Assembly (NCBI GenBank): GCA_965231015.1
Contig: OZ246408.1
Coordinates: forward strand, 211,755 to 275,754
Source of the DNA: an uncultured Gammaproteobacteria bacterium
Lineage (GTDB): Bacteria > Patescibacteriota > Patescibacteriia > UBA9934 > CAZDDW01
DNA: 64,000 nucleotides
Direction of reading: 5' to 3'
The notes under the pieces: generated by a model
The model's input: the letters and a program-made list of their open reading frames with translations, nothing else
The model's database searches: none
Told to the model about the DNA's origin: nothing
Shown: positions 1 to 64,000 of the stretch, piece after piece
Numbering within the stretch: the stretch's first letter is position 1
Layout of the letters: the number at the start of each line of letters is the position of its first letter
Position numbers and translations under genes: made by a program

Positions 1-1
1 T

Positions 2-30
2 TTGACAAGGGTTTAGTAAATAGGTAAAGT
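2..30 (+). promoter_or_regulatory. sigma70-like promoter TTGACA-17nt-TAAAGT, followed by RBS GAAGGAGG at 50-57, upstream of pyrF
   Basis: TTGACA at 2-7, 17-nt spacer, TAAAGT at 25-30; strong SD 10 nt before the ATG at 67. Confidence 0.4.
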
Positions 31-66
31 TGCAAATGCCTAGATAGGCAGAAGGAGGTTCTGGAT

Positions 67-846
67 ATGGGTAAGCGACTGGAGTTCGACTTCCATAAGC
101 GGCTCATTTTTGCTATCGACGTCACGACCTACGCAGACCTGATGCGGTACATGCAACTCGCGCACAAGAGCGGGATCAAGACTGTGAAGCTTGGTGCAAC
201 CATCATGGCTTCGCGTCTGCGCGACCAGGCCTTCGAGATGACCGCGCGTTACGGCCTCGACGTCATGGTTGACCTCAAGTTCCACGATATCCCGTTCCAG
301 GCCAGTGGGGCGGTCGAGATGATCACGCGCGACTTCACGCCGCAGATTATGACCGTGCACTGCTCGGGCGGCGGCAAGATGCTTGTGCAGGCCATCGAGG
401 GAGCGCGCCGCGGTATCGAATATCGCGACCCGGACAAGCAGGTCATGCCGCTTCTGGCCGGTATCACCCTTCTCACAAGCATCGATGAGGATGATTTGAA
501 GGAGATTGGGATCATGGGTACCTGTGAGGGGCACGTGCTACGCATGGTCTCTCTTGCTCGGAAAGCTGGGGTGCCCGCACTCGTTTGTTCAACAAGCGAG
601 ATTAAGACCATTCGCCATTTCACCAAAAACACCTTCAAGATCATCGTCCCGGGCATCAGCTTGGAGGGCAAAGGGCGCGATGACCAGGCTCGCACCGGCG
701 AGCCGGGTAACGCCATCCGCGCCGGAGCCGACTACCTGGTAGTCGGTCGTGACATTCGCCGCGCTGATGATCCTGCTCGGGTCGTCAATGAATACTTCAC
801 CCGCATGTCTGCCGCGTTCCAGTGGCGAGCCGAACAGGAGGTGTGA
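67..846 (+). CDS. pyrF: orotidine 5'-phosphate decarboxylase
   Basis: 259-aa ORF with the OMP decarboxylase family N-terminus (..LIFAIDV..) and TIM-barrel-like composition; GC-rich relative to the rest of the window; TGA stop. Confidence 0.7.
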   Translation: MGKRLEFDFHKRLIFAIDVTTYADLMRYMQLAHKSGIKTVKLGATIMASRLRDQAFEMTARYGLDVMVDLKFHDIPFQASGAVEMITRDFTPQIMTVHCSGGGKMLVQAIEGARRGIEYRDPDKQVMPLLAGITLLTSIDEDDLKEIGIMGTCEGHVLRMVSLARKAGVPALVCSTSEIKTIRHFTKNTFKIIVPGISLEGKGRDDQARTGEPGNAIRAGADYLVVGRDIRRADDPARVVNEYFTRMSAAFQWRAEQEV

Positions 847-848
847 GC

Positions 849-1577
849 ATGGATCGAAGCACAAGCGAAACCACTGGCCATCTGCTTGACGAGGTGATCC
901 ATGGTCTCTTCACGGGAATGGAGGGTCAGGAGGGCCAGATTCAGTTTGGTTCGTTCCGACTGAAGATTCATGGGACTTATCCGGACGCATCGGAGTCCCC
1001 GTTCTATATCAACTTGCGGGTTCAGGACAACAAGGGAACCCTGACCGAGGGTCAGGTTTACCATATCGCCGTCTTGTTGGCGGAACGGGTCTGGTTGATG
1101 TATTCAGATCCATCGGAGAGGCCGGATTTTCTGTGCGGTCTCCCGAAGGCCGGTGAGCCGTTCGTGGAGGTTATGAGCCACATCACGAAGATCCCCGTCC
1201 TGAAGCTTCACAAGCGGGGCGAGGGTGACAACCGTCGCATCGTGGCTACCTCGGACATCTATCCGGGCAACGGTCGGAAGGTGCTCGTGGTCGATGATCT
1301 GATCACGAACGCCAAGAGCAAGCTCGAGGGTGTAAGTGCTCTGCGCTGCGCCGACTACTTGGTCAACGATGTTCTCGTTTTCTTGAACCGAGGCGGTGAG
1401 GAGTGTGTGAACGAGCTGGCTCGACACAGTCTCCGTTTGACACATGTGACTACCTTGGAGAAGATGCTGAACACTCTGCAGAGTCTGGGTTGCATCAGCG
1501 CCGAGCTCTGCGACCAGTGCCTGGCCTACCAGGCCGAGCTCGACGCTTACGTGTTCGCTCAGCGCGTCAAGGCCTAG
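849..1577 (+). CDS. pyrE: orotate phosphoribosyltransferase-like type I PRTase (divergent PRPP loop)
   Basis: FGSFRLKIHG..SPFYINLR resembles the OPRTase N-terminus; PRTase motif VLVVDDLITNAKS lacks the usual TGG(T/S); start coupled to the pyrF stop behind RBS GGAGGTG; TAG stop. Confidence 0.5.
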   Translation: MDRSTSETTGHLLDEVIHGLFTGMEGQEGQIQFGSFRLKIHGTYPDASESPFYINLRVQDNKGTLTEGQVYHIAVLLAERVWLMYSDPSERPDFLCGLPKAGEPFVEVMSHITKIPVLKLHKRGEGDNRRIVATSDIYPGNGRKVLVVDDLITNAKSKLEGVSALRCADYLVNDVLVFLNRGGEECVNELARHSLRLTHVTTLEKMLNTLQSLGCISAELCDQCLAYQAELDAYVFAQRVKA

Positions 1578-1685
1578 CACATCGCTATTGAACGCAGCGG
1601 ATCTGTCCCGCCCGGGGACCGATCCGTTTTTTGTTTGAAAAGGGTTGACAGGAGAATAAATATAGGGTACTATTTCGCTACTTAT

Positions 1686-1762
1686 GGGTGATTAGCTCAG
1701 TTGGCTAGAGCATCTCGTTTACACCGAGAGGGTCGGGGGTTCGAGTCCCTCATCACCCACCA
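1686..1762 (+). tRNA. tRNA-Val (anticodon TAC), CCA encoded
   Basis: Cloverleaf GGGTGAT...ATCACCCACCA, anticodon loop TTTACAC, T-arm GGTTCGAGTCC. Confidence 0.85.
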
Positions 1763-1768
1763 AAAAAT

Positions 1769-1796
1769 TCCGAGTTTGATCTCGGAGTTTTTTTGT
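1769..1796 (+). terminator. rho-independent terminator after tRNA-Val
   Basis: TCCGAG-TTTGAT-CTCGGA hairpin followed by a T7 run. Confidence 0.55.
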
Positions 1797-1800
1797 TTTA

Positions 1801-1837
1801 AAAAAAGTACCACCCGCGTGATTGAGTTAGCGGGTGG
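1801..1837 (-). terminator. rho-independent terminator for the PurE-like gene (minus strand)
   Basis: CCACCCGC/GCGGGTGG stem followed by a T-run on the minus strand (A-run 1801-1807 on plus). Confidence 0.45.
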
Positions 1838-1863
1838 ACGTAATAGGCACGACAAGTCAGATT

Positions 1864-2244
1864 TCAGGATGCGTCTCGTTGCTCGGTCAGCCCTTGGAGG
1901 ATCTCAGGAAGTTCGTGAACAATCTTGGGCAGAGCCACAACCTCAGCTACACCCATGCTCTGGTAGAACGTTCGTTCAGCAGCCAAGTTGACATGACGGT
2001 TGTTGATCGCCACAATGACGTGCTGACACTGCTTCTGGTGGCTGGCAGCATGTACAGCAGCGAAATGAGGCTCGGCTCCCGGACAGGTCGTGGAGATGAT
2101 TGCGAGTTTGGCCGTATTGCTCTTGATCCAGGCAATAGTCCGAGTAGTATCGGGAACATGGACCAGGGTTTTGAATCCACATTCTTTGAGCATGTCTTCC
2201 AGCCCCTCGGGCACCTCTCGAGATGCAATCATCACCGAATCCAT
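1864..2244 (-). CDS. PurE (N5-CAIR mutase/AIR carboxylase)-like flavodoxin-fold protein, degenerate active site
   Basis: Aligns by eye to PurE: MDSVMIASRE ~ IGIIMGSDSD, VHVPDTTRTI ~ VVSAHRTP, AIISTTCPGAEPHFAAVHAAS ~ VIIAGAGGAAHLPGMVAA; RBS GGAGA before the ATG at 2244. Confidence 0.45.
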   Translation of the reverse strand: MDSVMIASREVPEGLEDMLKECGFKTLVHVPDTTRTIAWIKSNTAKLAIISTTCPGAEPHFAAVHAASHQKQCQHVIVAINNRHVNLAAERTFYQSMGVAEVVALPKIVHELPEILQGLTEQRDAS

Positions 2245-2306
2245 GATTTCTCCTGACCTGTCTTTAAGATGGAAAGGGCGTGTCCCGCACGAAGTATAAT
2301 GAAAAA

Positions 2307-2597
2307 ATGACAAGTCGTCAATATTTTGGCATAATAGTTTTAGCTATGCCTTTGTTTTGGAGAATTGTTATCGGAATAATTGTTGCCGCCTTCGGCTTTT
2401 TTATGGTTTGGAAGACCACGATTGTTCAGGGTTGGGTTGGACGCATACAATGGGCCGAGGAAAAGCTAGGCAGCGGTGGCACTAATACCTTTTTGAAATT
2501 ACTGGGAGTAGGAGTCGTGTTTCTCGGTGTGTTTTACATGACCGGTATTTTTGGTGATATTGTGACCGGACTTCTATCTTTTATTACCCCTAGTTAA
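2307..2597 (+). CDS. small integral membrane protein (2-3 TM), hypothetical
   Basis: Hydrophobic segments; first gene of a tightly packed 5-gene plus-strand run. Confidence 0.4.
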   Translation: MTSRQYFGIIVLAMPLFWRIVIGIIVAAFGFFMVWKTTIVQGWVGRIQWAEEKLGSGGTNTFLKLLGVGVVFLGVFYMTGIFGDIVTGLLSFITPS

Positions 2598-2598
2598 T

Positions 2599-3159
2599 AT
2601 GCCAGTTATTCCTACCGGTAAAGCTCTGCTTGATGCGGAGAAAATATTAGCCCAGGCAGGATTGGTTGCGGACATGACCGTAGCCGACCTTGGTTGCGGC
2701 ACAATTGGTCATTTTACTTTTCCAGCCGCTCGAATTGTTGGAGAACACGGTAAAGTATATGCGGTTGATATTTTAAAAGGTGCCTTAGCCGGGATCGAAA
2801 GCCGGGTTCAAATTGAATCTATTCATAATGTGGAAACAGTTTGGGGAGACTTAGAAAGAGTTGGGGGAGTTCGTATCCCGGATGATTCAGTGGATTTGGT
2901 CATTATGGTCAATGTGGCAACTTTGGCACAAAAAACCCCAGCGGTTTCTGCTGAAGTAAAACGCCTTTTAAAGACCGGAGGAAAGCTGTTAGCTGTTGAT
3001 TGGAAACCAAACGAATCTAGTATCGGGCCAAACCCACGTGATCGTGTAAGTGCTGAAGAAATGGCCAAGGTCTTCACAAAACATAAATTTGTTGTTATAA
3101 AAGAGTTCGAAGCTGGTTCGAATCATTGGGCCCTAGTTCTTAAAAAGCAATCACAGTAG
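2599..3159 (+). CDS. class I SAM-dependent methyltransferase
   Basis: Motif I VADLGCGTIGHF, motif post-I VYAVDIL, Rossmann-like layout. Confidence 0.7.
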   Translation: MPVIPTGKALLDAEKILAQAGLVADMTVADLGCGTIGHFTFPAARIVGEHGKVYAVDILKGALAGIESRVQIESIHNVETVWGDLERVGGVRIPDDSVDLVIMVNVATLAQKTPAVSAEVKRLLKTGGKLLAVDWKPNESSIGPNPRDRVSAEEMAKVFTKHKFVVIKEFEAGSNHWALVLKKQSQ

Positions 3160-3161
3160 AT

Positions 3162-3593
3162 ATGTTTGATACTCTTTTAAGCCTGGATTTTTGGTTTCAA
3201 AATCCACCACCCCCTCTATCGCCGTTTTTTGAGCGGGGATTATTTGCCTTTTTTGGCATCATGTTGATTGTCGGAGCGATTGTACGCATCATGGCTAACT
3301 ATAAAAAAGAAGACAGATTAGTTCTTTCTATCTTTAATCGAGCTGGCAATTTGTTGGTTAGCATGGGCTTGATTGGTCTGATTTTATTTTTCTTTTCTTA
3401 TGAAAGGATTCCGTTATTAGGTATGCGCATGTGGTTTATTGTTTGGGGTTTGGGATTGCTTGCCTGGGTAGGAACATCTGTTTTTTATGCCTGTAAGACT
3501 GTGCCGTGTTTGCGTCGTCAAGCAATCGCCAAAGAAGAACGGATGAAGTATTTTCCAAAGAGTAAGAAGAAGAAAAGTAAAAAGCGCCGTTAG
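3162..3593 (+). CDS. membrane protein with lysine-rich C-terminus, hypothetical
   Basis: 4 predicted TM helices, tail KSKKKKSKKRR. Confidence 0.4.
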   Translation: MFDTLLSLDFWFQNPPPPLSPFFERGLFAFFGIMLIVGAIVRIMANYKKEDRLVLSIFNRAGNLLVSMGLIGLILFFFSYERIPLLGMRMWFIVWGLGLLAWVGTSVFYACKTVPCLRRQAIAKEERMKYFPKSKKKKSKKRR

Positions 3594-3594
3594 T

Positions 3595-3948
3595 ATGGAT
3601 GCGCGGAGGAAGCTTGGTAATAAAGGCGAAGAATTAGCAGCACATTTTTTAGAAGACCTTGGATACAAAGTTATTGATCGTCAGTACCGAACTCGTTTTG
3701 GTGAAATTGACCTCGTGGCCCGTGATGGTCACGAGCTTGTTTTTGTGGAAGTAAAAACCAGGACTAATCTCGCCTTTGGTCACCCCGAAGAAGCAGTGCA
3801 TTCGCAGAAGCTTTCACGCATGGTCAGAGCCGGAGAAATGTATCTAGAAAAGCATCGACTTGAGTCATATTCGTACCGCTATGATGTTATTGCGATCACT
3901 TGGGTCGACGGCGAGGTACCGGAGGTGGTACATTTAAAGGCAGTGTAG
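3595..3948 (+). CDS. yraN: YraN-family (UPF0102) endonuclease
   Basis: GEELAAHFLEDLGYKVIDRQYRTRFGEIDLVARDG..VFVEVKTR; PD-(D/E)xK-like signature of UPF0102. Confidence 0.75.
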   Translation: MDARRKLGNKGEELAAHFLEDLGYKVIDRQYRTRFGEIDLVARDGHELVFVEVKTRTNLAFGHPEEAVHSQKLSRMVRAGEMYLEKHRLESYSYRYDVIAITWVDGEVPEVVHLKAV

Positions 3949-3955
3949 TAGGTTC

Positions 3956-3984
3956 TTGACATTTTGCACACCCGGTGGTACTCT
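3956..3984 (+). promoter_or_regulatory. sigma70-like promoter TTGACA-17-TACTCT for nusA
   Basis: Hexamers at 3956-3961 and 3979-3984 with exact 17-nt spacing, about 150 nt before nusA. Confidence 0.4.
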
Positions 3985-4133
3985 CTAACCACTGGACCTG
4001 TCGGAAACGACAGGTTCTATTGCTAAATAAGACAAATTTAACAATTTACTAAGGTTCAATTTTCATTTAATTTTCAAGTATCAATTTCCAACATTGATTA
4101 TTGATTATTCATTCGAAAATTGAAAACTGAAAA

Positions 4134-5558
4134 TTGAAATTTCATATGGCATCACCTATTGAACAGGCTATTCGTCAGATCTGTGATGAAAAAGGCCTTT
4201 CTTATGAAGCGGTAATCGAGACTATCGAGACAGCTCTCGCTGCTGCCTACCGAAAAGACTTCGGTGAGAAAAATCAAAACGTTGAAGTGGAGTTCGACCC
4301 TGAAACGGCCGGAGTTCGCGCTTTTGACGTTAAAACAGTTGTGGAGGATATTCCGGAAGAAGCCTTAGAAAAAACCGAGGAAGAACGTAAAGCTAAAGTC
4401 GCTGAACGAGAAGAGAAGATCAAGGAACTAAAAGACGCTGGAAAAGAAATTCCACCAGAACTTGAAGAGCCAATTGAAGTTGAAGGGCCTACCTTTAATC
4501 CAAAAATCGAAATCATGTTGAGTGCAGCCAAAGAGATCGATAAAGATATTGATATCGATCAAGTTTTACGCCAAGAACTCGAAGTGCCCGGTGAGTTTGG
4601 AAGAATGGCCGCGATGACCGCCAAGCAGGTGGTAACGCAAAAGTTGCGAGAAGCTGAACGTGAAATTTTGTATAGTGAATACAAAGAAATGGAAAACGAG
4701 GTCATTACCGGAACTGTACAACGACGTGAAGGTCGGGTGATCCTGGTTGATCTTGGACGGGTGACCGGAGTTGTGCGACCAGAGGATCAGGTTCAGTCAG
4801 AGCGATACAATTCAGGTGACCGTCTTAAGTTTTTCGTACGTCAAGTTGCATTAACGACCAAGGGCCCGGAAATTTTGCTTTCTCGAACGTCAGAGGAATT
4901 GGTAAGTCGCATGTTTGAAATTGAGATTCCGGAAGTCGCGGAAGGTGATGTAGAAATCAAGAATATTTCTCGGGAAGCTGGCAGTCGAAGCAAGGTTGCT
5001 GTTTGGACCGGAGACGATGGAATTGATCCAATTGGGGCTTGTATTGGCCAGCGTGGAACCAGAATCCAGACTATTATACAGGAGCTTGGCGGAGAGAAGA
5101 TTGATGTGATTGAATGGAGTGAGGACGCTGAAGAGTATATTTCTAACTCTCTGGCTCCGGCTAAAGTGAAGCAGATCGATCTTAATGAAGAAGAGAAGTC
5201 AGCTGTGGTGACCGTGGACGTAGACCAATTGTCATTGGCAATTGGTAAGGGTGGTCAGAATGTTCGTCTGGCGGCTCGGCTAACTGATTGGAAAATTAAT
5301 GTGGTAGAAGAAGGCAAAACGGTAGAAGAGATGCAGGCGGAAAGGCAAGAGCAGAATGAGAAAAAAGATGCCAAAGAAACAGACAAGACTGAAGAGTCAA
5401 AGGAGTCTGAAGAAACAGAAGAAAAGACTGACGTGGATGAACAGCCTCAAAAAGAAACCAAGGAACAAACTAAAGAACAAACTAAGGAGGATGATTCTGC
5501 CAAAGCAGAAGCCTCGCCAGAGGATGACGATGGCGAGAAGACCTCAGAAGAAAAATAA
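4134..5558 (+). CDS. nusA: transcription termination/antitermination factor NusA, with acidic/lysine-rich C-terminal tail
   Basis: N-terminal NusA domain, S1 and tandem KH regions (…GACIGQRGTRIQ…, …IGKGGQNVRLA…); start could be 4134 or 4146. Confidence 0.85.
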   Translation: MKFHMASPIEQAIRQICDEKGLSYEAVIETIETALAAAYRKDFGEKNQNVEVEFDPETAGVRAFDVKTVVEDIPEEALEKTEEERKAKVAEREEKIKELKDAGKEIPPELEEPIEVEGPTFNPKIEIMLSAAKEIDKDIDIDQVLRQELEVPGEFGRMAAMTAKQVVTQKLREAEREILYSEYKEMENEVITGTVQRREGRVILVDLGRVTGVVRPEDQVQSERYNSGDRLKFFVRQVALTTKGPEILLSRTSEELVSRMFEIEIPEVAEGDVEIKNISREAGSRSKVAVWTGDDGIDPIGACIGQRGTRIQTIIQELGGEKIDVIEWSEDAEEYISNSLAPAKVKQIDLNEEEKSAVVTVDVDQLSLAIGKGGQNVRLAARLTDWKINVVEEGKTVEEMQAERQEQNEKKDAKETDKTEESKESEETEEKTDVDEQPQKETKEQTKEQTKEDDSAKAEASPEDDDGEKTSEEK

Positions 5559-5561
5559 TCT

Positions 5562-6347
5562 ATGGTTGAATTATTTAACACTTATTTGTCAGAACCTCTC
5601 TATAACTTATTGGTTCTGCTTTACAACGTAATTCCGGGGCAAGAAATCGGTTTTGCTATTATTGCTCTTACCATCATAATCAAACTTATCCTTTGGCCAC
5701 TGGCGGCAAAGTCATTAAAGGGTCAAGCGGCTCTTCAAGAGTTGCAACCAAAAATAGAGGAATTAAAAAAGCAGCATAAAGATGACAAGGAAGCCATGAG
5801 CAAAGCCATGATGGAGCTTTACGCCAAGGAAAAAGTAAACCCACTTAGTTCATGCTTGCCTCTTCTGATACAACTGCCAATCATTCTGGCTTTATACCGC
5901 GTTTTTCTGCGCGGGCTAAATGGTGAAGCAGGGGTTTATGATTTATATCCGTTTGTGACAGATCCGGGAATTATCAATCCTGTTTTTCTTGGTTTGGTTG
6001 ATCTTTCTAACCCAAACATTATTCTGGCAATATTGGCCGGTATCTTCCAATTTATTCAAGCTAAGATGATGATCACTAATCGGCCACCGCCACAGGTCAG
6101 AGGTTCTGAAGGGGCTAAAGACGAAAACATGATGGCCAACATGAATAAATCTATGATTTATTTCTTGCCGGTTATTACTGTGGTCATTGGTGCCTCTCTC
6201 CCATCTGGACTAACTTTGTACTGGGCTGTGGTAAATATTATTGCAGTCATTCAACAGCTCATCTTTTTCCGAGGCAAAAAACCGGCCAAGCCGGATCAGG
6301 CTCCGCCTGAGAAACCCAAGTCTGAACCAGAAGTACTGGAAAACTAA
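5562..6347 (+). CDS. yidC: membrane protein insertase YidC/Oxa1 (short form)
   Basis: KLILWPLAAKSLKGQAALQELQPKIEELKKQHKDDKEAMSKAMMELYAKEKVNPLSSCLPLLIQLPI is a classic YidC core. Confidence 0.8.
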   Translation: MVELFNTYLSEPLYNLLVLLYNVIPGQEIGFAIIALTIIIKLILWPLAAKSLKGQAALQELQPKIEELKKQHKDDKEAMSKAMMELYAKEKVNPLSSCLPLLIQLPIILALYRVFLRGLNGEAGVYDLYPFVTDPGIINPVFLGLVDLSNPNIILAILAGIFQFIQAKMMITNRPPPQVRGSEGAKDENMMANMNKSMIYFLPVITVVIGASLPSGLTLYWAVVNIIAVIQQLIFFRGKKPAKPDQAPPEKPKSEPEVLEN

Positions 6348-6400
6348 TATTGCGACAATTAATTTAGACTGCTAAGGTAGGGGTAAATAACCCTACCTTT

Positions 6401-7321
6401 GTGGTTGATGAAATTCGAACAACCAGTGATTTAGACCAAGCAATCCTAAAAACCATTGCCTATTTTTCTTTATTTGATTATCCCTTAACTACTTTTGAGG
6501 TTTGGAAGTGGCTTTTTGGATCTCGAAAACAGTATACATATCAGGAGGTGCGACAAACCTTATGGAATAGTGATATTTTAGAAAATAGAATCGAGCACAG
6601 TAATGGTTTTTGGGGAATGAGTGGATCTTTGGTGGCGAGCTTGGTGGCTACGCGACATGAGCGATGGCTTGATGCTTGGCGGAAATATAAAAGACTGCGC
6701 AAGGCGGTTAAATATCTATCCCGTTTACCTAGTGTGCGGGGGATTGCCGCTTGTAATACGCTTGGTTGGAATAACACCCGAGTTGACAGCGACATTGATA
6801 TTTTCATTTTGGTCAAAGAGGGAAGTATTTGGACGACCAGACTTCTTGCGGTCAGCCCGTTTAAGATTTTAAAAATGCGACCTGGAGAATCGCGTGATCC
6901 TCTTTGTTTTTCTTTCTTCCTTACTGACACCAATCTAAACATTGCAAGTCTAGCGTTAGAACCAGATGATCCATACTTAACTTTTTGGACGCGTTCAATT
7001 GTTCCGGTTTTTGATAGAGACGGAGTGTTCCATGAGTTTGATCAGGCTAATAGTTGGGCACAAGAAGCTCTTCCCAACAGTTGTGCTGTAGCCGAGCACC
7101 GGATGCGAACTTGTCCGGCTTTTGGGAAAGCCCGTCGAATGCTGGGTTGTTTTGAAAACATGGCGGCCAGGATACAACGCTCTCGGTTTCCAGAGGTAAT
7201 TCAAAATATGGCCAATCGTGATTCCAGGGTTGTTGTCTCAGACGCGATTTTAAAGTTCCACGACAACGACCGCCGAGAAGAATATCGGGACAAGCTGGTC
7301 GCAAAGATACAAGAAATGTAG
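6401..7321 (+). CDS. putative nucleotidyltransferase (Pol-beta superfamily), hypothetical
   Basis: GIAACNTLGWNNTRVDSDIDIFILV fits the minimal NTase G[SA]-x9-13-DxD motif; GTG start; flanked on both sides by GTAGGGG-headed hairpins. Confidence 0.35.
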   Translation: MVDEIRTTSDLDQAILKTIAYFSLFDYPLTTFEVWKWLFGSRKQYTYQEVRQTLWNSDILENRIEHSNGFWGMSGSLVASLVATRHERWLDAWRKYKRLRKAVKYLSRLPSVRGIAACNTLGWNNTRVDSDIDIFILVKEGSIWTTRLLAVSPFKILKMRPGESRDPLCFSFFLTDTNLNIASLALEPDDPYLTFWTRSIVPVFDRDGVFHEFDQANSWAQEALPNSCAVAEHRMRTCPAFGKARRMLGCFENMAARIQRSRFPEVIQNMANRDSRVVVSDAILKFHDNDRREEYRDKLVAKIQEM

Positions 7322-7366
7322 GGGTAACCACAAGGGTTACCCCTACATTTGTGATACAATGTTTCA

Positions 7367-8635
7367 ATGCGCGACAAGATTGTAAACAGTTTAGTTTATT
7401 TGATTGTATTTTTGTTGCCGTGGCAAACGCGGTGGATTTTTGGGTTTGAAGAATTGTATGGGCAGGCTTGGGAGTATGGGTTGTTGAGTTTGTTTGCGGT
7501 TGAGATTATGATTGTGTTGGCCGCACTTTTGCGACCAAAGGTAAAGTCTCGCAAGGATGCGGATTGGCCATTAATTATGGGTGGGTTCTTTTTGGTAGCA
7601 GCCCTGGTTTCAGTTTATTCGGCCCTGGATCCTCTGCTTGCAATTTTGGTTTGGTTGCACATGTTCATGGCCTATCTTTTGTTTCGTTTGTTGCTGGATC
7701 GTCGCTTACGAATCAGGTACACAGTGGCCGCTTTTGTGGCTGGGCTGCTGATCCCTTCTGCGCTTGGCATTTTGCAATTTTTGGTAGGAGCCAGCCCCGA
7801 ATCAGCCTGGTTGGGTTTGGCCGCACTTGATGCGTCTGAACCCGGAGTTTCGGTAGTGGAGTCGATTAGTGGTCGGTTTTTACGCGCGTACGGAACCTTT
7901 CAACACCCAAATATTTTTGGAGGGTATCTTGCCGTTGGTCTAGTCGCCTTGGTTTTGTTGGCCAGATGGTTCAGAATTAAAGGAGAGAAGATTGGTCTTC
8001 ATGCCATGGCTGCGATAATGGCTGTGGCATTTGTCCTCACTTTCTCTCGATCAGCTTGGCTGGCTTTTTTCATTGCTGCCACGATCGGAGGTTGGATTGT
8101 ACTTTGGGAACACCGTATTGCCGCACGTAAAGCTCTGCCGTTTATAATCGTGGCTACTGCTGCTGCGCTTCTGACCGTGCTTGTTTTCTTTGAGCCAATC
8201 AGCGCACGATTCCATCCTGAATATCGGCTGGAAGCAATCTCGATTTCTGAGCGGACAACCAGTTGGACAAATTGGTGGCCAACTGTTAAAGACGATTTAT
8301 TATTCGGAGTCGGACCCGGAAACTATACCGTGACCTTAGCGGCGGATCACCCCGGAGTACCAATTTGGGCCTATCAACCCGTGCACAATAGTATCTTGCT
8401 TGTAATTGGTGAGGTTGGTATAGCCGGGGCATTTTTCTTGGTTCTCTGGGCGGTCAGTGTAGACAGGGTCAACTACAGAGCCCTGCCTCGTTCAACCGCG
8501 ATCGCGGCTCTTCTTATGGGTGCCATCGTGCTCGTTATTGCCCTGTTTGACCATTATCTCTTCAGTTTATGGCCAGGACTCGCCTTAATGGCCTTTGTTT
8601 TTGCTATGACCGTGCGGCTGTCGGAACAGAGATAA
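7367..8635 (+). CDS. O-antigen ligase/polymerase-like (Wzy_C family) polytopic membrane protein
   Basis: About 11 TM segments and the FSRSAWLAFFIA motif typical of Wzy_C/O-antigen ligase. Confidence 0.5.
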   Translation: MRDKIVNSLVYLIVFLLPWQTRWIFGFEELYGQAWEYGLLSLFAVEIMIVLAALLRPKVKSRKDADWPLIMGGFFLVAALVSVYSALDPLLAILVWLHMFMAYLLFRLLLDRRLRIRYTVAAFVAGLLIPSALGILQFLVGASPESAWLGLAALDASEPGVSVVESISGRFLRAYGTFQHPNIFGGYLAVGLVALVLLARWFRIKGEKIGLHAMAAIMAVAFVLTFSRSAWLAFFIAATIGGWIVLWEHRIAARKALPFIIVATAAALLTVLVFFEPISARFHPEYRLEAISISERTTSWTNWWPTVKDDLLFGVGPGNYTVTLAADHPGVPIWAYQPVHNSILLVIGEVGIAGAFFLVLWAVSVDRVNYRALPRSTAIAALLMGAIVLVIALFDHYLFSLWPGLALMAFVFAMTVRLSEQR

Positions 8636-8679
8636 AAAAGAAATAAAGAAAGAAAATGGGCTTATAAGGCCTGTTTTAT

Positions 8680-8708
8680 TGACCAAAAAGAAGGAATTGG
8701 GTAAGATA
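8680..8708 (+). promoter_or_regulatory. sigma70-like promoter TTGACC-17-TAAGAT for groES-groEL
   Basis: Hexamers with 17-nt spacer immediately upstream of the CIRCE element. Confidence 0.45.
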
Positions 8709-8716
8709 ATGACTCG

Positions 8717-8742
8717 TAGCACTCAACTTGACAGAGTGCTAA
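8717..8742 (+). promoter_or_regulatory. CIRCE inverted repeat (HrcA operator) TAGCACTC-N9-GAGTGCTAA
   Basis: Perfect 9-bp arms with a 9-nt spacer, 40 nt upstream of groES. Confidence 0.85.
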
Positions 8743-8782
8743 AAATAAGCTTAAATCTAAACCAGAATTAACTCAATTTTGT

Positions 8783-9076
8783 ATGATCAAACCACTTAAT
8801 GATTTCATTATTTTGAAACCCCTCTCACGCGAGGAGGTAACTGCTTCAGGAATCATTTTGCCTGATACAGCAGATAAGGATCGACCGGAATCCGGTGAAG
8901 TTGTAGCAGTGGGTCCGGGAAAAAAGAAGGAAGACGGAACCCGCGGAACCATGGAAGTAAAGCCGGGTGATAAGATTATGTTTAAGAAATATTCACCAGA
9001 CGAAATTAATATTGATAAAGAAGAGTACCTCGTCATTCGCATGGATGACGTGGTAGGGGTGATTGAAGACAAATAA
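8783..9076 (+). CDS. groES: co-chaperonin GroES
   Basis: 97 aa; IKPLNDFIILKP…GIILPDTA…GEVVAVGPG. Confidence 0.9.
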   Translation: MIKPLNDFIILKPLSREEVTASGIILPDTADKDRPESGEVVAVGPGKKKEDGTRGTMEVKPGDKIMFKKYSPDEINIDKEEYLVIRMDDVVGVIEDK

Positions 9077-9142
9077 ACAACGAAGCAAAGAAGCAACGAA
9101 TCAATCTTGTTTCATTGCTTCATTGATTAAATGATTCATTGA

Positions 9143-10801
<1,659 letters not shown>

Positions 10802-10810
10802 AGGGTGCTC

Positions 10811-10965
10811 GGTTATCTCCCTGTGAGGACCATTCGGCCTTGGACCTGCTGAAGGTGATGGTTTGAGTCTAGACCTCTTTATGAGTTTCGCCGACCAAGG
10901 GTCATTGATCCTTGGTTTTGTTTATCTTGTGGTCGGCTCACAAATTCCTCCCAGGGAGAATAACC
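10811..10965 (+). other. about 155-nt structured element downstream of groEL: 13-bp closing helix (GGTTATCTCCCTG / CAGGGAGAATAACC) enclosing nested hairpins
   Basis: Long-range inverted repeat 10811-10823 vs 10952-10965; inner IR GCCGACCAAG/CTTGTGGTCGGC; CCAAGG-N9-CCTTGG; palindrome GTCTAGAC; no ORF. Confidence 0.25.
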
Positions 10966-10986
10966 TCGCTAAAAAAAGATGGATAG

Positions 10987-11037
10987 TGCTGGAGCCCGTG
11001 GTTCCTCCCCTCTAAGAGGAGGTTAGGAGGGGTACCA
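10987..11037 (+). repeat. dispersed repeat copy A (…CCCCTCTAAGAGGAGGTTAGGAGGGGTACC), palindromic REP-like unit
   Basis: About 50 nt nearly identical to 11725-11786 and related to 13441-13540. Confidence 0.5.
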
Positions 11038-11052
11038 TTGAAAAAAGAAAAG

Positions 11053-11061
11053 TGGTATAAT
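11053..11061 (+). promoter_or_regulatory. extended -10 promoter TGGTATAAT for the downstream DUF4870 gene
   Basis: TGnTATAAT 29 nt before the ATG at 11090. Confidence 0.35.
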
Positions 11062-11089
11062 CTACGCGAAAATAATTAAATTTTTTTTT

Positions 11090-11449
11090 ATGGAAGATGC
11101 TCCAAAAAGTCCTGAAATGGGCGGAGACAAGAAAGATATTGAGGAAAATAAGGTTGTGGCCGCAATTGGCTACCTTTGGATTCTTTGTCTTGTTCCACTT
11201 CTTGCCAAGAAGGACTCCAAGTTTGCCCAGCATCATGGAAAACAAGGTTTAGTACTGACCGTTGTTTCCGTGATTATGTGGGTAGTCGGTTTTATTCTAG
11301 CCTTTATTCCAGTCATTGGTTGGATTATTTTATTCGCCTGTTGGATTGCCATTATCGTTTTAGCGGTGCTCGGCATTATTAATGCTTTGAACGGAAATTA
11401 TTGGGAAATGCCAATTCTCGGTGAGTACGCGAAGAAAATTAAGTTGTAG
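11090..11449 (+). CDS. DUF4870-family small membrane protein
   Basis: LLAKKDSKFAQHHGKQGLVLTVVSVI matches the DUF4870 core (…AKDNPFVKFHAKQALIL…); 3 TM. Confidence 0.55.
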   Translation: MEDAPKSPEMGGDKKDIEENKVVAAIGYLWILCLVPLLAKKDSKFAQHHGKQGLVLTVVSVIMWVVGFILAFIPVIGWIILFACWIAIIVLAVLGIINALNGNYWEMPILGEYAKKIKL

Positions 11450-11502
11450 GGATTGATTGAATCAATCCGGTGTAGGGGCGGACCCGTGTGTCCGCCCTTT
11501 TG
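11446..11502 (+). terminator. tandem GTAG-headed hairpins; the second (GGGCGGA-N8-TCCGCCC followed by TTTTG) is a rho-independent terminator
   Basis: GTAGGGATTGATTgAATCAATCC perfect palindrome overlapping the stop codon, then GTAGGGGCGGACCCGTGTGTCCGCCCTTTTG. Confidence 0.55.
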
Positions 11503-11514
11503 AATAAAAATAAC

Positions 11515-11550
11515 CCGGTTTTCTTTGGACCGGCAAAGAAAACCGGAAAA
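11515..11550. repeat. perfect 13-bp inverted repeat CCGGTTTTCTTTG-N6-CAAAGAAAACCGG in an ORF-free 350-nt spacer
   Basis: Seen directly; no coding potential in the surrounding sequence. Confidence 0.4.
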
Positions 11551-11724
11551 AAGAAACCGGTCGCCTTTCTGCACTCGCCGGAGGTAGATAATGAACATTT
11601 TATGACCTTGACTGCGGGACTTGCCTCGCACCTTTGTCATTGGGGTAGGTGCTCGGCTTCAAACAGTCCTCGTCATCCGGTCATTCGACCGGACCGGTCA
11701 AAAATATCCATTAACCTCTGTCGT

Positions 11725-11786
11725 GCTCGAAGTGGCGGAACTCGTGGTTTTTCCCCTCTAAGGGGAGGTTAGGAGGGGTACCTTCA
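11725..11786 (+). repeat. dispersed repeat copy B (…CCCCTCTAAGGGGAGGTTAGGAGGGGTACC)
   Basis: Near-identical to copy A at 10987-11037. Confidence 0.5.
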
Positions 11787-11802
11787 GTAAGAAATAATAA
11801 AG

Positions 11803-11830
11803 CCGCGCTCTCGGGCGGAGGCGCGGCGAC
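11803..11830 (-). terminator. terminator hairpin GCCGCGC…GCGCGGC for the minus-strand lipoprotein gene
   Basis: GC-rich stem followed on the minus strand by TTTATTATTTC. Confidence 0.4.
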
Positions 11831-11849
11831 TCGGTGTGTCAGGTGTCCC

Positions 11850-12224
11850 TTAGTAGTAGTCGACGTTGCGATCGAAGTGAATCACATGATAGTAGCGGCC
11901 ATTGTTTTCGATGACCGTACAGCAGTCAGTCAAGACCTTGTGCGGTTCCTGGTAGGATGGAATTTCACCCATGGGTGTACTCATGGTTCCGGTCTTGCCC
12001 GGGATTTCACGCACCACGCAAGAATCTTTGCAAGCCTCGCGTAACTCCTCGGTGGCCGGGTCATTCGGATCAACCTCGACGGCAGACTTGTACTTCTGTT
12101 CGACCACCATAGGTACGGGGCCGGGCTCAAAGACCTCGGCACTGGTTTCCGAATCGCTCCCTATTCCTCCGCAGGCCAAGCCGAGGAAACAGACGCAGGC
12201 AATCAGGCTCATACGAAAGATCAT
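11850..12224 (-). CDS. small cysteine-containing lipoprotein, hypothetical (GC-rich gene)
   Basis: Signal peptide with lipobox LGLACGG; 5 Cys in the mature part; GC content clearly above neighbours. Confidence 0.5.
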   Translation of the reverse strand: MIFRMSLIACVCFLGLACGGIGSDSETSAEVFEPGPVPMVVEQKYKSAVEVDPNDPATEELREACKDSCVVREIPGKTGTMSTPMGEIPSYQEPHKVLTDCCTVIENNGRYYHVIHFDRNVDYY

Positions 12225-12325
12225 GTTGGCTCTCCTTTCCCGAATCAGGTAATAATCTTAGGCTAAAATATGGGTTGTGTCAAGGCTTGAATTTTTGAGT
12301 AGGTTTGCTAAAATAAGCCTAGTTT

Positions 12326-13444
12326 ATGAAAGAGCTGACAAAACAAGTGAGCGAGCTAAAAACCCGGGTCCAGGAGACCTGGGGGCTTTTGGATTTAGAC
12401 ACTGTTAAGACAGAGCTGGAGACGTTGGAATCCGAGATGTCAGCTCCGGATTTTTGGAATGATCAGGACAAGGCTAAGGTTGTCAGCAAACAAGCAGCCG
12501 ACCTCAAAGAAGAACTTAAGACTTGGGAGGGATTCATGAAAGAGGTAGATGACTTGGTCGAGCTCACTAGCTCGGATGACGACTCGTTGCATGATGACGT
12601 GGCAAAGAGTCTCGAGGATTTGGAGACCAGATTTGCCAAAATGGAGTTTGCCACTTTGTTTGCTGGACCGTACGACAAAAATAATGCCATTCTTTCTTAT
12701 CATGCCGGGAGTGGCGGAACCGAAGCCCAAGATTGGGTAGAAATGCTGGTTCGAATGATCACGCGCTTTGCTGAAAAGATGGGTTGGGAAGTCCATATTT
12801 TGTTTGAGTCTCGTGGGTCTGAGGCCGGAATCAAGAGTTTGACCATGCGAGTGAGTGGTCGGTACGCATTTGGATATTTGAAAAGCGAACATGGGGTGCA
12901 TCGGCTAGTCCGTATCAGTCCTTTTGATGCCGAGAAGATGCGCCATACTTCGTTTGCGCTCATTGAAGTTATTCCGGAGCTTGCTGAAACTAACGAAATC
13001 GAGATCGATCCCAAAGATATTCGTATTGATACCTTCATGGCCGGCGGTCATGGCGGACAAAGTGTGAACACTACCTACTCGGCGGTCAGAATTGTACATG
13101 AACCAACCGGAATTACGGTGGGTTGTCAAAACGAACGCTCACAAAAGCAAAACAAAGAAACCGCACTCAAGATCTTGCAATCAAAATTACATCAGCTACA
13201 ATTAGAAGAGGAACAAGAGAAAAAGAAAGAACTCCGTGGCGACTACCAGTCAGCTGAATGGGGAAACCAGATCCGTTCATACGTTCTACATCCGTACAAG
13301 ATGGTCAAGGATCACCGAACAGAATATGAATCACAGGATCCTGACGCCGTCCTCGACGGAGATCTTGAACCATTCATGGAAGCGTTTCTGCGCAAGCAGC
13401 TCGAGGAAAGTGATCGGTTTGAGAGTGCTAATATAGATAATTAG
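12326..13444 (+). CDS. prfB: peptide chain release factor 2
   Basis: SPF tripeptide motif (RISPFDA) and GGQ motif (GGHGGQSVNTTYSAVRIVH); single uninterrupted ORF with no +1 frameshift site. Confidence 0.85.
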   Translation: MKELTKQVSELKTRVQETWGLLDLDTVKTELETLESEMSAPDFWNDQDKAKVVSKQAADLKEELKTWEGFMKEVDDLVELTSSDDDSLHDDVAKSLEDLETRFAKMEFATLFAGPYDKNNAILSYHAGSGGTEAQDWVEMLVRMITRFAEKMGWEVHILFESRGSEAGIKSLTMRVSGRYAFGYLKSEHGVHRLVRISPFDAEKMRHTSFALIEVIPELAETNEIEIDPKDIRIDTFMAGGHGGQSVNTTYSAVRIVHEPTGITVGCQNERSQKQNKETALKILQSKLHQLQLEEEQEKKKELRGDYQSAEWGNQIRSYVLHPYKMVKDHRTEYESQDPDAVLDGDLEPFMEAFLRKQLEESDRFESANIDN

Positions 13445-13540
13445 AATTCCCCTCCTTGAAGGAGGGGTTAGGGGTGGTGCCGCTAGATAGATTTCTGACG
13501 GTACCCCCTCTAACTCCCCCTTACAGGGGGAGAACGCATA
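13441..13540 (+). repeat. REP-like repeat cluster: CCCCTCC-N5-GGAGGGG, TTAGGGG…, CTCCCCC-N5-GGGGGAG
   Basis: Two perfect 7-bp hairpins plus a TTAGGGG / CCCCCTCTAA inverted pair between prfB and the galE-like gene. Confidence 0.45.
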
Positions 13541-13545
13541 GAAAT

Positions 13546-14481
13546 ATGGCCAAAAAATATAAAAAAGCTCTGGTGGTTGGTGGGGCCGGTTTTATTGGTT
13601 CGCACGTGGTTGAAGCCTTGATTAAGCGAAGAATTAAGGTATTTGTAGTAGATGACTTGTCTTCTGGAAAGAAAAGTAACCTGAACCCAAATGCCAAGTT
13701 TTTTAAGATGTCTGTTACCAGTCCGGCTTTTCCCAAGCTTGTAAAAAAGATCAAGCCTGACGTTATTTTTCATTTTGCAGCTCAAATAGATGTTCGGGTT
13801 TCAGTGGCTGACCCGATCAAGGATGCTAGAGTAAATATTATGGGCTCGCTCGCACTTATCAAGTCGGCAGCTGATGCCGGAGTGAAAAAGATTGTCTTTG
13901 CTTCAAGTGGTGGGGCTATGTATCCAGAGAGACTTAAACCACCATATAAAGAAACCGTTCAGCCAGAACCGATTTCGCCGTATGCTATTGCCAAACGCGC
14001 AGTCGAATTGTATTTAGATTTTGCTAATTTGGAATATGGTATTCCAACCGTGTCATTGCGTTTTGCTAACGTATACGGACCGCGTCAAGATTCTTCCGGT
14101 GAGGCTGGAGTGGTTGCTATTTTTTCCGAAAAAATGCTCAAGGGTCAGCAGCCGGTGATTTTTGGCACCGGTAAGCAAACACGGGATTATGTTTACGTGG
14201 GTGATGTGGCAAGAGCTTGCCTGGCGGCCATGAATCGTTCTGTTAGCGGGCGGTTTAATATTGGAACCGGTAAACAAACTGACTTGATTACGCTTTTCAA
14301 AAAGATAAAAAATATCACCGGAGCAGATGTGGTGCAAAAACATGGTCCGGCCAAGTCCGGTGAAGTGATGCGATCAGCCTTGCATTGCGGTTTGGCTGAT
14401 AGAAAGCTTGGTTGGCGACCGAAGGTAAAGCTCGACGAAGGGTTACAAAAGACAGTTGATTGGTTTAGAAAAAAGATTTAA
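13546..14481 (+). CDS. NAD-dependent epimerase/dehydratase (UDP-glucose 4-epimerase family)
   Basis: ALVVGGAGFIGSHVVEAL Rossmann motif; YxxxK region; RBS GGAGA before the ATG. Confidence 0.75.
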   Translation: MAKKYKKALVVGGAGFIGSHVVEALIKRRIKVFVVDDLSSGKKSNLNPNAKFFKMSVTSPAFPKLVKKIKPDVIFHFAAQIDVRVSVADPIKDARVNIMGSLALIKSAADAGVKKIVFASSGGAMYPERLKPPYKETVQPEPISPYAIAKRAVELYLDFANLEYGIPTVSLRFANVYGPRQDSSGEAGVVAIFSEKMLKGQQPVIFGTGKQTRDYVYVGDVARACLAAMNRSVSGRFNIGTGKQTDLITLFKKIKNITGADVVQKHGPAKSGEVMRSALHCGLADRKLGWRPKVKLDEGLQKTVDWFRKKI

Positions 14482-14514
14482 TGTATAAATGAATAAATTT
14501 ATTCATCTATACAT
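14481..14514. repeat. 34-bp near-perfect AT-rich palindrome ATGTATAAATGAATAAA / TTTATTCATCTATACAT
   Basis: One mismatch in 17-bp arms; overlaps the galE-like stop and precedes the GT2 gene by 20 nt. Confidence 0.4.
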
Positions 14515-14535
14515 TTATTCATTGACTGTGACACT

Positions 14536-15207
14536 ATGAACACTTGGGTCGTGATCCCAGCGTATAACGAGGAGGCTAAACTGGCAGAAGTGTTACGAGA
14601 GGTTTTGGATTATGTGCCGAATGTGGTAGTGATTGATGACGGGTCAACGGATCGCACTTACGACGTAGCTCGATACTGCGGGGTACACGTGCTGCAGCAC
14701 AAGATTAATCGTGGTCAAGGGGCGGCCCTTGCCACCGGAATTGAGTATGCGCTTAGAAACGGAGCGGACGCCATCGTAACATTCGATTCGGACGGTCAGC
14801 ATGCGGCGGAAGAGATCGAAATGATGTTAGAGCCTTTAATGATAGGAGAAGCTGAGGTGGTTTTAGGGTCTCGATTTCTTAAAAATACCCACAAAAACAT
14901 GCCTAAATTGCGCCAAATTATCATCAAAGGCGGAATTATTTTTACTAAGATCTTATCTCAGATTAATATTACAGATACTCACAACGGCTTCCGTGTCTTG
15001 AGTCGAAAAGCGGCTGAAGAGATCGGAATAAATCAAGATCGCATGGCCCATGCTTCTGAAATTCTTGACCAAATTACAAAGAATAAATTGAAGTACGTGG
15101 AGCGACCGGTCACTATTACTTATACAGATTATTCCAAAGCCGGTGGGCAGGGAAACCTAAACGCCATTAAAATTGCCGCGCGCATGATATTTTCAAAGTT
15201 GTTCTAA
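14536..15207 (+). CDS. family 2 glycosyltransferase (DPM1/ArnC-like polyprenyl-phosphate glycosyltransferase)
   Basis: VVIPAYNEE…VVVIDDGSTDRT…DSDGQH motifs. Confidence 0.75.
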   Translation: MNTWVVIPAYNEEAKLAEVLREVLDYVPNVVVIDDGSTDRTYDVARYCGVHVLQHKINRGQGAALATGIEYALRNGADAIVTFDSDGQHAAEEIEMMLEPLMIGEAEVVLGSRFLKNTHKNMPKLRQIIIKGGIIFTKILSQINITDTHNGFRVLSRKAAEEIGINQDRMAHASEILDQITKNKLKYVERPVTITYTDYSKAGGQGNLNAIKIAARMIFSKLF

Positions 15208-15210
15208 GTT

Positions 15211-15564
15211 ATGACCATTCAAATAATTATTTCAATTGTTATTGCGTTCATTGTTGCCAAGACAGCGGCTCGGTATCGCAAAAAAGAAATCAGTACTAGG
15301 CTGTTTGTTTTTTGGGTTCTGTTTTGGTTACTGGCCGCTCTGCTTTTTTGGATGCCGGAACTGTCACAGTATGTAGCTGACTTGCTTGAAGTTGGGCGAG
15401 GGGTTGATGCTATCCTTTACATTTCTCTTGTGATCCTCTTTTATTTCATGTTTAAAATTTTTAATCGTTTTGAGCGTATGGAACGGGAAATAACAAAATT
15501 GGTTCGTGAAACAGCAATCTTGAATGCAGAAAAACCTGAAAATTCTGATGAACAAAACAAATAA
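15211..15564 (+). CDS. small membrane protein, DUF2304-like (GT2-associated)
   Basis: 3 TM, about 117 aa, directly follows the GT2 gene as DUF2304 proteins typically do. Confidence 0.4.
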   Translation: MTIQIIISIVIAFIVAKTAARYRKKEISTRLFVFWVLFWLLAALLFWMPELSQYVADLLEVGRGVDAILYISLVILFYFMFKIFNRFERMEREITKLVRETAILNAEKPENSDEQNK

Positions 15565-16156
15565 ACAATTTAAAACTGCTTTGGAGATGCTCAAAAATGG
15601 GGAGGTGGTTGTTTTTCCAACGGAAACTGCCTATGGTTTAGCAGCAGATGCCACCAACCACGAGGCAGTACAAAGATTGGCTTTGATTAAGGGTCGAGGA
15701 AGCAAAGTAATGTCCGTGATTGTGGCTGATACAGCCATGGCCAAGCAATATGTAAAAATGAGTCAGGCGGCAATGCGGTTAGCTAAATGGATGTGGCCCG
15801 GACCACTTACCATGGTTTTACCGGTCAAGGCTTCAGCCTTGGGAAAATTATCAGACAGGTGTGTTAAAGACGGCATGGTTGCAGTCCGTGTATCCTCTCA
15901 TAAGGTAGCAATATTACTCTCAAAAGAGCTAAAAAAGCCGGTTGTTGCCACTTCCGCCAATTTGGCCGGAGAGCCTCAGTGTTATTCAGTTCGAGCAGTT
16001 AAAAAACAGTTTCAAACCCGTCGTTTACAACCGGATTTCTATTTAGATGTTGGTGCCTTACCACGTCGCAAACCATCGACTATTATCAAAGTCAGCGGAA
16101 ACGAGATTGAAACTCTACGCACAGGTTCGATCAAGCTTGGGAAAGATTTAGTATGA
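15524..16156 (+). CDS. tsaC: L-threonylcarbamoyladenylate synthase TsaC/YrdC (start may be 15548)
   Basis: GEVVVFPTETAYGLAADATNHEAVQRLALIKGR is the YrdC/Sua5 signature. Confidence 0.7.
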   Translation: MQKNLKILMNKTNKQFKTALEMLKNGEVVVFPTETAYGLAADATNHEAVQRLALIKGRGSKVMSVIVADTAMAKQYVKMSQAAMRLAKWMWPGPLTMVLPVKASALGKLSDRCVKDGMVAVRVSSHKVAILLSKELKKPVVATSANLAGEPQCYSVRAVKKQFQTRRLQPDFYLDVGALPRRKPSTIIKVSGNEIETLRTGSIKLGKDLV

Positions 16157-16953
16157 GCATTTTTACCAAAAAATCCTACGGACAACATTGGCTGAAAAGC
16201 AAGGTTGCGGTTAATAAGATTGTTGAAGCCTCTAAGATCCGGAAAAAGGATTTGATTTTGGAAATCGGTCCCGGAACCGGTTTGTTGACCGAGGCTCTAC
16301 TAGAGAAAACCAAGAATTTATTTGCCGTAGAGGCGGATCCGGATTTGATTGAAAAACTTCGAAATAAATTTGGACCGGAATTTAATCTGATCGAAGGAGA
16401 TGTTTTAAAGTTTTCCAACAAAGATCTTGTTGGCAAGGCCCGGGTCAAATATAAGGTGGTGGCCAATCTTCCGTATAACATTGCCAGCAGGATTTTGCGC
16501 AAATTTTTAACACAAGACCCAAGGCCGTCTGAAATGGTGGTCATGGTGCAAAAGGAAGTAGCGGATCGCATGGGAGCTAAGCCACCGAATATGAGTGTAA
16601 TTGGGGTGATGTGCCAGTTGTACTCAGATGTATCAAAGGTGTGCAAAGTGAAACCCGGGGCATTTGTGCCACCGCCGCAGGTTGATTCAGCTGTGGTGAA
16701 ATTGGAACTGAAACCGGTTTCACGATGGCGAATCAAAAATATTGAAGCCGAAGCTGTGGTTCGTTTAGCCAAAGTCGGTTTTTCTTCGCGCCGGAAACAA
16801 TTGCAACGCAATTTAGCTAACGGACGGATTATTTCTTCTGATCGGGCGCGTGACATTTTGTCTAAAATGGGCTTATCTGAAGAGGTTCGCGCTGAAGAAT
16901 TAACGGTTAAGGACTGGGTCTCTCTTTTTAAGGCTATTTCTTCTCTAAAATAA
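16153..16953 (+). CDS. rsmA: 16S rRNA (adenine1518/1519-N6)-dimethyltransferase
   Basis: GQHWL…ILEIGPGTGLLTEAL…NLPYNI are KsgA motifs; ATGA overlap with the tsaC stop. Confidence 0.85.
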   Translation: MSIFTKKSYGQHWLKSKVAVNKIVEASKIRKKDLILEIGPGTGLLTEALLEKTKNLFAVEADPDLIEKLRNKFGPEFNLIEGDVLKFSNKDLVGKARVKYKVVANLPYNIASRILRKFLTQDPRPSEMVVMVQKEVADRMGAKPPNMSVIGVMCQLYSDVSKVCKVKPGAFVPPPQVDSAVVKLELKPVSRWRIKNIEAEAVVRLAKVGFSSRRKQLQRNLANGRIISSDRARDILSKMGLSEEVRAEELTVKDWVSLFKAISSLK

Positions 16954-17031
16954 GTTGATTAAACCCTGAACAGTTTATCCTCATTTATAACTGGTGAAAG
17001 GTCGGTTTTTTTGTTATACTTTAAGGCAAAT

Positions 17032-17685
17032 ATGGAAAGAAAGATTGGGATTATCTTGTTTTTGATTTTGGCCGGTGCGGGTCTGGTTTTAGGTTTTCGG
17101 TATCTGAATGCTCACGTGCGCAGTCCGTTTTATAATGTGCTTTATTATGACGGACCGGAATACGTGACTTTGGCGGAACAAGAATTGGCCGAGCGTGAGG
17201 AACAAAAAAAGACTGACACGGACGGAGACGGCCTGAACGATTACGATGAAATGTACGTTTATGACACTAGTCCGTATTTAACTGATTCAGATTCAGATGG
17301 GTATGATGACAAGGCTGAAGTTTACGGTGGCCAGGATCCGAATTGTCCGGAGGGAAAGGATTGTGGAAGCTATTTTGCTTCAGCCGACGCCACTGGTTCA
17401 GCTGTGGCGGCCAGTGATTTCATTGGTGGGATCCCCAATTCCGGGATTGATGAAAACGGAGCTGGTACCACTTTTGAAACCGAGGAGGATATCATGAATT
17501 ATTTTTCTTCTTTGAGCGCGGATGAAATTCGAGAGGTCATGATCGCCTCAGGCGTGCCGGCTGAAACCTTGGATCAAGTTTCTGATGAGGAGTTGATTGA
17601 GCTTTTTAACGCGGCGCTGGCAAACGCCGAAGACACCGGGGCTTTTGCGAATATTGTGACCGATTACGCCAACAACCAAGAATAA
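17032..17685 (+). CDS. membrane-anchored protein with thrombospondin type-3-like calcium-binding repeats
   Basis: N-terminal TM; DTDGDGLNDYDE and DSDSDGYDD Asp-rich Ca-binding-like repeats; immediately upstream of the giant gene. Confidence 0.5.
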   Translation: MERKIGIILFLILAGAGLVLGFRYLNAHVRSPFYNVLYYDGPEYVTLAEQELAEREEQKKTDTDGDGLNDYDEMYVYDTSPYLTDSDSDGYDDKAEVYGGQDPNCPEGKDCGSYFASADATGSAVAASDFIGGIPNSGIDENGAGTTFETEEDIMNYFSSLSADEIREVMIASGVPAETLDQVSDEELIELFNAALANAEDTGAFANIVTDYANNQE

Positions 17686-17692
17686 AATTTTT

Positions 17693-20600
17693 ATGAATTT
17701 GGCCAGTCAAAACAAAAAAAGATTTCTAGGAGCTTTTATGTTAGTCCTGTTTGTCGGGACTTTTATTATTTCGAGTTTTTTGTTGGCTCATGCAGTCAAT
17801 GCGCAAAGTCAGGATCCATTAGCTACCGCTGAAGCCGGATCCCGAGCCGGTGAGTCAGCCGGAATGCCGGTCGGAAACGCCGGTCAGGCTGCGGCTGATG
17901 TTTTGGAAGTGACAAGCGAGAAATTGGTTCATCCACCTCTAAAAGTTGTTTTGAAAACGGTGCTGATCAACCTTTTGAGTTTTGTGTTAAACCGCCTGGC
18001 TTATGATTTGGCTGTCTTTATGGCCTCAGGTGGTCAGGGACAAACTCCGAATTTCCAGTACAAAAGTGCGGATGAATATTTTGCGGATCTTGGTATGGAC
18101 ATCGTCGGAGCCCACATGGACGCTTTGAACGGAGTGCTAGAAGAGATAGATGTAAACTTCAACGTTTGTGCCCCAGAAGATCCTATTTTCCGTATGGGTA
18201 TTCAGCTTGGGATTCGTTCCGCTTACAGTCGGCCAGAACCGAATTGTGATATTCGCGATGCTATAAATAATTGGGACAGCTTTGTAGGATCGATCCAGGA
18301 ACGTTTCCAGTCTATGGGAGAGAATCCGTCTGATTACGTCTTGAATGAGTTCAAAAAAATATATCGGCCAGGATCGAATGAACTTTCAGCCTCATTTACT
18401 ATTATTTCCAGTATCCAGGATGAGGCTACGACCCATAAAAATGTTAACTTTTTAGAAAATTTGTTTAATCAAGGATACTCGCCGGTAACTGACGCCATTA
18501 CCGGACAGGTTGAAACCCCAGCGGACATTATTCAACGCAAGACCCAGCAGGAGCTGGTTGAAGCTCAAGGAGATCAGACGCAGATGAATTGGGACGCGGT
18601 GATGTCTGACTCGGACCTACTCGTTGGAATGGGAATGTCAGCGGCTTCTGTTTTCTTAAATACTTTACTTTCCGAACTTCTTAACAATATTTATACCGGA
18701 GTGTTTGATGTTGAGCTTGTTGAAGAAGACGTTTTCTCCGGGCAGTATGCTTCAGTCGGAGGTCGAGAAGCGGCTGAAGAAAAGTACCGTGACCTGTTAA
18801 GTGTTGAGCTTGTTTCGCTCGACAGTTTTTCGCCAATAACCGAGCTTTTGGCCTGTCCGGGTTCAACCAGTCGCGGCATTTTCAACTGTGCTATGGACGC
18901 GGCTTTTGCTACCGCTGTGACAGCCGCGGAAACAGGGGAACCAATGACAGTTCAGGAGGCTCTTGACGACGGAATTTTGCATGGCAGTTGGCCACTCATT
19001 CCACCGGACGATTACGCCAAGAATCAGGATCCATACTGTTACACCTATGGTTATTGTTACGCCAACCTGGTTAAGCTTAGAAAGTTCCGTATTATTCCGA
19101 TTGGTTGGGAAATGGCCGCGGCATCACCATATAACAGCAAATCAAATCCAGTGACTCTTCAGGAGGTGGTGGATAGTTTTGATGATTGTTCAAACGAGGG
19201 TAAAGCTAATGCCAACCACCCATGGTGCCACATAATCGATCCAAACTGGGTCTTAAAAGCGCCGGAAACATATTGCCCTGCGGCTGCCCCGGGTGAGTTG
19301 CTCGTCAGTTCAAGCCTCGACACTCGTCAATCTTACTGTATGGATACTCCAAGTTGTATTGCCACAGACGACCAGGGAAATTGTATTGGCGGGCAAGGAT
19401 ATTGTACGCGGGAAAAAAATGTGTGGAATTTCCGCGGGGACGAGTGTCCAGAGCAATACGCCAGTTGTTTGAATTTCCAAAATGTCGATACCAATGAAAC
19501 TGCCAGCTGGCTTTTGAATACAGTTGATTTCAATGACTGTACTGAAGATAACGCCGGTTGTATGTGGTACCGCACCAATAAATATTTTGATGATTTCGGA
19601 ACCGGGGATACAAGTGACGATACTTATGAGTGGTTGGCAACCGGTGATGATTTTATTGTTGATGACCGGGATGATGACATGGAAAGCAATATTACCGGTC
19701 CGGGAAGTTATGGTTATGATTCAGATGGAGACGGAACAGATGATTATAGCTATGAGCAATACGCGTACGAAGACCGTCTTTATATGACCGGGGACGTGGT
19801 TTCCTGTGATGAGGCTGATGCCGGGTGTACCGAGCTCGTTGCCAAAGATAATGACACGTTCTTGAACTTGGTAGCCAACTCCAGTTTCGAGTATGACGAA
19901 AACGGAGACGGTGAACCGGATTTTTGGTACGGGGTAGACACGTCCGATTATCGCGTTGATGATGGTAGCTCACTTTATGGGCTTGACTCGATTGAAATGA
20001 GTTCGGCAACGGTCGACGTTTATCAAGAAATTAAAATAACTCCAAACGCCTTTTACACCTTGAGCTTCTTTGTCAAAGATCCGACCGCCGGTTCAATGAG
20101 CGGATCAATGTTGGTTGAGGTTTATGACGAATCCGGGGTTGAAGTCAGTTTAACCGGCACAACCATTCTGGGTGACTGTGTGCAGGATGATCCGTATTCA
20201 GTCATCACTGAATTTACTGATGTTGGAGAAGATTGGAGTCGTTATGAATGTATTTTTACGGCTCCGGAAGACGCGGATAATGTGCAATTGGTCTCTGATT
20301 GGGCCAGTGGTAATTATTATCTTGATGCTGTGCAATTGGAAGAGGGAAGCATAATGAGTGATTATCATGAAGAGTATGGCTCGAGCACGCTTGATTACGA
20401 TTATTATAAATTACCACCGGATTACTTAGGTTGTACCGGCTCTGATGCTGATCCGGCCGAGTGTGATGATTATGTCCGTATGTGTAGCGCCCAAGATGTT
20501 GGTTGTAATCTGTATTACCCGGAAGATGGTGACCCTGAGGTGCCGGCTATTATTACAGAACTTGATCAGTGTCCGAATGAGTGTGTTGGCTACGCCACCT

Positions 20601-23600
20601 ACAAACAAGAAGCTACCCTTTATGACCAGTCCGAGTTCCCACTCTACTTTATCCCGTCATCTGCAGCCAGTTGTGATGAAACCAGTGTTGGTTGTGATGA
20701 ATTTACGAATTTAGATGAAGTGGCTGAGGGAGGTGAAGGTCTTGAGTATTACACATATTTACGTGCCTGTTCTGATCCGGCTGACACGGCTGAAGCCGCC
20801 ACCTTCTTTAGTTGGGAAGGTTCGGACCAGAACGGTTATCAGCTTGTAAGTTGGGATTTGATTGAATCTAATCTTTCTGACGCTTCATCCCATACTTTTG
20901 CCAGTGGTTTTGAAGAAGATAATATCGGTCAAGCTCCTTGTGTAAATCCGGTCATGCTCTCCGAAGGTGAATTGGTTTGTGATGATAACGGTTATGAAGA
21001 CGAAGAAACCGGTTTGACCGGGATTAACGGAATTGCCGCTAATGAAGCGTGTGACGAACACGACGACATTTTCTCTAATCCGGATTGTCGTGAGTTTTAT
21101 GACTCGGATGGTAATATCCACTACCGTGAATTCTCTTTAACCGCTACGGTTACCGAAGACTGTGCTCCTTATCGAAAAACAGAATCTACCCAAGATGACT
21201 GTACCGGCTCTGGTGGGTTCTGGACGCAAGGCGGCGAGTGTCGATATCTTGGATACTATGTAGAAAGCACTGAGTGTTCATCTTCGGCCAACGGTTGTCG
21301 AAGCTACACCGGTGGAGCCGGTCGTAACGCCACTACTATATTCTATGACGAGGTCGAGGATGGAGCTTTGAATGAATGGAACACGGCCACAGCTACAATT
21401 AGTAATGACTCTGTTGTGGCGGACGGACATTCCATCTTTATACCAACCGGAGGATCTCGACTCAGTACTCTTTACATTGATGAAGACATAGCTGGAACCA
21501 CCTGTCCAACAGATGAAGTGTGTACCATTACCGATCCGGTCACTGGAGCTAGCTGTGACATTGTCGGAACTGATGAAAATGATTACTGCGGTACTTTGGT
21601 TGGTGGAATGGTTCAAGGCAAGACCTACATCCTTTCCTTCTGGGCCAAGGGTAATGGATCGCTATATTCAACCCTAGTTGACCACGGAGGAATGGATGAC
21701 TCACACCGGTTCCAAACCGACGCGGTTGAGCTGTCCGGAAGCTGGCAGTTATACACCATGGGCCCTCTTGATACCTCGGACGCTAATGACTTCCAGGATT
21801 TTGACGATTCAGCCATCTTGCAAATTTATAATACTGATAACGAACTTTTCTACATTGATAACATCCAGCTCAAAGAAGTGGAAGACAATATCGCGCTCAT
21901 TAAAGATTCATGGGTCACTCCGTCAACTTGTGACCAATCGCCTACTGGAGCGGATTCAGCCCAGTACTATCTTGGTTGTGAGGCTTACACTGATGCCGAT
22001 GGCGAGGACTGGAGCCTTTACCGCTTTACGAACCTTTGTTCTGACTCGGCTATTGGTTGTTCGGCCTACTTTGATACCCAAAACAGTTCATCGCCATACG
22101 CTGAGGTGCACAACGCCACCTGTTCGGCGATAGATTTTAATAATGTTTCTTTGTTCACTCCGGACGGAGATGGAACTCCGGAAGCGGGCGAAGGTTATTG
22201 TACTCTTGATCCAACCGAAGAGTGTGCCACACACACAGATTGTATTGCTGCTACTTTTGACTTAAACGCTCGTTGTGTGGCTTATGAACCAACCGCTTGT
22301 GAGATTGATAGCGACAGTGTGTGTACAATTCAGGTGGGTGAAAGCACCTGTAAATTTGATTGGGACGGCAATCTACCAACCACCAAGCCGGATAACATTT
22401 GGCTTGCCCCGGAAACTAAGGTGGTATCAAACGATGAGATTGTCTACTTTATTGCCGACAATACTTACTCGTGTTCATCTTCGGATAAGGGGTGTACTGA
22501 ACTCGGACTTCCTGACTTTAATCAGGACAAGAGTGAAGTGGAAAGTTTTGAATCGGTTTACCTGTTAGACCAGCCCGACAGTTATGACACTCTGCTTTGT
22601 GAGCACCAGAGTCTTTTCTGTGAGGCTTGGTCAACGAACGAAGACGGTAATTTCTACTTTAAGCATCCGGATGAGCAAACCTGTGAGTGGAAGGAAGCCG
22701 TGACTATTAATAATGATGATTACACCGGTTGGTTTAAAACCGGAACCACTGAACCGTGTTACGAAGATTATTTGATTTCCGGGGACGAGTACAGTATTTG
22801 GCGTAACGGGGACATGGATTATGATGGTTGGGTGGGGACGTGTGGAGTGCAGCATGATCAGTGTACTGAGTTTGTTGATGTGACTGACCTCGAAGAAGGT
22901 GGTCGAGCCGACGGCACTCCGTACTACTATTTACGCAACGACGCTATTTCAGAAAGTGAGGTTCCGGATTCGCAAAAGTGTAACGGACAAGTGTCACAAC
23001 GCTACGGCTGTGCTCTGTTCAACGATACTTCTGATTCAAACCTGTATTACAACGCCAGTGCTTCATACGTGGTCTCGGCTCATGCCGACACCTTGTTTGG
23101 TGATGCCCCACATTCTCTGCAATCACCGATTAATTGTGACAACGAGCAGGGCGGTGAAATTACCACGGTCAACAATAGCACGATTGATGTTTGTACTCAG
23201 CGTTGTGAGTATGATGTTTACGTTGGGGTCGGAGTGCCGGCCGGAACCGTGAGTTATGAGGATTCCTGTGTGATTGATTCTGACTGCCCAACTATTACTG
23301 ACGACTATCAAAATGAAATTACCGGCAGTTGTGTTGATGCCGGGGACGCTAACCGTTTAAGTAACGACGTAAATGTGATTCAAAAAGTGTACCGCGACCG
23401 CGAATGTGCGGAATGGATTACTTGTATTAATGAGTCTTATAGCTGGGACGAACGGCTCGGTTCTTACCGTGGCGTGTGTTCCGGGGTTTCGGCTTGTAAC
23501 GAGTACTCGGCTATCGGCGACACCGCCTTCTGTGTCGGTTTCCCGGAAAACGATCCTGATCCATTAACCCTTGAAGAGTATTCGGCCCGTGACGTGACCT

Positions 23601-26600
23601 GGTTCGGCCGTGACTATTCCGGTTACTCAATTCCGAAATTAATTCCCGCCGAGTTCTTGACTGAGATCAATGTTAATCCGGTCATGGGTTGTGTATTGGC
23701 TAATCGTGGCTGGATAGCTAATAATACTTTTGGCTGGCCATTTAGTTGTGATGATGATGCTGACTGTGATCAGTTTGATGACGTGGGATTTGATTATTCG
23801 TGCCAGGCTTTGGATACCGACATCCGCATGGGATATCAGGCCGGTGGTTGTAATGTTGAAAATGGTGATGGTTGTACCATTGGAGTTTGTGAGGATTCCG
23901 GTGACAGTTGTGAATCAGATGCTGATTGTGGTGGGGCGGATTGTTTAGTCGGTTTCTGTGAGGTGGCTAATTTGAATACTTCATGTACTAGCGACAGCTA
24001 TTGTTCAACAAATTTCAGTCCTTACAGTACTTGTGTAAATGGAATTTGTACCGAGGTGACCACTACTTCATGTGTTGAAGACGATGATTGTGGAACTGAC
24101 CTGGATGACGATGGTGATGGCGACATTGATATTGATTACGAGTGTGACATTGTGGCCGGAGCTTTTGTTGGAAATTGTATCAATGGCGGTTGTTCCGTTG
24201 ATCAATACGGCACCACCTTTAGTTTAGATACTTCAGAGGTTCTCGAGTGCCGTGGTTATCCGGAACAAACTTCACCGTACCCGCAAGAATTGGTTGATGA
24301 GTGGCGAGTGGTGACGTGTACTGACGAAAATGATCCGTCAACGTGTTCGACTTCTTACGAACTGCAAGTTGATGATGCTGAAAATGATAGTATCCCAAGT
24401 CAAACCAGAACCGGTTATGACAACGTTAATGTTTGTTCGCCCGGTTATGAAGATTGTCTGTGTAGTTATGATAAAGCCACTTACGGCAACGGTTCGGAAA
24501 CCAGGTACTATGAATACGGTTCAAGCCGTGAAAGCGACGCTCTCTCCGGAGTCTGCTTTAGTGGTGCTTTAGAAGGTCGATCTTGTGACAGTAATGATGA
24601 TTGCGGTTCCAGTGGATCATGCATGATTCTGGACGGTTGGGATTCCTATCTTGGTTGGGAAGGGTTCTGTTTGGAGCGTGATACAGCTATGAATCTCTGG
24701 GGAGATGCCAATGGTCCGGGAGTATGTTTGACCTGGCTGCCGGTGGATCAGTTTGCCGGTTCTACTGACATTTATGCCAAGAACGAAGAAGCCGGGTTCC
24801 CACTTGAAGATTACTACTATTGTACTGAAGCCGCTTACTTTGTGGATCTTTATCCAACCGGCTCAATTTTTGATAACGATCCAAATAGTGATACTTATGG
24901 ACAGGTGGTGGATATACAACCGGGTTGTACGGAGTCATTGCGGGAGGGGCATGTTGCGTATGATACAGTTGACTGGACTGAAAATGAAGCTCAAACAGCC
25001 GGGTGTGGTTATAAAGAAGATGCCGATGGTGAGTTTGGAGAGAATGAATACGATGCCTGTTGGTACAACGTAGCCTGTCCGGATGGTTATTACGGAATTG
25101 TTGGTTATTGTGATCCAAGTGCTCGACCAAATGATTATGCTGACCAATGCTTAGAGGGCGCACCAAACGGAAATTTCTACGGTGCTGCTGATGACGATTG
25201 TCCGTTTATGTGCATTCCGGAAAATGCTTATGATTTAGTAACAGGAGAGTCTTGTGATGATTTAGCAAGTAGTTTAACTCATGATTTTGAATCAAGATTT
25301 GGTACCACAGTGTACTTGGGTGGTCATTTTGATTATCGCGTGGAAGCATTTAAGAATTGTGTTGTACGTGGTGTTCCAATGACTGGTGAAAATGATCCGA
25401 ATAATGATGGTTATGAAACCCAGTGGGCTGAATGGATGACAAATTCCGGATTCAATGGTAACCATTTTCACGAGGCTGGGGATGCTTGTAATGATCAAAC
25501 TGGCAATCCGGATCACTACAGTTGGAATAATGCAAAACCTCTTGGACAATGGGGGATTGTATGTGACCCCCCTAATGGTGATGAGGGGTTCTGGAATTTG
25601 GATTTTTCCGGGGCCAATCCATCCGGTAGCACGACAGATAACCAAGGGGCAGTGGTGGAATACATAGGTTGTGCCGCTTTGGTTCAGGCTTCCAGTTCTG
25701 AGCCGGAACTTGGAAACAAGGCCTTTACTAATCGTTTGTTGCATGACGGTGATATATATACTTGGCAAGCCATTGGTAATGATCCGGGAGATATTTTGGA
25801 ATGGGCCGATGGATTGGATCCTGCTCTTGGCTATGACCAAAATGAGGCTCCGGGTCCGGTTGGTCGGGTGGCCTTTAAAGAATATTACAAAGATAGAGAT
25901 GAAGAAGGAGACCCTAGCGACGACGATGTTCAATATGTGTTCTCAACAGGAGACGGTCCGTTTGATTTTGTAGATGCACCAAACGGAATAGATGCACCGG
26001 ACTCCGCTCCAATACCACTTCTGACTTGTGATCAGGGTTCAACCATACCGGGTGGCTTTGGTCTTTCCGTGACTGACCCGGATGATCCGAATAGTTTGTG
26101 TACACAGGGTTACTACCAGTATCCAACTTTGGCTCAATTCCCGGATATTGGAATTATTGATCTGTTTTCATATGCCTTGGGTCTTTCGTATGAAGATTTG
26201 GACGTCGATACTGATTTAGGAACTCATGCTGATGAGGAAGATGCCGTTTTAAAAAACAAGAACGATATTTTGTCATTTGGTTCGAGTGATGGAGTTGAAA
26301 GTGTGCTTTTTTCACTGGGGCAGTTCTTTGCCAAAACTTTTGAAGGATTCGCTTGGGATTGGGAGGGAACCGGAACGGGATTTAACGGCGGTGCTTATAT
26401 CCCGGATACTGAATATTCACAGCTTTATGATCAGACCATGGACATTGCCGATCAGCAGCCGGTTGATGAGTTTGAGGTTGGTTCAGCCAATGACGGCGAG
26501 CCAAGCGCTCCGTACGTCATGGGGGTTGGTGCGTGTTTCGGATCACTTTGCAAGGAAGATTCCGATGATGATGAAAACCTCTTTACCTTAAATGATAAAA

Positions 26601-27265
26601 CCGGAGGAACAATTTTTGGCGAGCAGTTTAAACATGTGATCATGAAGTTCTTCTTTTCCACCGACCCTAACCAGTTCCCAATCCGCACAGTGAAGATTGA
26701 TTGGGGTGATGGGCAAACGTACGGAAGTGAGTCAAACGACAATTATTACAAAGCGCATCGCGGATTGAAAGATACCTCGGGAAATGAAACCACCACGTAT
26801 TGTGATACGGGTGATGAGTGGGGTATGACTTTGGAATCGTGTGACCCGAGTTATTTCACCTTCAGTCATGATTACATTTGTGCTTCCACCACGTACCAGT
26901 CCGTTTTGCCGTCGTGTGACATTGAACCAAGTCCGGTGGACGGCCGGCCAATGGTGCTGAATTCGCCGTGTCAGGGCGGGGACGCCACGACTTATGGGGT
27001 GAGTGGTACCGCCTGCGTCTTCCAGCCGCGATTGTACATCAAGGATAACTGGGGGTACTGCACCGGGTATTGTGAAGGCGATCCGGCCGGGGATTTGTGT
27101 TATGATGATGACGATGGAGGTACTGGGATTAATGAATGTCAGTTAACATGTCCTGATGAGAGTTTTCAGGAATGTGAAAAAATGGGAGAGATCGGGGCTG
27201 TTTATCCAGATAGTGCAAACCCATGGGTTTATTACAACGGCTTGGTTGAGGTTGAGCCGGAGTAG
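17693..27265 (+). CDS. giant (3190 aa) cysteine- and aspartate-rich secreted/surface protein with CBM-like beta-sandwich domains
   Basis: Uninterrupted 9573-nt ORF; N-terminal signal/TM; recurring C-x(4-9)-[AGNS]-G-C-x-E/Y motifs; two galactose-binding-like/CBM4_9-like segments (…NSSFEYDENGDGEPDFWYG…, …GKTYILSFWAKGNG…); TSP3-like DSDGDGTDD. Confidence 0.8.
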   Translation: MNLASQNKKRFLGAFMLVLFVGTFIISSFLLAHAVNAQSQDPLATAEAGSRAGESAGMPVGNAGQAAADVLEVTSEKLVHPPLKVVLKTVLINLLSFVLNRLAYDLAVFMASGGQGQTPNFQYKSADEYFADLGMDIVGAHMDALNGVLEEIDVNFNVCAPEDPIFRMGIQLGIRSAYSRPEPNCDIRDAINNWDSFVGSIQERFQSMGENPSDYVLNEFKKIYRPGSNELSASFTIISSIQDEATTHKNVNFLENLFNQGYSPVTDAITGQVETPADIIQRKTQQELVEAQGDQTQMNWDAVMSDSDLLVGMGMSAASVFLNTLLSELLNNIYTGVFDVELVEEDVFSGQYASVGGREAAEEKYRDLLSVELVSLDSFSPITELLACPGSTSRGIFNCAMDAAFATAVTAAETGEPMTVQEALDDGILHGSWPLIPPDDYAKNQDPYCYTYGYCYANLVKLRKFRIIPIGWEMAAASPYNSKSNPVTLQEVVDSFDDCSNEGKANANHPWCHIIDPNWVLKAPETYCPAAAPGELLVSSSLDTRQSYCMDTPSCIATDDQGNCIGGQGYCTREKNVWNFRGDECPEQYASCLNFQNVDTNETASWLLNTVDFNDCTEDNAGCMWYRTNKYFDDFGTGDTSDDTYEWLATGDDFIVDDRDDDMESNITGPGSYGYDSDGDGTDDYSYEQYAYEDRLYMTGDVVSCDEADAGCTELVAKDNDTFLNLVANSSFEYDENGDGEPDFWYGVDTSDYRVDDGSSLYGLDSIEMSSATVDVYQEIKITPNAFYTLSFFVKDPTAGSMSGSMLVEVYDESGVEVSLTGTTILGDCVQDDPYSVITEFTDVGEDWSRYECIFTAPEDADNVQLVSDWASGNYYLDAVQLEEGSIMSDYHEEYGSSTLDYDYYKLPPDYLGCTGSDADPAECDDYVRMCSAQDVGCNLYYPEDGDPEVPAIITELDQCPNECVGYATYKQEATLYDQSEFPLYFIPSSAASCDETSVGCDEFTNLDEVAEGGEGLEYYTYLRACSDPADTAEAATFFSWEGSDQNGYQLVSWDLIESNLSDASSHTFASGFEEDNIGQAPCVNPVMLSEGELVCDDNGYEDEETGLTGINGIAANEACDEHDDIFSNPDCREFYDSDGNIHYREFSLTATVTEDCAPYRKTESTQDDCTGSGGFWTQGGECRYLGYYVESTECSSSANGCRSYTGGAGRNATTIFYDEVEDGALNEWNTATATISNDSVVADGHSIFIPTGGSRLSTLYIDEDIAGTTCPTDEVCTITDPVTGASCDIVGTDENDYCGTLVGGMVQGKTYILSFWAKGNGSLYSTLVDHGGMDDSHRFQTDAVELSGSWQLYTMGPLDTSDANDFQDFDDSAILQIYNTDNELFYIDNIQLKEVEDNIALIKDSWVTPSTCDQSPTGADSAQYYLGCEAYTDADGEDWSLYRFTNLCSDSAIGCSAYFDTQNSSSPYAEVHNATCSAIDFNNVSLFTPDGDGTPEAGEGYCTLDPTEECATHTDCIAATFDLNARCVAYEPTACEIDSDSVCTIQVGESTCKFDWDGNLPTTKPDNIWLAPETKVVSNDEIVYFIADNTYSCSSSDKGCTELGLPDFNQDKSEVESFESVYLLDQPDSYDTLLCEHQSLFCEAWSTNEDGNFYFKHPDEQTCEWKEAVTINNDDYTGWFKTGTTEPCYEDYLISGDEYSIWRNGDMDYDGWVGTCGVQHDQCTEFVDVTDLEEGGRADGTPYYYLRNDAISESEVPDSQKCNGQVSQRYGCALFNDTSDSNLYYNASASYVVSAHADTLFGDAPHSLQSPINCDNEQGGEITTVNNSTIDVCTQRCEYDVYVGVGVPAGTVSYEDSCVIDSDCPTITDDYQNEITGSCVDAGDANRLSNDVNVIQKVYRDRECAEWITCINESYSWDERLGSYRGVCSGVSACNEYSAIGDTAFCVGFPENDPDPLTLEEYSARDVTWFGRDYSGYSIPKLIPAEFLTEINVNPVMGCVLANRGWIANNTFGWPFSCDDDADCDQFDDVGFDYSCQALDTDIRMGYQAGGCNVENGDGCTIGVCEDSGDSCESDADCGGADCLVGFCEVANLNTSCTSDSYCSTNFSPYSTCVNGICTEVTTTSCVEDDDCGTDLDDDGDGDIDIDYECDIVAGAFVGNCINGGCSVDQYGTTFSLDTSEVLECRGYPEQTSPYPQELVDEWRVVTCTDENDPSTCSTSYELQVDDAENDSIPSQTRTGYDNVNVCSPGYEDCLCSYDKATYGNGSETRYYEYGSSRESDALSGVCFSGALEGRSCDSNDDCGSSGSCMILDGWDSYLGWEGFCLERDTAMNLWGDANGPGVCLTWLPVDQFAGSTDIYAKNEEAGFPLEDYYYCTEAAYFVDLYPTGSIFDNDPNSDTYGQVVDIQPGCTESLREGHVAYDTVDWTENEAQTAGCGYKEDADGEFGENEYDACWYNVACPDGYYGIVGYCDPSARPNDYADQCLEGAPNGNFYGAADDDCPFMCIPENAYDLVTGESCDDLASSLTHDFESRFGTTVYLGGHFDYRVEAFKNCVVRGVPMTGENDPNNDGYETQWAEWMTNSGFNGNHFHEAGDACNDQTGNPDHYSWNNAKPLGQWGIVCDPPNGDEGFWNLDFSGANPSGSTTDNQGAVVEYIGCAALVQASSSEPELGNKAFTNRLLHDGDIYTWQAIGNDPGDILEWADGLDPALGYDQNEAPGPVGRVAFKEYYKDRDEEGDPSDDDVQYVFSTGDGPFDFVDAPNGIDAPDSAPIPLLTCDQGSTIPGGFGLSVTDPDDPNSLCTQGYYQYPTLAQFPDIGIIDLFSYALGLSYEDLDVDTDLGTHADEEDAVLKNKNDILSFGSSDGVESVLFSLGQFFAKTFEGFAWDWEGTGTGFNGGAYIPDTEYSQLYDQTMDIADQQPVDEFEVGSANDGEPSAPYVMGVGACFGSLCKEDSDDDENLFTLNDKTGGTIFGEQFKHVIMKFFFSTDPNQFPIRTVKIDWGDGQTYGSESNDNYYKAHRGLKDTSGNETTTYCDTGDEWGMTLESCDPSYFTFSHDYICASTTYQSVLPSCDIEPSPVDGRPMVLNSPCQGGDATTYGVSGTACVFQPRLYIKDNWGYCTGYCEGDPAGDLCYDDDDGGTGINECQLTCPDESFQECEKMGEIGAVYPDSANPWVYYNGLVEVEPE

Positions 27266-27285
27266 GAAAAACGAAACCAGCGAAA

Positions 27286-27723
27286 TTATAACGAAACCGA
27301 CGAACTCGCGGGATCAACCTTTGATCTCGCGATTGTTTTTGTGTTATTCGTCATTAAATAACGCTTGAGAATACAGGTGTTGGCAGCGAAATTAACCAGG
27401 TATCCAAGCTCATATTTGGTGACACGAAGATAATCAAAAAGTTGTTGGTATAATTTTTTGGGCACAAATAATACCGCTTTTAATTCAACGATTATTTTGT
27501 GGTCAATAATGAAATCCGGTTGATAATACCCGATCATTTTTTGAGTGGTCGGATAATAAGTTTTGATTTTAGGTTGTTGTTCAAACGGGATACCTCGCAG
27601 TCTCATTTCTTCAACCAGAGCTCGTTCATAGATTTTTTCCTTATGACCTCCTCCGAGTTGTTTACGAACCTCAAAGCAGGCCCCTTGAAATCTGTAAGAT
27701 AGATCTGGAAAAAGTAGTGGCAC
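27286..27723 (-). CDS. GxxExxY-family protein (PD-(D/E)xK-like)
   Basis: FQGACFEVRKQLGGGHKEKIYERAL…DFIIDHKIIVELKAV…LGYLVNFA matches the GxxExxY family; the ORF tail overlaps the giant-gene terminator. Confidence 0.55.
   Translation of the reverse strand: MPLLFPDLSYRFQGACFEVRKQLGGGHKEKIYERALVEEMRLRGIPFEQQPKIKTYYPTTQKMIGYYQPDFIIDHKIIVELKAVLFVPKKLYQQLFDYLRVTKYELGYLVNFAANTCILKRYLMTNNTKTIARSKVDPASSSVSL
27306..27340 (+). terminator. rho-independent terminator of the giant gene
   Basis: 12-bp stem TCGCGGGATCAA/TTGATCTCGCGA (one G-U) followed by TTGTTTTT. Confidence 0.5.
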
Positions 27724-27870
27724 TCGAGTTCGTCGGTTTAGTTTTACAAAAAGAAAGAGACCCCCCGTAGATTGACCGTGAACCGGTCAGGTGGGGAGTC
27801 TCGGAAGGAAGCCGCGTGTGAATCGAGAACCGATTCGCAGCTGTGAGAGGTGGGTTGTGTGCTTGGCGAG

Positions 27871-28506
27871 CTAGTTGACGAGGCAGAGGTAGGTTGACTC
27901 CGAGGGGCTGGTGATGTAGATCACGGTCAGATCCGAGGAGATCCAGCCGTGAATACCCAGAAGCTCGTTGTCATCCTTCTCGTTCGCCAGGTACTGCTCG
28001 TACTCGTCGTCGTTGATGATCACGTCGCCGATGATGTACAGCTTGCCGATCAGGTCGTTGAGCTCGATGTGCTGGCCATCGTCTTCCGTGTAGATGTCGT
28101 ACTCGTACCCGGTGGACTGGGTGCACTCCTCGTCCTCGTAGGACTCGTAGTGGCCTTCGGGCGCGAGGCCGCAGAACAGGTCCACGGATCTGTCGTCGTT
28201 GACCGACTTCTGCGCGTCCAAGCAGAGCACGTTGTCGTGCTCGGCGCCGAAGACGTAGGTACCCTCCTCGAGCTCGGTCGTGGTGGGCGTGTTGCCGATC
28301 ACGTCTTCGTCGGCGAAGGCAGTGAGCGTGAACAGGTCGTCCACGTTCGTGTAAACCGATACTTCGTAGAACGACGTATCGGTCGTGTCGTCGTCATCCG
28401 CGACGTCATCGTCGCCGGGATCGGGATCGACGTTCTCGTCGCAACCGGTGAACAGGAATGCCCCCATGATGAGGGCGGCGAACAGGGTGTACCACTTGGT
28501 GGTCAT
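27871..28506 (-). CDS. acidic lipoprotein with poly-Asp linker (GC-rich, likely acquired)
   Basis: Lipobox LFTGC; DPDPGDDDVADDDDTTDT linker; GC content far above the local average. Confidence 0.5.
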   Translation of the reverse strand: MTTKWYTLFAALIMGAFLFTGCDENVDPDPGDDDVADDDDTTDTSFYEVSVYTNVDDLFTLTAFADEDVIGNTPTTTELEEGTYVFGAEHDNVLCLDAQKSVNDDRSVDLFCGLAPEGHYESYEDEECTQSTGYEYDIYTEDDGQHIELNDLIGKLYIIGDVIINDDEYEQYLANEKDDNELLGIHGWISSDLTVIYITSPSESTYLCLVN

Positions 28507-28581
28507 AGCCTTTTCTCCTTTTGAGCCCTTTCTCGGGGCATCGAGTCGCTTTGCACCATGCAGAGCGACATTTTCCTGTAG

Positions 28582-28600
28582 GGGTTAATTGAATTAACCC
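28582..28600. repeat. perfect 19-bp palindrome GGGTTAATTgAATTAACCC (GTAGGGG-headed REP-like)
   Basis: Preceded by GTAG and followed by CCCCTCTA; 76 nt upstream of the minus-strand lipoprotein gene. Confidence 0.45.
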
Positions 28601-28809
28601 TCTAATCAAGAAGATATCGCTCTACTCACACACATTTAAAGAACATTTGTACACTTTGACTATAGCATATTTTAGTAAAAAAGTCAATGTACTCCTGTCA
28701 AGTTTAAATGGGGATAAAGGGAAAATTTGGCTAAAATTATACGATTTTTGTCGTAATTGTCCGGAAAAGTACAGGATTTACCTAATCTTAGGATCAAAAT
28801 ATACAGCGA

Positions 28810-28839
28810 TTGACAAAAAGCCAGAAATCTGTCTAATAT
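28810..28839 (+). promoter_or_regulatory. sigma70-like promoter TTGACA-18-TAATAT for the PaaX-like gene
   Basis: Consensus -35 with a good -10. Confidence 0.35.
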
Positions 28840-28864
28840 CCAAATAATATCATTCATTTCGACC

Positions 28865-28892
28865 CTTATTTTGTCCACGTGGACAAAATAAG
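28865..28892. promoter_or_regulatory. perfect 28-bp palindrome CTTATTTTGTCCAC|GTGGACAAAATAAG; putative operator
   Basis: 14-bp arms with no mismatch, overlapping the RBS region 10 nt before the ATG at 28902. Confidence 0.5.
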
Positions 28893-28901
28893 GAACAATT
28901 T

Positions 28902-29444
28902 ATGAAGGAGGATATAAAAAGAAAAACCAGAGATTTCACTGACAATGTGTTCTCGTTTTTAGTTGAAGGAGTGGATATTCTGTCCACCTCTAGACAATAC
29001 CGATCACTAGAATCTCGAAACCGAGCTCTAGATAATGCAAAACATAAAAAAATGTTTGATCGAATAAAACTACGTCGGGCTTTAAGAGGATTGAAAGAGA
29101 AAGGATGGATAGAGGTGAGAAGAAAGGGAAAAGAAATTGAATATTTATTAACCGAGAATGGTCGAATACAGGGGTTAAAGGTGCAGATGAAAACAATAGA
29201 TAAAAAACTAGACGATCCCCTTGGTTGTTTTGTTAGTTATGATTTTCCAGTTGGTGCCAATAAGGCACGAGATCAGTTTAGACGATTGCTCAAACAAACC
29301 GGTTTTATTAGATGTCAGGATAGTCTTTGGTTTTCTGACCGAAATATTGTTGGGCACGTAAAGGAGATTGTGCAATATCTTAAAATAGCAAAATGGGTCA
29401 AAATAATTCTTGGTTCAGAATGTGGTTTTAGTGGGGTGAAATAA
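28902..29444 (+). CDS. short PaaX-family transcriptional regulator (wHTH plus Cas2/VapD-like middle domain, no C-terminal domain)
   Basis: RRALRGLKEKGWIEVRRKGKEIEYLLTENGRIQGL ~ PaaX RTALFRLNKEGWLDVSRIGRRSFYSLSDKGL; CFVSYDFPVGANKARDQFRRLLKQTGFIRCQDSLWFSD ~ PaaX middle domain / Cas2 pattern. Confidence 0.5.
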   Translation: MKEDIKRKTRDFTDNVFSFLVEGVDILSTSRQYRSLESRNRALDNAKHKKMFDRIKLRRALRGLKEKGWIEVRRKGKEIEYLLTENGRIQGLKVQMKTIDKKLDDPLGCFVSYDFPVGANKARDQFRRLLKQTGFIRCQDSLWFSDRNIVGHVKEIVQYLKIAKWVKIILGSECGFSGVK

Positions 29445-29683
29445 AATATCAAACCATGCTAGATGATAAAAGGTGTGTTATTCTTTGTACGTGCGTAAAA
29501 TAGCGCACATTTTTGATCGTATTAATGGCCCCTTTTGGTCGTTTGTCCCCATTTACCCATTGACAAACCGTTCAAAAAATGTTTAACTCTTATTAAGACT
29601 CCCCAAACAGTTTGAGATAACCGGATCAGCCGGTGGTCTCACAGCTGCTTGCGGAGTTCTTTTTATTGGTAAGGAGAGAAGTC

Positions 29684-30007
29684 ATGTTATCCAAGATCAA
29701 GGAGATTTCGTCGGTTTTGTTCAATGTCTGCCAAGTGCTAGCCCTGATGGTGTTGGTACTCTTTGCAACCGACATGTTCATGCAGTACTCGATCTTTCCA
29801 CGTGTTAACACATGGAAAGAAGCCAGGGTTCAGGAACAGGTACTTGAGCTTCGTGCGGCAGGAGAACATGACCGAGCCTTCTGCTTAGAGTATCCATCGA
29901 AATGTACAAAAGATGGTCGGTATGTGCCTCCCTTTCCATTGTCAAGAGGCTATTTTTCCTCAGTCGACACCACAGAAGAGGCTTGGGGACTAGATCTCAA
30001 GCAATGA
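29684..30007 (+). CDS. small signal-anchored secreted protein, hypothetical
   Basis: RBS AAGGAGAG; N-terminal hydrophobic helix; 3 Cys. Confidence 0.4.
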   Translation: MLSKIKEISSVLFNVCQVLALMVLVLFATDMFMQYSIFPRVNTWKEARVQEQVLELRAAGEHDRAFCLEYPSKCTKDGRYVPPFPLSRGYFSSVDTTEEAWGLDLKQ

Positions 30008-30016
30008 CCTTTTAAT

Positions 30017-30046
30017 ACCCAGGTGGGTTCTCCGCCTGGGTATTTT
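30017..30046. terminator. bidirectional rho-independent terminator ACCCAGG-N11-CCTGGGT followed by ATTTT
   Basis: Sits between convergent genes 29684-30007 (+) and 30079-30867 (-). Confidence 0.5.
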
Positions 30047-30078
30047 CAATGGGAAGAAGCGCCGTGAGAGCCACGACG

Positions 30079-30867
30079 CTAGGTAGGTATTTTGGGATCG
30101 AATCCGTGAGCTCTGGCAAAGGAATCCCAATAGTCAGGGCAGTCGATGAGTCGAGGATCAATGATACTCACCCCTTTTTTGATCTCATGAGCTACCCAAC
30201 CATCAAAGACTTCACCGTTTCCTTCGCGTAGGTTAGGACACATTCCTTGATTTGCATCAGAGTAATGCAGTTCGAAGGCCAGATCACATTCAGCTCTATA
30301 GGCCTCAATTTCTCTTTGCAACTTTTCCTCACACGGGTTTTCACCCTTGTACAAGCTTCCCTCAATAGTTTGCTCGTAGTGAATACTTTCGTGGTAGAGC
30401 GAAAGCCACATCTCAATTGAATCCCGACGGGTTGACATGCTGGCTAAATAGATTGGATTGACCCAAAGCTTAGTCGCATGTCCGTCCTCCAGAGAGTAAT
30501 AAACACCGGCTGTTGCCTGCCCCGTGTTTAGATTTTGGAACGAAAGGGGCAACCTTTCAGTATACACAGCATGCCGCAAAGTACCGTTGACTTTTTCTCT
30601 TGGATGACTCTCCATCAGTTTGTCCAGCCTTTGAGACAGCCCGGCGTTGATCTGGTCGGAAGGGAGGGCCAAGTTCAGTCTTTGGAAGACAGGTGGTGTT
30701 AACGGATCAATTCGTCTTGGTTTCTGATTTTCCGGATGCTCTGGTTTTGGTCGGTTTGATTCTTGTTCCGTAGATGCCGCGTTGTTATTCAATAGGCACA
30801 TAGCACCCAGAGTACAGATCAGAATTAACCCCAGCCACAGAATTCCGGAATTCTTTCTCTTTTGCAT
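30079..30867 (-). CDS. secreted lipoprotein with HExxH motif (putative zinc metallopeptidase-like)
   Basis: RBS AAGGAGG; signal peptide with Cys (TLGAMC); LYHESIHYEQ contains HExxH; GC-richer than the core genes. Confidence 0.4.
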   Translation of the reverse strand: MQKRKNSGILWLGLILICTLGAMCLLNNNAASTEQESNRPKPEHPENQKPRRIDPLTPPVFQRLNLALPSDQINAGLSQRLDKLMESHPREKVNGTLRHAVYTERLPLSFQNLNTGQATAGVYYSLEDGHATKLWVNPIYLASMSTRRDSIEMWLSLYHESIHYEQTIEGSLYKGENPCEEKLQREIEAYRAECDLAFELHYSDANQGMCPNLREGNGEVFDGWVAHEIKKGVSIIDPRLIDCPDYWDSFARAHGFDPKIPT

Positions 30868-31127
30868 TTTGTCCTCCTTTTGCTCATACCGAGCGAGTTG
30901 TTTGGTCACAAGCATGGGGTGACCAAGGGGCAGAGTCTCGTGATTTGTAATGATCGAACAAAATACAATATCACAGATTCAGTGATTTGTCAAGAGTTTT
31001 TTAGCTAAATTTAGCCAAATTTTGTCAATAAAAAATAACGCAACTTTTTTGCTAAAACTAAAACAGAATCAAAAAACATGTCAAGAAGTCTTAACAGAAT
31101 TTCTTGATTTTTATGTTATTTTAGCTA

Positions 31128-31156
31128 AATATTTCTTGACATTTTATCTTGAACCT
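31128..31156 (+). promoter_or_regulatory. consensus sigma70 promoter TTGACA-17-TATATT
   Basis: Perfect -35 with a 17-nt spacer, upstream of CDS 31197. Confidence 0.5.
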
Positions 31157-31196
31157 GCTATATTATTTTCTTAATCTTTCTCATGAGGAGATCAGT

Positions 31197-31490
31197 ATGA
31201 CAAAAGAACGCAAAGTCAAGGTCTACGGCAACATTATGCTCGTGGCCATCATCATCTTTCTGGTCTTTGCCTATCCGGCCCAAATCGTTCAAATGACCAC
31301 GGCCTGGTCTGTGGAAGGGTTGTCGGTTTGGCAGTATTTTTTGAACCTTGGCATTCAGATTGTAGCTGTTTACTACGGTTGGAATCTGGCTCAAAAACCG
31401 ATCTGGGTACCGGCTATCTTTAACGGCGTGCTCTGTTCGGTCATAATTGTTCTATATTTCATCATCAAATTCTATCCTCTCGCAGGGTAA
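31197..31490 (+). CDS. small 3-TM membrane protein, hypothetical
   Basis: RBS GAGGAG; hydrophobic helices. Confidence 0.4.
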   Translation: MTKERKVKVYGNIMLVAIIIFLVFAYPAQIVQMTTAWSVEGLSVWQYFLNLGIQIVAVYYGWNLAQKPIWVPAIFNGVLCSVIIVLYFIIKFYPLAG

Positions 31491-31512
31491 CTCCCCTAAA
31501 TCGAGCTTCTTG

Positions 31513-31546
31513 AACCCGTGTTTATATGACGCGGGTTAATCTTTTT
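31513..31546 (+). terminator. rho-independent terminator AACCCG-N13-CGGGTT followed by AATCTTTTT
   Basis: Stem-loop followed by a T-run. Confidence 0.4.
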
Positions 31547-31674
31547 CAAATGTTATCCACGTTTAGATGTCAGCAAACATTAACACAAAATTTAAGCTCA
31601 AGTTTGGCTTGAGTCTTTTTGTTTTGTCAAAATAGACAAGACAGTTTTTTGGCTAATTTATGCACAAAATCAAC

Positions 31675-31703
31675 TTGACGATCGATTTTTGTCGTGGTTA
31701 TAT
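31675..31703 (+). promoter_or_regulatory. sigma70-like promoter TTGACG-17-TTATAT giving an about 340-nt leader for the M23 peptidase gene
   Basis: Hexamers with 17-nt spacing. Confidence 0.35.
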
Positions 31704-32045
31704 GACATTAGAACGTTCAAAGCACACCTCAAACATAATAGAGCCACGAGGAAATTGAAAGATTGAGACAACTGTTTAACTCGGTCCGCTAATTCCGGAT
31801 GGAATAAGTAAGTCGAGTTAGCCCCACGATTAAACGGTGCTCAGTTTTAAGCATAATTAAAGCCGGGTTCTGCTCCATGGTTCAGGGCGCGATCAGCAAG
31901 AGGGGAGTCTGCTGGTCGCCCATGAATCATTTTACTCCTACGTCTCCTTGGCTAAATCCTAACGGATTCCCCAAGCCAAGGAGGCGGTCGATCAGTGTTT
32001 GATCGAATTCGTCTCTTGTACCTTTCACAAGTTCAGGAGACAAAA

Positions 32046-33911
32046 ATGCAAAAGTTCATCACGGCTCTGGTGGTTTTTCTGGTGGCCGGCCTCACGCCGG
32101 CACCCATGGGATGTTCGGCGGGTTTCGATCCGGTCGATACCACCGCAACCACCGAAACCGGCGACCAGGGGGGTTACACCCCCACGGACGTGATCTACCC
32201 ACCCTTTGCCGCCGGCGAAGTCTACCAGTGCACGCAAGGCGTTGGCGGCAGCTATTCCCACAGCTCGGCCAGCACGTACGATGCCATCGACTTCGACACG
32301 CCCAACACCTACGACGTCGACGTGTACGCACCCTGTTCCGGCGTGGCGCGAGTGCATCATGACGCTTCGCCTTCTGGTTTCGGTATCCACGTCAACATCG
32401 ACCGCGGTGACGGAACCTACTGCTTGGTAGCACACCTCGCTGACGTGTTTGTGACCGATGGCGAGGACATCACACACGGTCAGTACATGGGCTTTGAGGG
32501 CTCAACCGGCTACAGCGACGGTGATCATGTGCACACGGCGTTGATGCAGGGTGACGCAAGCCAAATGGCTCAGTACGCCACCACGCTTCCGGTCAGCTTC
32601 TACGTCCGTGATGTCACTGCCGGTGGCGATTTCGCGGCCATTCCGGCCGAGGAATTCGTTTGCGGCATGAGCAACGGTCACTTCTACGAGTCCGGCCTGT
32701 CGGTCGCCAACTGGGTGCCTGATGGGACGCTCATGAAGTATCCGGGCGCAAGCGAAGTCTATGTGGTGGACGCCGATGAGCTCTACTGGATCGAAGACGA
32801 AGAGGTCTTCACAAGCTTCGGGTTTGAGATGAGCGAAATCGTGGCCATGGCCGAGATCACTTATTACGAGTGTCTGGGCGAGGCTTCGGACCTGATCGAT
32901 TGGACCACGGAGTACCGTGGGCTCATCGATGACGACGGCGTGACCTGGATCGCGTTCGAGCCGGCTGATGACCCGGGGCGGTTCCGCTTGCCAATTCAAC
33001 CCTACCAGGAAGAAGGCGCGGTCTTGACCATGATCGATTCCTGGGGGCTCCAGGGTGTCTATGGCATGTACCAGCAGGAGTCAGCCGAGCTCATCGAGTA
33101 CCCGATTGGCAACGGCTACGCGCTGTTGCGCGACGGAACGCTCGTCACCGAGCAGGGTGACTCGACCGTGTACGCGATTCACGAAGGTCTGGCTCTGCCG
33201 ATCGATTCATGGGACACGCTCGTGCTCATGGGTTTTTCCGAGCGTCGCGTTCACACCGTGCCCGAAGGAACGCTCGAGCAAATGGTGCTCGACGTTGGCA
33301 GTTGCTCGGCTGGGATCGGGTGCATTACCCGCGACGTGGTTACTGGCTGCGGAACCGGACTCGACCTGTCGCTCCTCGACACTGACCCGGACTGGGGCGG
33401 CATCGGGGACGATGACGTCGGGGACGACGATGATGTCTCGGATGACGATGACTCGGATCCGGGAGATGACGACGACACCGCAGACGACGATGACACCGGT
33501 GATGACGATGACGTCGGGGACGACGATGACGACGACACCATGGCTGACCCATGGATGTTGCTCGAAATCTATGCTGGGCTCACCGGCGCTCCGGCTGACT
33601 ACATCTGGCTCCAGGGTGAGCTCCTTGACGAGAATGGCCTGACGGCTGGCGGCGGTTTCTGGTGGGCCTCGCTCGGGATTGAGTACACGACCAACTCCAT
33701 TGAATGGAGCGCGTACGTGCAGCCCGACTGGACCTTCCGCTACTCCGTGGAATTCGAGCGCTATTCCGTAGTGGCCTGGTCCTGTTCCACTCCGTTCCCG
33801 CCCGGAACCTACAACATGGACCTCACGGCCATGGTCGATGGCACACCGATCATGATCGATCTCATCGACAACTACCTCGGCGGCTGTGAGCTCTGGATCG
33901 AGGTGCCGTGA
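32046..33911 (+). CDS. M23-family (LytM/lysostaphin-like) peptidoglycan endopeptidase lipoprotein with poly-Asp linker and C-terminal extra domain (GC-rich, likely acquired)
   Basis: Lipoprotein signal …LTPAPMGCS; M23 motifs HSSASTYDAIDF (Hx6D), VYAPCSGV, GDHVHTAL (HxH); linker DDDVGDDDDVSDDDDSDPGDDDDTADDDDTGDDDDVGDDDDDD; about 62 percent GC. Confidence 0.7.
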   Translation: MQKFITALVVFLVAGLTPAPMGCSAGFDPVDTTATTETGDQGGYTPTDVIYPPFAAGEVYQCTQGVGGSYSHSSASTYDAIDFDTPNTYDVDVYAPCSGVARVHHDASPSGFGIHVNIDRGDGTYCLVAHLADVFVTDGEDITHGQYMGFEGSTGYSDGDHVHTALMQGDASQMAQYATTLPVSFYVRDVTAGGDFAAIPAEEFVCGMSNGHFYESGLSVANWVPDGTLMKYPGASEVYVVDADELYWIEDEEVFTSFGFEMSEIVAMAEITYYECLGEASDLIDWTTEYRGLIDDDGVTWIAFEPADDPGRFRLPIQPYQEEGAVLTMIDSWGLQGVYGMYQQESAELIEYPIGNGYALLRDGTLVTEQGDSTVYAIHEGLALPIDSWDTLVLMGFSERRVHTVPEGTLEQMVLDVGSCSAGIGCITRDVVTGCGTGLDLSLLDTDPDWGGIGDDDVGDDDDVSDDDDSDPGDDDDTADDDDTGDDDDVGDDDDDDTMADPWMLLEIYAGLTGAPADYIWLQGELLDENGLTAGGGFWWASLGIEYTTNSIEWSAYVQPDWTFRYSVEFERYSVVAWSCSTPFPPGTYNMDLTAMVDGTPIMIDLIDNYLGGCELWIEVP

Positions 33912-33954
33912 TCTCAACACAAAAGGGTCAACAGCCGTTGACCACTACACCGCA

Positions 33955-33989
33955 TCCGGCCTGACGTTCTGTTAGGCCGGATATTTTTT
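33955..33989 (+). terminator. rho-independent terminator TCCGGCCT-N11-AGGCCGGA followed by TATTTTTT
   Basis: 8-bp GC stem followed by a T-run. Confidence 0.6.
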
Positions 33990-34472
33990 ATGAACAGACA
34001 TTCAATTCGATTTCAAAATTTAAATTATGCTCAACCCGGTTTTTATTTCGTGACATTTTGTACGCAAAATAGGGAACGATTGTTTGAACATGATGATGTC
34101 ATCGATACGATTAATTATATCTGGCGCGATTTACCGAACCGGTTTAATGATATCGTGGTTGATGATTGGATTGTGATGCCCGATCATTTTCATGGGATTA
34201 TTGTTTTGGGTGCATCGAATTTTGATGTAGGGGCCTCTACATTAGGAAATGTTATAGGTGCATTTAAATCAATTACAACCGACGCCTATATTCACGGTGT
34301 TAAACACCACAATTAGATACCGTTTGAGGGCAGATTGTGGCAACGAAATTATTTTGAACGGGTGATTCGAAATGAGGAAGAGTCAGACCAAATAAGGGAA
34401 TATACTCGTCTCAATCCTGAGCTTAAAAACGAACAAGAAGACGATCCCTGTACAATCCACAATCAGGCTTAA
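33990..34472 (+). pseudogene. REP-associated tyrosine transposase (RAYT, IS200/IS605-family Y1 TnpA) interrupted by an in-frame TAG at 34314-34316
   Basis: GFYFVTFCTQNRERLF, HuH motif MPDHFHGIIVL, then TAG, then the same frame continues LWQRNYFERVIRNEEESDQIREYTRLNP (the catalytic Tyr region); colinear with E. coli YafM-type RAYTs. Confidence 0.6.
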
Positions 34473-34518
34473 AAAAGGCGAGCCTTGAGCCTCAAATTGT
34501 GCTATACTAACAACATCT

Positions 34519-37290
34519 ATGAAACGTTTTATAGAAGGGGTAAAAACCCAACTTTTTAAGCTTGCTACAGATCCGCGTAAACGATTTTTGCTGATCATTG
34601 CATTTGTCGCTATTTTTGCGATTTTTTTCGTTGCCGTAGATCCTGCTATGGCTGCTGATGAAAGCACAGACGACTTTGATTTCATGACCTGGCTCATGAC
34701 TCAAATGGCGCAGTGGTTATTAAACATTACACAAATAATCGGTCAGGTCATTGTGGCTTTGGTGGGAGTATTGGTTCAAATCATTCAATACAATGGTTTT
34801 TCCAATTCTCAAGTGATCGGTCTTGGTTGGGCTTTAGTGCGCGACACACTAAACATCGGATTCATTGCTGTGCTTATTTTGGTGGCTCTGGGAACGATTG
34901 TTTTTGGCGAAAGTGGAGCCGGGGGAAGATTCAACTGGCGAAAAAATCTCCCGAACATTGTTATTTTTGCCATTCTCATTAATTTCAGCCGGTTGTTTTG
35001 CGGGATCATGATTGATATCAGCAACGTGATCATGCTTACATTTGTCAACGGAATTAAAGATATTGCTGGTGGAAATATTATCCAACTCTTTGGGTTAAGT
35101 AGCATCATGAGTTTTAGTGAGAAATCCGTTCAGGCATCAATTGATGCAGGAACCGGGTTAACCGCTTTTTCCATGCTGGCCGCTTCCTTGCTCGCTTTGC
35201 TGATGATGTCCATTGTGCTTCTGACCATGATCACCATGATCGCCATGCTTGGAGCCCGGATCGTGATTTTGTGGGTTTTGGTAGTTCTTTCTCCGGCCGC
35301 ATTTTTTGCCGGAGCCGCCAAAAATGTATTACAGGGTCAAGCTATGAAGGTTTACAGTGATTGGTGGGCTAACTTCACTGGTGCTCTGGCCGTTGGTCCG
35401 ATTTTAGTATTTGTTTTATGGTTAGCTCTGGCCGTAGCCGGTTCCGGCAGTATTGCCAGCGAGTTTGCTGTGGACGGAGGTACCGAGGCTGATGCTTTTG
35501 TGTCTGACATTCCGAACCAGGTTTTTGAACGGGACAATCTTATCAGTTTTATAATTGGAATTTTAATCATGTTTGTCGGATTTGATATCGCGGTCAAGAC
35601 CGCTTCGGCGTTACCGGGCGGCTTTAAGAGTTTGGTTGGTCCCGGTTTGGCGGCTCGAGCTTTGCGAACTGCAGCTGTGACCACGGCGCGTGTGGGCTAC
35701 CGCGGCGCTCGTGGCGCGGCCGGACTTGGGGTTGGTGCTGCTGCCGGTGCTCTTCGAAAAGGTGGTCAAGCGGCTCGTTGGGGAGCCGGCCTTGCTGGTG
35801 GTGCTTTGGCAGAAAATATTCGTCTTAAACCTCCAACTTATGACGCAAAAACCGGAAAGCTGAAAGAGGGTGAAAAAGAGGTTCGTGTGAAAGACATCAA
35901 GGCTTATGCCGCGGATCAGTTAAAGGCCGCTGGTATGCGCGGAATTGCCAAGGGGGTTCCCGGAGCCGGTTATGTCACCCAGTATGCGGCTGAAGTTGGT
36001 GCGGCTGATCGAGGCAAAAAAGCTGCTTTACTTAATAATGCTATTGATAAACAAAAAGTGATGGGCAAGGATGAATTGTTGGCGATTGCCTCGAACCCTA
36101 ATCCGGCCATGAGTGCAGAAGAAAATGCCCGCCGCCAGGCCGCTCGTTATCAGTTGTTGACCCAGTTTAAACATAGGAAAGATCTAGACAGCAATCAGGT
36201 AAAGGCTCTGAAAACAGACTTTAATGAGGGTGGAGGTAAGGAACTTATTGAGGGAGATGAGAACAAAAAAGAGGCTATGCTCAAAGCCGGACACAAGCGT
36301 TTGGATATGTTCAAAGGCGATTGGCGCGACCCTGATTCTGATCTTGGTAAGGCGATTACCGGGCTTGAAGGAAAAGACTTTAAGGATCTTGATTCACAGG
36401 CTTTACAAGACCCTCGAATTCAAGAAATGCTCAAAGAAAAACAAATGTTTGTTAAGAGTGAGAACAGAGATATTCCAGTTTGGGATGCTTTGAAGAGAGT
36501 TGGAAAAGAAGCCCATAAGAGGGAGATTGCTTCTGTTGAATCTGGTGGTCAAAATTATGAGGATTTAGCCAAAGCTATGGGGCAACAGCAGGTTAATTTG
36601 CAGGCCAAAATTGAACAGTCTCCAGCTGGTGAGCGAGCTCAGTTGCGTGAGGAAATGGCTCGTATGCGCACAGCTCAAGCTGGGGCAACTCAAGATTTTA
36701 TTGAAAGAAACCCAGCCTTTCTGTCTCAGGCCAAAGCAACAGATCTGGCCGCCGGTGGTGGGGTTTTGGCTCAAAATGTAGCTGTTTCAGGAACCCCTCG
36801 TCAGATTAGGGATGCAACGGCTAGCGATGAAAAGCGAACTGAGTTTTTGTCGCAAACCAGTGAAGATCGCATGCGCGGTCTTGGTTATACCGACGATCAA
36901 GTGTTTGAGGCTCGAGCCGGCAGATTTATAGCGTCAGGCAGCTCAGACGATCTTGGACCAAGTGCTGAGCGGGGAGCGGTGATTCAGCGTGTTGTTGAGC
37001 GTGGTGGTCCGAAAGAAGTTAATAATTTGATTCAAGTTGCAAATTCTCAAGAAGGGGCGGCGGCTCAAGAAGCGGCTCGAATTGAAGTGGCTGAATCATT
37101 TGATAAGAGTAAGGTTGAATCAATTTTGAATGATTTCGAAACTGCAACCGGGGAACAAAAAGAACAGTTGCGCCAGAATCTTTCCGGTCTCAAAGAAACC
37201 TTCAGTCAGATTCGTGATGTAAATATGACCGGTGAGATGCAGGAGATTAAGAAGATGCTTGAGCTCAAGGACTACAAGTACGAAGGTTAA
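34519..37290 (+). CDS. polytopic membrane protein with long hydrophilic C-terminal extension; VirB6/TrbL-like candidate
   Basis: About 8 TM helices in the first 350 aa, then about 570 aa of charged/Ala-Gly-rich sequence; first gene of the T4SS-like run. Confidence 0.4.
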   Translation: MKRFIEGVKTQLFKLATDPRKRFLLIIAFVAIFAIFFVAVDPAMAADESTDDFDFMTWLMTQMAQWLLNITQIIGQVIVALVGVLVQIIQYNGFSNSQVIGLGWALVRDTLNIGFIAVLILVALGTIVFGESGAGGRFNWRKNLPNIVIFAILINFSRLFCGIMIDISNVIMLTFVNGIKDIAGGNIIQLFGLSSIMSFSEKSVQASIDAGTGLTAFSMLAASLLALLMMSIVLLTMITMIAMLGARIVILWVLVVLSPAAFFAGAAKNVLQGQAMKVYSDWWANFTGALAVGPILVFVLWLALAVAGSGSIASEFAVDGGTEADAFVSDIPNQVFERDNLISFIIGILIMFVGFDIAVKTASALPGGFKSLVGPGLAARALRTAAVTTARVGYRGARGAAGLGVGAAAGALRKGGQAARWGAGLAGGALAENIRLKPPTYDAKTGKLKEGEKEVRVKDIKAYAADQLKAAGMRGIAKGVPGAGYVTQYAAEVGAADRGKKAALLNNAIDKQKVMGKDELLAIASNPNPAMSAEENARRQAARYQLLTQFKHRKDLDSNQVKALKTDFNEGGGKELIEGDENKKEAMLKAGHKRLDMFKGDWRDPDSDLGKAITGLEGKDFKDLDSQALQDPRIQEMLKEKQMFVKSENRDIPVWDALKRVGKEAHKREIASVESGGQNYEDLAKAMGQQQVNLQAKIEQSPAGERAQLREEMARMRTAQAGATQDFIERNPAFLSQAKATDLAAGGGVLAQNVAVSGTPRQIRDATASDEKRTEFLSQTSEDRMRGLGYTDDQVFEARAGRFIASGSSDDLGPSAERGAVIQRVVERGGPKEVNNLIQVANSQEGAAAQEAARIEVAESFDKSKVESILNDFETATGEQKEQLRQNLSGLKETFSQIRDVNMTGEMQEIKKMLELKDYKYEG

Positions 37291-37299
37291 TAAACTATT

Positions 37300-39111
37300 A
37301 TGGATGACTTGGTCCAACTCGATAAGGATGTCCTTAAGTTCCTGAACAGTTATGATTTACTGTCCAGGATTCTTAAAGTTTTAGAAGAACACCAGCTTGA
37401 TGAAAGTGCGTATAAAAAAGTAGCACCGATCATTGACAGGATTGTGGACGCGCCTCAAAACATGAGCCGTCTACCAAGTGAGATCGGAAAAGTGCTTAAC
37501 CTAAATCAAGCTAAAGCCAAACGATTAGCAACGGATTTGGCCGGATTTTGGTTGTTGCCACTCGAGGCACACCTGGGTGATGTATCCGGGTTAATTGTGA
37601 AGTGGGGAGGTGATCTTAGCCGCTACCCAAAAGATACGGTGGCTAAAAAATCGATTAATCCAATGCAATTCACCCGTGAGACTTTGTCGACTCTAGGGGT
37701 GAAGATGGAAGAACCGGCCATGAAGAATAGGTTGGAATATGTTTTAAGTACTTTAGTGCGCGGTGTGCGAACTCCGGATGATGCCAAGCGAGTTATGGTA
37801 CGCGGTAAAAAGGTGGGTGGATTAGAAATGAGTAAAGAAGAAGCAGATAAATTGGTGGATCATTTTGTAGCCAAGATGGAGAACGTGGAGATTGATCGTG
37901 GGCCGGCTGTACCAGTTGATGGGGTGGAAACAAAAAAAGCACCACCGGTTAAAGAAAAACCAAGGCCGGAGGCGGTTAAAGAGATTCAGAAATTGAAAAA
38001 AACGGTCAAAACCAAAAAGAGAGAAGAAGATGAAAAGAAAAAGAAGCCTGAACCGACTCCTAAAAAATCACAACTCGAAGTCAAATCGAAAGCATCTTTT
38101 TCAGTAGAAACCTTTTCTGATGAAGATGAAACCGAGGTCAAGGCCGCGGCCAAAAAAATTGCCAAAGCTCCGTCCAGCCCGGTCTCGATTGAAAAAACAG
38201 TTGATAAAGTAATAAAAGAGGCCGGAATCAAGTTTAAGACTTTGGAGGGTGAAAAACGATTTAGGAAAATCGTAGAAACGCGCTTGCGTGACGTTCGTGA
38301 CGCGCTTGAAACACGCGATATTTTGGAAGACAAAGTTGAACAGGGTGGACTAGGTCTTCAGGGAGCTCGTTTGGCTGATGTCATAGAATTGATTGAAAGG
38401 GCTTATAATGATCATGCATCAAAGTTGGGTGAACAAAAAGCCAAAGAAAAGCAGAAATATTTGCAAAAACGAAAAGAAGCTGAGTCAGGGAAAGCTGACC
38501 TTGCCCGCGCCGAAGCCGATGTTTTAGCTAAGCGTTATGCCAGCCTGACCGGAAAAGCCCCATCACATCTTGTTACCCCGGCGGCTCCTACCGCGGCCAA
38601 GGTTAGCGCTTCCCGAGGAAGTGAAACGGATTTAAAGGAAGCAGCGTCAAAAATTGATCAGGACAAAGTTAAACGGGTCATGGCCAAACCAAGTCAGCCA
38701 GCACAAGCCGATGCACACCTGTCAGCGGCTAGTGTTGCTAAGCAATCAGGACAGAGACCGCAGGTGCAGGATGTGGCTCGGGCTCGGAAGCTGGTTGGTC
38801 CGATTGATGAACTCGGCAATATGAATACAGTTAGTTTTCGTCGGTTGTCGTCTGATCCGGACGAAGCGGTTTTAAAAATTAGGGATAAAATTGAACTTTT
38901 AGAAGCGGATTCTTACGCTAAGCGCTTAAAGGGAATCAAAGCTTGGCAGCAAAGTCCTTTATATAAGCTGTACTTGCAGGTGATGCGGGAGTCATTGGTG
39001 CGTGGTTTACAGGTTAAAGATATTGCCGGGGAAATTGGGTCAGCTGAACAGGCTTTAAAGCCCGAAGAGGTGCAAAGTATCCGAAAACTGAACAAACAGC
39101 TAAAATTTTGA
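37300..39111 (+). CDS. hypothetical protein with Lys/Pro-rich low-complexity middle region (T4SS-associated)
   Basis: 603 aa, no TM; KKAPPVKEKPRPE…KKKKPEPTPKK region. Confidence 0.35.
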   Translation: MDDLVQLDKDVLKFLNSYDLLSRILKVLEEHQLDESAYKKVAPIIDRIVDAPQNMSRLPSEIGKVLNLNQAKAKRLATDLAGFWLLPLEAHLGDVSGLIVKWGGDLSRYPKDTVAKKSINPMQFTRETLSTLGVKMEEPAMKNRLEYVLSTLVRGVRTPDDAKRVMVRGKKVGGLEMSKEEADKLVDHFVAKMENVEIDRGPAVPVDGVETKKAPPVKEKPRPEAVKEIQKLKKTVKTKKREEDEKKKKPEPTPKKSQLEVKSKASFSVETFSDEDETEVKAAAKKIAKAPSSPVSIEKTVDKVIKEAGIKFKTLEGEKRFRKIVETRLRDVRDALETRDILEDKVEQGGLGLQGARLADVIELIERAYNDHASKLGEQKAKEKQKYLQKRKEAESGKADLARAEADVLAKRYASLTGKAPSHLVTPAAPTAAKVSASRGSETDLKEAASKIDQDKVKRVMAKPSQPAQADAHLSAASVAKQSGQRPQVQDVARARKLVGPIDELGNMNTVSFRRLSSDPDEAVLKIRDKIELLEADSYAKRLKGIKAWQQSPLYKLYLQVMRESLVRGLQVKDIAGEIGSAEQALKPEEVQSIRKLNKQLKF

Positions 39112-39123
39112 TAGAATACACTC

Positions 39124-39552
39124 ATGGATCAGTTTGTGGTTCCACAATTTATCGACGTTGAAGACAAGATTATCGGGCCTGTTTCGACCCGACAGTTTAT
39201 TTTAATGCTCTTTCCATTGTTAATTGGAGCGCTTTTCTGGAAACTTTTTACCTTGATGTATTTCATTATTTTTATCATTCCGGTCCTGATTATTTTCGGA
39301 TTACTGGCTTTTTTCAAGATCAACGGTATGCCGTTACACTTTTTCTTGTTAAATTTGATACAAAGTTTGCGCAAGCCGCGACTCCGTGTTTGGGACAAGT
39401 CTTTAACGGATGCTGAGTTAAGAGAAAGAATAAAGAAAGAAGAAGCTCCACCTCCACCTGCTCCATTACGTAAAGAACCAATTAGCTCAAGCCGTTTACA
39501 CGAGTTGACGTTGGTTGTGAACACCGGTGGAGTGTATCAACCTGAAGAATAA
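39124..39552 (+). CDS. PrgI/TcpE-family small membrane protein (VirB3 analogue)
   Basis: VVPQFIDVEDKIIGPVSTRQFILMLFP matches the PrgI-family N-terminus; 2 TM; directly precedes VirB4. Confidence 0.55.
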   Translation: MDQFVVPQFIDVEDKIIGPVSTRQFILMLFPLLIGALFWKLFTLMYFIIFIIPVLIIFGLLAFFKINGMPLHFFLLNLIQSLRKPRLRVWDKSLTDAELRERIKKEEAPPPPAPLRKEPISSSRLHELTLVVNTGGVYQPEE

Positions 39553-39554
39553 TT

Positions 39555-40235
39555 ATGGCCAAGAAAAAATTAGCAAAACCAAAACCAGGACCTGCTACCC
39601 AACGTTATCTTGATATTTCCGAGGTCCGTGAGGATGTGGTCGTGATGAAGGATGGAACTATGCGAGCCGTGATTTTGGTTTCCAGCATTAACTTCGCCTT
39701 AAAGTCAGAAGATGAACAAATTGCCATTGTCCAGGCTTACATGTCTTTTTTGAATGGTTTAGATTATCCCCTGCAGGTTGTGGTGCAATCACGACGCATG
39801 AACATTGACTCGTATCTGACTTCCTTAAGAGAGAGATCTCGCGAAACTCTGAACGAAGCCTTGCGTGGGCAAATCAATGATTATCTGAGCTTTATTGAAG
39901 AATTAGTTACTTTAGGAGAGGTAATGCAAAAGCAGTTTTTTGTGGTCGTGCCATTTGATCCGACAACCGACAAGAAACGTAATTTTTGGCAGCGTTTAAG
40001 CGCGGCTGTTTCACCCGCTGTGCGAATTAAACTAAAGGACAAAGAGTTCAAAGAACGTCGGGATGATCTATTACGTCGCGCTGATTTGACGCTTGGCCAG
40101 CTAACGAGTATGGGTCTTTCCGGAACAGTGCTTGATACCCAAGGATTGATTGAACTTTATTACACAGTTTATAATCCTGACGTTTTTGATAAGGAGCGCA
40201 TGGTTGATTTAAACAAATTGAGAGTTGAACAATAA
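39555..40235 (+). CDS. VirB4/TraC-like N-terminal domain encoded as a separate ORF
   Basis: YLDISEVREDVVVMKDGTMRAVILVSSINFALKSEDEQIAIVQAYMSFLNGLDYPLQVVVQS is the typical Gram-positive VirB4 N-terminus; ends 2 nt before the next ATG. Confidence 0.55.
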   Translation: MAKKKLAKPKPGPATQRYLDISEVREDVVVMKDGTMRAVILVSSINFALKSEDEQIAIVQAYMSFLNGLDYPLQVVVQSRRMNIDSYLTSLRERSRETLNEALRGQINDYLSFIEELVTLGEVMQKQFFVVVPFDPTTDKKRNFWQRLSAAVSPAVRIKLKDKEFKERRDDLLRRADLTLGQLTSMGLSGTVLDTQGLIELYYTVYNPDVFDKERMVDLNKLRVEQ

Positions 40236-40237
40236 TT

Positions 40238-42166
40238 ATGGCCATTGAATTAGGAAAAATTGGTAAGGCTACTCCGGCCCCACCGCCCAAAGAACAAAAA
40301 CCGCCATCAAAAGAAAAGCAACAGGCGGCTGAAGAGAGAAAATCTCTTGAGGAAGAGAGGATTTATGCCAAGGGTGTGACTTCAGTGCGTGACTTGGTGG
40401 CTCCGGCTTCTTTTGAAGTATTCCCAACCTATCTGAGATTAAGCGGGGTTTATTTACGTACTCTGTTTGTGGTTAATTATCCACGCTACATTAGTTTAGG
40501 TTGGTCAGCGCCGATTATCAACCTTAACAACACCATGGACATAGCCATGTTTTTCTACCCGGTCAAGTCAGAAATCATTTTGAAACAATTGCGTAAGAAA
40601 GTCGGAGTGCTTGAAGCGGGAATCATGACGGATGCGGAAAAAGGAAAGCCACGTGACCCGATCAGGGAAACGGCCTTGCGCGACATTGAAAAATTACGAG
40701 ACGATTTAACACAGGGTATTGAACACTTTTTCCAGTTTGCTTTTTATATAACCATTTACGCCTCAAGTGAGGATGATCTTGAAAAGAAAACTGAAGAAAT
40801 TGAATCGATCTTTGGATCTAAGTTGATCTATTCCAAGAAAGGTTTTTATCAGGCTGAACAAGGGTTTAATTCAACCCTGCCTATTGGCAATGATGAGCTC
40901 ATGATCAGCTTTAACATGAATACCTCACCGATTGCCTCCTCTTTTCCTTTTATTAGCTCAGACCTGACTTCGGATAACGGAATTTTGTATGGAATTAACC
41001 GGCATAATAACAGTTTGATTTTGTTCGAACGGTTTAGTTTGCAAAATGCTAACTTTGTGGTTTTTGCCACTTCAGGTGCCGGAAAGAGTTATGCTATCAA
41101 GCTTGAAATTTTACGCTCTCTCATGCTGGGAGTGGACGTAATTGTGATTGATCCGGAAATGGAGTACAAACGGTTGTCCGACGCTGTGGGTGGTACCTAC
41201 ATCAACATTTCTTTGGCATCTGAATCTAAGGTGAACCCATTTGACCTTCCGCGACCAACCGGGGAGGGGGTTAAGGTAGATGATATTATTCGTTCCGCGG
41301 TTATCACTCTCAAAGGTCTTCTCAAAATCATGATCGGAATGCCGGTGGGAGAACAGGGAAAGCTTGGTTTTACTCCGGAGGAGGATTCGCTGTTGGATCG
41401 AGCCTTGTTAGAAACATATGCCAAAAAAGACATCACGGCCGATTTGGTGGATCTAACCAATATTGAACCACCGACCATGCAGGATTTGCAGGATATTTTA
41501 GAGGGAATGGAAGGAACAGAAAATTTGGTTGCTCGACTCAAAAAATATACAGAAGGTACTTTTTCCGGATTGATCAATTCTCCAACCACCGTTGAGATGA
41601 ATAATCAGCTTGTTACTTTCTCAGTCCGCGATTTGGAGGACGAATTAAGGCCAACCGCGATTTATACCATCGTTAACTACGTTTGGAACGTGGTGCGAAG
41701 TGAACGAAAGAAGCGAATTCTCGTAATTGACGAGGCCTGGTGGTTGATGCAGCACGAAGACTCAGCTAAGTTTATTTTCGCTCTTGTTAAACGTTGTCGT
41801 AAGTATTACCTCGGAGTAACCACCATTACCCAGGACGTCAACGACTTCCTTCGTTCCCCGTACGGTCAGGCTATTGTGACGAACTCAGCGCTCCAGCTAT
41901 TAATGAAGCAGTCTCCGGCCGGAGTTGATATTGTGCAAAAGACATTCAATCTGACTGACAGTGAAAAATATCTCTTGCTAGAATCCGGGGTGGGAGAAGG
42001 TATTTTCTTTGCCGGCCCAAAACATGCCGCAATTAAAGTGGTTGCTTCCTATACCGAGGATCAGATCATTACCACAGATCCACGACAACTATTAGAGATA
42101 GAAAAAGAAAAGCAGGAGTTGGAAGAAGAGCTGGCCAAGCAAGAGGGAGCTGAATCATCAACTTAA
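40238..42166 (+). CDS. VirB4/TraC-like conjugative ATPase (middle plus ATPase domains)
   Basis: Walker A ATSGAGKSYAIK, Walker B ILVIDEAWWLM, motif VTTITQDV. Confidence 0.8.
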   Translation: MAIELGKIGKATPAPPPKEQKPPSKEKQQAAEERKSLEEERIYAKGVTSVRDLVAPASFEVFPTYLRLSGVYLRTLFVVNYPRYISLGWSAPIINLNNTMDIAMFFYPVKSEIILKQLRKKVGVLEAGIMTDAEKGKPRDPIRETALRDIEKLRDDLTQGIEHFFQFAFYITIYASSEDDLEKKTEEIESIFGSKLIYSKKGFYQAEQGFNSTLPIGNDELMISFNMNTSPIASSFPFISSDLTSDNGILYGINRHNNSLILFERFSLQNANFVVFATSGAGKSYAIKLEILRSLMLGVDVIVIDPEMEYKRLSDAVGGTYINISLASESKVNPFDLPRPTGEGVKVDDIIRSAVITLKGLLKIMIGMPVGEQGKLGFTPEEDSLLDRALLETYAKKDITADLVDLTNIEPPTMQDLQDILEGMEGTENLVARLKKYTEGTFSGLINSPTTVEMNNQLVTFSVRDLEDELRPTAIYTIVNYVWNVVRSERKKRILVIDEAWWLMQHEDSAKFIFALVKRCRKYYLGVTTITQDVNDFLRSPYGQAIVTNSALQLLMKQSPAGVDIVQKTFNLTDSEKYLLLESGVGEGIFFAGPKHAAIKVVASYTEDQIITTDPRQLLEIEKEKQELEEELAKQEGAESST

Positions 42167-42176
42167 CAATAAATAT

Positions 42177-42740
42177 ATGAGCCGACGCATCAAAATAATT
42201 TTAGCTATTCTGATTATAGTGTTGATATTATTAGCGTTGTTTTTATTGTGGTGGAATATTTGGCGACCCCAACCAGCTCCGACCACTGTTGTAGTTGTTG
42301 AAACCGAAGAGGAGGAGGTTAGCTCACCGTTTGCAATTCCGCCGATCGCGGAGTTGGATCAACGTACCGACGAAGAAATTTCTGTGGAAACTCTGGCTAA
42401 AACATTTGCTGAACGCTATGGTAGTTATTCTAACGAAAGTAATTTTGCTAATTTAGATGATTTGGAACCATTGATGACAGATAGTTTAGCCAGTGAATTG
42501 GCTGTAATGGTTGCTAATACAGATATCTCAGACATGTATTATGGAATTACTACGCAAGTAGTATCAATGAACATTATCAGCATTGATGAAACATCCGGAA
42601 CCGCTTCAATTAGTGTTTTAACACAACGTGAAGAAGCCGTTGGGGGCCCAACCAATACTGAAGTTAGTTACGAAACATTGGTTTTAGACATGGTGAAAGT
42701 TAGTGGAGTGTGGAAAGTAGACGGTGTAACATGGCAATAA
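42177..42740 (+). CDS. bitopic membrane protein, possible VirB8-like (NTF2-like) component
   Basis: Single N-terminal TM, 150-aa extracytoplasmic domain ending …VKVSGVWKVDGVTWQ; position after VirB4. Confidence 0.3.
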   Translation: MSRRIKIILAILIIVLILLALFLLWWNIWRPQPAPTTVVVVETEEEEVSSPFAIPPIAELDQRTDEEISVETLAKTFAERYGSYSNESNFANLDDLEPLMTDSLASELAVMVANTDISDMYYGITTQVVSMNIISIDETSGTASISVLTQREEAVGGPTNTEVSYETLVLDMVKVSGVWKVDGVTWQ

Positions 42741-43468
42741 AAAGTGTTCAGACATTTTTCCGATCAAATAAGGCCGCGCTCGACGCGGCTCTTAAAGTCG
42801 CGTTTGATGCTGTTTTTCCTGAATTTTGTGTGGTTTGTAAAAAAGAGGGCTCACAAATATGCGAGAGTTGTCTTTTACAAGCTCGGGTTAAGGTTTTGCA
42901 CGAGCGGTGCCCATTTTGCGAACGGGTCACCGGAAGCGGTTCTGTTTGTCGACATTGTGCCAGGTTTGAGAGTTTAGATGGAGCCATTTCGGTGTCCCAA
43001 TATGCTGAACCTGCTGTGCGTGGGCTCATTAAGAATTGGAAGTATGCCAGTGACACACGAGCGCAAGAAGAGTTGGCTAAACTGGTTCGGCGGGTCTATT
43101 TGGAAAATTTTTTACCGGACTTGCCGTGGGTAATTGTGCCGGCCGGTTTGCATCGTGCCCGAGCCAATGAGCGAGGTTTTGACCAAGCATACGAATTAGC
43201 TCAAATTTTTTCGACTCAAGCTGAATGGCCGTTGCTAGATTGTTTGCGTCGAGTTAAAAACAGTCTTCCCCAGGCACGAGCCGGCCATACAAGAAAAACC
43301 CCGGGCGAGCTACGCGGGTTGTATCAAGTAATTTGTGCTGTCCCAGAGCATGTTTTGCTGGTTGACGATGTTTTGACCACCGGAGCCACCCTTGACGCAG
43401 CGGCTTACGCTTTGAAGCGGTCTGGAGCGGAAAATGTGTGGGCATTGACAATGGCCCGAGGAACATAG
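42731..43468 (+). CDS. comFC: ComF-family protein (ComFC/GntX; zinc finger plus PRTase domain)
   Basis: Four-Cys N-terminus (CVVC…CESC, CPFC…CRHC) and PRTase motif LLVDDVLTTGATL. Confidence 0.75.
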   Translation: MAIKSVQTFFRSNKAALDAALKVAFDAVFPEFCVVCKKEGSQICESCLLQARVKVLHERCPFCERVTGSGSVCRHCARFESLDGAISVSQYAEPAVRGLIKNWKYASDTRAQEELAKLVRRVYLENFLPDLPWVIVPAGLHRARANERGFDQAYELAQIFSTQAEWPLLDCLRRVKNSLPQARAGHTRKTPGELRGLYQVICAVPEHVLLVDDVLTTGATLDAAAYALKRSGAENVWALTMARGT

Positions 43469-43502
43469 CATGGTTTTTATAAGAAGCAATAATTAAAATT
43501 CT

Positions 43503-43901
43503 ATGAATGAACAACACGATGCATTTTCACCCCAGTTTAATGAGCCTCAAGATAACTCAAAAAAGAAAGAAGTTAGAGAAAAAAGAGACAGAATGGCAAT
43601 CAAGGGGAGCAGTGAAGATAGCTTTGCTCCTATGTGGGATGAAAAAGAAGCAGAGGAACATTTTTACGATCTTATAGGAGATCGTTCTGGAATGAAAGAA
43701 AATATTGAGGCATTAAAAAATCCAGATTTAGATGAACAGCAAGTCGCTGAATTGATAGATGGACTAAATAGTATGGGAAAAAGTGGTGGTCAGAGCGGTG
43801 AAATAGGCGCAGACTTTTATTTAGAGCTTCCTTCGGGATACAATGTGCATGCTCAATATCAGGCCTCTGGTGGACGGTTAAGTTTTTCACTCATGAAATA
43901 G
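43503..43901 (+). CDS. hypothetical soluble protein
   Basis: 132-aa ORF with no recognisable motifs. Confidence 0.3.
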   Translation: MNEQHDAFSPQFNEPQDNSKKKEVREKRDRMAIKGSSEDSFAPMWDEKEAEEHFYDLIGDRSGMKENIEALKNPDLDEQQVAELIDGLNSMGKSGGQSGEIGADFYLELPSGYNVHAQYQASGGRLSFSLMK

Positions 43902-43913
43902 CAGGAAAAGAAA

Positions 43914-43940
43914 AATCTCGGTCTGAACCGAGATTTTTAT
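43914..43940 (+). terminator. rho-independent terminator AATCTCGGT-CTGA-ACCGAGATT followed by TTTAT
   Basis: Perfect 9-bp stem with a tetraloop. Confidence 0.6.
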
Positions 43941-43982
43941 ATTCTCTTAACACAAAAACCATGACCAAAGCCATGATTTTTG

Positions 43983-44072
<90 letters not shown>

Positions 44073-44120
44073 GTTTTCTTTTATTGGAGCTAAAAACAGG
44101 CTTTAGGCCTATTTTCAACT

Positions 44121-44210
<90 letters not shown>

Positions 44211-44266
44211 GAATGTGGGGAAAGGATACTAGATTTTTAGAAAAAAATCAAGTAAAATAGACTTGT

Positions 44267-44788
44267 ATGTTAAAGAACAAAAAAGAGGAAAACCAGGAAG
44301 AAATAGAGGATATCGGGGTGGGTCAGCCACTTTTAGCTTGGGAAGTGGATGAATATGAGCGTCACGACCGTGGTATTCAGTGGTATGTTGTTTCAATAAT
44401 TATTGGAACAGCTTTGATTATTTATGCTTTAGCCACAGCCAATTTCATGTTTGCCGTCATTATTATTATGGTGGGGGTGATTTTATTTTTAACCGGCATG
44501 AAGCATCCAAAACGTATCCCTGTTGTTTTGATTGACAACGGATTGTTGATTGGGGAAGTTTTTCACCCTTTCCGCATGATGCGTGACTTCTCAGTGATCT
44601 ATGATCCCCCAGAGGTTAAAGTGTTGTATATTGATTTCCACAGCGTTTGGCGACCGCTTATGTCGATTCCGCTTAAGGATACTGATCCGGTAGTGGTGCG
44701 AGAATGTTTAATGCCGTTTGTAGTTGAAAATTTAAATCGCAACGAAGAGAGCTTGACAGATCTGGTGTCTAGACTGTATAAGTTATAA
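44267..44788 (+). CDS. 2-TM membrane protein, hypothetical
   Basis: 173-aa ORF with two adjacent hydrophobic helices. Confidence 0.4.
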   Translation: MLKNKKEENQEEIEDIGVGQPLLAWEVDEYERHDRGIQWYVVSIIIGTALIIYALATANFMFAVIIIMVGVILFLTGMKHPKRIPVVLIDNGLLIGEVFHPFRMMRDFSVIYDPPEVKVLYIDFHSVWRPLMSIPLKDTDPVVVRECLMPFVVENLNRNEESLTDLVSRLYKL

Positions 44789-44921
44789 GCAAATAGTCCA
44801 AAAATTCTCCAACTGCTGCGTTGTGGGGCCCCTCTGACTCGTCGACGTACCAACGTACGCCTCCTCGTCAGTTTCCCCACGCCTTGCACTTGGAGCTTTT
44901 TGAACCATTTGAAAATTATAT

Positions 44922-44998
44922 GCACCCGTAGCTCAGCCGGATAGAGCGTCAGCTTGCGGAGCTGAAGGCCGCACGTTCGAGTCGTGCCGGGTGCGCCA
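44922..44998 (+). tRNA. tRNA-Arg (anticodon GCG), CCA encoded
   Basis: GCACCCGTAGCTCAGCCGGATAGAGCGTCAGCTTGCGGAGCTGAAGGCCGCACGTTCGAGTCGTGCCGGGTGCGCCA; anticodon loop TTGCGGA. Confidence 0.8.
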
Positions 44999-45014
44999 TT
45001 AAATAAAATCCAAA

Positions 45015-45038
45015 CCTCGCCAAAAGGCGGGGTTTTTG
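45015..45038 (+). terminator. rho-independent terminator CCTCGCC-AAAA-GGCGGGG followed by TTTTTG
   Basis: Stem-loop followed by a T-run after tRNA-Arg. Confidence 0.55.
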
Positions 45039-45091
45039 TTATTCTCCCTATTCGCGCGAATTGGGGGTATAGGTTATAATCGGTTTAGTGT

Positions 45092-47143
45092 ATGATTTTT
45101 CTCGACAACAAAGTAACAACTTTACCTGGAATTGGGCCGGTAGTGGCCAAGGATTTTAAGAAACTTGAAATTATCACCATTCGAGATCTTTTGTTGTATT
45201 TTCCGTTTCGGTATGAAGATTTGTCAAAAGTTAGCTCGATTGAGGATTTGGTCCCCGATGAAGTAGCGACCGTGCAGGGTCGGGTGGTAAATATGAAAGC
45301 GCGGCGTTCGTCTCGGAAACGGATGATGCTGACCGAGGGAATCGTGGAGGATGATACTGGTCGAATAAAAGTTGTCTGGTTTAATCAGCCATACTTGGCT
45401 AAGAGTTTTCGTCCCGGAATCCAGGTGTCATTATCTGGGCGGGTTGATGATAAATATGGTTTGTCACTTGTGAATCCGATTTATGAGATTTTGAAGTCGA
45501 ACGAGACCGTGCATACGGGTCGCATCGTTCCCGTGTATCCGCTTACCGGATCGTTAACTGGCAAACGGCTTCGGAACGCGATTCATACGTCTTTGAAAGC
45601 GGCAGGACAAATGGAGGACTGGTTACCCGATGAGTTGCTCGACAACGAGGACTTTTTAGATTTACCAACCTCGATTAGAACGATTCATTATCCGAGTGTC
45701 CTAGAAGAGCTCGAAGCGGCTATCCGACGGATGAAGTTTGATGAACTGTTTTTGCATCAACTAATGTTTGCTCGGGCTCGTGAGGAACAAGCAAGCTTGC
45801 CAGCCCATGCAATGAATAGAGATAAGAAGGCCGAAAATAGGTTTAAGAAATCGTTTCCGTTTGATTTAACCAAGGCCCAGGATCGCTCAGTGGACGAGAT
45901 TCTTAATGATCTTACTCATGACAATCCCATGAACCGATTACTCGAAGGAGACGTTGGTTCAGGTAAGAGTGCGGTAGCGGCGTGTGCTTTGGAAGCTTGT
46001 GCCCGAGCAATGTTTCAGGCAGCATATTTAGCCCCGACCGAGATATTGGCCAAGCAACAGTATGAAGAAATGAAAAAGGTGCTATCTGACTATCGAGTTG
46101 CTTTGCTCACTAGATCAGAATTTCGAATCTCAGATTCAGATCAAGTATCCAAGGATGAAATAAAAGATGAGTTGAGCTCGGGTAAAATTGATGTTGTAGT
46201 AGCAACCCATGCATTACTCCAAGATGGATACAAGTTTTCAAAACTTGGTCTACTCGTGATTGATGAGCAGCACCGGTTTGGGGTTAAGCAACGTCAGGAG
46301 TTGATTGCGCGATCAGGTGATACTGCACCGCATTTGCTTTCAATGTCAGCCACGCCAATTCCTCGTTCGCTCGCCTTGTCGGTTTACGGGGACTTAGATC
46401 TATCAATTTTGGATGAGCTTCCCGCAGGGCGAAAACCAATCGATACTAAGATTGTGACCAGTAAAAACATGTCGAGCGCCATCAAGCTCATGGATGTCTC
46501 GATTAAAAATGGTCAGCAGGTTTACGCGGTATGTCCTTTGATCGATCCATCCGACAAACTTGGAGCTACTTCTGTAACTGAGTTTTCGGACGAATTGAAA
46601 TCTGGACCGCTCAAGAAGCACCGCATCGAGATTTTGCATGGCAAGCTCAAAACCGCAGATAAGCAGGATGTAATTGATCGGTTTGTGGCCGGAGCAATCG
46701 ACATCCTGGTCTCGACCACTGTGGTTGAAGTCGGGGTGAACGTCCCAAATGCCACAGTGATGTATATCGAGGGGGCTGATCGGTTCGGGTTGGCACAGTT
46801 GCACCAGCTCCGCGGTCGGGTGGGACGGTCAGATTTGAAATCGTTCTGTCTTTTGCATACCGAATCGTCCTCGGGAAAAGCACCCGAGCGTTTAGAGGCC
46901 ATGGTAAAAAGCCAAGATGGTTTTGAGTTGGCTGAGAAAGATCTCGAACTTCGCGGGGCAGGGAATATTTTTGGCACCGCTCAATCTGGTTTTGCTGACT
47001 TTAAACTCGCGACTTTGGCTGACGTGGACATAATGAAAAAAGCCCGGGATTGGGCTCAAAAAGTAATGAATAAAGGTTTGAAGAAGTACCCTGGAATATC
47101 AGATCGACTGGAAGCAGAATATCACGAAGTTCATTTTGAATAA
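45092..47143 (+). CDS. recG: ATP-dependent DNA helicase RecG
   Basis: N-terminal wedge domain; helicase motifs GDVGSGKS, DEQHRFG, TATPIPRSL, HQLRGRVGR. Confidence 0.85.
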   Translation: MIFLDNKVTTLPGIGPVVAKDFKKLEIITIRDLLLYFPFRYEDLSKVSSIEDLVPDEVATVQGRVVNMKARRSSRKRMMLTEGIVEDDTGRIKVVWFNQPYLAKSFRPGIQVSLSGRVDDKYGLSLVNPIYEILKSNETVHTGRIVPVYPLTGSLTGKRLRNAIHTSLKAAGQMEDWLPDELLDNEDFLDLPTSIRTIHYPSVLEELEAAIRRMKFDELFLHQLMFARAREEQASLPAHAMNRDKKAENRFKKSFPFDLTKAQDRSVDEILNDLTHDNPMNRLLEGDVGSGKSAVAACALEACARAMFQAAYLAPTEILAKQQYEEMKKVLSDYRVALLTRSEFRISDSDQVSKDEIKDELSSGKIDVVVATHALLQDGYKFSKLGLLVIDEQHRFGVKQRQELIARSGDTAPHLLSMSATPIPRSLALSVYGDLDLSILDELPAGRKPIDTKIVTSKNMSSAIKLMDVSIKNGQQVYAVCPLIDPSDKLGATSVTEFSDELKSGPLKKHRIEILHGKLKTADKQDVIDRFVAGAIDILVSTTVVEVGVNVPNATVMYIEGADRFGLAQLHQLRGRVGRSDLKSFCLLHTESSSGKAPERLEAMVKSQDGFELAEKDLELRGAGNIFGTAQSGFADFKLATLADVDIMKKARDWAQKVMNKGLKKYPGISDRLEAEYHEVHFE

Positions 47144-48460
47144 TTAAAGTTCGGAAACAGTTTTTATGGCTCGGGTTTCAAAATCCGGGATTTTTGTTTT
47201 TGTTCGTTCTGGAATCCAGACTGCGTTCATACCAAGTCGAGCAGCTTCTTTGAGTCGACGTTCAGCAAAAGACACACTCCGCACTTCACCACCCAAACCA
47301 ACCTCACCAAAAATAATGGTTCCAGGTTCGACTTGCTGATTTTTTACCGCTCCAACAATAGCCGCAGCTACTGCCAGGTCGGCGGCCGGTTCGTCTAAGC
47401 TCAGTCCACCAATCACGTTAATGAATACGTCTGACTCACTAAGTTTTAATCCGGCTCGTTTAGATAATATGGCGCAGAGCATCTGTAGCCGGTTGGTGTC
47501 GAACCCAGAAGCCTTACGCACCGGAGTTCCATAAAAAGATTTATCAACTAAAGCCTGAACTTCAACAAGGAAGACTCGTGACCCCTCGACAGTGGCAGTG
47601 ACGACTGAACCCGGAGAGTTGCTACGCTCGGCTAAAAATCGTTCGGATGGATTTTCAATGGCGACCAAGCCGAGTTCATTCATTTCAAACACGCCAATCT
47701 CATCGGCAGAACCAAATCGGTTTTTGGTGGCGCGTAGAATACGCGTGGCATGCACAGGGTCGCCTTCTAAACTTAAAACCACGTCCACCAAATGTTCAAG
47801 AGTCTTGGGTCCGGCCACAGATCCGTCTTTAGTTACTTGTCCAACAATCAAAATCGGTAGGTCATTTTTTTTGGCGAGCTCTACGAGCATAGCTGTGGCT
47901 GCCCGGACCATGTTAGGCAAACCAGCCGTACTTTCGATCTCACTCGAGGTCAATGTTTGAGCTGAATCAACAATGAGTAGAGCCGGCATGGCTTTTTGAG
48001 CGGTAGCCACGACTCGTCCGACATCGGTTTCTCCAAGGTAGGCGATTTGGTCGGGTTTTATTGAGAGCCGCTGCAAACGTCCGGCCAATTGTCCGGCTGA
48101 CTCTTCACCGGAAGCATATATTATTTGTCCGGACATCTGGCCGGCAATTTGAGCAACGAGCGTTGACTTACCGATTCCCGGTTCACCGGCAATTAAAACT
48201 ACGGCTCCGGGCATAATTCCGCCTCCAAGAACACGATCTACTTCAGAAATTCCGGTCGCAGATCTGACTTGTGAGCTCGAGTCAATGGTCAAGGATTCCA
48301 GATCGCCGGGCGAATAGCCATTCGCTCCTACGCCTTTTTTCTTCTTCAAAGACAAAGCCGGTGCGGAATCATCCTCCCGCACCGTGCCCCAGGCCCCACA
48401 TTCGGTACATCGCCCGGCCCACTTAGCAAATTGTGCGTCACATTTTGAACAACAGAACAT
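47144..48460 (-). CDS. radA: DNA repair protein RadA/Sms
   Basis: N-terminal C4 zinc finger CSKCDAQFAKWAGRCTECGAW; RecA-like Walker A GEPGIGKST; KNRFG motif; Lon-like C-terminal domain. Confidence 0.85.
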   Translation of the reverse strand: MFCCSKCDAQFAKWAGRCTECGAWGTVREDDSAPALSLKKKKGVGANGYSPGDLESLTIDSSSQVRSATGISEVDRVLGGGIMPGAVVLIAGEPGIGKSTLVAQIAGQMSGQIIYASGEESAGQLAGRLQRLSIKPDQIAYLGETDVGRVVATAQKAMPALLIVDSAQTLTSSEIESTAGLPNMVRAATAMLVELAKKNDLPILIVGQVTKDGSVAGPKTLEHLVDVVLSLEGDPVHATRILRATKNRFGSADEIGVFEMNELGLVAIENPSERFLAERSNSPGSVVTATVEGSRVFLVEVQALVDKSFYGTPVRKASGFDTNRLQMLCAILSKRAGLKLSESDVFINVIGGLSLDEPAADLAVAAAIVGAVKNQQVEPGTIIFGEVGLGGEVRSVSFAERRLKEAARLGMNAVWIPERTKTKIPDFETRAIKTVSEL

Positions 48461-48463
48461 AAG

Positions 48464-49786
48464 CTAATTACATGGTGGAGCGGTATAACATGATTGAGTA
48501 GTGTTGTTTCCCGGTGTTGTTTGGAAATGCCAAATTTCTCCAGTGTAACGCAACCAACCGGCACTGTACATAATTTCTGCCAGTAAACGAACTGCTTCCG
48601 GATCAGCACTTGATTGACTACTATAGGAAACATTCCAAGAAAGATCTCCATCGCTGTCGCGGTATTTGATATCGACTGCAGTACCGGTTCCGTGAGCAGA
48701 AGTGCCTGGCCAAGCCACGGCTGAAGGAACTCCGCTCATATTTTTACAAGCCAATTCAAGTTGTCTGGCCAATGATCGGTAGGTTCCTATCACTACCAAG
48801 GTGACATTTTCTTCGCGTGCTCGATCTGCAGCTTGCAACAAAGCATCCAACGCGTCAGGGGTTAAGTAATGACCGGCCGAGGCTTCGAGTCCTGGGTAAT
48901 CCGTTGGCACAGATTCAAGCTCACTTGGACTGGTCATGCCTTCAGTTTTTAGACCCGGAACAAGTGCTTCTAAAGCATCAGTATCGGTTCCGTTAGCTGT
49001 ATCGTTGCAAAAATCTCGGCACTCATCGTGGGTGCTACACAATTTTGAGGCTCCGGAAGAATAGGTGGCGTCATATTCCTCTTCGTTTTGGATGGGTTGA
49101 AAGGGAACATTTCTTACAGACAGGGTTTCAAAACTGGTTAAGCCAGGCGAGACAGTGTTTAAGATAACGTAACTTCCAAGCAAAATAACAAAACCGATTA
49201 CAGCCGACCTGATGCGTTCTTTAGCCTTTTGTACCTCCCCGGTGCCCTTACCGATCATGTACTGAACCCCACCGATCATAATCACCACGGTGGCCACAAT
49301 TACCCCAGCCCCAATCAACCATGTGTACCAAGCGTTAACATATTCACCCAGCAGATTGATTTTTAAGTTGTCACCCTCTTGTAAAATTTCAGAAAAACTG
49401 AAGTTGGGAATCTCAACGTTTAAGATAGGGATAATCGGCGGGGCGAGCGGAGGTGCTTCTTCTGTGATTTTGTTTAGTGCGACTAGAGCAGCATCAGCTT
49501 GGTCATTAGTGTATTCACATGCTGCTTCTTGTTCATCTAGATCAGCTTGTTGGGGCCATAAATAAGTTAAAGGGTCATACTTGTCTCCGTAATAGGTTTG
49601 ACAAATGCTTTTACATTCAGCATCGTCTGAAATATTTTGTTGTGTTTTTATGGATAAAGGAAAACACTGAAGAACCTCCTGGTCATTAACATAACAGAAA
49701 CATTGGCTGGAATCATAAGCAAAAACAAAAGCCGGTAAAATGATTCCTGTCAGCAGGATTAGACCGATGATGAATTTATTCTTCAT
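48464..49786 (-). CDS. secreted Cys-rich protein fusing a VirB2/TrbC pilin-like membrane hairpin to a C-terminal M15 (VanY-like D,D-carboxypeptidase) domain
   Basis: Signal peptide; WLIGAGVIVATVVIMIGGVQYMIGKGTGEVQKAKERIRSAVIGFVILLGSYVIL (two hydrophobic helices around a charged loop); M15 motifs TYRSLARQ, SAHGTGTAVDI, EIWHF. Confidence 0.55.
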   Translation of the reverse strand: MKNKFIIGLILLTGIILPAFVFAYDSSQCFCYVNDQEVLQCFPLSIKTQQNISDDAECKSICQTYYGDKYDPLTYLWPQQADLDEQEAACEYTNDQADAALVALNKITEEAPPLAPPIIPILNVEIPNFSFSEILQEGDNLKINLLGEYVNAWYTWLIGAGVIVATVVIMIGGVQYMIGKGTGEVQKAKERIRSAVIGFVILLGSYVILNTVSPGLTSFETLSVRNVPFQPIQNEEEYDATYSSGASKLCSTHDECRDFCNDTANGTDTDALEALVPGLKTEGMTSPSELESVPTDYPGLEASAGHYLTPDALDALLQAADRAREENVTLVVIGTYRSLARQLELACKNMSGVPSAVAWPGTSAHGTGTAVDIKYRDSDGDLSWNVSYSSQSSADPEAVRLLAEIMYSAGWLRYTGEIWHFQTTPGNNTTQSCYTAPPCN

Positions 49787-50441
49787 AACGAGTCAGTTCA
49801 AGTAATAATTCACGGACGCGTAATTCGAGTTCAGTTGTCGTCATAGAGCCGGTGTAAGAGAATTCATTGATGAAGATGGTTGGAGTAGCGACTAGATTCA
49901 AACGTAGAGCTTCTTCATAAGTGCGTTGTACAAGGGGCAAAGTTTCATTGTTTTCGTAACACTCTGAAAAAGCCTCTCTGTCAAGTTCCAGATAGTCAGC
50001 TAAGCTGTAAAAAAAGTTACGGCTGATTTGATTTTGATTTGCGTACAAAAGGTCATGGTATTCCCAAAATTTACCCTGGTTGCCCGCGCAGTATGAAGCT
50101 ACAGCGGCCGGAGTAGCCATTTCATTGGCTCCATCGTTCGGGACGGCTTTGTAAATATGCCGAACATCGTTAGGTAATAGCTGTTGAATGTAGAGAATAG
50201 ATTCAGCCATTTCTTGGCAAGCCGAACAAGTAAAATCGGTATATTCAACAATAGTGATGGTGGCGTCAGTTGGACCACGAGACGGATCAATGTAGGTGAT
50301 CACCGGTTCGCTAAGGATTGTCTGATCCTCTTCTGAATCATTAGAAGTTTGAGGTGGGCGAGTGGCTATGTAGAAACTAGCCAAGACTAAACCGGTTAAA
50401 ATCAGTACAGCTACCCAGGCAATAATGCGTTTGTGTCCCAT
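49776..50441 (-). CDS. DsbA-like thiol:disulfide oxidoreductase, membrane anchored
   Basis: N-terminal TM; thioredoxin CxxC motif FTCSACQ. Confidence 0.65.
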   Translation of the reverse strand: MGHKRIIAWVAVLILTGLVLASFYIATRPPQTSNDSEEDQTILSEPVITYIDPSRGPTDATITIVEYTDFTCSACQEMAESILYIQQLLPNDVRHIYKAVPNDGANEMATPAAVASYCAGNQGKFWEYHDLLYANQNQISRNFFYSLADYLELDREAFSECYENNETLPLVQRTYEEALRLNLVATPTIFINEFSYTGSMTTTELELRVRELLLELTRYEE

Positions 50442-50442
50442 A

Positions 50443-51669
50443 TTAATTAAGTCTGATCATTTTTAAGACTCCGCTAGCGTTAGTGTAATAAAGAACTGAA
50501 CCATCATCAGAAACGGTTAAGTTGCTCATGCTGTCATTACTTTCTGGGATGGCAAGCAGGCTGTTAGTTCCCGTGTTCAGATTGACCTCGTAGACATAGT
50601 CATAGGTGCTGTTGGCTAGTTCGGGTTGCAATCCTGAATTTGATGGCAGGTTTTGTGGCACAGCACAAATGACAGTATCGTTATCGATAAAAGTGCATTT
50701 ATTGACCCAGGTTTGCAAGCCAAGATTTTGGCGGTTGTTGCCGATATTGTCGCCATCACCATCAGTGACCCAAAGATTTGGTTGATAATTACTTGTTTCT
50801 CCGGATACTGAGTATAGGATTTTATCGCCTCGGGGTGACCAGATTGATTCAAAACCAAGTCCTTCCACAATTAAACCTTTGTAGTTCTCCTCGTTTTTAC
50901 CGATTGGTAAAATCATGTTTCGAGAAAATCCGCTTTGTGTTGGACCGGTGTTTGAAAAGGCTACTACCTGATCATTCGGAGACCAGTTTACTTGTACTTT
51001 GTCCTCGTTCTGACCAAGTGCGGCAATGGTTTCCGTGCGCGTACCATCTTCACTTGTGATTACGAGCCAACGGTTATTTGGATCAGTTCCCAAACTTTTT
51101 GCAATTATTTCACTACTGTTCGGACTGAAATCAAAATCCTCCCAGTGTTCTGGTAGGGTGACCTGATTTCCGGTGTTAAAGTTGTAAACAATGTTAGACC
51201 CGTCCGGGAATTCCAAAATCGCCTTTTCTCCTTCGCTAGACCAGGTAACGTTTTCTACCTCCGGAAATGAAGTTTGACTAATTGTAGAAACGGTTCCGTC
51301 CTCGTTAATTTTGTAAAACAATCCATCATGTTCGTTGTAAAAATTTACACTGTCACCATCCGGATTGATGTTGGGAGAAGAGATGGCTCCAGCACTAAGC
51401 GAGGTAGTGGCCGTTAAACCACCATCAGCAACATCTGAAACCGGCAGGCCTGTCCCAGCTCCGTCTTCAGTTGGAGTGATGGTCGTTGGGACTCCTTCTT
51501 GAGCAGTTGGAAAAGTTCCTGTTCCAACACCTTCTTCCTCTGTTTCTGTTTCTTCGTCCGGTGGGCGTACATCCCCACGAAAAAAGACAATATACAGAGC
51601 AGCACCGATTACAATGGTTATTACCACGAAAAGTATAGCGTATAAAATTCTTTTTGTTCGTTCATTCAT
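50443..51669 (-). CDS. membrane-anchored TolB-like beta-propeller (PD40/WD40-like repeat) protein
   Basis: N-terminal TM; repeated WS[PS]xG motifs (WSSEGEKA, FSPNSSEI, WSPNDQVVAF, WSPRGDKILYS). Confidence 0.5.
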   Translation of the reverse strand: MNERTKRILYAILFVVITIVIGAALYIVFFRGDVRPPDEETETEEEGVGTGTFPTAQEGVPTTITPTEDGAGTGLPVSDVADGGLTATTSLSAGAISSPNINPDGDSVNFYNEHDGLFYKINEDGTVSTISQTSFPEVENVTWSSEGEKAILEFPDGSNIVYNFNTGNQVTLPEHWEDFDFSPNSSEIIAKSLGTDPNNRWLVITSEDGTRTETIAALGQNEDKVQVNWSPNDQVVAFSNTGPTQSGFSRNMILPIGKNEENYKGLIVEGLGFESIWSPRGDKILYSVSGETSNYQPNLWVTDGDGDNIGNNRQNLGLQTWVNKCTFIDNDTVICAVPQNLPSNSGLQPELANSTYDYVYEVNLNTGTNSLLAIPESNDSMSNLTVSDDGSVLYYTNASGVLKMIRLN

Positions 51670-51674
51670 ATGGG

Positions 51675-52532
51675 TTATAAGGCAATTTGGCCAACAAGGT
51701 TTAAAAGGGTCATACGAAGGTCATGGGGAAGAATTTGGGTGGCCGCCTCGTAGGGGTTTGAAAAAACAACCGCTACTACCATTCCCATGGCCCCCATGAA
51801 AGTCATAATAACTAGGGCTGCTCCAATTATAGCAAATCCGATGGCCATTTGGGGAAGTTTGTATTCAGGAACCAATTTAGCGATAATCCCCATGAAGCCT
51901 CGAGCATCTTTAAAGATGAGCGTCCTCATAAAACGGATAACCTGCCAGATGGCATTGGCAATGGTGTCAAGCCAGGCCATCCAAGCACTGGAACTCGTTG
52001 TGCCCTCAGTCCCTTCAAGCCCGGAAGCAACATAAGATTTTGTGGTTTCCATCTGCTCCTCTTTACCCTTGGCCTCAGAAATTTGACTTCGGCGTGACTG
52101 TTCAGCGGCTGTAGTGGCACCAACCTGTGCCTGCATGTTAGCTAGGTCTTGTTCAGCCTGATCTTGTTCGAGTTGAGCCTGTTCTACCGCTGCAGCTTGT
52201 TCAAGTCGGGCCTGGTTTTGAGAGTACTCCAGTTCTTCACGGCGAGCCAATTCTTGCTCATTTCGACCCTGAACATCTTGATAGCCAGATGCTTTGATTG
52301 GAGCACGTTCGGCAAAACGTCGACCGGCCTCTTCCACACGAGCAGAAGCGCGACCAGGAGCCAACCGTGCTTCCCGTAAACGCAAATTAGCTTCAAGCAT
52401 TATTTTTTGAGCCTTCTCGGCCGGGCGTTTTCCTGCGGCTTCAACTCTGGCTGCAGCTTGGGATGAGCCAATGATATTTTGCGCACGACGCTGTTCTTTG
52501 GGAGTTAAGCCAACTGCCATATCAGGAAACAA
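51675..52532 (-). CDS. coiled-coil protein with C-terminal double TM, hypothetical
   Basis: Gln/Glu/Ala-rich heptad-like N-terminal part and two C-terminal hydrophobic helices; overlaps the clpC stop by 11 nt. Confidence 0.35.
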   Translation of the reverse strand: MFPDMAVGLTPKEQRRAQNIIGSSQAAARVEAAGKRPAEKAQKIMLEANLRLREARLAPGRASARVEEAGRRFAERAPIKASGYQDVQGRNEQELARREELEYSQNQARLEQAAAVEQAQLEQDQAEQDLANMQAQVGATTAAEQSRRSQISEAKGKEEQMETTKSYVASGLEGTEGTTSSSAWMAWLDTIANAIWQVIRFMRTLIFKDARGFMGIIAKLVPEYKLPQMAIGFAIIGAALVIMTFMGAMGMVVAVVFSNPYEAATQILPHDLRMTLLNLVGQIAL

Positions 52533-55014
52533 TTATTTCATTATTTCTGACTGAAACCATGATCTCGTTTTTTAACGTTTTTTTCAAAAGGCGTTCAGCG
52601 ATCTTGGCTTCGATTACTTGGTTCATTTGTCGGCGAATTTCTCTCGCTCCAACCTTGCTATGAGCGGCTTGGTCAGCCAAAGTGTTGTAAACTTCTTCGT
52701 TGAAATTAAGTTTGATTCTTTTTGGAGTAAGCCGTTTACTAAGTTCTCGAGCCTGTTTTTTTGCAATGTCTTTCATGACACCATGTTCCAGCTTGTTAAA
52801 TAGGCTGATGTAGTCGACTCGATTGATGAGCTCCGGACGGAAACGTTCTTCAAGTTCGGTTTTGATATCACTAATCAAATTATCCTGGCTCATGCTGGTT
52901 CCACCTTCAAAACCAATCCCTCCGGATTCGAAACGTTCTAGTCCTACGTTTGAAGTGAGAACTACAATTGTGTTGCGGAAATTAATAACTCGGCCGGTGG
53001 CATCGGTGATTTCACCATTTTCTAAAATTTGTAAAAGCAGATTTTGTACGTCCGGATGAGCTTTTTCCAGCTCGTCAAAAAGAACCACTGAATAGGGTCG
53101 CTCTTTGACCCGGTCAGTCAGCCGGGCTCCTTCTCGGTAGCCAACGTACCCAGCCGGGGAACCAATGAGTTTTGAAACAGTAAAGCCTTCAGCATATTCG
53201 GACATGTCAAGCCGCACCAGGGCATCGGCTTCTTGAAAGACTTCGCGTGCCAGGGCTTTGGCCAGCTCTGTTTTACCAACCCCGGATGGACCAAGAAACA
53301 AGAAAGAAGCGGTTGGACGTTCCGGATGATTAACGCCGGTCTTGCTACGCCGCACAGCGTCCGCAACTGCTTTAATGGCTTCGGTTTGACCAAGAACATG
53401 ATTTGAGAGTTTGCGTTCTAGTTTAGCAAGACGTTTTTCTTCGCCGCCGGTCATTTGACTAAGTGGAATTCCGGTCATGCGGGAAAGCACCTGGGCAATA
53501 TCGGTTTCAGTAACCGTGCCGTATGCCGCTTTAGCCCTTGGCTTGTCTTTTAAGTTTGAGAGTCGTTTTACAAGAATTTCTTCGTCTTCTTTGGCATGAA
53601 TGGCGTCTACAAAACGCTCCTCAATAACCGCCAACCGTTTGCGTTCGCGGATTTCGCGCAGCTCCTGTTCCAGTTCAAGCCTTTTACGGTCATCACGAGT
53701 ACCGGAGCCTGCAACTCGGCAGGCCGCAGCGGCTTCGTCAATTAAATCAATAGACTTGTCTGGTTGGTTTTTTCCGGGCAAGTACCGGTTTGAAAGTCTG
53801 ACCGCATTTTTAAGGGCTCGTTTGCTGATTTTGACCCGATGAAATTTTTCGTAGTTTTCGGCAATACCTCGTAAGATTTTATTAGTATCCTCATCGTTCG
53901 GCTCATTTATATGAACGGTTTGAAAGCGTCTTTCCAAAGCCGCATCCGGTTCGATGTTTTTTTTAAATTCGGCCGGTGTAGTAGCACCAATACAGCGAAT
54001 CTCACCACGCGCTAAAGCCGGTTTTAAAATATTGGCCGCATCCATGGATCCGGAACTGGAGCCGGCCCCGATAATGGTATGTACTTCATCTATAAATAAA
54101 ATAATGTTTGGGTTTGCTTTAACCTCATCAATTACCTGTCGCAACCGTTCTTCAAACTCACCTCGATACATGGTGCCAGCCACCACCAGCGTCATATCAA
54201 GAGCCATAATTCGTCGACCGTCTAGCACCGGCGGCACATTATGCTCCATAATTTTCTTGGCCAAGCCCTCTACGATAGCCGTTTTACCTACACCCGGTTC
54301 ACCCAAAAGAACCGGATTGTTTTTACTACGGCGGCATAAAATTTCCATTAACCGTTGGATTTCATTTTTCCGTCCGATCACAGGATCGATATTTTTTTGT
54401 TCCTGGCCACTGGTTAAATCTCGAGCAAAAAAATCTAGGGCCGGAGTTTTGGCTTCTCTGAATTCATCAGTACCAGTTTCATCATTTTCTGTAGTAAGAA
54501 TATCCAGTCCAACAGAGTCGTCAGTATCAATGGTTTCGGCAAATTCAGGAAACTTGCTGGTGCTTTTTAAAACCACGGCAATTTGTTTTTGTAAAATTGA
54601 TAAATCTACTTTTTCTTTCATCAAAAATTCGTGGACGCGAGTATTTTTAACCTGCAAGAGTCCGGCCAACAAGTGTTCTGTCCCCACATAGCGATGCTCA
54701 TAAATATTTGCCGTCAGTACCGCTTTTTCAATGATCCGTTTGCAAGAGTCTGACAGAACCGGAGATGGATTTATTTTTTTGGCTCGGTTTTGCCCATCCG
54801 TGGCAGTAGCGCCAACTAGCAGGCGAAGGCGTTCAGGTTTTATTTTAGCCTTAGTGATGATGTCGGCACCAATGCTGCCTTTTTGAGTGCCTAAAGCCCA
54901 AAGCAGGTGTTCCGGTTGAACTTCTTTTTGTTCCGCTTCCACAGCCAAAACCAGAGCGCGAGTGAGCACGTTTTTCAAATGGGTCGTGAACTTGTCAATG
55001 ATATTGGGTTGCAT
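52522..55014 (-). CDS. clpC: ClpC/ClpB-family AAA+ chaperone ATPase (two AAA modules, short middle domain)
   Basis: Clp_N repeats; Walker A GEPGVGKT and GPSGVGKT; Walker B IILFIDEVH and VVLFDELEKA. Confidence 0.85.
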   Translation of the reverse strand: MQPNIIDKFTTHLKNVLTRALVLAVEAEQKEVQPEHLLWALGTQKGSIGADIITKAKIKPERLRLLVGATATDGQNRAKKINPSPVLSDSCKRIIEKAVLTANIYEHRYVGTEHLLAGLLQVKNTRVHEFLMKEKVDLSILQKQIAVVLKSTSKFPEFAETIDTDDSVGLDILTTENDETGTDEFREAKTPALDFFARDLTSGQEQKNIDPVIGRKNEIQRLMEILCRRSKNNPVLLGEPGVGKTAIVEGLAKKIMEHNVPPVLDGRRIMALDMTLVVAGTMYRGEFEERLRQVIDEVKANPNIILFIDEVHTIIGAGSSSGSMDAANILKPALARGEIRCIGATTPAEFKKNIEPDAALERRFQTVHINEPNDEDTNKILRGIAENYEKFHRVKISKRALKNAVRLSNRYLPGKNQPDKSIDLIDEAAAACRVAGSGTRDDRKRLELEQELREIRERKRLAVIEERFVDAIHAKEDEEILVKRLSNLKDKPRAKAAYGTVTETDIAQVLSRMTGIPLSQMTGGEEKRLAKLERKLSNHVLGQTEAIKAVADAVRRSKTGVNHPERPTASFLFLGPSGVGKTELAKALAREVFQEADALVRLDMSEYAEGFTVSKLIGSPAGYVGYREGARLTDRVKERPYSVVLFDELEKAHPDVQNLLLQILENGEITDATGRVINFRNTIVVLTSNVGLERFESGGIGFEGGTSMSQDNLISDIKTELEERFRPELINRVDYISLFNKLEHGVMKDIAKKQARELSKRLTPKRIKLNFNEEVYNTLADQAAHSKVGAREIRRQMNQVIEAKIAERLLKKTLKNEIMVSVRNNEIIVS

Positions 55015-55119
55015 GTTAAATTTTCAATTGTACAATCTCCAATTTTCATTGAATGATCAATTTGATAATTGTCAATTGTAAATTCATTCGAAAATTGAGC
55101 CTTAAACATTGAAAATATC

Positions 55120-56013
55120 TTACACTCCCATTGATCGAAGCTTTTTTATTCGATCTTCGATCGGTGGGTGAGTAGAAAAAAGCGAATTAAATTTTTTCTT
55201 GGTTTTGTGTGGATCAAACGGGTTGGCCAAGAACAGGTGGGCAGTGGCGTGGTTGGCTTTTTTGAGAGGTCGATCAATAGCCGCGATTTTTTCAAGTGCT
55301 CCGGCTAGTCCGTCCGGGTAGCGGGTCAACAAAGCGGCTGAAGCGTCAGCCATGTATTCTCGAGAACGGGAAACTGCCAATTTGATGAGTTCAGCAAACA
55401 AGGGGGAGAGAATTGCTAAAGCAATTCCGATAATGAAGATGATTAATCCGGCTTGACCACCACCGCGGTCACGCCGTCCACCAAAGAAAAATCCGCGCCG
55501 CATGATGTCGGAGAGCAGAAGCACGACTCCAACCAATACCACAACAAGAGTCATAACGCGGATATCTAAGTTTTTAATGTGCGACATTTCATGGGCTAAG
55601 ACACCCTGCAGTTCATTCTTGTCAAGGATTTGTAAGAGTCCTGTGGTCACGGCAATGCTGGCGTGCTCTGGGTCTCGTCCGGTTGCAAATGCATTTGGGG
55701 AAGGGTCGTTTATGAGATAGAGTTTTGGTGTTGATATACCTGCTGTGATAGCCAGGTTTTCTACCAAGTTGTAAAGGACGGCGTTATCACGTTTACTGAT
55801 CTGCCGAGCTCCAGCCGTAGCCAGGGTAACCGTGTCACCTTTAAAATATCCAACCAGAATCATGACAATGGCTATGATACCGGCCAGAACTAGTCCGAAA
55901 CTTGGTTCTGCAAAGTAATAGCCAAGGCTCCATCCAAGAACCATAATCACGATTGCAAAAATTGCGATCATCAAAATGGTCTTACGTTTGTTGCGCGTGA
56001 TCTCTTGGTACAT
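55120..56013 (-). CDS. htpX: zinc metalloprotease HtpX (M48)
   Basis: HEMSHIKNLD (HExxH) and TM topology typical of HtpX. Confidence 0.85.
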   Translation of the reverse strand: MYQEITRNKRKTILMIAIFAIVIMVLGWSLGYYFAEPSFGLVLAGIIAIVMILVGYFKGDTVTLATAGARQISKRDNAVLYNLVENLAITAGISTPKLYLINDPSPNAFATGRDPEHASIAVTTGLLQILDKNELQGVLAHEMSHIKNLDIRVMTLVVVLVGVVLLLSDIMRRGFFFGGRRDRGGGQAGLIIFIIGIALAILSPLFAELIKLAVSRSREYMADASAALLTRYPDGLAGALEKIAAIDRPLKKANHATAHLFLANPFDPHKTKKKFNSLFSTHPPIEDRIKKLRSMGV

Positions 56014-56025
56014 GACCGCGCGTAA

Positions 56026-56583
56026 TTAGAATTTAACTTCTGGTGCTTCGTGAACGCTATCAGGGGCGTCAAAGAATTCGTATTTCTTAAATCCAAGCAT
56101 TCCGCCAATCAGGTTGGTTGGTAAAACTTGAATTTTGGTATTGAAGTCACGGACATTGCCGTTATAAAAGCGGCGAGCGGCCTGAATTTTGTCTTCTGCA
56201 TCAACCAGCTCTTCTTGCAGGTGTTTGAAATTCCCAGCGGCTTGAAGAGCTGGGTAATTTTCTGCTACTGCAAACAAGCTCTTCAAAGTGTCGCTAAGCA
56301 TGTTTTCCGCTTTAGACTGCTCGGCCGGAGTTTTGGCCTGCATGGCAGAGGCACGAGCTTCGGTTACTTTGGTAAATACTCCTTCCTCATGTTTGGCATA
56401 ACCTTTGACAGTATTCACCAGATTTGGGATAAGGTCATAGCGTCGTTTCAGCTGGACTTCAATGTCAGACCAGGCTTCATCCACGCGGTTGCGCAAGCTA
56501 ATTAAGCCGTTATATGTTAAAATAAGCCAGATCGCAACTACGGCCAGCACCGCAAGAACGATCCACAAAGGGAGTAATGGCAT
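56026..56583 (-). CDS. lemA: LemA-family protein
   Basis: N-terminal TM plus the LemA core (NGLISLRNRVDEAWSDIEVQLKRRYDLIPNLV). Confidence 0.8.
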   Translation of the reverse strand: MPLLPLWIVLAVLAVVAIWLILTYNGLISLRNRVDEAWSDIEVQLKRRYDLIPNLVNTVKGYAKHEEGVFTKVTEARASAMQAKTPAEQSKAENMLSDTLKSLFAVAENYPALQAAGNFKHLQEELVDAEDKIQAARRFYNGNVRDFNTKIQVLPTNLIGGMLGFKKYEFFDAPDSVHEAPEVKF

Positions 56584-56659
56584 AGGGATAATCTTGAAAA
56601 ATTAGATTAAAAGTCTACAATAAGAATACCTTTTTTAACGCTATTAGTAAAGACATTTT

Positions 56660-57997
56660 ATGGATATTGACGAGAGTATTTTTAAGTCCTATGACATTAG
56701 GGCTACTACGGACAAGTTATCGCCAGAATTAGCGGAAATTGTCGGTTCAGCCCTAGTTCACATGACCAAGGCTAAAACTGTGGCTGTGGGGCATGATATG
56801 CGGCAAAGTTCTCCGGAATTGGCAGAAGGTCTAATTAGGGGTATCGCAAGCCAGGGGGCTAAAGCCGTGGACATTGGAATGTGTACTACCACCATGTTTA
56901 ATTTTGTCGTGTCTGATTATGATGAAATTGAGGCCGCGGCCATGGTGACCGCTTCACACAATCCAGCCGAATATAACGGAATAAAAATGGCTAACGCAGA
57001 CGGGTTTCCAATCAGTGGGGAGGAAATCAAGGGTGCTGTGATTGGCCAGGAATATCCAGCAATAGGTGAGCCCGGGGAAGTGGAAAAGCGAGATATCATG
57101 AATGATTATTTGGATAAGATTTTTGGGCTGGTGCAGCTGCCATCTTTAGATGGAATGACAATTGTTGTTGATGCTGGAAATGGAATGGCAGGCCTGATTT
57201 TGCCAAAAATGTTTGAACGGATGGACGCCGAGTTTCATACCCTCTACATGGAACCGAATGGCAATTTTCCCAATCATGAAGCTAACCCGGTAAAAGAAGA
57301 AACCCTGGACGACCTAAAGGACAAGATGAAAGAAGTTGGGGCTGATCTTGGAGCGGCCTTTGACGGCGATGGGGACAGGGTTGGTTTTGTGGATGAAAAA
57401 TTAAATACCATCCGAGGTGATATTTTATTAGCCATGCTGGCCACGGAATATCTAAAACAACATCCGGGCGGCAAGGTGTACACAGCTGTCAATCAGAGTT
57501 GGGCGGTGCGTGACGCTGTTGAAGCCGCAGGAGGAGAAGTGGTTATGAACAAAGTGGGGCGAACCAATGCGATCAAGTGGATGAAAGAGAACGGAGGTGT
57601 GTTGGGCGGCGAGGTATCCAGTCATTTTTTCTTTCAGGAGTTTAACGATCTTGAATCAAGTGAGTTTGCTTTTCTGCTCATCATCAAAATGATTGCTGAA
57701 AGTGGTAAGACATTTTTAGAAATCATGACTCCTTATACGAAGTACGCTTCAGGCGGAGAGAATAATTTTGAGGTCGAGGACAAAGAGGGTACAATTAAGA
57801 GGCTGGTTGATGCTTATCAAGATGAAGCAGTGAATATGATCGATATTGATGGAGTGCGGCTTGAGTTTAATGATTGGTGGTTCAATGTTCGAGCCTCCAG
57901 TACCGAGCCTTTAATCCGTCTTACTTTGGAAGCCGAGTCTGAAGAGATCTTGGCAGAAAAAAAGCAGGCCTTAATTGAATTAATCACGAAGTCATGA
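56660..57997 (+). CDS. phosphohexomutase (phosphomannomutase/phosphoglucomutase/GlmM family)
   Basis: Active-site loop TASHNPAEYNGIK; Mg site FDGDGDR. Confidence 0.8.
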   Translation: MDIDESIFKSYDIRATTDKLSPELAEIVGSALVHMTKAKTVAVGHDMRQSSPELAEGLIRGIASQGAKAVDIGMCTTTMFNFVVSDYDEIEAAAMVTASHNPAEYNGIKMANADGFPISGEEIKGAVIGQEYPAIGEPGEVEKRDIMNDYLDKIFGLVQLPSLDGMTIVVDAGNGMAGLILPKMFERMDAEFHTLYMEPNGNFPNHEANPVKEETLDDLKDKMKEVGADLGAAFDGDGDRVGFVDEKLNTIRGDILLAMLATEYLKQHPGGKVYTAVNQSWAVRDAVEAAGGEVVMNKVGRTNAIKWMKENGGVLGGEVSSHFFFQEFNDLESSEFAFLLIIKMIAESGKTFLEIMTPYTKYASGGENNFEVEDKEGTIKRLVDAYQDEAVNMIDIDGVRLEFNDWWFNVRASSTEPLIRLTLEAESEEILAEKKQALIELITKS

Positions 57998-59115
57998 TTG
58001 GAATAGGAACAATTTTGCTATTTTTAGCGGTTTTATCAGTTTTAGTTTTAGTGCATGAAATAGGCCATTTTGTAGCCGCTCGCAAGTTTGGTTGCAAGGT
58101 TAAAGAATTTGGAATCGGTTTTCCACCACGCGCTAAAGTTTGGAAACACAAAGGAATCGAATATACTCTGAATTGGATTCCTCTCGGTGGTTTTGTGCGG
58201 ATTAAAGGTGAGTCCGGAGAGCACCGAGAGGAGGAAGACAGTTTTTCTGCTAAGCCGGCCTGGCAACGGTTTATTATTTTGTTTGCCGGGGTGGCCATGA
58301 ACTTTGTTTTTGCAGCCGTGCTGCTTAGTATTGGTTTCATGATCGGGCTTCCTTCGGCGATCGATGAAAATTTGCCAACAGGGGCACGTGTTTCTGGTGA
58401 AGCGGTGCGGATTGTGACTGTGCTTGAAGATGGTCCGGCATCTGAAGCAGGGCTCAAACGTGGTGATGAAGTTGCAGCGGTTAATGACCGTGTGTTTACT
58501 GACGGTGAAGAAGCTCGGGCATATGTTTCCGAGCAGGGTGCGGAGCCGGTCAATCTAACTATAAAACGCTCAGACGGTTATCATGACATCACGGTCCAAC
58601 CGGCCTATGTTGAAGAGTTGGATGGAATCGGGATCGGGGTTGGATTTTTGACTACCGGATTTGTAAGCTTTGCGCCACATCTAGCCGTGTGGCATGGAAT
58701 TGAGACCACGGTTTTATTTACCCGTGAGGTGACGGTAGCGTTTGCGGTTATATTGAAAAATTTGGTGACCGGCCAAGGGGTGGCTGAAGAAATATCTGGG
58801 CCAGTTGGTATTGCGGTTATGACCGGTGAAGTGGCTCGGTTGGGAATCTCTTACATCATTCAGTTTGCTGCCATTCTTTCCATTAACCTAGCCATCTTAA
58901 ATATTTTACCGTTCCCCGCTCTTGACGGCGGCCGGATCGTTTTCCTTTTTTTGGAAAAAATAAAAGGAAAGCCGGTTAGTGAAAGGGTGGAAGGTTTAGT
59001 GCACAGTTTGGGATTTATATTTTTGATGGGACTCGTGGTATTGATTACTTATCGTGACTTTGTTCGTTTCGGTGATCAATTTTGGGAAGCAATGAAAGGT
59101 GTGTTTGGTGTATAA
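57994..59115 (+). CDS. rseP: RIP metalloprotease RseP (site-2 protease, M50) with PDZ domain
   Basis: HEIGHFVAARKFG HExxH in TM1; LDG motif region NILPFPALDGG. Confidence 0.8.
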   Translation: MIGIGTILLFLAVLSVLVLVHEIGHFVAARKFGCKVKEFGIGFPPRAKVWKHKGIEYTLNWIPLGGFVRIKGESGEHREEEDSFSAKPAWQRFIILFAGVAMNFVFAAVLLSIGFMIGLPSAIDENLPTGARVSGEAVRIVTVLEDGPASEAGLKRGDEVAAVNDRVFTDGEEARAYVSEQGAEPVNLTIKRSDGYHDITVQPAYVEELDGIGIGVGFLTTGFVSFAPHLAVWHGIETTVLFTREVTVAFAVILKNLVTGQGVAEEISGPVGIAVMTGEVARLGISYIIQFAAILSINLAILNILPFPALDGGRIVFLFLEKIKGKPVSERVEGLVHSLGFIFLMGLVVLITYRDFVRFGDQFWEAMKGVFGV

Positions 59116-59157
59116 TGGCAAAAATGATAAGTTTCAAATGACGAATGTCAAAAATAT

Positions 59158-60213
59158 ATGGAAGAGCAATTGAAAAAACTGGCTAAAGATTTAGAAAAAG
59201 CCCTAGATTCAGCGAAAAATGAGCAGGATTTAGAAGCAGTTCGGGTTGAGTTTTTGGGTCGAAAAGGAAAGTTGTCCGAGCTTATGAGGGGTCTAAAGGA
59301 TTTGTCGGAGGATGAGCGGAAATCAGTTGGGCAGGCGGCAAATCAGATAAAGGAAACAATGGAAAAGAAATTTGAGGCCGTGGAATGTGCCCTTAAGGTC
59401 GCACGAGCAGGTGAGCTAGAGCAGGAAGAGTGGTTGGATATTACTTTGCCGGGTCTGGCACCGCGGCAGGGGCATTTACATCCGGTGACACAAGCTATTA
59501 ACGAGATCACAGACATTTTTTCCAAGATCGGTTTTGTGCGAGCCGGTTTTCCTGAAGCTGATTGGGATTACTATGCTTTTGAGTCCCTTAATATGCCGGG
59601 TGATCATCCGGCACGAGATGAGTGGGAGACATTTTTTATTGATGCGCTGGAAGGAAAGAAAGGAAAAATTGTATTGACTCCCCACACCTCTAACTCACAA
59701 GTTCGTGATCTGGAAGAACAGGATTTGCCAATTCGGATGATTAACATCGGGAAGTGTTATCGTCGGCAATCAGACGTGTCGCACTCCCAGATGTTTCATC
59801 AGTTTGAGGGTTTAATGATCGATAAAGATGTTTCGATCACACATTTACGAGGCGTCATGGATCACTTTGTGAAAAGTTATTTTGGCCCTGACCGGTTAAT
59901 TCGTTTACGGCCATTTCACTTTCGTTTCACTGAACCGAGTTTTGAACTCGATATTTCCTGTGATGCGTGTAAGGGAACCGGTAAGATCGACGGAGCAGTT
60001 TGCCGATTATGCAAAGAAGGTTGGTTGGAGCTTGGTGGAGCCGGCATGGTTCACCCAAACGTTCTAAAAGCCGGCGGAGTTGATCCGGACGAATACAGCG
60101 GCTTTGCTTTTGGTTGGGGAGTAGAAAGAACCATGATGATGAAGGAAGGAACCTCAATTGCCGACATTCGCATTCTTTATAAAAACAATCTTAAATTCCT
60201 CGAGCAGTTCTAA
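59158..60213 (+). CDS. pheS: phenylalanine--tRNA ligase alpha subunit
   Basis: Class II aaRS motifs (…FRRQSDVSHSQMFHQFEGL…, GWGVERT). Confidence 0.9.
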   Translation: MEEQLKKLAKDLEKALDSAKNEQDLEAVRVEFLGRKGKLSELMRGLKDLSEDERKSVGQAANQIKETMEKKFEAVECALKVARAGELEQEEWLDITLPGLAPRQGHLHPVTQAINEITDIFSKIGFVRAGFPEADWDYYAFESLNMPGDHPARDEWETFFIDALEGKKGKIVLTPHTSNSQVRDLEEQDLPIRMINIGKCYRRQSDVSHSQMFHQFEGLMIDKDVSITHLRGVMDHFVKSYFGPDRLIRLRPFHFRFTEPSFELDISCDACKGTGKIDGAVCRLCKEGWLELGGAGMVHPNVLKAGGVDPDEYSGFAFGWGVERTMMMKEGTSIADIRILYKNNLKFLEQF

Positions 60214-60214
60214 T

Positions 60215-62605
60215 ATGAATATTCTAGCTTCTTACAATTGGATCAAAGAGTACCTGGACACCAAAGATAGTGCCGAGGAGTTTGCTAAAAAGATCACGCT
60301 CTCCGGATGCGGAGTGGAAAACATGATCAATGAGGTAGAGCGGTATGAAGGTGTGATGATCGGGCAGGTGACAGAATTAAAGGAACACCCGAATGCAGAT
60401 AAGCTTAAAATTGCGGTCACGGATATAGGAAAGAAAGTTGATATTGTTTGTGGAGGGGTCAATTTACAGGAAGGAATGAAAGTGGTGGTTGCTAAGCCGG
60501 GGTCTAGTGTGCGCTGGCACGGAGAAGAGGAGTGGACTCGTCTTGAAGAAGTTGAAGTGCGTGGAGTAAAAAGCCACGGCATGATTTGTGCTCCTGAAGA
60601 GCTCGGGCTTGATAAACTTCAGGTTGGACCAAAAGATATTTGGGACGTGACACAATTAACCGACGCTAAACCCGGGACGTCTTTTTCTGAGGCCATGGGT
60701 TTCAATGATATTGTCTATGATGTTGAGGTGACCACTAACCGACCGGACGCTATGTGTATTATCGGTTTAGCGCGTGAGGGGCACGTGGTGACGGGTGATG
60801 ATTTTGAAATCAAGACTGCGGCCGGAACAGAAAAAACAGCCAAAGCAAAAGAGTTATCAGTCGAGGTCGCTAACCAGGAATTGTGTCCGAGGTACCAGGT
60901 AGTGGTTATTAACGGTGTTAAGGTTGGGCCTTCTCCTTGGTGGTTGCAAAAGCGATTACTGGCCGCGGGACACAAACCTATAAATAATATTGTTGATATT
61001 ACAAATTATGTTTTGCATGAGTACGCTCAACCCATGCACGCTTTTGATTACGAAAAATTAGAAGGAAACAAAATTGTGGTTCGTCCGGCGAAAAAAGGAG
61101 AAAGGATAACCGTTCTTGATGAAACCGAGCATGAGCTTGATAAAAATAATTTGGTTATAGCTGACCAAAAGCAGCCTGTGGCAATTGCCGGTGTGATGGG
61201 TGGTTTGGATACAGGAGTAACAGAAAAAACAACAGCAATTGTTTTTGAGGCCGCAAATTTTGATCCGGTTTCTGTACGAAAGACTTCACGAGCTTTAAAT
61301 CTGCAATCTGATTCACAGCAGTTGTTTGAAAAAGGTCTTTCGACCGAGGCAACCAGTGCGGCTATGAGTCGGGCGGTTGAACTCACTCTTGAATTAGCCG
61401 GTGGTCAAGTCGCGTCAAAGAATTTTGATATTCGAGCCAAGAAATATGAACCGCTTAAGTTTAAGTTCGATCCGGTTCAAGCGGTTAAGCTGATTGGAGT
61501 AGATTTAAAAGAAACAGACATGGTTCATATTTTGGAACGGCTTGGTTTTGATTTAACTAAGAAGGAAGACGTTTATGAAGTGGTGGTACCGTATTGGCGC
61601 GACCATGATATTGAAGCGGACGTTGATTTGATCGAGGAAGTGGCTCGGGTGCACGGTTATGATAATTTGCCAAGTGAAATTCCATCAGGCAAAATTCCGT
61701 TCCGCAGAATGTCTCCAGAGCTTGTTTGGGAGCGCAAAATAAAGGACATATTGTGTTCTGCGGGAGCCACTGAGGCGTTTAGCATGTCCATTATCAGCGA
61801 AGATGATCTGGTGGCTTATGGTATCGAACCAAAAGAAGCTGTGGCGATTACCAATGAGTTGAGTTTAGATCAAAAATATATGCGGCCAAGTCTGATGCCA
61901 GGCTTGTTGCGTTCCATTAAAGCAAACGAGACAGAAGATCCTGAAGCAGTTTGGTTTGAACTTTCCCGCGTGTTCGTTCCCAAGTCAAAGGATTTGCCTG
62001 AAGAGCCACGTAAGTTGCTTTTAGGAGTTTGTTCATCGGATGGTGCCAAGGCTTTCTTTGAAGCAAAAGGTATTTGGACTCGTTTAGCAGATGAAACCGG
62101 AATCAAGAATTGGACTTTGGAGCGTGGAGTCAAAGATAAGCGCTGGCATCAAGGTCGTTCGGCTAAAATTTTGATTGACGGCAAGGAAATAGGAGTGATA
62201 GGTGAGGTGGCTCGGGAGGTTGCGGTGCGATTTGGAATTGATTCTCGGGTAAGTTTGGTTGACGTTGACTTTACAAGTCTTCTGCCACACTTGAGTAATA
62301 CCAAATCATACACCCCACCACCGGAGTTTCCGGCTGTGAAGCGTGATTTAGCTTTTGTGCTTGATCGAAAAATAGAATATGGACAGGTAAAAGCGGCTAT
62401 CGGATCAGTCAGCGAGCTCGTTTCATCAGTGGAGGTTTTCGATGTTTATACCGGTGAGGGTGTGGAGGCAGATAAAAAGAGCCTGGCGGTGCACATGGAA
62501 TTTATTTCACCGGAAAAAACTTTAACTGGTGAAGAGGTTGAGATTGAGGTAAAAAAGGTAATCGGCGTGCTTGAAAAGGAATTCTCTGCTACAATAAGAG
62601 GGTAA
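60215..62605 (+). CDS. pheT: phenylalanine--tRNA ligase beta subunit
   Basis: tRNA-binding domain, B3/4 and B5 domains, FDVY anticodon-binding C-terminus; ATG 2 nt after the pheS stop. Confidence 0.85.
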   Translation: MNILASYNWIKEYLDTKDSAEEFAKKITLSGCGVENMINEVERYEGVMIGQVTELKEHPNADKLKIAVTDIGKKVDIVCGGVNLQEGMKVVVAKPGSSVRWHGEEEWTRLEEVEVRGVKSHGMICAPEELGLDKLQVGPKDIWDVTQLTDAKPGTSFSEAMGFNDIVYDVEVTTNRPDAMCIIGLAREGHVVTGDDFEIKTAAGTEKTAKAKELSVEVANQELCPRYQVVVINGVKVGPSPWWLQKRLLAAGHKPINNIVDITNYVLHEYAQPMHAFDYEKLEGNKIVVRPAKKGERITVLDETEHELDKNNLVIADQKQPVAIAGVMGGLDTGVTEKTTAIVFEAANFDPVSVRKTSRALNLQSDSQQLFEKGLSTEATSAAMSRAVELTLELAGGQVASKNFDIRAKKYEPLKFKFDPVQAVKLIGVDLKETDMVHILERLGFDLTKKEDVYEVVVPYWRDHDIEADVDLIEEVARVHGYDNLPSEIPSGKIPFRRMSPELVWERKIKDILCSAGATEAFSMSIISEDDLVAYGIEPKEAVAITNELSLDQKYMRPSLMPGLLRSIKANETEDPEAVWFELSRVFVPKSKDLPEEPRKLLLGVCSSDGAKAFFEAKGIWTRLADETGIKNWTLERGVKDKRWHQGRSAKILIDGKEIGVIGEVAREVAVRFGIDSRVSLVDVDFTSLLPHLSNTKSYTPPPEFPAVKRDLAFVLDRKIEYGQVKAAIGSVSELVSSVEVFDVYTGEGVEADKKSLAVHMEFISPEKTLTGEEVEIEVKKVIGVLEKEFSATIRG

Positions 62606-62618
62606 ATAAAACAATTCT

Positions 62619-62912
62619 ATGATTGAAGCAAAAGATATTTTATACATTGTGTTGGCTTTTTCAGTTCTTTGGTTTACCGCCTTTGTATGCTGGCTTATTT
62701 GGCAGGTAGCCATGATTTTAAAAAATGTGAACGACACTCTGTCTGAAGCTCGGGAAAAGATGGCCAAGATTGATGCCACCCTTGCGGCCATTCGTGATAA
62801 GTTTGAACACGCCAGTACCAGTTTGAGTCTGCTTGTTGAAGGTGGAAAGAGGGTTATTGATTACGTGGTGGAACGGAAAAAGGAAAAGCGGGAACAAAGA
62901 GAAAAAGAATAA
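62619..62912 (+). CDS. small membrane-anchored protein with Lys/Glu-rich tail (DUF948-like), hypothetical
   Basis: N-terminal TM, coiled-coil-like remainder. Confidence 0.35.
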   Translation: MIEAKDILYIVLAFSVLWFTAFVCWLIWQVAMILKNVNDTLSEAREKMAKIDATLAAIRDKFEHASTSLSLLVEGGKRVIDYVVERKKEKREQREKE

Positions 62913-62932
62913 GTAAAACCAGAAAAAGAAAC

Positions 62933-62958
62933 AAGAACGGACGTGGGTCCGTTCTTTT
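62933..62958 (+). terminator. rho-independent terminator AAGAACGGAC-GTGG-GTCCGTTCTT followed by TTGA
   Basis: Perfect 10-bp stem. Confidence 0.55.
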
Positions 62959-62979
62959 GATTCGGTGAAGGATCAGGCA

Positions 62980-63300
62980 CTAGTCATCGCGCTCGATCCC
63001 GAGGAAGTGTTCATCGTGAAGACGGGGGGTTGTTTTTTTCTGGAAGGAGTGAGGTCCTACCCCAACCCAGAAAAATAGCAGGGACATCAGAATCATGATG
63101 CCAATCCCCATGGTGCTCATGTAGATTGGGAAGACTCCGTCAGTGTCCATGACTCGCAGCCACTGCCAGACGGTCAGGCCGTCTTCGAGCGGTTTTTGAA
63201 AGATGAACGAGATGGTGGTGCCAAGAATCATGGCACAGCCAAGCGCCACCAGTCGACCCAACACTTCTTTCAGGGTCGGGAAGTCGTTGTGTTTGGTCAT
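62980..63300 (-). CDS. small 2-3 TM membrane protein, hypothetical (GC-richer)
   Basis: RBS AAGGGGGAAA before the ATG at 63300. Confidence 0.4.
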   Translation of the reverse strand: MTKHNDFPTLKEVLGRLVALGCAMILGTTISFIFQKPLEDGLTVWQWLRVMDTDGVFPIYMSTMGIGIMILMSLLFFWVGVGPHSFQKKTTPRLHDEHFLGIERDD

Positions 63301-63425
63301 TTTCCCCCTTCCGCCGCGCCCCATACACGACACCTCAGCTTACACGATATTAGCATTATGTCAAGCTTTGTAAGCTAAAATTCAGACTTTCACGAACTAT
63401 AAAAATCTGCTAAGGTAAGGTTGTT

Positions 63426-64000
63426 ATGGGATCGCTAAACCCGAAGGATTTCGTGCATTTGCACGTGCATAGTCATTATTCTCTCCTCGAAGCATTGCCT
63501 AAAATCGGGGAGATTTTGGATCACGTGAAGGATCAAGGCTCTGATGCTGTATCAATCACTGACAATGGAGCGTTGTATGGAGCGATTGAGTTTTATCAGA
63601 AAGCAGAGAAAGCCGAGATGAAACCGATCATCGGAATGGATGCTTACATGGCACAGTACGGTCGGCACTCCAAGCGTGGTAGGGTCGACGCTAAGCCTTG
63701 GCGACTTGTACTACTGGCCAAAAACAATCAAGGGTACAAGAATATCGTCAAACTTTCGAGTTTAGGTTTTCTCGAGGGTTTTTATTATAAGCCGCGAATT
63801 GATGACGAGCTGCTTGCTGAATATTCGGACGGAATCATTGCTCTTTCAGGAGGAGCCTTTGGCGAGATTCCAAGTTTGGTACGGGAGAACGGTCATGAAA
63901 AGGCCGTAGAAGCCATTAAGCGATATCAGAAAATATTCGGGGAAGATAATTTCTATCTCGAACTTGTCGACCGGCCGGAAATACCAGAACAGGGTTCAAC
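63426..64000 (+). CDS. dnaE: DNA polymerase III alpha subunit, N-terminal PHP domain (partial, runs off the window)
   Basis: FVHLHVHSHYSLLEAL PHP signature; the ORF continues to the window end. Confidence 0.8.
   Translation, partial: MGSLNPKDFVHLHVHSHYSLLEALPKIGEILDHVKDQGSDAVSITDNGALYGAIEFYQKAEKAEMKPIIGMDAYMAQYGRHSKRGRVDAKPWRLVLLAKNNQGYKNIVKLSSLGFLEGFYYKPRIDDELLAEYSDGIIALSGGAFGEIPSLVRENGHEKAVEAIKRYQKIFGEDNFYLELVDRPEIPEQGS

Follow-up and report, generated by a model that had tools for sequence, protein, structure and literature searches.

Can a pilin-type membrane hairpin and a peptidoglycan peptidase be parts of one and the same protein and, if so, what would such a protein do at the wall of a Patescibacterial cell? 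The question is raised by a gene found in the window, by which we mean the whole 64-kb stretch of DNA that was analysed. A first, sequence-only reading had described its product as a single secreted protein in which a Cys-rich N-terminal region, a VirB2/TrbC pilin-like hairpin and the M15 motifs of a VanY-like peptidase follow one another, and it had held this covalent fusion to be an unusual architecture.

Architecture, peptidase domain and conservation

Translation of the gene (Table 1) indeed gave a single secreted 440-aa reading frame with all the quoted motifs in place, and located KGTGEVQKAKER in the loop (aa 179-190) between the two hydrophobic helices. Hydropathy and charge heuristics agreed with this layout of signal peptide, two helices and basic loop: the hydropathy peaks were centred (window centres of the hydropathy scan) on aa 11-18, 159-171 and 200-205, and the hairpin flanks were acidic. 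In the AF2 model, the two helices run from aa 145 to 178 and from aa 182 to 212. Since the basic loop is predicted to lie inside, the domains on both sides of the hairpin would be placed outside the membrane. All 12 Cys of the protein lie outside the hairpin, six of them between aa 29 and 90 in the N-terminal domain; this domain had no Pfam or PDB family match and was modelled with low pLDDT, and it recurs in paralogues that carry other enzymes (P0009, P0010).

Table 1. Positions of the fusion gene, its parts and its neighbours in the window.
Feature	Coordinates	Strand	Remarks
Fusion gene	48464..49786	(-)	ATG start, 440-aa pre-protein; stop codon 48464-48466
Sec-type signal peptide, aa 1-23 (MKNK + hydrophobic core + VFA/YD, cut after VFA)	49718..49786	(-)	hydropathy/charge script; -3/-1 rule read from sequence
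Acidic N-terminal domain with six Cys, aa 24-113 (CxC...C...CxxxC...C)	49448..49717	(-)	
Conserved pre-hairpin segment, aa 114-147 (PIIPxLNVxIPxFSF...INLLG)	49346..49447	(-)	
VirB2-like helical hairpin (PF18895 T4SS_pilin), aa 148-213	49148..49345	(-)	
Hairpin loop IGKGTGEVQKAKERIRS, net +3	49205..49255	(-)	predicted cytoplasmic (positive-inside rule)
Acidic linker, aa 214-300	48887..49147	(-)	conserved TVxPxLTxFE motif and CxxxxxCxxxC cluster
LAS-superfamily M15B (VanY/LdcB-like) zinc peptidase domain, aa 301-425	48512..48886	(-)	
YRSLARQ motif with R337	about 48764-48784	(-)	upstream of SAHGTGTAVD
SAHGTGTAVD motif, aa 363-372	48671..48700	(-)	Zn ligands H365, D372
EIWHF motif, aa 417-421	48524..48538	(-)	catalytic E417, Zn ligand H420
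DsbA-like thioredoxin (Thioredoxin_4, 80.7 bits)	49776..50441	(-)	N-terminal hydrophobic segment
radA	47144..48460	(-)	downstream operon partner; DsbA-[fusion]-RadA slot conserved across genomes
Peptidase_M23 protein, N-anchored, 638 aa	31995..33911	(+)	without hairpin; upstream of T4SS cluster
T4SS gene cluster	34519..42740	(+)	
VirB6-like candidate, polytopic, 923 aa	34519-37290	(+)	
603-aa protein of no assigned family		(+)	T4SS cluster, between VirB6-like candidate and PrgI/VirB3
PrgI/VirB3	39124-39552	(+)	
TraC-like, 226 aa	39555-40235	(+)	
VirB4-like ATPase	40238-42166	(+)	
N-anchored 187-aa protein		(+)	T4SS cluster, after VirB4-like ATPase
ComF	42710-43468		after T4SS cluster
RecG	45092-47143		after ComF

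The peptidase assignment, made at first from the M15 motifs, was borne out by a match to VanY (PF02557) of 43.3 bits (cutoff 25, E 4e-11) over aa 306-414, and the LAS fold was confirmed by LdcB, VanY and VanX as top PDB matches. By sequence profile, the best PDB match was 4ox3 (E 1.1e-10); Foldseek on the peptidase domain (pLDDT 70-95 in the AF2 model) ranked VanX 1r44 first, followed by BaLdcB 4mph/4jid and LdcB 4ox3 (E 3.5e-5 to 2.6e-4), with VanY also among the top matches. Residues R337, H365, D372, E417 and H420 were invariant across nine aligned sequences and align to the motifs of LdcB/YodJ 4ox3. As judged from these sequence comparisons, the peptidase is nearest to LdcB, then to VanY; its catalytic residues are all present, and it would be expected to trim the terminal D-Ala off stem peptides, either tetra- or pentapeptides. 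M15B is its sole enzyme domain, with neither an SLT/muramidase nor a CHAP/NlpC endopeptidase domain in the protein. With LdcB (B. subtilis YodJ 4ox3; B. anthracis 4mph/4jid) and VanY (5hnm), the fusion shares the fold and the catalytic and Zn residues (R, H-x6-D, ExxH) as well as an extracytoplasmic, membrane-tethered state. Those enzymes, however, are tethered by one N-terminal helix or by a lipid, whereas the tether of the fusion is a mid-protein two-helix hairpin of the pilin family, placed after a Cys-rich domain.

When the same fusion was sought in other assemblies, the identical protein (recorded in NCBI and Logan assemblies), orthologues and a large family were recovered. A frameshift, an assembly artefact or a chance match is ruled out by these identical and orthologous full-length proteins from independent assemblies. 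Seven orthologues (36-81% identity) keep both the layout and the ClpB...DsbA-[fusion]-RadA synteny. Pairwise identity was 72% for TM1 and 74% for TM2, 58% for the enzyme, 29% for the signal peptide and 28% for the N-domain, so that conservation is highest in the hairpin helices and lowest in the N-domain. Residues Y154, G172, G173, Y176, G198, Y206 and P214 of the hairpin region are invariant. A word-indexed homologue search found 13 relatives with the full-length query and nothing with the 118-aa hairpin fragment alone; we attribute the latter to the search method, and an exhaustive profile search was used instead.

A pilin-type hairpin

The hairpin had been taken for pilin-like, as opposed to a generic TM anchor, and this view held. 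PF18895 (T4SS_pilin) matched aa 148-210 above its cutoff (40.3 bits against 26.6, E 3.3e-10; profile positions 7-69 of 71), and the three best profile matches were all pilin families, namely PF18895, PF04956 and the NCBIfam Mbov_0395 pilin-like family (E 2.8e-6). TrbC/VirB2 (PF04956) was the second-ranked Pfam match of the hairpin and remained below its cutoff (19.6 vs 27.9 bits, E 1e-3); some relatives pass it, with 51.2 bits for P0129 and matches in 5 of 109 relatives, up to 5.4e-11. A profile built solely from fusions recovered the short-pilin tandem arrays that lie beside virB4 in Saccharibacteria, with E values from about 1e-5 to 1e-19 and for the most part between 1e-8 and 1e-18, and the consensus AVxMIIxGGxQY...AKxxIxxAxIGLV is common to fusions and short array pilins. 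Profile similarity and shared consensus mark the hairpin as a homologue of the short pilins whose genes adjoin virB4.

Likeness to solved conjugative pilins was found neither by sequence nor by fold, and the label "pilin-like" rests on the Pfam family together with the genomic associations. Against PDB sequences, the hairpin profile gave nothing significant, only non-significant HtrII hairpins. Foldseek returned no pilin match for the full-length model; with the hairpin-only model, every match had an E value of 0.6 or above and none of the top 50 was a pilin, helical hairpins being too simple for this test. A tblastn search of the hairpin module against 72,556 plasmids gave no match; the module is thus not a recognisable plasmid T4SS component at tblastn sensitivity. 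Within the 64-kb window, no second hairpin or pilin ORF was detected with our own HMM on six-frame ORFs or with Pfam on 18 small or membrane ORFs.

The known Patescibacterial PF18895 pilins (the SEML1_0014-0019 array, essential in Ca. Southlakia epibionticum; the TM7x "Sec-secreted array"), whose genes lie near virB4, have the hairpin family and motif and the signal peptide in common with the fusion. They are, however, stand-alone, hypervariable proteins of 93-175 aa encoded in tandem arrays, whereas the fusion is a single-copy, three-domain protein of 440 aa whose hairpin is highly conserved and is preceded by an additional segment, specific to the long fusions and absent from the short array pilins. 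The motifs on either side of the hairpin could mark a pro-pilin polyprotein, in which cleavage near PIIPxLNV and TVNPxLTxFE would free a mature pilin and a peptidase, as in TrbC/VirB2 processing. The strong conservation of short motifs directly before and after the hairpin would fit this idea, as would the maturation of TrbC and VirB2, which trims both ends. Nevertheless, we consider it highly improbable: the short pilins are without flanking motifs, no sign of a protease site was found and the window yielded no TraF-like peptidase.

Gene neighbourhood and wider family

At its start, the fusion gene shares 11 nt with the stop end of the upstream DsbA-like gene, the two genes being translationally coupled, and its own end lies 3 nt before radA. 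DsbA adjacency recurs at other hairpin-fusion loci; at those with a computed distance of 0, a DsbA domain fused to the hairpin was considered and rejected, since the genes merely abut. The DsbA-like protein is probably the oxidase of the 12 extracytoplasmic Cys of the fusion. The gene stands outside the T4SS operon, in a convergent operon of envelope and proteostasis genes with ClpB, DsbA and RadA, and with HtpX, LemA, GlmM and RseP nearby; 6.3 kb and about eight genes separate it from virB4, which is in a separate operon on the opposite strand. The window matches the T4SS-comF-recG-radA arrangement published for ABY1 (PMC12102498), and loci L001, L007, L016 and L024 have the same macro-synteny; at locus L003, no T4SS gene was found within 10 kb. 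Synteny and the closest relatives suggest that the window comes from an ultrasmall bacterium of the Ca. Uhrbacteria/ABY1 type. The M23 protein of Table 1 is a second T4SS-proximal wall hydrolase in the window.

These surroundings could also be those of a housekeeping carboxypeptidase of the LdcB/VanY type, acting in peptidoglycan maturation or recycling, whose hairpin would be a tether borrowed from an abundant pilin family with no link to the T4SS. The neighbours just listed, among them the peptidoglycan-precursor enzyme GlmM, speak for this explanation, and so does the tightest conserved synteny, which is with DsbA and RadA and not with virB4. Several fusion loci per genome lie away from any T4SS gene, and VanY and LdcB are normally membrane- or lipid-anchored. 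We nonetheless regard it as rather unlikely, given that one would not expect a segment serving as a tether alone to be better conserved than the rest of the protein (72-74% identity), that many members of the family have their genes within T4SS operons and that the swapping of the enzyme head at the same locus, described below, is odd for a dedicated housekeeping function.

The hairpin-module profile search gave 58,021 cluster representatives. The best 150 of these were almost all 234-916 aa long, with VanY, M15_4, NlpC/P60, M23, SLT, C39-like, amidase or YkuD domains, and a local classification placed 96 of the 150 in five wall-enzyme classes. T4SS_pilin was matched by 108 of the best 109 module-bearing proteins, many of which had NlpC/P60, VanY, M15, M15_4, M23, SLT, C39_2, 3D, Amidase_2 or Glucosaminidase domains. 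At the same syntenic slot, the enzyme head was swapped between genomes (VanY, M15_4, M23, SLT-like, NlpC/P60), sometimes in tandem. The fusion thus belongs to a large, undescribed family that carries many wall enzymes on one hairpin and is often encoded beside the type IV secretion ATPase gene. The view of the architecture as unusual has to be qualified accordingly: the covalent fusion is real and odd when set against classical T4SSs, but within Patescibacteria it is part of a widespread modular family.

Linkage to virB4 was followed at 45 long-fusion loci of species-representative genomes. At 19 of the 45, virB4 lay within 10 kb, and in 17 of these cases at 12 bp to about 1.7 kb; in all six gene maps inspected, the fusion was co-directional with virB4 and downstream of it. 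The ten fusions that were scanned had YkuD, VanY or SLT heads, or none that was recognised. Several paralogous fusions adjoin a DsbA gene but have no T4SS gene nearby. In the cultured Ca. Southlakia epibionticum, SEML1_0007, encoded just downstream of virB4, is essential, as are the PF18895 pilins, and its C-terminal Hedgehog/DD-peptidase domain has M15B structural neighbours. Compared by description, this protein resembles the fusion in its LAS/M15B-like C-terminal domain and in its place at a Patescibacterial T4SS locus; SEML1_0007, however, is much larger (1113 aa), and no PF18895 match is recorded for it in the published table.

Possible roles at the cell wall

The reading that we favour, with a probability of about one half, is that of an extracytoplasmic carboxypeptidase for stem peptides, tethered by the hairpin and remodelling the wall either at the T4SS or on its behalf. 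Once the signal peptide is cleaved, the hairpin would be lodged in the cytoplasmic membrane, its basic loop on the inner side, and both the disulfide-rich N-domain and the C-terminal LAS/M15B peptidase would face the cell wall. The hairpin, being both the best-conserved segment of the protein and a homologue of virB4-adjacent short pilins, may be more than an anchor; it would dock the enzyme at, or co-assemble with, the VirB3/VirB4/VirB6 platform that handles the short pilins, and wall remodelling would thereby be located where the T4SS or pilus crosses the wall. The family would then be the Patescibacterial functional counterpart, with interchangeable enzyme heads, of the VirB1/PrgK/TraG-type T4SS hydrolases. 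VirB1, PrgK (pCF10), TraG (pIP501), TcpG and CwlT are T4SS-associated, membrane-anchored peptidoglycan enzymes, and sister fusions have similar SLT, glucosaminidase and NlpC/P60 heads. These enzymes, however, have simple TM-helix anchors and cleave glycans or act as endopeptidases, whereas the fusion is a carboxypeptidase encoded outside the T4SS operon. This position, together with locus L003 and the several paralogues without a T4SS gene nearby, weakens the coupling to the T4SS. In addition, LdcB and VanY are ordinary housekeeping, non-lytic enzymes, so that an enzyme of this kind alone would not open a hole in the wall.

The modularity of the family could also be that of a host-directed effector, the hairpin loading the enzyme into or onto the T4SS pilus and the enzyme acting on the host wall at the epibiont-host contact. 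A conserved N-terminal module with interchangeable C-terminal enzymes at one syntenic slot is polymorphic-toxin-like, the N-domain is variable and Cys-rich, and S. epibionticum cannot grow as an epibiont without its T4SS and pilins. A conserved delivery module with swappable wall-enzyme heads is also a feature of the wall effectors of antibacterial systems (Xanthomonas X-Tfe; T6SS Tae/Tge/Tlde1) and of polymorphic toxins, and the M15, M23, NlpC/P60, SLT and YkuD repertoire is that of known antibacterial T4SS/T6SS wall effectors. The enzyme folds of these systems and of the fusion family overlap; in the case of the fusion, however, an immunity gene did not turn up, the would-be delivery module is a hairpin integral to the membrane, and delivery itself is wholly hypothetical. 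We hold such a role to be unlikely. The fusion gene is followed by radA instead of an immunity-like gene, the predicted topology would bring the enzyme into contact first with the wall of the cell that makes it, about 350 globular residues per subunit would be hard to fit into a VirB2-type filament of the published architectures, and no pilus has been seen in Patescibacterial organisms. Slightly more doubtful still is the proposal that the hairpin serves as a loading module, VirB4-driven pilin extraction also displaying the fusions on or at the tip of the T4SS filament and so delivering swappable enzymes to the host wall.

One and the same pilin hairpin is thus fused covalently to a wide range of wall enzymes, many of which have their genes immediately after virB4, which makes the family a candidate for a missing wall-remodelling component or effector. 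Published surveys find VirB2-like pilins in most Patescibacterial genomes and a VirB1-type hydrolase rarely, most Patescibacteria with VirB2 homologues being without a recognisable VirB1 (PMC12102498). HMM counts of "VirB2 pilins" in Patescibacterial genomes include multidomain enzymes. The conserved hairpin is a specific, mutable module that is testable in the genetically tractable Saccharibacteria and a polymorphic effector system borne on a pilus, if true, could account for the essential part of the T4SS and its pilins in the epibiotic lifestyle.

Architecture and predicted activity of the fusion protein

Translation of the ORF confirmed a product of 440 aa, in which all the motifs cited by the sequence-only reading lie where it had placed them. 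That reading had proposed a pilin-like hairpin fused to a VanY-like M15 peptidase, and this domain assignment was correct: in Pfam, T4SS_pilin (PF18895) is matched at aa 148-210 with 40.3 bits (curated cutoff 26.6) and VanY (PF02557) at aa 306-414 with 43.3 bits (curated cutoff 25). The next hairpin match, TrbC/VirB2 (PF04956), was sub-threshold (19.6 versus 27.9), as was the Mbov_0395 pilin-like conjugal transfer family of NCBIfam (E 2.8e-6). Hydropathy and charge, analysed in a simple way, point to a Sec-type signal peptide at the N-terminus (aa 1-23, VFA/YD). It is followed by an acidic N-domain with six Cys, by two hydrophobic helices flanking the loop IGKGTGEVQKAKERIRS (net +3), and by an acidic linker that leads into the C-terminal peptidase domain; the hairpin itself contains none of the 12 Cys. 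Following the positive-inside rule, the hairpin loop would be cytoplasmic and both flanking domains would face the wall. The ORF encodes an extracytoplasmic M15B peptidase that is tethered to the membrane by a hairpin of the pilin family.

An AlphaFold2 model built on a 9-sequence alignment is good for the peptidase domain (pLDDT 70-95) and poor for the N-domain; it shows the hairpin as a pair of long helices spanning residues 145-178 and 182-212, at pLDDT about 60-67. The closest PDB structures found by Foldseek were VanX, BaLdcB, LdcB and VanY, and the top sequence-profile match was B. subtilis LdcB/YodJ (4ox3, E 1.1e-10); the peptidase is closer to LdcB than to VanY. Residues R337, H365, D372, E417 and H420, covering the LAS roles of substrate Arg, three Zn ligands and catalytic Glu, are invariant across the nine aligned sequences, indicating that the enzyme is very probably active.

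An artefactual fusion was ruled out, since the identical protein is on record both in NCBI (1,002,985-bp contig) and in Logan assemblies, and orthologues at 36-81% identity retain the same architecture.

Gene neighbourhood and exchange of the enzyme head

The fusion gene shares 11 nt at its start with the end of the preceding DsbA-like thioredoxin gene, and 3 nt separate its own end from radA; genes for a beta-propeller protein, a protein of no assigned family and ClpB lie upstream on the same strand, with HtpX, LemA, GlmM and RseP in the vicinity. This operon backs a reading that we consider rather unlikely, in which the protein is a housekeeping carboxypeptidase and its anchor is borrowed.

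A T4SS cluster is located 6.3 kb away, with recG, three tRNA genes and comF in between. It encodes a polytopic VirB6-like candidate (923 aa, about 7-8 TM segments), a 603-aa soluble protein with no function assigned, PrgI/VirB3, a 226-aa protein that is TraC-like by the family matches of its orthologues, a VirB4-like ATPase and, between the latter and ComF, a 187-aa N-anchored protein. Neither a coupling protein nor a relaxase was recognised among the ORFs scanned, and no second PF18895-type ORF was found within the 64-kb window. ABY1-class T4SS loci typically contain comF, recG and radA (Quinonero-Coronel et al., PMC12102498), and the window, where the fusion gene abuts radA, fits this arrangement. 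The tRNA genes divide the T4SS/comF block from recG. The N-anchored M23 protein encoded just upstream of the cluster may be a T4SS-proximal hydrolase that arrived by horizontal transfer.

Positions of the fusion gene and other features in the window
Feature	Position	Strand	Remarks
Second GC-rich stretch	1-2000		55.4% GC; contains a 251-aa ORF without family match; several ORFs overlapping on both strands
OMP decarboxylase gene	67-846		Within the preceding stretch
Giant ORF	17693-27265	+	3190 aa, probably a surface or adhesin-type protein; sole Pfam match a CBM_4_9 carbohydrate-binding domain (29.1 bits)
Peptidase_M23 protein	31995-33911	+	638-aa ORF, N-terminal hydrophobic segment, 44.2 bits; 59.5% GC (genome about 45%), long ORFs overlapping on both strands
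IS200-like match	33990-34316		Weak, E 0.0036; after the M23 ORF
T4SS cluster through ComF	34519-43468	+	Complete-looking, Patescibacterial
Two adjacent tRNA-Ser genes	43983-44210	-	TGA and GCT anticodons
Membrane ORF	44267-44788		173 aa, no family match; between the tRNA-Ser pair and tRNA-Arg
tRNA-Arg	44922-44998	+	
Fusion gene	48464-49786	-	

The order ClpB-unknown-propeller-DsbA-[fusion]-RadA is kept in all orthologue loci inspected (L handles denote loci). VirB4, TraC-like and PrgI genes lie 6.5-7.7 kb from the fusion in L001, L007, L016 and L024, and none was found within 10 kb in L003. In L001, the orthologous cluster has an additional gene between its TraC-like gene and virB4; it encodes a 138-aa 23S_rRNA_IVP-family protein (19951-20367) and is absent from the window. 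The enzyme head at the DsbA-RadA position varies by genome: it is VanY in the window, L001, L003, L012, L014 and L025, M15_4 in L013, L015 and L022, M23 in L016, L021, L023, L024 and L026, SLT-like in L008 and L019, and tandem VanY and NlpC/P60 in L005. Such swappable heads back the idea of a pilus-borne effector aimed at a host, which we regard as improbable.

At seven further loci (L017, L020, L027, L028, L029, L031 and L033), a DsbA-like gene lies directly upstream (0-175 bp) of hairpin-fusion paralogues located away from radA and the T4SS, which suggests that genes for DsbA and Cys-rich hairpin proteins are a recurrent pair.

A large modular family with many T4SS-operon members

A hairpin-module profile (119 positions, from 10 fusion proteins) was searched against 1.84 billion cluster representatives and gave 58,021 matches at E<=1e-3 and 217 at E<=1e-30. 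The best 150 of the 58,021 are 234-916 aa long, with the module typically near aa 100-230, and 96 of these 150 fall into five wall-enzyme classes by local jackhmmer classification. Pfam detected T4SS_pilin in 108 of the top 109 matches, together with NlpC/P60 (13), VanY (12), Peptidase_M15 (9), M15_4 (8), M23 (9), SLT (7), C39_2 (7), 3D (2), C70 (2), Amidase_2 (1) and Glucosaminidase (1). Some matched proteins carry two to eight tandem hairpins per polypeptide (P0129, P0020, P0025 and P0014) and are 'poly-pilin' membrane proteins; P0129 (820 aa) has eight and exceeds the TrbC/VirB2 cutoff at 51.2 bits, P0020 (552 aa) has six T4SS_pilin hairpins, and P0014 adds an SLT domain.

A scan of GTDB species representatives yielded 79 loci with the module, nearly all titled Patescibacteria (Uhrbacteria, Parcubacteria, Saccharibacteria, Nomurabacteria, Paceibacteria, WWE3, Gracilibacteria, Zambryskiibacteria); a few are titled only 'bacterium' and four 'uncultured Gammaproteobacteria'. 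The latter (L013, L019, L025 and L028) are typical Patescibacterial loci in MAG records, and these TPA assemblies are probably mislabelled taxonomically. Thirty loci carry short pilins (93-175 aa) in tandem, three to eight per array, which align to the hairpin portion of the profile only; in 20 of these loci, genes for VirB4, PrgI and a TraC-like protein lie no more than 10 kb away. Long fusions make up 45 loci; virB4 lies within 10 kb of the fusion in 19 of them, and 17 of the 19 have it at 12 bp to about 1.7 kb. In all six gene maps inspected, the fusion lies downstream of virB4 and points the same way; the genes run VirB6-like, PrgI, TraC-like, VirB4, (one gene), fusion. Of the ten virB4-adjacent fusions scanned, three carry a YkuD head; the others have VanY (L039, with L056 recognised by jackhmmer), SLT or SLT_3, or no head that was recognised. 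The consensus AVxMIIxGGxQY...AKxxIxxAxIGLV is common to the short and long classes, which identifies the fused hairpin as homologous to the T4SS-linked pilins. The family is large and modular, and many of its members are T4SS-operon genes.

The sequence-only reading had called the fusion an unusual architecture. It is new with respect to described T4SS biology, and neither of the two works found to mention PF18895 describes it, but it is common within Patescibacteria, and the domain tables of databases already contain it implicitly.

A possible role at the secretion platform

Mean pairwise identity among eight orthologues was 29% for the signal peptide, 28% for the N-domain, 56% for the pre-hairpin segment, 72% for TM1, 52% for the hairpin loop, 74% for TM2, 44% for the linker and 58% for the peptidase. 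No part of the protein is more constrained than the hairpin, although a generic tether should be no better conserved than the signal peptide; this argues for specific protein-protein contacts made by the hairpin in the membrane. Since no similarity to solved conjugative pilins was demonstrable by hairpin profile against PDB or by Foldseek, and tblastn, at its sensitivity, gave no plasmid counterpart of the module, 'pilin' here means PF18895 membership, and pilus formation would go beyond the sequence. A pro-pilin polyprotein that is cleaved seems very improbable to us.

In Ca. Southlakia epibionticum, SEML1_0007, immediately downstream of the VirB4-like SEML1_0008, is essential and ends in a Hedgehog/DD-peptidase domain with M15B structural neighbours; the PF18895 pilins SEML1_0014-0019 are essential too, as is SEML1_0006, which has two lysozyme-like domains and a cysteine proteinase (Wang et al., PMC10633639, supplementary tables). 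VirB2-like pilins occur in 1,948 assemblies, most such genomes being without VirB1 (Patescibacterial T4SS survey, PMC12102498), and reviews give the function of the Patescibacterial T4SS as unknown. Our best reading, to which we give a probability of about 0.5, is that the hairpin directs the enzyme to the T4SS/pilin assembly platform, where it would remodel the wall locally. With this fusion in view, it becomes testable what it is that crosses the wall, or cuts it, for the T4SS of Patescibacteria.
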